Positions 1-46,968 of a stretch of DNA of 46,968 bases are shown here, one piece after another. A program made the translations under genes and the position numbers. Numbering within the stretch: the stretch's first letter is position 1; each line of letters starts with the position of its first letter. The stretch spans positions 1 through 46,968 of the forward strand of contig JAUCBJ010001697.1 in assembly GCA_032718475.1 (NCBI GenBank), read 5' to 3'. Below the pieces are notes generated by a model. It saw only the letters and a program-made list of their open reading frames with translations, was not told the DNA's origin and searched no databases. This stretch comes from Nemertoderma westbladi. Its lineage: Eukaryota > Animalia > Xenacoelomorpha.

Positions 1-660
1 AAAATGCCGGTCATTTTAATAAATCAAATTTTTTTATTACAGTATGTTAACCATTAACAATATTTCTTTGAAGCATGGTATGGTTTAATGGGGAATGAAA
101 TATATTATTTAATTGAATTATTGACATAGGGATGTGATTGTTTTTGTACCATATTCCACATTGACATTCTGTTCATGTCACAGGAGGTCTTCCTGCATGA
201 ATACTGTAGTATTAATAATTACACGTAGACTACCTAATTAAAGTTTACTCGAAAAACATAAAAAAAAATTAGCAAAACACATACTTTCTGCACCAAATAA
301 TTTACTCATTGTCCAAATAACATACAAGCTAACCAAAAAAAAATAACAAATGAACAAAATACATACTTTTCGCACCAACTAATTTACTCGTTTGATGACC
401 AAAAATAATACATCTGAACGAATGTTATAAATTCGACCCAAAATTTAAAACATCAGCCCCAAAACACATTTCATGAATTTCATCGTTACGGTATTACATT
501 TCGCATGACTTTTCCCAGATAAAGTGTTAGCTGGTGTTTCGAAGATGACTTAAATGAACTTTAATTTGTGGAGCATAGTAAGACAAATTATCAGAGAACA
601 TATTGGTTTCGTTAGTTTTATTCAATTTGCCCCGGATTTATTATTTTTAATATCGCAAAC

Positions 661-2612
661 TACTACTAGTATCGGCATGCTGCATTGCAGCTGCATTTTT
701 AAGAATGCTGTGCCGGCTTGTCGACAAAATTGCGCCGCCACAACTCCCTATCACCCATGACATTTGCTAGATTATCCTCATCTTCAAGGCCAGTGTCCTT
801 TAAGATGCGTCTCAAGAAAGTCATGGGCTGTCCACCATGCTTATTCACTCCATGAGCCTGCCAAAGTACAAGATTATGCACTGGCTGGTCAACACGGCGA
901 AAGCAATGTCCTGCAAAGCGGAGGCGATTTTGTTCTAGTGTCAAGCTTGGGGGAACCAATGAGACACCTCCAATGTTATATAGTGTCTGGTTGAAGATGT
1001 GTGCTTTGTACTTGACACAATGAACCCGGCGTAGCATTCTTGTGAATGTGCCATCCAGAGATTTGGTGTCCTCTGCATTTAGAGCCCAGCATGGACTCCC
1101 ATAGCGTATTACTGGAACTACTGCTGCTCTAAATAATCGGACCTTAAGTTTCCGATTAATTCTCGGTGACTTCCAAATCCTGGAAAGCCTATTCAAGGAT
1201 GCCCATGCCTTTTCCTTACGTATTCGAAGGTCCTCACCTGACTTCCGGATCCATGATCCTAGGTAACATAAGTCGTCCACATGCTCAAGCATACCATCCT
1301 TTGAGCTTATGCTCATCCGATCAGAGACTTGCTGAGAACTTTCAAAGTTAACTGTCAAAATTTTGGTCTTTCTGGCGTTAATCAAAAGACCAACACTAGA
1401 AGCAGCATGTTCTAATGAGATGAGGAAGTCAACAAAGATAACAGCCAGATGCCTGTCTTTCTTATTTGATAACTCTTCAATTATCCTTCTAAGTGCCAAA
1501 ATGGGCTCCATGGTCCCAGAATCTTTACGGAACCCATTCTGATTTCCACGGAGCAGTCTCTCAATGGGATCCCTGATGCGATTTAATAGAATTCTATTGT
1601 ATAACTTTGCAGCAATCGAGATCAATGAGATTCCCCGAAAAGAACCATAGAGTGTTAGGTTGCCCTTCTTGGGATACTGGCACCAACTTATTTGTTTTCA
1701 TTTCTTGTGGGACTCTTGTTGTTCTGTACATGTCTACTATGATGGGATAGATGAGCTTTAAACACTCAGGTATTTTAAAGACCTCAGGGGGTACACCATC
1801 TACTCCACTCGCACGATTGGTCTTTGCAGCAGCCTTCACTTCTGCAAAGGATATATCGCCAATGGGAATATCTGGGAGTACAGACTCAAACACTTTTACT
1901 TCTATAAAGTTATCTGGCAATACCCTGTCATTATTGAGGAGCTTTTCAAAGTGGGCCTTCCAACCATTGAGGCGATCGGCTGGTGATTCAGCCTTAACCT
2001 CGGTGGTTGGTTGGTTTTTCCGCCCAGTACGCAAGTTGATCGATTTCCAGGCCTGGGATGATTGCCTGCTGTCGTCAGCATCATTGATGGCATCAACCTG
2101 TTGGTTTTTTTAGCTCCTGTAGATTAACAGAGTACTGCCTGTTCAGGGACCTAGATGCAGCCTTAACTTCATTCTTGGCCGCTGTAGTCTGTTTGAGTCG
2201 GGACTCTTTCTACGCCTTATATAGGTCATTTCGGAACTTCTGGATTTTGTTGTCAGTCCAGGGGGCCCTTTTCCTGTTTCGAGGGTATACAGGAACTGTT
2301 TCTGCAGCTGCTAACTTAACTGTTTCTGTGAAGGCAGTATAGCCCTCACAGTGATCTGCCGCCTCAGAGGCAAGAACCTCATACCTGTTGCTCAGCTGTA
2401 GTGTGAAGCTGGATCTCACACTTGGCAGTTGCAACAGAGAGGATCAGTCATGCCGCGGCAAAGCAGATTGCGTTGCTCTGCTAGCACGCAGAATAAGTCT
2501 TACCTTGGCCACAATAAGGCGGTGATCACTGGAGAAGGGTCAAAGTGTAAATGCATTACAGTCTTGTATAGAGCTCCTGTACTTCCTACGAAACAGAATA
2601 TGGTCTATGGTC
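661..2612 (-). mobile_element. 5'-truncated, internally deleted non-LTR retrotransposon (RTE-like LINE), non-functional
   Basis: Frameshifted minus-strand ORF pieces (2210-2434, 1594-2034, 699-1625) carry RT-flanking motifs (ASGVDGVPPEVF, KLYNRILLNRI, NQNGFR, VIFVDF, YLGS, LRFAGHCFR). The end of the AP-endonuclease (IDHILF...SDHRLIVAKVRL) is readable near 2490-2605. VIFVDF joins directly to LISLEHAASSVGL, so the catalytic ADD core is deleted. Direct repeat TATCGCAAAC at 651-660 and 2613-2622 (TSD), with a short (TAG)n tail. Confidence 0.85.
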
Positions 2613-2897
2613 TATCGCAAACACTACGTTACGGAAATACACAATAAAGACAAGGCTTTTTTAATTCCGGCGATTATTGAGTTTTTAATTTTAACTAAAC
2701 ATATTGCGCATAAGTAGGCTAGAGATGTTCAAAATGCCCGCCATGGTAAAGATTAAGCATATTTAGCAATAATTTTGTGTTACGGCTTTATTGGTGTCGT
2801 TACGGAATTACAAACCAGATCGTTACGGAATTTCGTGCGAATTTGCGAAGTTATTGAACTGGGATAATTGTCATCGTGATATACATACAACACCATG

Positions 2898-3406
2898 GTC
2901 CGGAATATAGTGCCATAATTCAATGACACCACCCCCCCCCCCCCCCGTCAATTTTTCTACAAGTCTTAATGAGATTGATTGAAATTTGAAACAGAGAGGA
3001 TTTCATTTCCCGACCACTTAGTGGGAGAGCCGGAATTTTTATTTTGGCTTGTAATCTATAGCTACTGTACTTAAGCGTTTAAAAAAAAGAGTCGCCGGCG
3101 ATATTGCACCAGTTACACTGCAGCTACTTCCCAACCAAATTTAAATGTTTTTACATCCTTGGAATCCTTGCACAGCCAGCTTTACATCAGCACCAACAAA
3201 TCACTTTAAGGTTGAAGAATAACTGCGGTGGAACTGGTGCAATATCGGCGGAGACACTTTTTTTTATCGCTTATAGGTAAAGATTGAAAGCAAGAATAAA
3301 AATGATGGCTCTTCATCTCATTTATCATTACGATTTGTATAAATATTTGGTGGGAAGGGGGGGGGGGGGGGGTCGTTTCATTGAATTACCACATTATATT
3401 CCGCAC
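2898..3406. mobile_element. Non-autonomous TIR element (MITE), related to the long-TIR element starting at 41539
   Basis: Imperfect inverted ends GTCCGGAATATAGTGCCATAATTCAATGA / TCATTGAATTACCACATTATATTCCGCAC, with mirrored poly-C and poly-G tracts. The left arm resembles 41539-41626. Confidence 0.65.
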
Positions 3407-3467
3407 ACATGTTCTATTAAAATGGTAATTTAATACAATACTTTGAATGCCAATGTTAGAGGTAACG

Positions 3468-6400
3468 ACACTAACGTCTCTCACTGTACCAGTCCACAAC
3501 AACACTAACGTTTCTCAATGTTCCAGTCTACACCAACACTAACGTCTCGAAGTAAGTGTACCAGTCTACACCAACACTAACGTCTCGAAGTGTACCAGTC
3601 TACACCAACACTAATGTCTCGCAGTGTACCAGTCTACACCAACACTAACGTCTCTCAGTGTACCAGTCTACACCAACACTAATGTCGAAGTGTACCAGTC
3701 TACTCCAACATTAACGTATCGCATTGTACCAGTCTACACCAACACTAACGTCTCGCAGTGTACCAGTCTACACCAACATTAACGTATCGCATTGTACCAG
3801 TCTACACCAACACTAACGTCTCACAGTGTACAAGTCTACACCAACACTAACGTCTCTCAGTCTACCAGTCTACACCAACACTAATGTCTCGCAGTGTACC
3901 AGTCTACACCAACATTAACGTCTCGCATTGTACCAGTCTACACCAACACTAACGTCTCGCAGTGTACCAGTCTACACCAACACTAACGTCTCTCAGTGTA
4001 CCAGTCTACACAAACACTAACGTCTCGAAGTGTACCAGTCTACTCCAACATTAACGTATCGCATGTACCAGTCTACACCAACACTAACGTCTCGCAGTGT
4101 ACCAGTCTACACCAACATTAACGTATCGCATTGCACCAGTCTACACCAACACTAACGTCTCACAGTGTACCAGTCTACACCAACACTAACGTCTCGCAGT
4201 GTACCAGTCTACACCAACACTAACGTCTCGCAGTGTACCAGTCTACACCAACACTAACGTCTCACAGTGTACCAGTCTACACCAACACTAACGTCTCTCA
4301 ATGTACCAGTCTACACCAACACTAATGTCTCGAAGTGTACCAGTCTACACCAACACTAATCGCAGTGTAACAGTCTACACCAACACTAACGTCTCGCAGT
4401 GTACCAGTCTACACCAACACTAAAGTCTCGCATTGTACCAGTCTACACCAACACCAATTACTATTAACATTGAATTACCACATTATATTCCGCACACATG
4501 TTCTATTAAAATGGTAATTTAATACAATACTTTGAATGCCAATGTTAGAGGTAACGACACTAACGTCTCTCACTGTACCAGTCCACAACAACTCTAACGT
4601 TTCTCAATGTTCCAGTCTACACCAACACTAACGTCTCGAAGTGTACCAGTCTACTCCAACATTAACGTATCGCATGTACCAGTCTACACCAACACTAACG
4701 TCTCGAAGTGTACCAGTCTACTCCAACATTAACGTATCGCATGTACCAGTCTACACCAACACTAACGTCTCGCAGTGTACCAGTCTACACCAACATTAAC
4801 GTATCGCATTGTACCAATCTACACCACCACTAACGTCTCGCAGTGTACCAGTCTACACCAACACTAACGTCTCGAAGTGTACCAGTCTACTCCAACATTA
4901 ACGTATCGCATGTACCAGTCTACACCAACACTAACGTCTCGCAGTGTACCAGTCTACACCAACATTAACGTATCGCATTGTACCAATCTACACCACCACT
5001 AACGTATCGCATGTACCAGTCTACACCAACACTAACGTCTCGAAGTGTACCAGTCTACACCAACATTAACGTATCGCATTGTACCAATCTACACCACCAC
5101 TAACGTCTCGCAGTGTACCAGTCTACACCAACACTAACGTCTCGAAGTGTACCAGTCTACTCCAACATTAACGTATCGCATGTACCAGTCTACACCAACA
5201 CTAATGTCTCGCAGTGTACCAGTCTACACCAACACTAACGTCTCTCAGTGTACCAGTCTACACCAACACTAATGTCTCGAAGTGTACCAGTCTACACCAT
5301 CATTAACGTATCGCATTGTACCAGTCTACACCAACACTAACGTCTCGCAGTGTACCAGTCTACACCAACATTAACGTATCGCATTGCACCAGTCTACACC
5401 AACACTAACGTCTCACAGTGTACCAGTCTACACCAACACTAACGTCTCTCAATGTACCAGTCTACACCAACATTAAAGTATCGCATTGTACCAGTCTACA
5501 CAACACTAACGCCTCGCAGTGTACCAGCCTACTCCAACACTAACGTCTCGCATTGTACCAGTCTACACCAACACTAACGTCTCGCAGTGTACCAGTCTAC
5601 ACCAACACTAACGTCTCTCAGTGTACCAGTCTAGACAAACACTAATGTCTCGCAGTGTACCAGTCTACACCAACATAAACGTATCGCATTGTACCAGTCT
5701 ACACCAACACTAACGTCTCTCAGTGTACCAGTCTACACCAACACTAATGTCTCGCAGTGTACCAGTCTACACCAACACTAACGTCTCTCAGTGTACCAGT
5801 CTACACCAACACTAATGTCGAAGTGTACCAGTCTACTCCAACATTAACGTATCGCATTGTACCAGTCTACACCAACACTAACGTCTCGCAGTGTACCAGT
5901 CTACACCAACATTAACGTATCGCATTGTACCAGTCTACACCAACACTAACGTCTCACAGTGTACAAGTCTACACCAACACTGTCGTCTCTCAGTCTACCA
6001 GTCTACACCAACACTAATGTCTCGCAGTGTACCAGTCTACACCAACACTAACGTCTCGCATTGTACCAGTCTACACCAACACTAACGTCTCGCAGTGTAC
6101 CAGTCTACACCAACACTAACGTCTCTCAGTGTACCAGTCTACACAAACACTAACGTCTCGAAGTGTACCAGTCTACTCCAACATTAACGTATCGCATGTA
6201 CCAGTCTACACCAACACTAACGTCTCGCAGTGTACCAGTCTACACCAACATTAACGTATCGCATTGCACCAGTCTACACCAACACTAACGTCGCACAGTG
6301 TACCAGTCTACACCAACACTAACGTCTCTCAATGTACCAGTCTACACCAACACTAATATCTCGCAGTGTACCAGTCTACACCAACACTAATCGCAGTGTA

Positions 6401-6966
6401 ACAGTCTACACCAACACTAACGTCTCGCAGTGTACCAGTCTACACCAACACTAATGTCTCGCAGTGTACCAGTCTACACCAACACTAACGTCTCACAGTG
6501 TACCAGTCTACACCAACACTAACGTCTCTCAATGTACCAGTCTACACCAACACTAATGTCTCGCAGTGTACCAGTCTACACCAACACTAATCGCAGTGTA
6601 ACAGTCTACACCAACACTAACGTCTCGCAGTGTACCAGTCTACACCAACACTAAAGTCTCGCATTGTACCAGTCTACACCAACACCAACGTCTCGCAGTG
6701 TACCAGTCTACACCAACACTAACGTCTCTCAGTGTACCAGTCTACACCAACACTAACGTCTCTCAGTGTACCAGTCTACTCCAACACTAACGTCTCTCAG
6801 TGTACCAGCCTACACCAACACTAAAGTCTCGCGGTGTACCAGTCTACACCAACACTAACGTCTCTCAGTGTACCAGCCTACACCAACACTAAAGTCTCGC
6901 GGTGTACCAGTCTACACCAACACTAACGTCTCGCAGTGTACCAGTCTACACCAACACTAACGTCTT
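3468..6966. repeat. 34-bp minisatellite (CACTAACGTCTCGCAGTGTACCAGTCTACACCAA)n, about 100 copies in two blocks
   Basis: A 34-nt period is read directly. The array is interrupted at about 4459-4557 by a second copy of its own left flank (3379-3468). Confidence 0.97.
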
Positions 6967-7549
6967 ACATATCAAATTGCCACAAAAGGAAAATAATTGC
7001 GTATTGCCCAGCGGTTAGAGGAAGATAATTTAAAATTTGAATGTCACATGTTGAGTAGTTTAAAAGCTATTTTAAAAAATGTCATGTTTTCGTTGCGGAA
7101 TTACGAAATTTGCAATAGCGTTTTGTTATTTTTTCAAACGAAGTTGATTGATCTCGAGGAATCCAAAATTAATTTATTTATTAAGCACAACCGAGGTTGA
7201 ACCATCACTCACGCAGGCAAATAAACCTAGGATTAATGTTATTTATAATCACTCAATCCCTTAATTGTAGGCAAAATTCGCACAGAGATTTTAGAAAAAA
7301 TGTTAAAAAATGTACAGTCAATTTCAACTGGAAAGTAGGAGCCCACACATAACGGAATTTGCTTCCAATTTCTCATTTCAGATACTTTAGGATATTAGGC
7401 ATGAGATCCAAACATTAAAAAGATTATCTGCGAAGGTTTTTTTCTGAGCTCATATGTCCGTTTATTCGTGAAATTCATGATTTACTACACTAAAACATAT
7501 AAATCTAACAACAATAGTCAGAAATGATATTTATTTCCATAGAGTCGGC

Positions 7550-7727
7550 TTTTTCTAACATAAACAATAAACGATGTTTTTACCAATAGAGAAAAAGGAG
7601 CAGGTTACAGAGACAGCTTTTTTTAACCAAAACAATATACGATGTTGTTACCAATTGAGGGAGAGGAGCAGGTTACAGAGACGTATTTTTCTAATCAAAA
7701 CAATAACCTTTGATGTTGTTAACAATA
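7550..7727. repeat. About 2.5 degenerate copies of a ~69-bp unit (GGAGCAGGTTACAGAGAC...TTTTAACCAAAACAAT), also dispersed elsewhere
   Basis: Similar motifs occur at about 21535-21580 and 45442-45502. Confidence 0.6.
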
Positions 7728-7832
7728 TCGAATATAAAAATATGATAGCCCTCTCCATAGCGAATAAATCTTATACCACCCTGGTAGCACAGTTGTCTAG
7801 GGACAAGTCTAGAGCTTTGCTAAACATAAACA

Positions 7833-7897
7833 AGCCAATAGGAAGACTCCAGAGGATTCCTTTGCTGGGGAGTTAAAATTTGCTATTTTGATTGGTT
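7833..7897. promoter_or_regulatory. Pair of CCAAT boxes in the putative DDX46 promoter
   Basis: AGCCAATAGG (CCAAT at 7835-7839) and TGATTGGTT (ATTGG at 7891-7895) both fit the NF-Y consensus RRCCAATSR closely. They lie 310-370 bp upstream of the ATG. Confidence 0.5.
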
Positions 7898-8205
7898 GAT
7901 GATGCATTATGCATATGCATGCCAGGGTTTCCTGCTTATTTATGCTGTTATGTGTCAGTCAGTACCTGAGCCGTGGTAGGCCTACTTCAACTTCAGTAGT
8001 ACAGTACAGCAGTAGGCCTACTGCATTAGTATAACAGGTATATAGTACCGGTACCGGTACTTCAGTCTGCCAGTGCTTAGCTCATTAGTTAGTCGGTTAC
8101 TTACGGTACGGGTACCTGGGTTGGGTACTGCCTGATTACAGGATTAAACTTATCAGCTTATGTACTGATACTGAACTCTGAAACTGAAAATATATAAACA
8201 GCAAA

Positions 8206-9074
8206 ATGCCGAAAGAATCTCGCAGCTATCGCAAGAGATCTCAGGGCGCATCTTCTGGGAGCGAGAGTGATGGCAAAAACGAGGGTGTCATCCACAAGTT
8301 GTTGAAGACCGACGCTCTATTGAAGGATGACGACGCCCCGAGCGTGGAAGGGCCGGCTCTCCCTCCGTCTCGGGAAGTAAACCATTCCGGTAGAAAGAGA
8401 TCCCGATCTCCTCGCCACAAACACAGGAAGGGGAGAAGGTCTCGTTCACGGGATCACCATCGGTACAGAGACCATCGTCGCAGACGTTCTAGAACTCGTT
8501 CACCCGATCGCCGCGGTCGACGCAGAAGGTCCCGCAGTCGGAACGGGGAGGAGCGATCGCGTGGCGGTCGGCGTCGTACGCGCTCCGTTAGTCGAGATCG
8601 AAAGTCGTCGAAAAGTCAGCCGCATTCCCGAAGTCGCTCCCCGGTCGCTGATAAGCCTAATAATGTGTTGACAGCTACCGAAACCCTAACTGAACCTCAA
8701 TGTGCCGGTACTGAACTCCCTGATTTACCGGTACATCCTATGAACTCCGCTGATACAGACCGATCTAGCGATCAAGTTGCCGTGGCTCTCGCTGCAAAGA
8801 AACTAAAACCGTCAGAAGAATTCGGCGTTTTCCGTCAACGCTCTTCGTCTAAAGAAGAAATCCAACAAATAGATGGAACAGCAATGGAAAGCAACGAGGG
8901 AGTAACAATTAATATTGTTCCAAATGATAAAGAATCCGAGACATCTAAAGATGCCAATAGTTCAGATAAACTGTTATTGCTACCAAAGAAGAAGTCACAC
9001 AGTCCATCGAGGAAGAGATCTAAGAGTCCCTCTAGAAGTAGAAAGTCTAGTCCCAGCAAGTCGAGGAGTAAAAG
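8206..9074 (+). CDS. DDX46: DDX46 exon 1 (RS-rich N-terminus)
   Basis: ATG in AAAATGC context; Arg/Ser-rich ORF; donor AAAG|GTATTT (phase 2). Past the donor the ORF turns AT-rich and intron-like. Confidence 0.85.
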
Positions 9075-9558
9075 GTATTTTAGAGTTCTTACACTGCTGT
9101 ATTATTTATTATTCAGCATTTTCAATATAATTAACCAACCGCTATTTTTATTTTTAACAAGTCAGCCCTGTTTGTTATTAATTAACGATATTATAGTTAA
9201 GTTAAATAAACTCTAAAATATTCAACTGTAGTAATCAAGATAAAACGATATCTCTACCTGCAGACCGGTTTCCTATTTTCGGACAATCCTTTTCAGCTTC
9301 GAGTCTGTTTCCATTCATGTACGTCTTGTTTTGATCTTTGTTTATTTTCACTAAATTTTTTTTTCAGGAAAAAAACAAAACCGAATCATATCTTGCCGGT
9401 ACTTTATGTTATTCTCTTTTAAAAATATCAATTACCCTGATTAGAATAATGACATTTTATTTTTTAATTGCAGCATTTTATTTACCGAGCGCCAGCGACG
9501 TTAATAACGAGTCGAGAGAATATTGAAAATAAAATCTTCTACATTTTTGTGATAGTCG

Positions 9559-10132
9559 AGTGTTCTCGACTATTTATTACGTAACTAGAGAGCCGCTTAA
9601 CTACATAAACCAATATTGGATATTGAGTTCCGTTTTGGAGTTCGTCTTTCAGACACTAAAGTTGCAATAACTTTTGAGAGTTTGCAATGGATTTTGCTCA
9701 AATTACTTGGAAACCTTTTCTATTTCGTTGCTCTTTCAACAACACGTATGTATTAAAATTTAGGAAATTCCACAGAAAATATTTTTATTCTTGAATTGTT
9801 TCTTTTTTACTCGAATTTACCTCAAAATCAGGAGAAAAATAATAACTTTTTTCCCTGGGCAAAAAGTAACTTACAATATAGGTTTGCATTGAGTTTACTT
9901 TTTTTGTAAAATTAAATATTTTTGATGGAATTTATTAAATTGTATTACATGTGTTGAAAGAGCATCGCGTAGAAAAAGTTTGTACGTAATTTGAGCAAAA
10001 TCCATTGACACACACAAAAGTTATTGCATCTTTAGTGTCTGCAAGGCGAACTCCAAAACTGAAATCAATATCCAATATTGGTTTATATTGTTAAGCGGCT
10101 CTCTAGTTACGTAATAAATAGTCGAGAACACT
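9559..10132. mobile_element. MITE with ~145-bp terminal inverted repeats in DDX46 intron 1
   Basis: AGTGTTCTCGACTATTTATTACGTAACTAGAGAGCCGCTTAAC at 9559 is the exact reverse complement of the sequence ending at 10132. Inverted similarity continues to about 9706 / 9986. Confidence 0.85.
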
Positions 10133-10169
10133 AAATTATTTAACATTAATATTTTGTATTAAACTTCAG

Positions 10170-10815
10170 GTCTCGAAGCCGATCGAGACATCGACACCGC
10201 TCCCGGGAGCGGGATTCCCGTCGGAGACGTTCCCGGGAACGCCGACGTAGTCGGGAGCGGGGTGGTAGCAGGGAGCGGGGTTCCCGCTACCGGGAGTACA
10301 ACAGTCGACGCCATCGCCGGGACGACAGTCCCAGACGCCGGACAACGGATCGACGCGGCGACGAGAAGAGGAACGAACCGCGACGGAACCCAGAGGAACG
10401 ACTCATCGATAACCTCGTGGACTCGGCGGCTTCCTCGTGGGAGACAGACGGAGCGCGGAAACGACTGGACGACGAGATGACGAGACGGAAAGATCGGGTC
10501 GAGCGATGGAGAGACAAAAGGAAACTGGGGAAGAAAGGAATAGAACTGCCAGTTTTACTCCCGTCCGGGAAGAAATGGAATCTGGAAGACGAAGACGATG
10601 AGGAGGACATAGAGGGGGTCGTTAAGGTGGAAGAGTCGGACGACGGAGTCGATCCTCTGGACGCCTTTATGGAGCACGTCGACGAGGAAGTTAAGAAGAT
10701 TAAAGGCGGTGCAACGGAAGTTATTAACGATGTGAAGGAAGGCGAAGCTAAAGTTATTATCGTCAAGGGCGTCGCTAAGACAGTGGTTCCAGAGGAACCA
10801 GTTGCTAAAGGGGAG
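10170..10815 (+). CDS. DDX46: DDX46 exon 2 (second RS block, RKDRVERWR, KKWNLEDE, DPLDAFM)
   Basis: Acceptor aaacttcAG|G; in frame with ORF 10417-10872; donor GAG|GTTAGA (phase 0). Confidence 0.93.
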
Positions 10816-11511
10816 GTTAGATCAATGTTTATTGAGTTTTTATACATTTTTATTATTGTAGTAAATAATTGAGCGTTACTAACAGTTGTTGTGGAAACAA
10901 CTATATATGGCTTTTGCGTGTAAATTATTTATTGTAATCTGTGATTTGACTCCCCCTTAGTGTTTCGACTACAATAGCTCGACAAATTGGCTTATTAATA
11001 GTTTCCCTTAGTTAATAATAATTAGCCCTTAAACAGGTAAAAACTCATGAGTTTTGGCAGGTCCATTTTAATTGATGCACCTGACTTGGTAAATACTCAT
11101 ATGAGTTTATGAGCCATCGTGTGTCGGAAACTAATATATAACTACCGGTAGTCATAGTGTAATTATAATAATTGTTCACTAAGATGGCCCCGCTCGTGTT
11201 TATGTGAGTTTTAATGATGAAACGGCTATTGGTTTAAATTAGAGAATTTTCCCACGCTTTACTGCCGTGTTGTTTGCAAATATTGATCGTCTGGAGTCGA
11301 TTCAACTACTGTTGTAAAGCTCATCAACAGCCCCCAACAATGGGCTGGTTGACGTTGACAGATAAGTCAATGACCTTCCTGGCAGCTGATAAACAATAGT
11401 ATAGCCGAAACTCATTGATGATATTTGAACCAAGTCGGAATATATTGAAGAAACAGTTTAAGGGTTAACATTGTAGTAAAACAATATGTAACCCTTTAAA
11501 TATTTTCCCAG

Positions 11512-11718
11512 GTTATGGAGCAGTATGACGACGCTTTGGAGTACTCGAGCGAAGATGAGGAGGTTACTATAGCTCAGCACATGGACAAACTGGCGGAGAA
11601 GAACCGGGGGCGAGTGAAGGCTGTCCAGCCGGTGGACCATTCCGCAGTCGTCTACCCGGAATTCCGGAAGGACTTCTACGTAGTAGTTCCGGAGATTAGC
11701 AACATGTCGGAAGAGGAG
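11512..11718 (+). CDS. DDX46: DDX46 exon 3 (ALEYSSEDEE...VDHSAVVYPEFRKDFY)
   Basis: Acceptor ttttcccAG|GTT; donor GAG|GTAATA (phase 0). Confidence 0.93.
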
Positions 11719-11944
11719 GTAATAAATATTTATATTATGGGTTCTAGGTGAATAAAGTATAAGTTTATTACACTGTCGGTGTCGGACAGCTTCCCGACTG
11801 AGTAGAGTTACTAAAGAACGCTATAAAGTGTTTACACACCAAAGAGCTCAGAATAATTAATAATTTCTAAAAAAATATTTTTGAACACAAAATTGTTAAC
11901 TATTTTTAGGCATTTTTGTCAGTTTGGATCAGATTTTCAGATAA

Positions 11945-13500
11945 GGGGACGTGCACAAATGATGTCACGGTCGAGGGGGGGGGGGGGGGGGGGGGGGGAG
12001 GGAGGGGGGTAGTAGCTATACTTGTGACGCCACAATATCACTTTGGTGAACCAATAACATACATAACACCAACATCAACAGCCAAAGTGAAATCTATTCA
12101 ATTAATCGCGAATCGAGGTGATGAAATGTTAATTCTAAGTGGCGATAAAGATGAAGAACACCACATTGACTGGGTAGATAATAGAGTTGAAACTGAGACT
12201 TGTCACTGATCTCTGGATTCTCCGGGCAATTTTTTGGTCTCCGGATAGGTCTCTGGTTCCCGGGTATTGAAAACAGACATTTTACCCAGAGATCAGTGAT
12301 TTTGACAAATTAGAAATAGATATTTAAAAATAGATCCTGTACAACACAAAATGTGAAATGAAGATAATTTTTCACAAATTTTTTACAATTAATTATTTCT
12401 TTAATTTTTAACTATTTTACATAACCGCTTCAACACAATTATATATTCACTTTTACACTATTTCTAATAAATGTACCGATAATCTTCTTATTAATTAATT
12501 TAAGGTGCGTTTAATTTTAAGTTAAATTAGCACCTAAAGATGGTTCTTATTTAAGGATAAGGGCGCTTAATTTGAGCACCCATAATGTTTAAAAGTGAAA
12601 GAAAGGGCTGTTCTCCATTCAATTTGTTATAGGATAGATAATATGACGACCAAATGGAGAGAACGAGCGTAACGAGGCTTGTAAATGGGGCGAGTAGAGC
12701 ACTATACCTGTGCACTAAGTATTCGTAAATGACTAAGTTTATAGTATATTGAAATGTATATGATTTGAACAATTGTAAAATAAGTGCCTTTAATTAACAA
12801 AGTACCGGTACCTATGGCGCAAAACAAAATTAATGTAACATTTATTAACAATAACAAAATAAAACGAATTAATAAACAAATAACCAAATTAATATTAATT
12901 AAGCCCCCCAAACTGTACGTGCGCTTATTTTCTTACAATGGGTAAGGGTTGGAATGGGTTGGATTTACTTTCTGTAATTGAACCATAGAAAAATAGTTCT
13001 AAGGCCGTATGTACCTGTTTGTGCTATAGGGGAGTAATCAAATTGTAAGTAGAAAAATAAGCAAAGTCTCTGATCTCCGGCTCTGGTCTCCGGTATTTTT
13101 CAAAATAATTCTCCGGGTAGGGCTCTGGTTCACCGGGATTAAGAAAAACAGGTCTCTGTTTCAACTCTAGTAGATAAGGACGCGGTAGAGTTAGACCCAG
13201 GAAGTGGCACAATAGTCGGTCCTATACCTGGGGCACTTCCGGTGATTGATGTCGTCATTCCCATGGGAGTGAATATGTGGGGTGTCTTCCTTGTTTAGTC
13301 ATTGTGTACAGCAGAATTAATGAAGTATTAACATTTAGTCTTAATAACATAATAAATTAAAATTTAACATTTTTTATTAACTATACTGGGTATTTTTTGT
13401 GACGTGACGTTCAAAGGGGGAAGGGGGTTACAAAATTCGTGGCAGATTGTGACAGGGGGGGGGGGGGGGGGGGTTGAAAATCGTCAAAAAAAGCGTGACA
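11945..13500 (+). mobile_element. MITE copy 1 (GGGGACGTGCACAAATGATGTC end), lacking its right TIR and interrupted by a hAT insertion
   Basis: 11945-12181 plus 13178-13500 is the reverse complement of the intact copy at 16012-16581. Confidence 0.85.
12182..13169. mobile_element. Non-autonomous hAT-type DNA transposon (988 bp) nested in a MITE
   Basis: 18-bp TIR TAGAGTTGAAAC(T/A)GAGAC; perfect 8-bp TSD GTAGATAA (12174-12181 and 13170-13177); subterminal TCTCCGG motifs. The empty site is visible in the sister MITE at 16012-16581. Confidence 0.9.
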
Positions 13501-13813
13501 ATCAACAAAAAGTGTTAGGATAAGAGAATACGCGCAGTACAATTACAGTATAACTATTATATCAACCCGCGAAGTATGAGAAACGATTTTTAAACAAATT
13601 TTTACAAAATCGGCATTTTTTTTAAGGAAATTGCACTTCTTGTGAAAATTGGCGAAACAGTAAAGATAAATTTGGTGTTATTGTTCGATGGGCTATTCGT
13701 CGCTTCCAACCTTATCTACTAACTGTTTACACCGATGGAACGTATCGAAATACCAGCAAAGTAACTCGCCCGGGTACATTTTTAGTGGTTATTGGTTTAT
13801 TTTTGTTATTTAG

Positions 13814-14216
13814 GTTGCTAAACAACGCGCGGAGCTGGACGGTACCACGGTGCGCGGTAAGTCAGTGCCGCGCCCGATCCGCTCGTGGGCGCAGTGCGGC
13901 GTGTCCAACCGGATCCTGGCGGCTCTGCGGCGCGGCGGCTACCACCGCCCCACCCCTATACAGTCGCAGGCGATACCGGTAGTGATGTCGGGCCGCGATA
14001 TGATGGGCATCGCGCCCACCGGCAGCGGGAAAACCTTGGCCTTCCTCGTACCGATGTTCCGTCACGTCGCCGATCAGACGGAGTTGGGGCAGGGCGACGG
14101 GGCGATCGCCGTGGTGCTGACCCCCACGCGGGAGCTAGCCATGCAGATAGCGCGGGACGCTAGGAGGTTCACTAAGTCGTTGGGGATAAGAGTGGCGTGT
14201 GTGTACGGCGGGACGG
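13814..14216 (+). CDS. DDX46: DDX46 exon 4 (Q motif, motif I APTGSGKT, motif Ia PTRELA)
   Basis: Acceptor ttatttAG|GTT; donor G|GTTAGT (phase 1). Confidence 0.96.
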
Positions 14217-16011
14217 GTTAGTTTTTTGTTTATATACGAGTAGCAGTTAGTTTCAGATAGTTCGATTAGATTAAGCTTTATTTAATAATTAATCTTAATT
14301 GTATAATTGTTACTTTTTTGTATATTATATACACTAATAGGAACATTTCGGTGTTTGAGGGTGGAGGGGTGGCCCCTAATAAAAATAATTTAAATTGTAC
14401 GCAGATTTCCAATAGGGGTGCTGTTTGGGCCGATTTTGTTATTGTAAAGTTTTACAGTAAATTGTGTTCCTAAATTTAATTAAATGTTTTCGTTACAGTA
14501 TGATTCCATACTGTAATGGATTAACGAAATTATATATCGCGAAATTAAATTAATTGCGTTCAATTTCACTTGAAGCAGCTCCCCAATCTGAATCTGCAGC
14601 ATTTTTTTTAGACCAACTTACAAATTTATGTAACACAATTAATTTTTTGTGAAGGAATTTTTGTAGAAAGGCAGCAACTCCATATTGCTTGAGTTTCGTT
14701 TTCTTTTTGATAAACAAGAAAAAATTATACTTATGGTGGTTTACAAGTTTTTTAAGGTACAAATCTATGAAATTGCTCCAGAACGATAAAATTTGTCGAT
14801 AATCCGTAATTTCAGATTCAGATTTATTAATAAGATTTGACATTGTTATCTGTTTAAAAGGAAAACCTTAGTAAAGTGTATCATCTCTTATATAGTTCTC
14901 GAGTAATCGCAGTTTTTTCGCAGATTATATATCGCTGGTGTCAGACAAATTATAAGACAGACAGACCAGATTCCACCAAAAATTATAACTTACATTGTAA
15001 ATGGAATCACCGCCACGGAAACCCCCCATAATGAAAATTTATTATCGGTGGTTGTTGGGTGGTGTCCTTTCTTGGTGCCAGATAATATTAACCAACCGGA
15101 CCCCGACATACAGCGCGAGACGGGACGGTACAATCTTTAAATGTGATCATCTCTGGACTAAAACAATTATATAAATGCTAAAAATCGACCTTATTCCTTC
15201 AAATTGTTCACCAGAAATTTTAAAGTACAACCGTTTCTTTGATCTACATTTTTTAACCACCGTTGTTTTTTACAAATTCTTCACAATTTCGAGACGAACA
15301 TTGATTGTTGCACCGCTAGAGCTGTTGCTCTGACTATACCCATCCAGTTCCGGAAACTGACATGTACCACGCAGCTTGCTCGTCTAAAGTTTACTTTCAG
15401 TTTCAGGTTCATTACACTCTGTCATCATTACAGTTTATTTCGGTCGCGGTGTCCAGGTAAAGGTTATTCCTTTACAGGTTAGCTTGCGCCGGAAGTATGC
15501 CAACGTCATAATGACGTCATTAGAGATGCCAACCTCATCATTGCTTCTGGGATAAAGAACAACTTGGATCGTGTCTGTAATGGTTCCAGAACGCTCGTTT
15601 CTCCAACGAAGGCCGTCGAGGTACTTGATACTTTGAATCAATAAGATGTTTATAGTATCCGGACCCATGAAAAATGGCGATAATTTATTTTACTTTCTTT
15701 GTTTCAGATTTCCTGTGGTTTATTTCAGATTTTAGACTTGTCAATCAATTAATGGATCCTCACCTCCTAAATCACCAACTATAAATTTTGATCTCATTTG
15801 GTCACAATGGAATGGTAATTTGTGATAATAATGTAAAGGAGATATTCCAAGGAACATTGATTCTATAGCAACCAGAACGCACTGTTTATAAGATGGGTTC
15901 AAAATGTGACTGACTACATGGCGAAGAAGGCTATTAACTCATTAAAATCTGAAATGTCAGATTACTAAGTATCTTTCACCTGCGACACAAACTTCAGCTA
16001 TAATAGCCTTA

Positions 16012-16581
16012 GGGGCCGGGCACTAATGATGTCACGCTTTTTATGACGATTTTCGACCCCCCCCCTGTCACAATCTGCCACGAATTTTGTAACCCCCTTC
16101 CCCCTTTGAACGTCACGTCACTAAAAATACCCAGTTATAGTTAATAAAAAATGTTAAATTTTAAATTATTATGTTATTAATACTGAATGTTAATACTTCA
16201 TTAATTCTGCTGTACACAACGACTAAACAAGGAAGACACCCCACATATTCACTCCCATGGGAATGACGACATCGATCACCGGAAGTGCCCCAGGTATACG
16301 ACCGACTATTGTGCCACTTCCTGGGTCTAACTCTGCCTCGTCCTTATCTACCCAATCAATGTGGTGTTCTTCATCTTTATCGCCACTTAGAATTAACAAT
16401 TCATCACCTCGATTCGCGATTAATTGAATATATTTCACTTTGGCTGTTGATGTTGGTGTTATTATGTTATTGGTTCACCAAAGTGCTATTGTGACGTCAC
16501 AAGTATAGCTACTACCCCCCCCCCCCCTCATGTCACAAAATTGCACCCCCCTCCCCCGAGACATCATTTGTGCACGTCCCC
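16012..16581 (-). mobile_element. MITE copy 2, intact (570 bp); superfamily uncertain (PIF/Harbinger- or Tc1/mariner-type)
   Basis: Imperfect TIR GGGG(C/A)CG(G/T)GCAC(T/A)AATGATGTC with TA on both sides. The reconstructed empty site is the palindrome GCCTTAAGGC. Confidence 0.85.
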
Positions 16582-17299
16582 TAAGGCTCTTTATTGGCGA
16601 CGACCAGGTTACACACGAGATGACTTCTCTTCGAAAATGTCGGCGCTAAGCACTTCATTATGATTATACACAACCCCGACAATGAAGATAAGTCTTGTGT
16701 TTTTAACTTGCAATCAACTCCTTAACTTCATTTTCTGTCCTAATAATTCTCATGAATCGATTTATCTTCGAGCAAATTACCCCTCCTGTATGCCGTTATA
16801 CCAGTTGATGTCCAGAAGACGAGAGAGAAGCTCAACCCTATTTACTGTAGAAAATAAATATTTTTAGTAGTTTTTAGTTTGTATTGTTCCTATAGTTAAA
16901 TATATTAATAGTAGCAAGCTGCGTGGACATGACTGTTTAACTGCTTTATGTTCCTTTCAAAATAAATTGTATTATGATTGGGGCCTTGTCAAAGCAAGCT
17001 AAAATATAATCCCAAAAAAATGTTCTATTGCATTTACATATGTTCACTACTAAAATTTTCGTTATATTTTATAATTTTTTGAGCAAAATAATAATATTTC
17101 CGACTGGATTATATTTATATAATTAACTTTGTGTGCCAGAGATTGTTTAAAATGGCATTAAAACATAGACGTTGTTAATTAATTAATTAATTTCGCTGAG
17201 TTTTCATGTTCGGGACTTGGCGATTTTATCTTTAGTATTTTTCAGGTTTTCTCTGAAGAGGAATTGATTGGTCACTATTTTACTTTATACTTACTTAAT

Positions 17300-17548
17300 A
17301 CTTATACTTATACTTATGAATGGGAGAATCTTTTAGGCTCGTTAAGCCAAGGAATGCCTGTTCACCACCAGGGGTGATCTTCCACAGGAAACTCTTCCAC
17401 TCTGTTTCCCAAGTTGCCTTGGTTCCCATTTATCGACCACTGAAGGATGAAAGCCGGGGTTGGGCTAGGCTGCAGCATTTAAAGCACTGTGCCCAAACAG
17501 TGCTGCCCCATCTAGGGATTGAACCAGGGCTCCCTAATCGGAAGCCCA
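17300..17548 (-). mobile_element. 5'-truncated tRNA-derived SINE with an RTE-type (TAAGTA)n tail
   Basis: B-box GGTTCAATCCC on the minus strand (~17515-17525); (TACTTA)n at 17300-17317; ~28-bp flanking direct repeat GTCACTATTT(T)ACTTTATACTTACTTAAT at 17271-17299 and 17549-17576. Confidence 0.7.
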
Positions 17549-18126
17549 GTCACTATTTACTTTATACTTACTTAATTACAATGACAGGATACGATGTGGT
17601 ATTTCGAAAATTGCAGTTCGTGTCAAAATTTTGATTATCGATTTCACAAGATGTCGAAGAAGAAAAAAGTTTCCTATAGTAGTTGTAATTTACCAATTAG
17701 ATTAATTTCACTAAATATTATTTTCTACGCAATCTAAGCAGCTATTAATTTTCTGATTGCTATACAAAATAATTAATTATACAAAAAACACAAGTAATAT
17801 AACTTAGTGACTTTAATTACCGTATCGACTTGAACAAGAGCTCGTGGGTAAGTTACCTACCGTATTATTATGTAGTAGCCCAGTCCTAACCAACCACAAT
17901 TTTTAAATCCTATCTTCAATTTTTCGAATCATTTCGTATTTTCTCAAAATATAATTCGTATCATATCCTATCCCTTCTTACTAGTTCTAAAATATAAACT
18001 TACGCTATCGCTAGTTCCAATCTGTTATATTCGTTCTGCTTATAGTTACTGTCCTTATTTCCCAATCATGTGCTCGTTGTTTGCTGTGGTCACCGAACAC
18101 CGCATTACATATAGACTAGCACTTGA

Positions 18127-18408
<282 letters not shown>

Positions 18409-18744
18409 TAACTACTCTAACTAAGTTAATAGCTCGTTTTTTTCTAAGATTGATCAGTTTAATTCAAAGGATTTTAGATCCGAATTTCTCTTTTAATTCA
18501 TAATCAATCATAACTTCAAGTAATTCGTTAAAAGATATATGTCAGATGTCTCCAGCTCCACAGTAAATGGAAAAGATCAATTAAATCAATACGGCAATTG
18601 TTGTTACCAGTGTATCATCTTCACTGCGACATTAGAGATTTATAATGAATGACGCAATCAAACAGAACAGCTTTGTGCTTTTACAATCAGTGAAGGTTAT
18701 GGTAATACAATACACTGTCCATATTATTATTGCAAGTATGCACC

Positions 18745-18850
18745 CGATGGCAGGGTTGGGCGCTACGCTACTCCTATCCCAAGATTTGCTCCCAGTAATT
18801 TAACTAATTTTATCGACCCCAGTAGATGAATGGCTGAGTGGACTGAGTGG
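18745..18850 (-). mobile_element. Degenerate SINE-like fragment containing one copy of the 36-bp satellite monomer
   Basis: GGCAGGGTTGGGCGCTACGCTACTCCTATC resembles the 33331-35153 monomer. TTTATCGACCCCAGTAGATGAA resembles TTTATCGACCACTGAAGGATGAA in the SINE at 17300-17548. Confidence 0.45.
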
Positions 18851-18955
18851 AAAACATGGTAATAGGGTGGGACAGTTAGTAACAGGTGGGACTGGGACAG
18901 GCCTTTAACGGGCTATAACATCTTGTAATATTTTATAGCTATGGGATGTTTGTAC

Positions 18956-19097
18956 GGTGGCTGATCTTTGCCAATTAATTTTTTTTTCAGAAGTTCTCCA
19001 TGACGTCATTATTTTTGGTCGACCATAAATTATGACGTCATGGAGAACTTCTGAAAAAAAAAGTAAAAAAATAATTAATTGGCAAAGATCAGCCACC
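18956..19097. repeat. Near-perfect 142-bp palindrome (foldback or collapsed MITE)
   Basis: Arms GGTGGCTGATCTTTGCCAATTAATT...TTCAGAAGTTCTCCATGACGTCAT are mirrored around a central GGTCGACC. TA lies one base outside each end. Confidence 0.85.
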
Positions 19098-19306
19098 ATA
19101 GGTTTGCCACGATCATAGCTGTAATTTTCTAATCACCATCTTTCAGAAAATATATAGTTTAATGAGGTTTGGAACAAAAAATATTTTGACAAAATTTGGC
19201 TAATATTTTGTAGAATGAACCACCATATATAGGCCTAACCAGATAGCAGTATTGTAATAGTAGCGAATACCTGTATCGGTACATATTGTTACTCTCAGTC
19301 TGTCGT

Positions 19307-19480
19307 GGCACCCATGGGCCATGGTAACATTTACGTCTACGGGAAAGGCACCCATGGGCCATGGTAACATTTACGTCTACGGGAAAGGCACACATGGGCC
19401 ATGGTAACATTTACGTCTACGGGAAAGGCACACATGGGCCATGGTAACATTTACGTCTACGGGAAAGGCACTCATGGGCC
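19307..19480. repeat. 40-bp tandem repeat, about 4.3 copies
   Basis: Unit GGCACCCATGGGCCATGGTAACATTTACGTCTACGGGAAA. Confidence 0.95.
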
Positions 19481-20486
19481 ACGTGGAAGAAAACATTTTA
19501 TTAACAAAAAATATTTTATTTTAATTTTGGCCGCACTGGGCCATGTTTTGGCCCAGTAAGGCCATATTTTTTTATTATTTATGTATTATATTATAATTTC
19601 TTAGATAACAAATCCTAAATTTCGCTTTGGCCTTAATGGGCCACCATACACACCACTAATAAATTATAAATACAGCAATAGGCATACTCCAATACTACAA
19701 TGCAATAGATGGATAGGGCCGAGTGGTTGAGTTGCATAGCATAGGGAGCCAGGAGCCAGGCAATATACCAAGATGGCAAAATTGCAAACAGCATTTTATC
19801 AATGTTCATGATCATGAATTTAAGTAATTATAATGGTAAAATACGCGCAAGATTATCCGTTTTCAATTGATATAAGCCACGTGTGAAAATATTGAGATGA
19901 AATGTGTATTTAAATGGATCTAGAATCACCCTCCATAGAAACCAATATAAGAAATTATCAGAGCACCGCCTAATGACTTCAAATATGTAGCAGCCAAGCC
20001 AATCACAGCCGATTTTCAAAGTTGGCTTCCCGGGCTTACTTAAACCCGCATTTCGACCATGTGTTTTTACAAAAAAAACACCCCCCCACTTGATTCATGG
20101 CACCTTGTCACCCCTTATTCGATTGTTTCTAGCACAACAATTTTTTCGCGCACCAACACTATTAGTTTGTTTGGGTTTGTTTACAGAACTGTAAACGCCC
20201 AAATTAACCCAACAGTCATATGTTGTTACTCGATGCACCTCACACCTGATTCACTTTAAAATCTGTCTCAATATCCGACGCCTTTTCAACCACTCTCTGA
20301 CTGCTGCCTATGCCGTTTTTGCAACCACATCAGCTATAGCTGTTTGCGACGGCAGGTCCGTTAGTACACGCTTCCCGAATATACTTTGTTTACCGTCCGT
20401 ATGATGAGCCTATAGGATTAAAACAATTGAAATTGATTATTCCAAATAAATTTATATGCCGAATTAATTTTTGTTATTTATAATTG

Positions 20487-20720
20487 TATGGGGCTTTCTG
20501 GACAAACGCAAGGCAGCGCAATGAAAATTAGCGCAACGAGAATTTCTTATATTGTAATTGTATTAGAATAGAATTCGGTTGTTTAAATACAGACTGACAC
20601 ATCCATGGTAACCAGAATTCACTATAATAAATAATAAACGGCGCGAATTGAAATAGAACTATGAGTAATTCTCGTTACGCCAATTTTCATTGCGTTGTGT
20701 ATTTTCTATAAATCCCTGTA
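20487..20720. mobile_element. Old degenerate MITE
   Basis: CAGCGCAATGAAAATTAGCGCAACGAGAATT is inverted against AATTCTCGTTACGCCAATTTTCATTGCGTTG; the right end reads CCCTGTA. Confidence 0.55.
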
Positions 20721-21822
20721 TGGCACATTGGCACACATCTTAGATCTAGGCAATGCAATCTTACTGCTGTACAGCTGTAGGCCTACTGCAGTACTGACAT
20801 CAGGATAAGGCCATCTAAATAACAGGCCATGACAAGGACCTAACCTGCAAAATTATCGTAGGCTGACTGCTGAATTATCAAATATTATATTTTCCACGAA
20901 TGCAGGGTCCATATTTAAAAGAAGATGACTAGATTTTCGTAAATAATTTAATTGAAACAGTATTTAATAATTAATTAATTAATTATCGCTCGATTTCCTG
21001 CAGCTTATTATGTTTGTTTGTGGCTGCCTCTGGCTATATTTGTGGCAGGAATGTTTGAACGCTAATAAGTCAGTCAATCATGGATGAAATGGAACCAAAC
21101 TTGGTGCACATGTAGTCTATAAAGAAATTAGAAATTATACACACAGACAGACTTATACAGTTCCTCTGTCTGCCGCTACGGGGTGAATTGACAGAAACAT
21201 AAAAATAGCAGTAATTATAGAACCAACCATCAGATTCATCTGAAATTGGGTAGTAGTAGCCTACGAGCATTTCTTAATCAGAAAGCCTACACACAGACAG
21301 ACTTTTACAGTTCCAGTCTGCCACTAGGGGGAATTGTTAAAGCTCCAGTTCAACGTGCTTAGCACGGTTTAATAAACAATAAATTCATTTTTTATTCATT
21401 TACAGTAATTATAACCAGTGAAATGCAATGTATTCTATTTTCTAGTAAAATCGAGAGACATGGGGGGGGGGGACGCAAATCCCATCTTGGCGAAATAATA
21501 TCCCGCCTCAATGTTAAATTCTCAATTTAGGGAAAGGAGCCAGGTTACAGTGGCACGATATTTTAACCAAAACAATAAACTTTGTTTATTATTTGTTTAC
21601 AATAAACAGTTTTATTTTTGAGAGTAATCAGCTGTTATTTGCGTCCAATTTCCCCTGGAGAGGGATGAATTTTTATTGCGTCCAGTTTCCAGAAAAATAT
21701 ATTAATTCCAGTTTTCAGAAAAATATCGGCTGTAAATACAGTTTTACACAAGATGACAAGGGCGTTACATCCTGTTGTATAAGAAATATAAAAATGTAAC
21801 ACAAAATACAAGACTATCGTAG

Positions 21823-22097
21823 TGTAGCGATACTGTATGCGGGACTTAGGAGATATACAGTAGTGGCGTCCCTAGTTGCCTAGCAACGGACGATGTGGAG
21901 TTTTACATACAGACTGTCCATCTATCATCTTTTGGTACCGTACACTGCAGTACCGGCACGCTGTGTGCTATACGGATGACTGCGGCCCTATCCCGGTATA
22001 TCTATATCTTTACAGTAGCAATGCATTGCTAACTATTATTATTATAATACATAATAACCCGCGCTTCGATTTATTCATTGAGAATAACGCCGCTACA
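21823..22097 (+). repeat. 5' LTR
   Basis: TG...CA ends; identical by eye to 26171-26445. Confidence 0.97.
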
Positions 22098-22099
22098 TT

Positions 22100-22110
22100 T
22101 GGTGACCCGG
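22100..22110 (+). promoter_or_regulatory. Primer-binding site, probably tRNA-Trp
   Basis: TGGTGACCCGG starts 2 nt after the LTR. Its first 9 nt match the usual tRNA-Trp PBS TGGTGACCCC. Confidence 0.65.
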
Positions 22111-22139
22111 CACTCGCAAACTTCCGACCTCATCATACC

Positions 22140-22904
22140 ATGCCCCTTGAAGCTGCCGACATCCAGGCTTTGGCCGAGGCCATTCAAGGCCTCAACGTGG
22201 CTCCAGCGGCTGCCGCCGCAGCCGCCCCGGCCGCCGCTGTATCTGCAGTCTCCCTCAAGCTCCCCACCTTCTGGACCAACGACCCAGACTTGTGGTTCAC
22301 TCAAGTGGAGGCACAATTTGACATTCGAAACATTACTGCAGACAAGACGAAGTTTCACTACATCGTCTCTGCACTCGATAATGCCACTGCCGCCGAGGTC
22401 CGGAAAATCGTCATGGAACCACCCACCACCGATGCCTACCCTACCCTCAAGAAGGCCCTCACGGAAGCCTTCGGCCGCACTCAGGCCTCGAAGGATGCCG
22501 AACTTCTCCGTCTCTCCGGCATCGGGGACCGCCGCCCAACCGCTCTCCTCCGGCACATCCAGGGCCTGAACGCCGACCCCGAGACACTCCTTCGGGCGTT
22601 ATACTTGCAGCTTCTCCCAGTGGAGGTGCGACGCGTCCTTGCCGGTTCGAACAAAACGAACATCGAGGAGTTGGCCAAAGACGCAGACCGCATCATGGAG
22701 GCCTCGAACCCAGTGTCGGGCGTCTCCGCTGTCCGCCGCCCCGGAGCACCACGTTCCTCGTCATCGTCTCAGGAACTCTGTTACTACCACAGCCGGTTCG
22801 GGGATTCTGCTCGCAACTGCGAACACGGCCGATGCCCGCTAGCCTCCCTCGTCAAACGTTCCGGCCCCTCCAAACCGCCGGGAAACGCCGGCGCCGGCCG
22901 CTAG
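22140..22904 (+). CDS. gag: Gag (254 aa) with CHCC zinc knuckle
   Basis: First ATG after the PBS (MPLEAAD...); conserved LKLPTFW..DPDLWFTQVEAQF block; CYYHSRFGDSARNCEHGRC is the CHCC-type motif typical of CsRn1-clade elements. Confidence 0.9.
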   Translation: MPLEAADIQALAEAIQGLNVAPAAAAAAAPAAAVSAVSLKLPTFWTNDPDLWFTQVEAQFDIRNITADKTKFHYIVSALDNATAAEVRKIVMEPPTTDAYPTLKKALTEAFGRTQASKDAELLRLSGIGDRRPTALLRHIQGLNADPETLLRALYLQLLPVEVRRVLAGSNKTNIEELAKDADRIMEASNPVSGVSAVRRPGAPRSSSSSQELCYYHSRFGDSARNCEHGRCPLASLVKRSGPSKPPGNAGAGR

Positions 22905-22934
22905 TCCCTGCGGTTGGCGTCTCCAGGAAGGGGC
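22880..22934 (+). promoter_or_regulatory. Programmed -1 ribosomal frameshift signal (G_GGA_AAC plus stem-loop or pseudoknot)
   Basis: X_XXY_YYZ heptamer at 22880-22886 in gag frame, and pol is in the -1 frame. Stem 22890-22901 pairs with 22910-22921 (3 G-U pairs). Confidence 0.75.
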
Positions 22935-25900
22935 AGAAAACTATTATGGTAGAGGACAGCCGCACTGGCTGCACCTTCCTAGTGGACTGCGGAGCCGAGG
23001 TCTCCGTCATTCCGGCCTCGGCTGCCGACCGTGCAGCCCGAACCCGCTCTCCTCCCCTTCTCGCAGCTAACGGCTCTTCAATTTCGACGTGGGGAGACCG
23101 TTCCTTCTCCTTCCGCCTCGGTAAGGCTACACCCAGGGATTTCTCTTTCGACTTCGCTGTCGCCGACGTCCCCAAGGCCATCCTCGGGGCGGATTTCTTC
23201 GCCGAAAATAACCTGGCCATCGACCTCCGCAACCGCCGCCTCATATCTCTCGACGATGGAACTATCTTCCCCGCTTTCGCCTCGTCCTTCCATGGAGGTA
23301 TCTCAGGCCTCCACCTTGCCGCCATCTCAGCTTTCGACCGGATAATCGACGAATTTCCGGAGGTCGTCATTCCCCGATTCGAACTCGGCGATGTCAACAA
23401 GCACGGCATCGAGCATCATATAGTCACGGAGGGACCACCACTTAATGCTCGCGCCCGCCGGCTCGACCCCGAGAAGCTGGCTGTTGCGAAGGCCGAGTTC
23501 GCAAAAATGGAAGAACTCGGAATAATCCGGCGTTCTTGCTCCCCATGGGCATCTCCGCTTCACATCGTGTCAAAACCCGACGGTGGATCGCGGCCTTGTG
23601 GCGATTTCCGCCGACTGAACGAGGCGACAGTGGGGGACCGCTACCCGCTCCCCCACATCCAGGACTTTAACGGTGGCCTGGCTGGCAATGTCATATTTTC
23701 AAAGATAGACCTCGCCCGCAGCTACCACCAGGTCCCCGTCCATGCCAGCGACGTCCCCAAGACGGCCATTATCACTCCCTTCGGCCTCTGGGAGTTCTTG
23801 AGAATGCCTTTTGGCCTTAAGAACGCCGCCCAGGCTTTCCAGAGGCTGATGGATGCCGTCCTTCGTGGTATACCATATGTTTTCGTCTACCTCGATGACA
23901 TACTCGTGTCCAGCAAGTCCGAGGCCGAACACATCGACCACCTCCGCCATGTCTTCCGCCTCCTCGCAGACAACGGCCTCGTCGTCCAGCGGAAGAAATG
24001 TGTGTTCGGCCAGACAGAGATCGAATACCTCGGCCACCTCGTGTCCGCCACCGGCGTTCGGCCACTGCTCTCCAAAGTTAAAGCAGTCCTAGAGTTCTCC
24101 ACCCCGACAGACAAGGCCGGGCTACAGCGATTTCTGGGGATGCTGAACTACTATCACCGTTTCCTCCCCAACATCGCAGGATGCCTCGCCCCTCTCCACG
24201 AGGCCACCAAGTCCACCCCTGGAGCGTTTGCTTGGAACTCTGAGTGTGCCAACGCATTCGCCGCCGCCAAGCGTGCCCTCGCCGACGCCGCTCTATTGTG
24301 CCACCCCCGGACATCCGACTTCCTGTCTGTGTCGTGCGACGCCTCCGGCACCGCCATAGGAGCCTCCCTCGATCAGCGCGCATCGGCTTCAGAGGACTGG
24401 CAGCCACTCGCTTTCTTCTCCCGCAAGTTGTCCTCGGCCGAGAAGAAATACAGCGTTTTTGACCGCGAGCTCCTCGCCATGTTCGCGGCCATCTGCCATT
24501 TCCGACATTTCGTCGAGGGCCGGCCCTTCATTATCTACACTGACCACCGCCCTCTGACCTTCGCATTCGCCAACACCGCCGAGCGTTCCCCCCGCCAGAC
24601 ACGCCACTTGGCCTTTGTGTCGGAATTCTCTACCGACGTCCGACACATTTCCGGTAAGGTCAACGTCGTCGCCGACGCTCTTTCCCGGTCCGACGACTGC
24701 ACACCCGCCTCTAACCCACTAGTCGGTGCTCTCCTCGCGCCCGAGGTCGACTTTGCCGCCCTAGCCGCGGCTCAGACAGCCGCCTCGGTCGAGATCTCGG
24801 CCTACAGGACATCCATTTCCGGCCTCCACCTGGCCGACATACCATGCCGCGACTTCACGGTCTTGTGCGACACCTCGACGGGCCGGAACCGCCCCGTCGT
24901 CCCGGATGGCTGGCGCGGCCGGATCTTCGAGGCCATCCATGGCCTCTCACATGCCGGTCCAAAGCCCACCATCCGCGCCATCTCCGAGCGTTTTATCTGG
25001 CATGGGATGAAGAAAGACGTGCGCCGACGCTGCCTCGAGTGCGCCGCCTGCCAGGCCTCCAAGGTCGGCCGCCATGTCCATGCGCCACTAGAAAGTCGCC
25101 CTGCCCCTGAGGCCCGATTCGAGAGCCTCCACGTAGACATCGTTGGTCCACTTCCACCATCGGAAGGCCACGGCTACCTATTCACAATCATCGACAGGTT
25201 CACACGGTGGCCTGAGGCCATCCCCATTATCGACGCCACCGCTGAGACGTGTGCCCGCGCACTTCTACGGGGCTGGATCGCCAGGTTCGGGATACCCGGG
25301 GACATCACCTCCGATCGCGGGGCGCAGTTTACCTCTCACCTGTGGGCCGAGCTTCACAACCTCCTCGGCATCTCGGCCTCCACTACTACATCCTACCACC
25401 CACAGGCGAATGGGATGATCGAGCGACTCCATCGCCAACTCAAGGCATCGCTCAAGGCCCGCCTACATGGACCAAAATGGATGGACGAACTCCCACTAGT
25501 CCTACTCGGGATCAGGACGGCTTGGAAGGAGGACCCTGGCTGCTCACCCGCCGACCTCGTCTATGGCACCCCCCTCCACGTGCCTGGCGAGTTCGTGGGC
25601 CCTGGGTCCGCGCGAACAGAGACTCCATCCTCAGCTTTCGTCTCCGACCTCAAGGAACGCCTCAAGTCAGCTGTTCCCCCGCCGACAAACTTCCACGGCT
25701 CACCGTCAACCTCCCACATCCCGGCATCCCTGGCCTCGACAGGTTACGTGTATGTACGCCGTGGTGGTCATGTAGGACCTCTCAACCGCCCCTATGCTGG
25801 CCCCTACAAAATCATTAAGGTGGAGCCAAAAACTTTCCTCCTTGACCTCAATGGCCGCCTGGATCATGTCTCCATCGACAGACTGAAGATTGCCTTCATT

Positions 25901-26116
25901 CCGCGGCCGCCCACGATCCCACCGGCACCGTTGGCATCTTCGTCAGATCCCGACCTTCCGGCGCCTTCCTACGCTGCCGTAGCAGCCACTCCAGCACGAC
26001 ATACCAGTCCTTACGCCAGGCCCAAGGCCCACTCGAAACCTCCCACCACGACGTCGTCCACGTTTCAGACTCGTTCCGGCCGACAGGTCCGCCGTCCGGA
26101 AAGATATACCACCTAA
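22880..26116 (+). CDS. pol: Pol polyprotein (aspartic protease, RT, RNase H, integrase), probably made as Gag-Pol by frameshift
   Basis: FLVDCGAEVS; WASPL, RPCGDFRRLN, MPFGLKNA, YLDD; CDASG, DRELLA, TDHRPL, NVVADALSR; HGLSH...CAAC, HVDIVGP, SDRGAQF, NGMIER, YAGPY, TRSGR. Confidence 0.96.
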   Translation, partial: GKRRRRPLVPAVGVSRKGQKTIMVEDSRTGCTFLVDCGAEVSVIPASAADRAARTRSPPLLAANGSSISTWGDRSFSFRLGKATPRDFSFDFAVADVPKAILGADFFAENNLAIDLRNRRLISLDDGTIFPAFASSFHGGISGLHLAAISAFDRIIDEFPEVVIPRFELGDVNKHGIEHHIVTEGPPLNARARRLDPEKLAVAKAEFAKMEELGIIRRSCSPWASPLHIVSKPDGGSRPCGDFRRLNEATVGDRYPLPHIQDFNGGLAGNVIFSKIDLARSYHQVPVHASDVPKTAIITPFGLWEFLRMPFGLKNAAQAFQRLMDAVLRGIPYVFVYLDDILVSSKSEAEHIDHLRHVFRLLADNGLVVQRKKCVFGQTEIEYLGHLVSATGVRPLLSKVKAVLEFSTPTDKAGLQRFLGMLNYYHRFLPNIAGCLAPLHEATKSTPGAFAWNSECANAFAAAKRALADAALLCHPRTSDFLSVSCDASGTAIGASLDQRASASEDWQPLAFFSRKLSSAEKKYSVFDRELLAMFAAICHFRHFVEGRPFIIYTDHRPLTFAFANTAERSPRQTRHLAFVSEFSTDVRHISGKVNVVADALSRSDDCTPASNPLVGALLAPEVDFAALAAAQTAASVEISAYRTSISGLHLADIPCRDFTVLCDTSTGRNRPVVPDGWRGRIFEAIHGLSHAGPKPTIRAISERFIWHGMKKDVRRRCLECAACQASKVGRHVHAPLESRPAPEARFESLHVDIVGPLPPSEGHGYLFTIIDRFTRWPEAIPIIDATAETCARALLRGWIARFGIPGDITSDRGAQFTSHLWAELHNLLGISASTTTSYHPQANGMIERLHRQLKASLKARLHGPKWMDELPLVLLGIRTAWKEDPGCSPADLVYGTPLHVPGEFVGPGSARTETPSSAFVSDLKERLKSAVPPPTNFHGSPSTSHIPASLASTGYVYVRRGGHVGPLNRPYAGPYKIIKVEPKTFLLDLNGRLDHVSIDRLKIAFIPRPPTIPPAPLASSSDPDLPAPSYAAVAATPARHTSPYARPKAHSKPPTTTSSTFQTRSGRQVRRPERYTT

Positions 26117-26158
26117 CATTCATCGCCACTATTAGGGATTTATCGTGTTACCACACTT

Positions 26159-26167
26159 GAGGGGGGG
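26159..26167 (+). promoter_or_regulatory. Polypurine tract
   Basis: GAGGGGGGG ends 3 nt before the 3' LTR. Confidence 0.8.
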
Positions 26168-26170
26168 TTA

Positions 26171-26445
26171 TGTAGCGATACTGTATGCGGGACTTAGGAG
26201 ATATACAGTAGTGGCGTCCCTAGTTGCCTAGCAACGGACGATGTGGAGTTTTACATACAGACTGTCCATCTATCATCTTTTGGTACCGTACACTGCAGTA
26301 CCGGCACGCTGTGTGCTATACGGATGACTGCGGCCCTATCCCGGTATATCTATATCTTTACAGTAGCAATGCATTGCTAACTATTATTATTATAATACAT
26401 AATAACCCGCGCTTCGATTTATTCATTGAGAATAACGCCGCTACA
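26171..26445 (+). repeat. 3' LTR
   Basis: Identical by eye to the 5' LTR. Confidence 0.97.
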
Positions 26446-26816
26446 GTAGTAAATAGAATCGTACTGACAAGCAAGCAATTCCTTAGTATTTCTTCCTCCG
26501 TTAATCGCATCTTGTATCTTGATGCAACTCGGCTGATCCAGATCGACCAGATACCAGGATACATCGGACTGTCGGAGCGTTTCAGACATTAACTGAGTAA
26601 TGGAGCGACATTTGTGGATATTTCAGATGGTTTTATAATAAATAAGGGGATTCAATGTTAAAACAAATGGATGATTCCAAACCCCAATATACCTAACACT
26701 GTAAACTGTAACAAAGCTTAGGCTGTTAGTTAGGCACACACAGTTTAGGTAACATTATCAGCACAGTCAGCCTACGACTGTACGATAATTTTGAAGGCTA
26801 GGTCCTTGTCATGGCC

Positions 26817-28104
26817 TGTGGGGCGAGCCACGAAGTTGGCGGAGCCTTAGCGAATTGACACTGTTAGGGGGTGGGTCAATTTATGCAAATAGTTGTCGTC
26901 GTCGTCGTCGTCGTTGTCGTCGTCGTCGTCGTCGTTACGATTTTGACATGCTAATAACTTTGTCGGATTTAAAGCTGCCAAGTTGAAAATTTGTAGGTAT
27001 CAATATGAGCAAAAGTTGAGATTTTTGAGAGACTTTCAGACACCATCAGTGCAATGGTCTCCCGCTAGAGGGCCACATGTCTAAACATTAAATGCCCTCC
27101 CATTTCTTTGCTTTTAATCCGTTTAAGCTGAAACTTGGCAGATATGTATTAGACCATTAGCTGTGACTTTCAAAGGAGGCGAATCCATCTGCAGTTCTCC
27201 AGTCTGCCGCTAGAGGGCCAAAGGTCTGAAAGTGAAATCGTTGTCGTCGTTACGATTTTGACATGCTAATAACTTTGTCGGATTTAAAGCTGCCAAGTTG
27301 AAAATTTGTAGGTATCAATATGAGCTAAAGTTGAGATTTTTGAGAGACTTTCAGACACCATCAGTGCAATGGTCTCCCGCTAGAGGGCCACATGTCTAAA
27401 CATTAAATGCCCTCCCATTTCTTTGCTTTTAATCCGTTTAAGCTGAAACTTGGCAGATATGTATTAGACCATTAGCTGTGACTTTCAAAGGAGGCGAATC
27501 CATCTGCAGTTCTCCAGTCTGCCGCTAGAGGGCCAAATGTCTGAAAGTGAAATCGTTGTCGTCGTTATGATGACATGCTTATAACTTTGTCGAATTTAAA
27601 GCTGCCAAGTTGAAAATTTGTTTTGTTGAAAATCAGTTCAACAGTCACCCGCTATAGGACTACTTTATGCCTGAAAGTGAATAGATTCTCCCGTCTCATT
27701 GATTTTAATCAGTTTAAGCTGAATCTTGCCATATATTCTGGACCACATGCTGCGTCTTTGTGGGGGGGGGGGGGGGGGGGGGAGATTTAATCGGTCTGCC
27801 GCTATACGACGAAATTTCTGAAAGTGAGATCCGTCTCTCATTTCGTTATCCGTTATTCAAGATGAAACTTGGCCGATGTACGTATGTACTATTCATCCAT
27901 AGGCTGTGTCTTTGTGGGGCTGGAGACCCTAATCCATCTTCAGTTCTCACTATACCGCTAGTGTCAGAAATGTCTGAATAGAAATGAAAGAGGTAAAAAG
28001 TGATTAGGCGAAATCTGCTTAAAATTTGCTAATACAGTAATACTTTCGAATTAGTACTTAAATTAAATTTAAGTCACGTGCTGCGCGAAGGCCCCACTTC
28101 GTGT
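26817..28104 (+). mobile_element. Non-autonomous Helentron/Helitron2-like element with a (GTC)n microsatellite and an internal 315-bp tandem repeat
   Basis: 5' end TGTGGGGCGAGCCACGAAGT (small hairpin) and 3' end CGTGCTGCGCGAAGGCCCCACTTCGTGT, whose GCCCCAC is inverted to the 5' end. No clear TSD. The same two ends occur at 31548-31867. 315-nt period at 26935/27250/27565. Confidence 0.6.
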
Positions 28105-28298
28105 TGTTTAGATGGCCTCGCATGTCAGTGTGACACTCTGACAGTGCCTACTGCCCTATCAATTAATGCTCTCGCCTACCTCTGTACCTTTAGTCTGGTA
28201 GTGCAGTAGTGTCAAGTGGTACCCTACCGGTACCATCCTACAGTCCTAGGGCCTAATATACCGGTTACCTGGGTTAGCGGTACCAGTTGCCTACTGAC

Positions 28299-29180
28299 AT
28301 GGGCGATCAGAGCGGACTCAACGTGTTGGCTCAGTCCACGGGGACTTCTGGGAGCGTACTGGAGCAGGGTGGCGTAACCCTAGTTGCGGGCGACGCAAAC
28401 ACAAACAACGGCGCACAGCCGCCGCCGTACGTAACTCCCGAGATCAACGTCCACCAACTCAACCAATTCTGGCAGAAGCAAATGACTGAAGTGCGGCAGC
28501 TAAACGGGAACGATTTCAAAATTCAAGATCTTCCTTTGGCTCGGATTAAGAAGATAATGAAACTAGACGAAGATGTAAAGATGATATCGGCCGAAGCTCC
28601 AGCGTTCTTCTCCAAGGCCATCGAGATATTTATAAAGGAACTTACGATGCGAGCTTGGGTTCATACGGAAGATAACAAGCGGCGAACGCTGCAGCGAAAC
28701 GATATCGCCATGGCTATCAGCAAATACGATCAATTCGACTTCCTTATTGATATAGTTCCTCGGGAAGAGATTCGTCCGTCTCAACCGGAGGAGTTCACCC
28801 CATCCGGGACGGCGGCCGCTCCCGGCTCCGACGTTAAGTATTACTTCCACATGGGGTCGCAGCAGGGAGCGACGGGGGCTGTTACTACCAGCGCGGCCCC
28901 CAGTAGCGTGCCGTCGGTAGCCGCTGCCCCAGCGGCCACCGGGGGGCAACAGACTTTGGTGCTGCCAGGGGGGCAGCAGTTGGTCATCCCCCAGGGGTCC
29001 TTGCAGCAGGGGGCTGAGGAGTCTGGTGGGGGGCAGCAGGGGGTGCAGTATCTGCGGTTGGCTAACGGGCAGTTGTTGCAGCTGGGGGGCACCGGGGGCA
29101 ACCAGTTGCTGCAGTTAGGAGCGGCCGGGGGGGCGGGGCAGTTGATGTCGGTTGATGGGCAGCCGTCCCCTGGAGAGTGA
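28299..29180 (+). CDS. NFYC: Nuclear transcription factor Y subunit gamma (NF-YC), intronless, 293 aa, nested in DDX46 intron 5
   Basis: Complete histone fold [26 protein letters not shown]...[44 protein letters not shown], followed by a Gln/Gly-rich hydrophobic activation-type tail. ATG in GACATGG; no stops or frameshifts; AATAAA at 29514 and 29739. Confidence 0.95.
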
Positions 29181-30592
29181 GGGGGCGGGGGCTGCCCCCC
29201 TGGGGAGGGGGGGGGGGGGGGGGCTGGCTACGGTATGCCATGTTACTTTTATAAAGTATTATAACTCATTTCATACAGACTTGGTATTTAATCTAAGATG
29301 TTCAGATATTTTTAATTGTTACTTTTTTTATATGTTAGTTAATTATAGTGTAACATACCGAAAATACGGTTTATTTAACTCTATGTCCGACTGAGACCCC
29401 AACAGGGTGGAAGGGGGACTCAATCTGTCTGAAACTATTAGCCAATTAGGAACAAGAACCTTAATATGATTCAAATTCAAAATAAGTTATAGTTATTTAC
29501 ATCGATATTATCTAATAAAATGGAAAGTTTACAAGTATTATTATTGGATGAGTTTCATAAGGTCGCTATGTGCAACATTTTTTTGTAACTACCGCACTGT
29601 TAACGGAAATGTTTGGTTTATATTCCACTATTTATAGAATATACTCGTAGAATTGGTACAATTGATGTCAGGTTTGTATTAATGTTGTTATTTACGTTGG
29701 TTGTGTAGCATATTATTGTTATACTGGCATATTATACTAATAAAAGTTATAGTAAAATTTGTTTGTTATAATAAAGTTAAAAATTCGGAATCGAATCCAT
29801 GGGAAGTCCTGAAGAGTTAGAGAGAAATCTCAAAGGTATCATTCAAGTCTTATTTACCTTAATTTACTAGATGTATTGTTTGCGATTCGTTGTAAGTACC
29901 AAATTTGGTACTAAAAAACTACCAGTTGTTGTACCTAGGTTATCTATGGTATCAGTATTATATTATTATGTTATACGTAGTATATCGTTTAAAACATTAA
30001 ATTATGGTTATATTATAAAATAAAAGTATTTCTTTATCTCATCCATCGTGGGTTATAATTCGAATTCTCTAACTATTGGTTGACAGGATTGCGTGGCTAG
30101 TAGCCCTCGATGCAGCAGATTGACTGAAGTTGATTGACAGATGAGGCTGAAGCTGATTGGCAGCTGACGTGGGCGAACTATGCTGAGAGAACAAGAAAGG
30201 GACCATTCAGAATACATTCCTTACTATAGAAAATATTATCGCAAAGTAAACAAACGCAATATATGAAACTATATTAACTAATATCCTAATAGAGTTTTCA
30301 GTTACCACACAGTTTTATACTATCATTACCGGTTCCGGTCGCTACTTGTTTATATTTGTATTAAAAGTATCTCTTACACTGCTTTTCCTTTGATTTGTTA
30401 CACTAACAAACGAAGTGAGCGAGTGTTAATGACGCAGCTATGGTCACAACACTGTAAAGTACTTAAAATATAAATGTAGTTTATTCCAAAATATGAAAAC
30501 TTAATATGAAACTAATGCAAATTCCAGCTGGACAACTGGAATACTTAGAATATAATTCCATTACTACCATTTGCAGCTACTTTACATAAATT

Positions 30593-30777
30593 AAATGTTC
30601 CAGAATATTCCAATAAATAAAATGTTCCAGAATATTCCAATAAATAAAATGTTCCAGAATATTCCAATAAATAAAATGTTCCAGAATATTCCAATAAATA
30701 AAATGTTCCAGAATATTCCAATAAATAAAATGTTCCAGAATATTCCAATAAATAAAATGTTCCAGAATATTCCAATG
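30593..30777. repeat. 27-bp tandem repeat, about 7 copies
   Basis: Unit AAATGTTCCAGAATATTCCAATAAATA. Confidence 0.95.
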
Positions 30778-30889
30778 AACGGCAGAAGTCGACGTTGTGA
30801 ACGACTACCCATAGCGGTAATACCACAAAACGAAGTTGCAAAGGCTGTATCCTATACGAGTAAGAGTAACCATTTTTTTTTTCTTGCAG

Positions 30890-31124
30890 GTTATGCAAAT
30901 CGTGAATAACATTCGTCCTTCCCGACAAACCGTTATGTTTAGCGCTACATTCCCTCGGAGCATAGAAGCCTTAGCTCGCAAGATTCTACAGCGCCCCATA
31001 GAGGTTCTTTGCGGAGGTCGCAGTGTTGTATGCAGTGACGTTGAGCAACACGTGGTGGTGTTAGAGGATCACGATCAAAAGTTCCTCAAATTATTGGAAT
31101 TACTTGGCATGTACCAGGATCAAG
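30890..31124 (+). CDS. DDX46: DDX46 exon 6 ([11 protein letters not shown], motif III)
   Basis: Acceptor tttttcttgcAG|GTT; donor G|GTGGGA (phase 1). Confidence 0.95.
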
Positions 31125-31547
31125 GTGGGATATCTTTTTTTATTTGAGTTTAATTTGCTACGATATTAGCGTCGTATTTCCCGCTGTCCCCGGGATTAAA
31201 CATTGGCAATGGTTTACGTCCACCCTTGAAGTCCGTCGACTGGTTGTGTCGTCGCCATCCCCATCCTATTGTTTCCCAATTTGAGTTTCATTAATTGGGG
31301 CAACACAATGTACATTTTTTGTAAGTTTTATAATATTGTATAAACGATGAGAGTTGTTTGGCCTTCAACTTTATTCAATATTATAATGAGTATGAACGCA
31401 GCCTTGGGGATGCCCTGTCAGCTGTCACCGATTGGTATTTTTGCCATCGACATCAATGTGTAACATTATAAATAACTGAGAACTTTATTTATATAATGAA
31501 ATAAACAATAATTTACAAGCGCAGTAAATATAGTCTCAGTAATAATA

Positions 31548-31867
31548 ACACGTTCGTGGGGTCTTCGCGCAGCACGACGTGAGCAAAGCCTTTAGCATAT
31601 GGGTACCATTAACGAGTTGTCTGCCGTTAGTCAGAAGTCTTCAACACAATATACTCGTCCTCCTCTTGTGCCTCGTTGCGTTCGTTCGTTTTTGACGAAA
31701 CTTCAGATTCTTTCTAAACTTTTGACGGACTACATACATACCAAGTTTCGTTTAATTTCATCAAGGAATAACCGAGTTATTAGCGTTCAAAAATTTACGA
31801 CGAAACAGACAACTCCCCAATGGCACCCATATGCTAAGGCTTCGCTCACTTCGTGGCTCGCCCCACA
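31548..31867 (-). mobile_element. Short (320 bp) member of the same Helentron-like family as 26817-28104
   Basis: The reverse complement starts TGTGGGGCGAGCCACGAAGTGAGCGAAGCCTTAGC and ends CGTGCTGCGCGAAGACCCCACGAACGTGT. Confidence 0.6.
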
Positions 31868-32397
31868 ATAATTCAGTAATTAATTATATTCAAGATGCCC
31901 GACGTTCCTCACATTGCACCAAACTTTAGGACCACTGCAGTGTACTCATCAGAGCAAATATGTACCATCTGAATATCGGACCTCAAGTCGGCAACTGGTT
32001 AGGTTTTCTTCTATTGGCGTTGACCTAGATGTATCCCCAGTGGAAAAGGAGATTCTGGGGGAAATAGTTCAGAAGAAGCGCCCACACATGTTCCAATCCT
32101 AGACTTACAACTCCATATCTAAATGATATTTGAGCCACTTTTTGGGAGGATTATGGCGGTGTTGTGAGGAGCGGAACCTTCTTGCTGAAACCTTTGACTG
32201 GTTATTGGATAATGTTTAGACTTATATTTTACTTCTCAGCTTTTATACAATGATGTTTCCCTTTTATATGTGGGCAGTATATATTTAATCCCGTCCCCAA
32301 TTCTAAACTTTACATCCAATGCTGCTCTACTAACCTAAATGCGTCTCACCAGCCTACATGAATGAGTTATATAAAGTGACTTTATTACTTGTTTTAG

Positions 32398-32688
32398 GTT
32401 CGGTTCTAGTGTTTGTTGAACGACAGGAGTTTGCGGACCAGTTGCTACGCGATCTCATGAAGGCGAGTTACCCCTGTCTGTCTCTCCACGGTGGAGTAGA
32501 CCAGTACGACAGGGATTCTATCATAAACGACTTTAAGAGCGGTGTCACTCCGTTACTAGTGGCAACCTCGGTCGCCGCTAGGGGCCTCGATGTTAAGAAA
32601 CTCATTCTGGTTGTCAACTACGACTGCCCCAACCATTATGAGGATTATGTGCATAGAGTGGGCCGCACTGGTAGAGCTGGCAACAAAG
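32398..32688 (+). CDS. DDX46: DDX46 exon 7 (motifs IV-VI: [25 protein letters not shown])
   Basis: Acceptor cttgttttAG|GT; donor G|GTTAGT (phase 1). Confidence 0.96.
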
Positions 32689-32835
32689 GTTAGTGCGGGA
32701 GATGTAGATGCTACGTCTGTGTTAGCGCATCAAACGGGGCCTTAGAGATACTCGGAGCTGGCAACAAAGGTTAGTGCGGGAGATGTAGATGCTACGTCTG
32801 TGTTAGCGCATCAAACGGGGCCTTAGAGATACTCG
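32674..32835. repeat. Perfect 81-bp tandem duplication spanning the exon 7 splice donor
   Basis: 32674-32754 equals 32755-32835 (GAGCTGGCAACAAAGGTTAGT...GATACTCG). Confidence 0.95.
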
Positions 32836-32933
32836 ACAGACACAGAATCCCGATTATGAGTCACACACAGTATCTTATTGGGTCATCATTAATTTGGGTA
32901 TATTTGTTCTATTGTACCTGTTTATCTCTACAG

Positions 32934-33155
32934 GTTGGTCTTATACGTTTATAACACGCGATCAAGCCAATTACGCCGGGGATATAATTCGCGCCTTGGA
33001 GTTGAGTAAAAACTCCGTACCATTAGACCTCGAGGTGCTATGGAAACAACATGTAGATGAGCAGAAAGCTCAGGGTAAAAGCGTTTCTAAGAACAAGGGA
33101 TTTTCAGGGAAGGGTTTCCGATTCGACGATATGGAGAAGGATATGGCGAAAGAAG
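32934..33155 (+). CDS. DDX46: DDX46 exon 8 (GWSYTFIT...GFSGKGFRFD)
   Basis: Acceptor tatctctacAG|GT; donor G|GTTAGT (phase 1). Confidence 0.94.
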
Positions 33156-33330
33156 GTTAGTCGTCGTGTATCTCCTCTACCGAATCATTTATTAATGAAT
33201 TTAAATCCCTATTCATCATGGAGTCAAAAATAAGTGCATTCGATTTAAACGGTCGATTTATTGGGTATAAGCAGGCAAGCAAACAGTCGGTAGAGGCCGG
33301 AGGCGACCCGAAGGCTCCTCTTTCGATAGC

Positions 33331-35153
33331 TGCTACCCGAAGGTAGGGGTGGGCGCTACTCCTATCTGCTACCCGAAGGTTGGTGTGGGCGCTACTCCTA
33401 TCTGCTACCCGAAGGTAGGGGTGGGCGCTACTCCTACCTGCAACCCGAAGGTTGGTGTGGGCGCTACTCCTATCTGCTACCCGAAGGTAGGGGTGGGCGC
33501 TACTCCTATCTGCTACCCGAAGGTAGGGGTGGGCGCTACTCCTATCTGCTACCCGAGGGTAGGGGTGGGCGCTACTCCTATCTGCTACCCGGGGTAGGGG
33601 TGGGCGCTACTTCTTACTGCTACCCGAGGGTAGGGGTGGGCGCTACTCCTATCTGCTACCCTAAGGTAGGGGTGGGCGCTACTCCTATCTGCTACCCGAA
33701 GGTATGTGTGGGCGCTACTCCTATTTGATGCCCGAAGGTAGGGGGCGCTACTCCTATCTGATGCCCGAAGGTAGGGCGCTCTACTCCTATCTGCTACCCG
33801 AAGGTAGGGGTGGGCGCTACTCCTATCTGCTACCCGAAGGTAGGGGTGGGCGCTACTCCTATCTGCTACCCGAGGGTAGGGGTGGGCGCTACTCCTATCT
33901 GCTACCCGAAGGTAGGGGTGGGCGCTACTCCTGTCTGCTACCCGAAGGTATGTGTGGGCGCTACTCCTATCTGATGCCCGAAGGTAGGGGGCGCTACTCC
34001 TATCTGATGCCCGAAGGTAGGGGGCGCTACTCCTATCTTATGCCCGAAGGTAGGGGGCGCTACTCCTATCTGATGCCCGAAGGTAGGGGGCGCTACTCCT
34101 ATCTGATGCCCGAAGGTAGGGCGCTCTACTCCTATCTGCTACCCGAAGGTAGGGGTGGGCGCTACTCCTATCTGCTACCCGAAGGTAGGGGTGGGCGCTA
34201 CTCCTATCTGCTACCCGAGGGTAGGGGTGGGCGCTGCTCCTATCTGCTACCCGAGCGTAGGGGTGGGCGCTACTCCTATCTGCTACCCGAAGGTAGGGGT
34301 GGGCGCTAATCCTATCTGCTACCCGAGGGTAGGGGTGGGCGCTACTCCTATTTGCTACCCGAAGGTAGGGGTGGGCGCTACTCCTACCTGCTACCCTAAG
34401 GTAAGGGTGGGCGCTACTCCTATCTGCTACCCGAATGTATGTGTGGGCGCTACTCCTATCTGATGCCCGAAGGTAGGGGGCGCTACTCCTAACTGCTACC
34501 CGAGGGTAGGGGTGGGCGCTACTCCTGTCTGCTACCCGAAGGTATGGGTGGGTGCTACTCCTATCTGCTACCCGAAGGTAGGGAAGGGCGCTACTCCTAT
34601 CTGCTACCCGAGGGTAGGGGTGGGCGCTACTCCTATCTGCTACCCGAAGGTAGGGGTGGGCGCTACTGCTATCTGGCTATCCGAAGGTAGGGGTGGGCGC
34701 TACTCCTTTCTGCTACCCGAAGGTAGGGGTGGGCGCTACTGCTATCTGGCTATCCGAAGGTAGGGGTGGGCGCTACTCCTTTCTGCTACCCGAAGGTAGG
34801 GGTGGGCGCTACTCCTATCTGCTACCCGAAGGTAGGGGTGGGCGCTAGTCCTATCTGATGCCCGAAGGTAGGGGTTGGCGCTACTCCTATCTGCTACCCG
34901 AAGGTAGGGGTGGGCACTACTCCTATCTGCTACCCGAGGGTAGGGGTGGGCGCTACTCCTGTCTGCTACCCGAAGGTATGTATGGGCGCTACTCCTATCT
35001 GATGCCCGAAGGTAGGGGGCGCTACTCCTAACTGCTACCCGATGGTAGGGGTGGGTGCTACTCCTATCTGCTACCCGAAGGTAGGGATGGGCGCTACTCC
35101 TATCTGATACCCGAAGGTAGGGTGCGCTACTCCTATCTGCTACCCGAATGTAG
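33331..35153. repeat. 36-bp G-rich minisatellite (GCTACCCGAAGGTAGGGGTGGGCGCTACTCCTATCT)n with 33-bp variants, about 50 copies
   Basis: Read directly; produces the 12- and 11-residue periodic spurious ORFs in the track. Confidence 0.97.
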
Positions 35154-35417
35154 GCTAATGTTTGCTCCGAGTAATAAATATTCAACTGGACCTCACTGGA
35201 TGTAGTAGACCTAGACACCATCAAAACATAACTTGGGAATACTTCTCGACATTTTCCACAACAATATTAACACTCACAAAATGGGCTTAGCTGGAAAAAA
35301 ATATCTAAGTCCGAAAGTATATAAAATTAAGTCAATTTTCAGGTACACATATTCACGTGTGCAGCAAAACAATCCATTTTGCTCAACTCAACATTATTAT
35401 TATTTTACATTTGACAG

Positions 35418-36193
35418 GGAAGAAGATCCAAAAACTCGCACTCGGTTTGGGAGACAGTGATGATGAGGATGAGGGAGCGGGCAATCTCGACCAAAAGATC
35501 GAACAGATGTACTCGGCGAAGCGTTCGGTAACCAAGGTGGCGGCACCACAGCTGGGCCAACCCGGGGACCCTGGCAACAGCGGGGTCGTGTTACCGCCGG
35601 CGTCCGAACCCAACCCGGAGAAGCTGGAGTTGGCACGGCAACGCGCCACGCAGCTCCAACTCTCGAAACTCGGACGCACAACAGCCGCAGTCGACGCCAT
35701 CAAACAGGGTTACCTTCCCGCCGATGCGATCCTCAAAGGAACGGTTTACAACCTCGCCTACTCGAGTAAAGCAGTCGCGGAACATCTCGCGGATAAACTC
35801 AATGCGAAACTCGGTTACACACCGGAGGAACGAGAGGAAACAACCGAGAACGAGGCCGAATCAGCCGAGGTCTTTACTAAGTACGAAGAGGAACTCGATA
35901 TCAACGACTTCCCTCAGACGGTTAGACTCAAGTTGTGCACTAGGGACTCTCTGTGTAATATTATGGAATATTCCGACGCATCGATAACTCTGAAAGGGCA
36001 GTTCTACGCGCGGGGTAAAGAGCCACCGGAGGGCGAGAAGAAACTTCACTTGTTGATAGAGAGTTGGGAGGAAGTGGCGGTGGGTAAGGCTAAACAGGAG
36101 ATCACTCGGAGGATTAAAGATGAACTCATGAGGCTTCAGAATTCTGCATTCCAGCCAAACAGAACAGGGGTGTCTCGATATAAAGTTTTATAA
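35418..36193 (+). CDS. DDX46: DDX46 exon 9 (KKIQKLALGLGDSDDED, KH-like domain YEEELDINDFPQ, terminal RYKVL)
   Basis: Acceptor ttttacatttgacAG|GG; TAA ends at 36193; ATTAAA at 36242. Confidence 0.95.
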
Positions 36194-36997
36194 TTGTTAT
36201 GTGGATGTTGCTTTCGTATTGTAAGTCGTCATAATGAGAATATTAAAACAGATCGATTTAAAACATTATTACTTATTAGCCCAAAGCACTGGGTTCTTTC
36301 CAATGCCGGAAACGCAATGCAAATTGATCATTATCGGAACTTAGAACTTATGTTTCAGTTTTAAATATTATTTGAAAATATTCTTCAACAATAACATTGT
36401 GCAGATTTCCTACTAAACCTCCCATTATGATTACATGGGGCGAGCCTCTTAAAGTTCGAAGACGATCTGATACCGGTTATCATTACGGTATCTCTTTCTT
36501 TTCTTCCTCTGTAAATCTAACTTTCTATTTATACCCATTTAATGTTACTATTTATCCACTTTAAGAAACTTAGCACTGGGAAGACAAATCTATATCAATT
36601 ATTAAAAGGTGCCTCTATAATAGTCCCTCCCAATTCCCAATTAGGCATTGCCTTAATGAATGCGCCATGTTGAAATACTCAGCTGTAATGATTAACTATT
36701 TGCGTTATTATGTGAAAAGTAGCACTTTTATTAAACATGAGTGAAATCATGGGTGATATGGTGTTGTGGCACAGCATTCTTATATTATGTATATAAAAAT
36801 ATTGAATGCATCAAGCCGATAGTAGACTTGAATCATAAATACAGAGCCAACATATTTAACAAAAGGTTACATACATGTTGGGTTCATGATGAGTGAACAT
36901 TGATCGTGTAATATAAACTAAATTAAAAGTCGGGCTCTCCTCCACTTCCTTACCCAATGGAATTGTTGTTGTTATAATATATTATTGGGGCGGCTTT

Positions 36998-37575
36998 CTC
37001 TTGGTAGCATTTATATGTAATCCAACCTCCTTAGCAGCCCTCTCCACTTTATTTAGTAGAAGCTGAGCATCTGCTAGCGTATTAGAGAGCAGGGCGATGT
37101 CATCCGCAAAGTCGGTGCCTGTGACTGTAGTTGCCGGATATCTACTACTTCTGCGTTCTTGTAGTGTGAATCCCAGATCTTCACCCTTTGTAGCCGTCCT
37201 CATTGCGTAATCCAGCACGATTACAAATAGTAATGGTGCCAATGTGTCACCTTGCAGTACGCCAGCCAGGATTGAGAAGAACTCAGTTTCACCATCTGGT
37301 GAGAGTACCTGCGCTTCTGTGTCACAATATAACAATCCAATGCCAGCAACAATTACTTCTGGTATTCCATAAGCTCTTAGGATTTCCAGCATTTTCCCTC
37401 TATGGATGGAATCGAATGCTTTCTTGAAGTCCTCCAAATGTCAGGACAGCGGCGAGATTCTTTGACTTAATTCCTTCAATCAGTCTCCGTAGCGCAAGTA
37501 TTTGAGCTATTGTTGATCTACTTGGTCGAAATCCGTTTTGGCTCTTACACAGCAGTTTCTCTATGAGAGGCCTAA
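36998..37575 (-). mobile_element. RTE-like LINE reverse-transcriptase fragment (pseudogene)
   Basis: SQNGFR...ILALRRLIE, then a frameshift, then DFKKAFDSIHRGKM, GVLQGDTLAP, DFADDIALL, VGLHINATK. Truncated at both ends. Confidence 0.9.
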
Positions 37576-37727
37576 TTTAGTAGGCCCTATATAATTTATT
37601 AGTGTTTATGTCCTGAATATAATTTTCATTTTGTTTCACAAAGCTAATCTGGAAAACAAATCTAAAACATGTCTGTCTTGTGTTTATTATAACTTTTTGT
37701 TGGGAACAGATTTTGCAAAGTCGGCAA

Positions 37728-37800
37728 TGACGTCCATATGGGATCGAACTGGTGACCTCCGGGTTGGAAGTCTGACGCTCTAACCATTCAGCTAGCGGCT
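37728..37800 (-). mobile_element. tRNA-like SINE head or tRNA pseudogene
   Basis: The minus strand has A-box TAGCTGAATGGT and B-box GTTCGATCC at tRNA spacing, but the acceptor and anticodon stems do not pair. Confidence 0.6.
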
Positions 37801-37934
37801 TAGGTAAAAGATAGACCTGGAAATACTATCTGATACCTTGTATGTCCGCAATTTACCTCCCCGTGGCCTCCCATCGGTGTCAATACCATAATATGCTGCC
37901 ACTGTGCTCAATCCGAATATAATAATATGAAACC

Positions 37935-39780
37935 ACTCATTCACCCATAGCATACCAACTCATTCACCCATAACATACCAACTCATTCACCCATAACATA
38001 CCAACTCATTCACCCATAACATACCAACTCATTCACCCATAACATACCAACTCATTCACCCATAGCATACCAACTCATTCACCCATAACATACCAACTCA
38101 TTCACCCATAACATACCAACTCATTCACCCATAACATACCAACTCGTTCACCCATAACATACCAACTCATTCACCCATAACATACCAACTCATTCACCCA
38201 TAACATACCAACTCATTCACCCATAACATACCAACTCATTCACCCATAACATACCAACTCATTCACCCATAACATACCAACTCATTCACCCATAACATAC
38301 CAACTCATTCACCCATAGCATACCAACTCATTCGCCCATAACATACCAACTCATTCACCCATAACATACCAACGCGTTCACCCATAACATACCAACTCAT
38401 TCACCCATAACATACCAACTCATTCACCCATAACATACCAACTCATTCACCCATAACATACCAACTCGTTCACCCATAACATACCAACTCATTCACCCAT
38501 AACATACCAACTCATTCACCCATAACATACCAACTCATTCACCCATAACATACCAACTCATTCACCCATATCATACCAACTCATTCACCCATAACATACC
38601 AACTCATTCACCCATAACATACCAACTCATTCACCCATAACATACCAACTCATTCACCCATAACATACCAACTCATTCACCCATAACATACCAACTCATT
38701 CACCCATAACATACCAACTCATTCATCCATAACATACCAACTTATTCACCCATAGCATACCAACTCATTCGCCCATAACATACCAACTCATTCACCCATA
38801 ACATACCAACTCGTTCACCCATAACATACCAACTCATTCACCCATAACATACCAACTCATTCACCCATAGCATACCAACTCATTCACCCATAACATACCA
38901 ACTCATTCACCCATAACATACCAACTCATTCACCCATAACATACCAACTCATTCACCCATAACATACCAACTCATTCACCCATAACATACCAACTCATTC
39001 ACCCATAACATACCAACTCATTCACCCATAACATACCAACTCATTCACCCATAACATACCAACTCATTCACCCATAACATACCAACTCATTCACCCATAA
39101 CATACCAACTCATTCACCCATAGCATACCAACTCATTCACCCATAACATACCAACTCATTCACCCATAACATACCAACTCATTCACCCATAGCATACCAA
39201 CTCATTCACCCATAACATACCAACTCATTCACCCATAACATACCAACTCATTCACCCATAACATACCAACTCATTCACCCATAACATACCAACTCATTCA
39301 CCCATAACATACCAACTCATTCACCCATAACATACCAACTCATTCACCCATAACATACCAACTCATTCACCCATAACATACCAACTCATTCACCCATAAC
39401 ATACCTCAACTCATTCACCCATAACATACCTCAACTCATTCACCCATAACATACCAACTCATTCACCCATAACATACCAACTCATTCACCCATAACATAC
39501 CAACTCATTCACCCATAACATACCAACTCATTCACCCATAACATACCAACTCATTCACCCATAACATACCAACTCATTCACCCATAACATACCAACTCAT
39601 TCACCCATAACATACCAACTCATTCACCCATAACATACCAACTCATTCACCCATAACATACCAACTCATTCACCCATAACATACCAACTCATTCACCCAT
39701 AACATACCAACTCATTCACCCATAACATACCAACTCATTCACCCATAACATACCAACTCATTCACCCATAACATACCAAC
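37935..39780. repeat. 23-bp minisatellite (ACTCATTCACCCATAACATACCA)n, about 80 highly homogeneous copies
   Basis: 23-nt period read directly; the + strand is almost free of G. Confidence 0.97.
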
Positions 39781-40415
39781 AATAAATATATTTAGTATTA
39801 AAACTCCCTATCGTTCACGCAATTATAAGTTTTTGCGATATTTTTGCCGGTTTAAAGTGTCAATGACCGATTACGATTAGCTGTTATTATTTCCTGGAAA
39901 CACACAGAACTTCGATTTCATAAAGCTGTTATAATTCCTTACAAACATTAGAATATTTGATAAATCCTTTTGAAATTATTAACCGAATATACCGAATATC
40001 AAAAGCCGCAATATTTATAATCAGTATAATTATACTAATCCATTTGTAGCACACCTTTGTTTCGCTTTGTTGTTATTTATTCACTTACGACACAGTAAGT
40101 ACAGCAATGCGTATTCTCTGCCTTACAACGCAGGTTAACCGTTAATCCGTTGACCAATGGGATGGCGAATAGTCAATTCTACAACAAAGTTTTTTTATGT
40201 TGAAACTGTAACAGTTTAGTTATCCAATCAATCAGTTATCCAAGCATTCAGTTAGCCAATGAAACTGCTGCTACCAAATCAAAGTGACCGCATTAACATC
40301 TACTGTATCTGTGAACTTTTGTTAGGTACAAAAGAAAAGTAATCTATCTCGATGAATGTAAAACATTTTTTAAAAATTTGAAACATTTTCTTTCACATAG
40401 ATTTGAAAAACGAAG

Positions 40416-40490
40416 TCTTTGTCTATTTTACGCACCCTAGCTCTTCGTCTATTTTACGCACCCTAGCTCTTCGTCTATTTTACGCACCCT
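40416..40490. repeat. 26-bp tandem repeat, 3 copies
   Basis: Unit TCTTCGTCTATTTTACGCACCCTAGC. Confidence 0.85.
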
Positions 40491-40814
40491 GTAGCTCCGC
40501 TCGCACTGTAGCTTTTTCTCGACACTACCGAATCATATTTGATTGATGTTTTGTACTAATATTGGTAGCAAACAATACCTTAATATCCACCTAAGTGTGT
40601 CCTGACACGAATGATATAAAAAAATTGATTTAATATTGATTATTTATATTAATTGTTATTGATATGTGTTTCAAATATTATTCCATCCAAACACATTTAT
40701 TATTTTGGTTGTCTTCCATAACTAAATAGGCATAGAAAACATTTTCTACAGTTAAAACTGTATTTTCTAAGTGTAAAGTTAATATTATTTTGATTAAGTC
40801 ATTATAACGTTACC

Positions 40815-41120
40815 ATGGTTATTAACAGTTTTGTATCAAAAGGAGCACTGTTTGTCATGGTGTTCTTGATTGTCTTCAGCTCTGAAGAGGTAAGTTATTA
40901 TTATTAATAAATTTGTTTTATTATCAGGCCAATTAAATACAGTATATATTTCCATCTATCGGGGATGAACTTTATCGCACTAGATTTTCTGACACACGTT
41001 TTTTGAGATAATTATCTAAATATTTTTATGTAGTGTAGGTCTGCTGTAGAGCTTTACAGACTAACACCAGTTTGGGATGATTCTTTTATTTTCCGGCGTT
41101 ACAAAAGTAGTCGGCTATAA
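40815..41120 (+). CDS. Candidate small two-exon gene for a signal-peptide-bearing 53-aa product (join 40815-40889, 41034-41120), or the first exons of a longer gene
   Basis: ACCATGG start; MVINSFVSKGALFVMVFLIVFSSEE; perfect donor GAG|GTAAGT; acceptor ctaaatatttttatgtAG. No homology recognised. Confidence 0.35.
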
Positions 41121-41970
41121 TTTGGGATGTTGGGTGTATCTAAGATGTTATTCTACATTTTTGACTATAAAATTTATACTTTTCACTATTTAATATTTGT
41201 TTTTATTTCGTTATCTTTTTCTTTAATTGTACCACACACGGATCCATTTCCTACATGGTACTTTCTAAAAATGAAGTACAACCGATAACCTTATTCCCCA
41301 CCTCCACACTAACACTGAGTTAGAGTAGCAGTGCAATACACATGTGAGATTAAACCATTTCATGAGTTGTGGACACGATTTAAAAGGGAAAATATCGAAT
41401 TACGTGACATTGCCAAAAAAGGCATTCACACGGTTGTGTGACAATGCCAAAAAAGGCATTAATACGGTTTTCTGCAAAAAAAATAGTGCCCGCGTAAGCT
41501 TAACGGGGTGAATCTAACTAACAATTGAGTACACCAAGACCCGTAATATAGTGTCATTTTCTGATGACACGGACTCCCCCAAATTTTTCTACAAATCTTT
41601 ATCATATTGCTTGAAATTTGAAACAGAACTAGTTCAACTCACCGTGGTTGTTACCATGAAGCCGTATTTTTTCTATTTCGCCTTTAAATTTATTTTATAA
41701 GCGTTTTAAAAAAGTGTCTTTTGCGAAATCACACCATCCGTATCGTGGCCATTCTTCAAATTAGTCGTAATTTTTTCATATCAATATAAAGCTTGAGTTG
41801 CAAGGATTCCAAATATGTAACAATGTTTGAATTTCGTTGAGAAACAGCTGAGAAATAGGCGTTCAAAGATTTCAAGAATTATCGTTCGCTGCAAGCCATT
41901 TATTATATTTAATAAATACACAATATTCTGGAACATTTTGTTTTTTATTATACATAGCACGATCATATAT

Positions 41971-44055
41971 AACTATCTTTATTGAACTGTTATTTGTTAT
42001 TTTGTACGGATATTTTGTACGAGTAACTACGAGTACAGAGTACAGAGTTAGTTACGAGTACAAAATATCCGTACAAAATAACAAATAACAGTTCAATAAA
42101 TGTGTTGTCTCCCTGAGAAGGTTAACAATTCTAAAAGGGTTTTGTTTGGGGGAGAGTAAAGAAAATGGGGCATGGAATTTTTGGGGGATAATATAAATAA
42201 CGGTATTTATTACGGACTCTATTTAAAAATCTCAATATTTTAGCGGGAAATAATCACAAGTAATAAAGGTAATTTAAGCGTTTTTATTTAATTTCTCTAT
42301 GTAAATAGACTGACCATTGATGATGTTACAGTAGAAAATTACCTCCCTCAATATTTCGACTGCGGGCAGGTGAGAGACTAATCAGTTTAATTGAATTAAT
42401 ACTCATTGTTGCTCTTTCTTCATTGGCCGAAGACATATTTCACGGCTCGGGTCTCTCTGAGAAGTTAGGCTGTGAAGCTGATCCTCTCATGGGGGTTTTT
42501 GTTTAATATGGTGGTACAGGAGAACAATATAGATACATTGTGACACAGCTGTAGATAATTTGGCAGAATGGTTGGTCAGCATGTCTAAGAGATGGATCTA
42601 CCGTTTTGTGAAACTCACTCCAAGGCACTCAAGACTTATGCGACGCCCATTCCCACCATTTTCATTCTCATACCTCTGCTATCGGACTATTTAACATACA
42701 AACCATTCTAGAACATATTATGTATTTTGTTACATTATTATGACAACTTATCACCGTTCTGGTGATATCTCCGCAACGAGCGAAGTACCATTTACAGCGT
42801 TGCGGCCTATAGGCCGGAACCCTGCAAAGTATTCACAACTTAATAGCAATAAACTAAACGTCTTGACTGTTCTCAGTCTATCGATGAGAGCCATATTGTA
42901 CTGTAATTGTAACATTATTTACGTTACATTTGTTACAATAACTGCAAGCAATTTCTTAAAAAAGATATCAATTTCACTTATATCACTAGATAGTGAACAT
43001 TTCAATATTTCAATATAATAATTTTAAGCGTTGAAAACGCAGACAAGTTTACATAATGTAACAAAATTACGCACCCAATACATCATTCAGCCATTGTGTG
43101 AAAACGGCACTGTACTGTTAACAGCGTTTATATTTATGTAAACCTCACTCGCTCTACTCGCTCGTTACATAAATACACTCGGGTCTTAACTCTGAGAAGT
43201 GCTAGTTTTCACACAATCATGTAAATAGTTTTGTATTTCAAGAATATTAGTTAAATAAATGGTTTGGCGCGTCTTCACCCGCGTCCAATGTAATTAATGC
43301 CATGCCAATATGCCAGTCAAGTCAGCCTGCACTTTACATACTTTATTCTTGTATGCCGCCTTTCCAGCGGCAACAACAAGGCAGCAAAAAGATACCAATA
43401 TTTCTTGATGTATAAAGGGTGCAATATTGAGGAGACACTTTTTGCAAACGCTTGCAAAGTAAGTAGTGAGAAAGTTAATTTCTCCCACCTACCGAAAAAT
43501 TCGAGTGCATACTGCCTATCTATATTTCAAAGTTTTCCTGATATCATTAAAGATTTGTAAAAAAAAATAGCGGAGAGGGAGAGAGTTGCCCAGTTAAGGG
43601 GTCGCATTCGTAATTACGACTTATCGCTCAATTAGGATAAAAAATTTAGTGCTATATTTTTTCACAACTGTGGTTAAGTGATAACCTTGAATACATACCA
43701 GAATAAGTTTAAAATTATTTATGATGGCCTACTGTACTGTAGTCTCTGTATAGTATACAGTAGTAGCCTACATTGCGCTAAATGGAACGGGAAACTTAAA
43801 ATTTTCTAGAATAATTATTGTAGGCCAATTTCATAATGTTCATGGGGAATCCTTACCTTAGTATAATTTATGTAAAAATGCTGTAGCTAATATTCTAGAA
43901 AATTAATACAACTTGACGATTTCAAAAATGCTACAAATTTCCGTACAATATAACACAATTTGCGTACTATATAACACAATTTGCGTAAAAAATAAATAAC
44001 ACTTTTAGTACGGAAATTTTGATATATAGGAATTATTACGGGATTTAGGGGAGAC
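41971..44055 (-). mobile_element. Unit 1 of a tandem dimer; hairpin-containing, possibly Crypton-derived non-autonomous element
   Basis: Closely similar to 44056-46407. Hairpin module 41978-42100; body bounded by GTTGTCTCCC / GGGAGACAAC; second hairpin ~43093-43217; decayed minus-strand LTNHSAK at 42559-42579. Confidence 0.55.
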
Positions 44056-46407
44056 AACTATCTTTATTGAACTGTTATTTGGATCTTTATTGAACTGTTA
44101 CTCGTAACTATTATTTCGTCCTCGGACGTGTTATAAGTCCTCGGCTTCGCCTCGGACGTTATAACAGTCCTTGGACGAAATAATAGTTACTCGTACAAAA
44201 TATCCGTACAAAATAACAAATAACAGTTCAATAAATGTGTTGTCTCCCTGAGAAGGTTAACAATTCTAAAAGGGTTTTGTTTGGGGGAGAGTAAAGAAAA
44301 TGGGGCATGGAATTTTTGGGGGATAATATAAATAACGGTATTTATTACGGACTCTATTTAAAAAACTCAATATTTTAGCGGGAAATAATTACAAGTAATA
44401 ATAAGTAATTTAAGCGTTTTTATTTAATTTCTCTATGTAAATAGACTGACCATTGATGATGTTATAGTAGAAAATTCCCTCCCTCAATATTTCGACTGCG
44501 GGCAGGTGACAGACTAATCAGTTTAGTTGAATTATTACTCATTGTTGCTCTTTCTTCATTGGCGGAAGACATATTTCACGGCTCGGGTCTCAGCGAAGTC
44601 AGGCTAAGCTGATCCTCTCATGGGGGTTTTTGTTTAATATGGTGGTACAGGAGAACATTGTAGATACATTGTGACACAGCTGTAGTTAATTTGGCAGAAT
44701 GGTTGGTCAGCGTTTCTAAGAGATGGATCTACCGTTTTGTGAAACTCACTCCAAGGCACTCAGGACTTAGGCGACGCCCATTCCCACCATTTTCATTCTC
44801 ATACCTCTGCCATATCGGACTATTTAACATACAAACCATTCTAGAACATATTATGTATTTTGTTACATTATTATGACAACTTATCAGCGTTCTAGTGATA
44901 TTTCCACAACGAGCGAGGTACCATTTACAGCATTGCGACCTATAGGACGGAATCCTGTAAAGTATTCATAACTTAATAGCAATAAACTCCTAAACGTCTT
45001 GACTGTTCTCAGTCTATCGATGAGAGCCAAATTGTACTGTAAGTGTAACATTATTAACGTTACATTTGTTACAATAACTGCAAGCAATTTCTTAAAAAGG
45101 ATATCAATTTCACTTATATCACTAGAGAGTGAATATTTCAATATTAAATATAACAATTTTAAGCGTTGAAAACGCAGACAAGTTTACATAATGTAACAAA
45201 ATTACGCACCCAATACATCATTCAGCCATTGTGTGAAAAGGGCACTGTTCTGTTAACAGTGTTTATATTTATGTAAACCTTACTCGCTCCACTCGCTCGT
45301 TACATAAATACACTCGGGTCATAACTCTGAGAAGTGCTAGTTTTCACACAATCATGTAAATAGTTTTGTATTTCAAGAATATTAGTTAAATAAATGGTTT
45401 GGCGCGTCTTCACCCGCGTCCAATCTTCGTCTGATCGGGGGAAATGAGCAGATTACAGAAACGGCAGGTTACATATGACTTTTTCTAACCAAAACAATAA
45501 ACAATATTGCTAATAATCATTTTGAGAGCGAAGCTTTCTCCGGCCGAAGTTTGCTGCGTACCAAATAAATGGCCACACAAAACATCAGAGGAAATGCAAT
45601 TAATGCCATTCCAATATGCCAGTCAAGTCAGCCTGCACTTTACATACATTACTCTTGTATTCTTGTATGCCGCCTTTCCAGCGGCAACAACAAAGCAGCA
45701 AAAAGATACCAATATTTCTTGATGTACAAAAGGGTGCAATATTGAGGAGACACTTTTTGCAAACGCTTGCAAAGTAAGTAGTGAGAAAGTTAATTTCTCC
45801 CACCAACCGAAAAATTCGAGTTCATACTGCCTATCTATATTTCAAAGTTTTCATGATATCATTAAAGATTTGTAAAAAAAAATAGCGGACAGGGAGAGAG
45901 TTGCCCAGTTAAGGGGCCGCATTCGTAATTACGACTTGTCGCTCAATTAGGATAAAAAATTTAGTGCTATATTTTTTCACAACTGTGGCTAAGTGATAAC
46001 CTTGAATACATACCAGAATAACTTCAAAATTATTTTTGATGGCCTAGTCTCTGTATAGTATAGTAGCCTCCATTGCGCTAAATGAAATGGGAAACTTAAA
46101 ATTTTCTAGAATAATTGTTGGCCAATTTCATAATGTTCATGGGGAATCCTTACCTTAGTATAATTATGTAAAAATGCTGTAGCTAATATTCTAGAAAATT
46201 AATACAACTTGACGATTTCAAAAATGCTACAAATTTCCGTACAATATAACACAATTTGCGTAAAAAATAAATAACACTTTTACGAAATTCTAGAAAATTA
46301 ATACAACTTGACGATTTCAAAAATGCTACAAATTTCCGTACAATATAACACAATTTGCGTAAAAAATAAATAACACTTTTACTCTTACGGGATTTAGGGG
46401 AGACAAC
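44056..46407 (-). mobile_element. Unit 2 of the tandem dimer
   Basis: Same layout as unit 1. Hairpin centred on CCTCGGCTTCGCCTCGG (~44139-44155); extra ~170 bp at 45424-45597; local ~98-bp duplication near 46187-46380. Confidence 0.55.
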
Positions 46408-46968
46408 AATAATTATGCATTCAGCACGCCAATATGTAGTTTTTAAAGTTATTTAATCTGACACAGGAATGGAATGGCAATCTCAGTCCACACGAGCGTC
46501 CGCGTTCGCTGCCAGGATGGAAAGATTTGTTTATGTATATAGATTAGCTACGCAATATAGATATCGTATAGGCCTTCCGCTGTTGCCAACCAACTCATAA
46601 AATAAATAACACATTCTTCGAATTTCGTGTATTTAATAAATAGAATAAATGGCCTGCAGCGAACAATAATTCTTGCAATCTTTGAATGCCTATTTCTCAG
46701 CTGTTTCTCAACGAAATTCAGATGTTGTTACATATTTGGAATCCTTGCAACGCAAGCTTTCTATTGATATGAAAATTTATATAGAATATTGATATGATAT
46801 TACGACTAATGTGAAGAATGGCAATGATACGGACGGTGCGATTTCGCAAAAGACACTTTTTTAAAACGCTTATAAAAAAAATTTAAAGGCGAAATAGAAA
46901 ATTCCGGCTTCATGGTAACAACCACGGTAAGTTGAACAAGTTGTGTTTCAAATTTCAAGCAATATGAT

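What the first reader, a model, noticed from the sequence alone, without database searches (positions are those of the whole stretch)
28299..29180. Intact intronless NF-YC nested on the SAME strand inside a DDX46 intron
Seen: a full 293-aa NF-YC ORF lies between the exons encoding motif II (DEAD) and motif III (SAT) of DDX46, co-oriented, with its own AATAAA signals. Known: most nested genes are antisense to their hosts, vertebrate NFYC is multi-exon, and both genes are normally essential and widely expressed. Inference: every DDX46 transcript must pass the NF-YC poly(A) sites, so splicing of intron 5 competes with cleavage. NF-YC could come from its own promoter, from trans-splicing at the pyrimidine-rich acceptor ending 28193, or from the host pre-mRNA. 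Since DDX46 itself acts in branch-site/U2 engagement, this could be an autoregulatory switch. It is the best candidate for a new system in this window.
Basis: partly seen in the sequence, partly recalled or inferred. Interest (0 to 1): 0.8.

Follow-up and report, generated by a model that had tools for sequence, protein, structure and literature searches.

The report
NF-YC gene nested inside DDX46 intron
In an unidentified animal, an intact gene for the transcription-factor subunit NF-YC, with no intron in its coding sequence, lies on the same strand inside the largest intron of the splicing-helicase gene DDX46; it is likely an ordinary relocated gene with its own promoter, a layout well known from flies and mammals, rather than a new regulatory switch.

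Summary
A 293-aa NF-YC frame (28299-29180, +) lies in the 12,520-base intron 5 of an open 9-exon, 1,274-aa DDX46 and keeps 71 of 74 near-invariant columns. The 250 bases before its ATG resemble the DNA before DDX46's ATG more than any of 85 other non-coding windows, so it likely has its own promoter.

The switch idea is weak. DDX46 RNA passes 22 AATAAA and a sense LTR element before reaching NF-YC. NF-YC's three AATAAA are barely above background (P 0.05-0.14). No DDX46-NF-YC fusion reads through the 28194 acceptor. The proposed loop would be destabilising.

Same-strand nesting is known: 29% of fly nested genes, 73% of those single-exon, often in lethal hosts (PMC3814207). Interference with the host is shown for H13/Mcts2.

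Still open: 28194 is the most pyrimidine-rich of 226 YAG sites in the intron and lies past three upstream ATGs, so trans-splicing or a 5' UTR intron remains possible. No genome, RNA run or close relative was available. The scan saw the same layout before in another animal (CEP290 in PLPBP).

The parts
28299..29180 (+). NF-YC coding sequence, 293 aa, one exon: histone-fold core, then a G/Q-rich tail that keeps the YYF and QYLR motifs
28407..28763 (+). Histone-fold region with the NF-YC C-terminal helix (aa 37-155)
   Evidence: Pfam aa 37-140; PDB 1n1j_B aa 61-155
28104..28298 (+). Likely core promoter and 5' UTR of NF-YC, rich in GTAC/GCCTA/CCGGT words like the DNA before DDX46's ATG
   Evidence: 28199-28298 scores above all 247 control windows
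28160..28196 (+). Pyrimidine tract and AG ending 28193, overlapping a TTAGTC initiator-like word at 28190: either a 3' splice site (5' UTR intron or trans-splice acceptor) or a start site
   Evidence: initiator consensus recalled
29181..29800 (+). Likely 3' UTR with AATAAA at 29514, 29739 and 29770; 29739 has the best U/GU-rich downstream stretch of the three
18370..30889 (+). DDX46 intron 5, 12,520 bases, phase 0, GT-AG, the gene's largest intron
18194..18369 (+). DDX46 exon 5 (motifs Ib and II, DEAD)
30890..31124 (+). DDX46 exon 6 (motif III, SAT)
8206..36193 (+). DDX46/Prp5 host gene, 9 coding exons, 1,274 aa, open
7833..8205 (+). DDX46 upstream region: two CCAAT-type boxes (7833, 7889), then the GTAC/GCCTA-rich stretch
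21823..26445 (+). LTR retrotransposon (Gypsy-type domain order, recalled) in intron 5, sense to both genes; identical 275-base LTRs, GTAG target duplication
26818..28103 (.). Interspersed repeat (helentron-like ends, label recalled) that splits the DNA upstream of NF-YC; a short copy lies inverted near 31555-31868
20742..20873 (-). Inverted duplicate of NF-YC's upstream DNA (matches 26758-26819 plus 28101-28183 across the repeat insertion)

Best explanation
A conserved NF-YC gene with an unbroken coding exon sits on the same strand inside DDX46 intron 5 and likely works as its own transcription unit, starting from a likely promoter within about 200 bases of its ATG and likely ending near the AATAAA at 29739, while DDX46 transcripts would splice over it. 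It likely arrived by retroposition or another relocation long enough ago to lose any poly(A) or target-site scar. The expected interplay with the host is the ordinary one for nested pairs: some transcriptional interference and occasional early termination, held down by fast intron definition and U1 protection (general knowledge, recalled). Shown: position, open frame, conservation, upstream word signature, absence of a fusion frame. Inferred: promoter activity, expression, poly(A) site use, origin. Whether it is the only NF-YC of the genome is unknown.
For: Purifying selection: 71 of 74 columns conserved in at least 95% of 120 homologues are kept, while 15 of 20 variable core columns differ from the majority (Fisher p 3e-11 on 15/5 against 2/70). 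pN is 0.05-0.12 against saturated pS 0.86-1.06 versus 9 contigs with animal-type NF-YC. Tail motifs YYF and QYLR are kept. Own 5' signature: a 4-mer model trained only on DDX46's upstream 300 bases scores NF-YC's upstream 250 bases at 0.162 against -0.227 +/- 0.064; 0 of 85 windows and 0 of 500 shuffles reach it, and the reverse training agrees. Age at this site: upstream DNA has a local inverted copy with 12 mismatches in 72 aligned bases plus indels in the arm nearest the gene. No A-tract, and no direct repeat of 10 bases or more, between the flanks. Other animals' NF-YC genomic contigs L019, L025, L026 and L028 show introns in the coding sequence. The class is common.
Against: The signature is compositional and has one training example; it could mark 5' UTR or first-intron DNA rather than a promoter. 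No RRCCAAT box lies in 26446-28298, and a 1.3-kb repeat interrupts the upstream DNA about 200 bases before the ATG. The tract at 28193 is the best pyrimidine acceptor of the intron and skips three upstream ATGs, which fits a spliced 5' end from elsewhere. Conservation cannot separate a working gene from a very young dead copy. In flies nested genes are mostly narrowly expressed, so a broadly expressed pair is the less common case.
Confidence: 0.7

Rival explanations
1. NF-YC has no promoter of its own. Its mRNA is matured from the DDX46 primary transcript, either by spliced-leader trans-splicing at 28194 plus cleavage near 29739-29790, or by cis-splicing from a non-coding DDX46 first exon (Taf9/Ak6-like). 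Each transcript would then give DDX46 or NF-YC, not both.
For: 28194 is the only YAG of 226 in the intron with 16 of 20 pyrimidines and has no AG in the tract. No ATG lies between it and the start codon, while three lie just upstream. An unchecked note calls this genome a likely acoel, and 30.2% of genes are trans-spliced in the acoel S. roscoffensis (PMC9911081). Host-chimeric retrogenes exist (PMC4772013).
Against: The promoter-type signature is strongest directly before NF-YC. The tract is C-rich and ranks 173 of 653 under a model from the 8 T-rich DDX46 acceptors. The same spot reads as an initiator-like word. Splicing from any coding donor of exons 1-5 to 28194 meets a stop by 28254. Trans-splicing would work equally from NF-YC's own promoter. 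My tree did not place the animal and held no named acoel.
Confidence: 0.12
2. A young, silent retrocopy of an NF-YC gene elsewhere in the genome, not yet decayed.
For: Single coding exon where other animals have introns; the intron collects insertions, one with identical LTRs; the parent could not be sought.
Against: No poly(A) remnant and no target duplication. The 882-base frame is unbroken with 71 of 74 conserved columns kept, which limits neutral decay to a few percent (inference). It has gene-start-like upstream DNA, whose local duplicate is clearly more diverged than that.
Confidence: 0.09
3. One reading: DDX46 activity sets the race between splicing of intron 5 and cleavage at NF-YC's poly(A) site and so regulates DDX46 or NF-YC levels.
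For: DDX46/Prp5 acts in U2 engagement (recalled). Nested-gene transcription drives host intronic polyadenylation at H13/Mcts2 (PMC13309782). The cut would remove motif III onward.
Against: 22 AATAAA precede NF-YC, four intronic sites score higher and three tie with 29739 on a simple downstream U/GU count, and the three AATAAA are near background. The cut RNA could not translate NF-YC (stop 13 codons into the intron, 162 upstream ATGs). The loop has the wrong sign for homeostasis (inference). DDX46 was absent from all 80 NF-YC loci examined, though most are short or distant.
Confidence: 0.04
4. The nesting is an assembly error.
For: The intron is repeat-rich, with 99-100% identical repeats upstream of NF-YC; no reads could be laid.
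Against: Exons 5 and 6 are in order, in phase and open. The window has no N. The LTR element has a matching target duplication. NF-YC's upstream DNA has a diverged inverted copy 7 kb away in the same intron, which ties it to this locus. 28104-30585 is unique in the window apart from that copy and chance words of 22 bases or fewer.
Confidence: 0.04

Closest known systems
Same-strand single-exon nested genes of Drosophila (PMC3814207 and PMC5174743; passages read)
   Same: Short gene without coding introns, same strand, inside a long host intron; 72.5% of same-strand nested genes are single-exon, and 68 of 175 same-strand hosts have lethal phenotypes.
   Different: The fly nested genes are mostly narrowly expressed and often testis-biased; NF-YC is normally broadly needed (RNAi of planarian NF-YC is lethal, PMC11802806). 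Expression here is unknown.
H13/Mcts2 (mouse; PMC13309782, abstract and introduction read)
   Same: Retrotransposed gene with its own promoter in a middle intron of a host; nested transcription triggers host intronic polyadenylation.
   Different: Control there is by imprinted methylation, and a parent (Mcts1) exists; the companion paper places host cleavage upstream of the nested gene. No such effect is shown here.
Taf9 retrogene inside Ak6 (mouse; PMC4772013, passages read; lead from note e1-10608720)
   Same: A retrogene inside a host intron, transcribed on the host's strand; TAF9 is also a histone-fold transcription subunit (recalled).
   Different: Taf9 forms chimeric transcripts with host exons. 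Here splicing from DDX46 coding exons 1-5 to 28194 meets a stop, and NF-YC has its own gene-start signature.
Orphan retrogenes such as RNF113A, MARS2, TRMT12 (PMC4772013)
   Same: Intronless copies that do the essential job of a lost multi-exon parent.
   Different: Loss of the parent could not be tested here.

Membership tests
NF-YC (CBF-C/HAP5) | H2A-like histone fold with the NF-YC C-terminal helix, closest to NF-YC | tested here: met
   PF00808, PF00125; 1n1j_B E 1.6e-45; 71-88% core identity to 120 homologues; the named hits among them are NF-YC or unnamed/hypothetical proteins
NF-YC (CBF-C/HAP5) | Q-rich C-terminal activation region of animals | tested here: inconclusive
   Tail keeps YYF and QYLR motifs (105 and 62 of 120 references carry them) but is 14% Q and 19% G against medians of 28% and 7%
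NF-YC (CBF-C/HAP5) | Forms a trimer with NF-YB and NF-YA on CCAAT | not tested
   No partner sequence from this genome was available
DDX46/Prp5 | RS-rich N-terminus, DEAD-box core with all motifs, C-terminal KH-like domain | tested here: met
Same-strand nested gene | Wholly inside one host intron, same strand, no shared coding sequence | tested here: met
Same-strand nested gene | Both genes are transcribed | not testable with these tools
   No RNA holder was listed
Retrogene | Coding sequence lacks introns that orthologues have | tested here: met
   Introns seen in L019, L025, L026, L028; but at the host's density of 2.1 introns per kb an 882-base CDS lacks introns with P 0.16
Retrogene | Poly(A) remnant and target-site duplication (expected only for young copies) | tested here: not met
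   No A-rich 20-mer and no shared repeat of 10 bases or more; so retroposition is named as likely origin, not filed as fact
Retrogene | A multi-exon parent in this genome or an outgroup locus | not testable with these tools
   No whole genome held; no close relative found
H13/Mcts2-type interference pair | Nested transcription causes host intronic polyadenylation | not testable with these tools
   Needs 3'-end sequencing and promoter silencing
Host-chimeric retrogene (Taf9/Ak6 type) | Host exon spliced to the nested gene to give a translatable mRNA | tested here: inconclusive
   Coding donors to 28194 meet stops; in-frame AGs at 28278 and 28287 have only 10 of 20 pyrimidines; a non-coding host exon was not testable

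The most novel reading that the evidence does not exclude
The animal's only NF-YC has no promoter. It is cut out of the DDX46 primary transcript by spliced-leader trans-splicing at 28194 and cleavage near 29739, an 'operon inside an intron' in which each transcript yields either the splicing helicase or the transcription-factor subunit. The CCAAT pair at the DDX46 promoter (7833, 7889) would let NF-Y drive its own supply, and splicing speed would set the ratio.
Probability: 0.07. Interest if true: 0.75.

Novelty: new member of a known kind. Interest (0 to 1): 0.3.

Why it matters
As most likely read, it is one more same-strand nested gene, of modest interest because both partners are normally essential and broadly expressed, the case where interference theory predicts nesting should be rarest. 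If NF-YC is single-copy, the locus is a clean test of how an essential host tolerates an active sense gene in a 12.5-kb intron. If its mRNA came from the host transcript by trans-splicing, it would be an either-or processing choice between two essential genes, which I did not find in print (one search). The NF-YC/DDX46 pairing itself was not found in print.

Tried and rejected
Whole genome: none held, so NF-YC copy number is untested. Sequencing runs for 27900-31200: no RNA holder listed, so no reads were laid; this is no evidence on expression. Close relatives: the exact protein is not in the collection; the best 120 homologues reach at most 88% core identity; a lineage-specific degenerate pattern found 0 metagenome stretches; DDX46 exon 9 hits reach 45-47% identity over most of the exon. 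Synteny: 0 of 80 NF-YC loci held DDX46, but most are short transcripts or algal and plant contigs, and they are the best 80 of 488 confirmed in a scan that stopped at 35 of 64 parts. Taxon: a quick DDX46 tree (the careful search did not finish) put the window loosely with chordates, SH-aLRT 88, no starred set, no named acoel row. Rfam: 0 matches in the window, so no known snoRNA or spliced-leader gene. No second NF-YC remnant in the window. My first exon model was off by one base, corrected. The motif-density scan used motifs picked after seeing both regions and was replaced by the one-sided training. The T-weighted acceptor model and the pyrimidine count disagree on 28194; both are reported. 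The bacterial promoter scan does not apply to an animal. No fold or complex was run: the core is 76-88% identical to most homologues and matches solved NF-YC. Paper searches for the pairing: 1 unrelated plant paper; 0; 0; two searches were seen as listings only and gave nothing used. Supplements were not read; Hofstenia NFY orthologue tables (bioRxiv supplement, closed) might help place the animal.

Full report
Observation. The window holds one complete DDX46/Prp5 gene on the + strand. Nine exons with GT-AG introns join to an open 1,274-aa frame, 53% identical to lamprey DDX46 over 981 columns, with Pfam DEAD, Helicase_C and KH_12 in the expected exons. DEAD is in exon 5 and SAT in exon 6. Intron 5 (18370-30889, 12,520 bases) is the largest. 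Inside it, on the same strand, is a 293-aa frame at 28299-29180 that matches PF00808 and PF00125 and solved NF-YC at E 1.6e-45.

Is NF-YC a working gene? Against the best 120 homologues, 71 of 74 columns conserved in at least 95% of rows are kept. The exceptions are L to F at 103, K to R at 159, and one column in the poorly aligned tail. By contrast 15 of 20 variable core columns differ from the majority (Fisher p 3e-11; the references are mostly vertebrate). Over 78 core codons, pN is 0.05-0.12 and pS is saturated against 9 contigs with animal-type NF-YC. The tail is G-rich rather than Q-rich but keeps the YYF and QYLR motifs, so the whole protein lies in one exon. This shows selection along the lineage. 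It cannot exclude a very young dead copy, but no poly(A) remnant or target duplication of 10 bases or more was found.

Does it have its own start? A 4-mer model trained only on the 300 bases before DDX46's ATG scores the 250 bases before NF-YC's ATG at 0.162, against -0.227 +/- 0.064 for 85 other non-coding windows. None of these and none of 500 shuffles reach it; 5-mers and the reverse training agree. In 100-base steps the signal peaks at 28199-28298, above all 247 controls. The next-best window (20751) proved to be an inverted duplicate of NF-YC's upstream DNA: 20742-20873 aligns with 26758-26819 plus 28101-28183 once a 1.3-kb repeat is skipped. The arm nearest the gene has 12 mismatches in 72 aligned bases plus indels, so this upstream DNA has likely stood in the intron for some time, which also argues against a misjoin. 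The signature rests on one training example and could mark 5' UTR or first-intron DNA, so the promoter is inferred. No RRCCAAT box lies in 26446-28298, whereas DDX46 has two at 7833 and 7889 (P about 0.02 for a 400-base stretch).

The acceptor at 28193. By pyrimidine count it is the best of 226 YAG sites in the intron outside the LTR element and the CDS, 16 of 20, equal to the intron's true acceptor. Under a model from the 8 T-rich DDX46 acceptors it ranks only 173 of 653. No ATG lies between it and the start codon, and three lie just upstream. The spot also reads TTAGTC, an initiator-like word found twice, with related words, before DDX46 (consensus recalled). Splicing from any coding donor of exons 1-5 to it meets a stop by 28254, so no fusion protein results. 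It may be the end of a 5' UTR intron, a trans-splice site or a start site. An unchecked note calls the genome a likely acoel, and the acoel S. roscoffensis trans-splices 30.2% of its genes (PMC9911081, passages). My quick tree could not place the animal.

The poly(A) race. DDX46's introns hold 34 AATAAA, 22 of them before NF-YC. The three after NF-YC compare with 1.3 expected (Poisson P 0.14, shuffle P 0.048). The site at 29739 has the best downstream U/GU stretch of the three, but four other intronic sites score higher and three tie. DDX46 itself has no AATAAA within 1.8 kb after its stop, only ATTAAA. The same intron carries a sense LTR retrotransposon (21823-26445, identical 275-base LTRs, GTAG duplication) that the host RNA also passes. 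A host RNA cut after NF-YC would stop 13 codons into the intron and carry 162 ATGs before NF-YC. If low DDX46 slowed splicing and raised cleavage, DDX46 would fall further: the wrong sign for homeostasis (inference).

Origin. Genomic contigs L019, L025, L026 and L028, which carry animal-type NF-YC, show introns in the coding sequence. A gene between two helicase exons must have moved there (inference), so retroposition is likely. But the host has only 2.1 introns per kb, so an 882-base frame would lack introns with P 0.16 anyway, and a DNA-level move is not excluded. Copy number and synteny could not be tested.

Comparison with what is known. In D. melanogaster 71.3% of nested genes are antisense; of the same-strand ones 72.5% are single-exon, and 68 of 175 same-strand hosts have lethal phenotypes (PMC3814207, passages; similar in PMC5174743, passages). 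In mouse and human the orientation bias is slight and nested genes favour the largest intron (PMC11694760, passages and section 5). At H13/Mcts2, transcription of a nested retrogene drives host intronic polyadenylation (PMC13309782, abstract and introduction). Taf9 in Ak6 and orphan retrogenes show host-chimeric and parent-replacing retrogenes (PMC4772013, passages). NF-YC RNAi is lethal in planarians (PMC11802806, passages), and the acoel Hofstenia has one listed NFYC, induced by wounding (10.1101/2023.05.10.540286, passages). Searches for the NF-YC/DDX46 pairing and for a trans-spliced gene nested in an intron found nothing relevant. The scan holds no look-alike of this DNA but one similar layout in another animal.

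Verdict. A real, conserved, same-strand nested gene that likely has its own promoter: a new member of a known kind, interest 0.3. The bold reading, host-derived maturation by trans-splicing with NF-Y feedback, is not excluded (0.07) and is testable with one RNA data set.

Noticed in passing
window 21823-26445 (+): Full-length LTR retrotransposon in DDX46 intron 5, sense to the host, with identical 275-base LTRs, a GTAG target duplication, and overlapping gag-like and pol frames: a recent insertion in an essential gene.
   Followed up: partly
window 20742-20873 versus 26758-26819 and 28101-28183: Inverted duplicate of NF-YC's upstream DNA; the inner arm is almost identical (2 mismatches in 52), the outer arm more diverged (12 in 72). 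It could mark an inversion or give an antisense promoter-like stretch; unexplained.
   Followed up: partly
window 26818-28103 and about 31555-31868: Repeat family with short inverted sub-terminal words and a 3' hairpin, inserted next to TT (helentron-like, label recalled); the long copy has a 315-base internal tandem duplication.
   Followed up: partly
window 7833 and 7889: Two CCAAT-type boxes about 56 bases apart upstream of DDX46, so the host of NF-YC may itself be an NF-Y target.
   Followed up: partly
window 32674-32835: The last bases of DDX46 exon 7 with the splice donor are duplicated in tandem (81-base period, 2 copies), a two-copy version of the splice-junction repeats noted elsewhere in this genome.
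   Followed up: no
window 30060-30450: A GC-richer stretch after NF-YC's likely 3' UTR with an ATTGG box at 30075, TGACGT and CCGGTTCCGG words; it shares many 7-mers with DDX46's upstream DNA but is not high in the trained model.
   Followed up: partly
window 36194-38000: No AATAAA within 1.8 kb after the DDX46 stop; ATTAAA at 36242 is the nearest candidate signal.
   Followed up: partly
window 3468-6965, 33330-35154, 37935-39780, 30586-30776: Large minisatellites (34, 36, 23 and 27-base units); the 27-base one supplies six AATAAA just before DDX46 exon 6.
   Followed up: no
window 699-2109 and 36982-37440 (-): Fragments of LINE-type reverse transcriptase genes on both sides of DDX46 (Pfam RVT_1 for 699-1694).
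   Followed up: no
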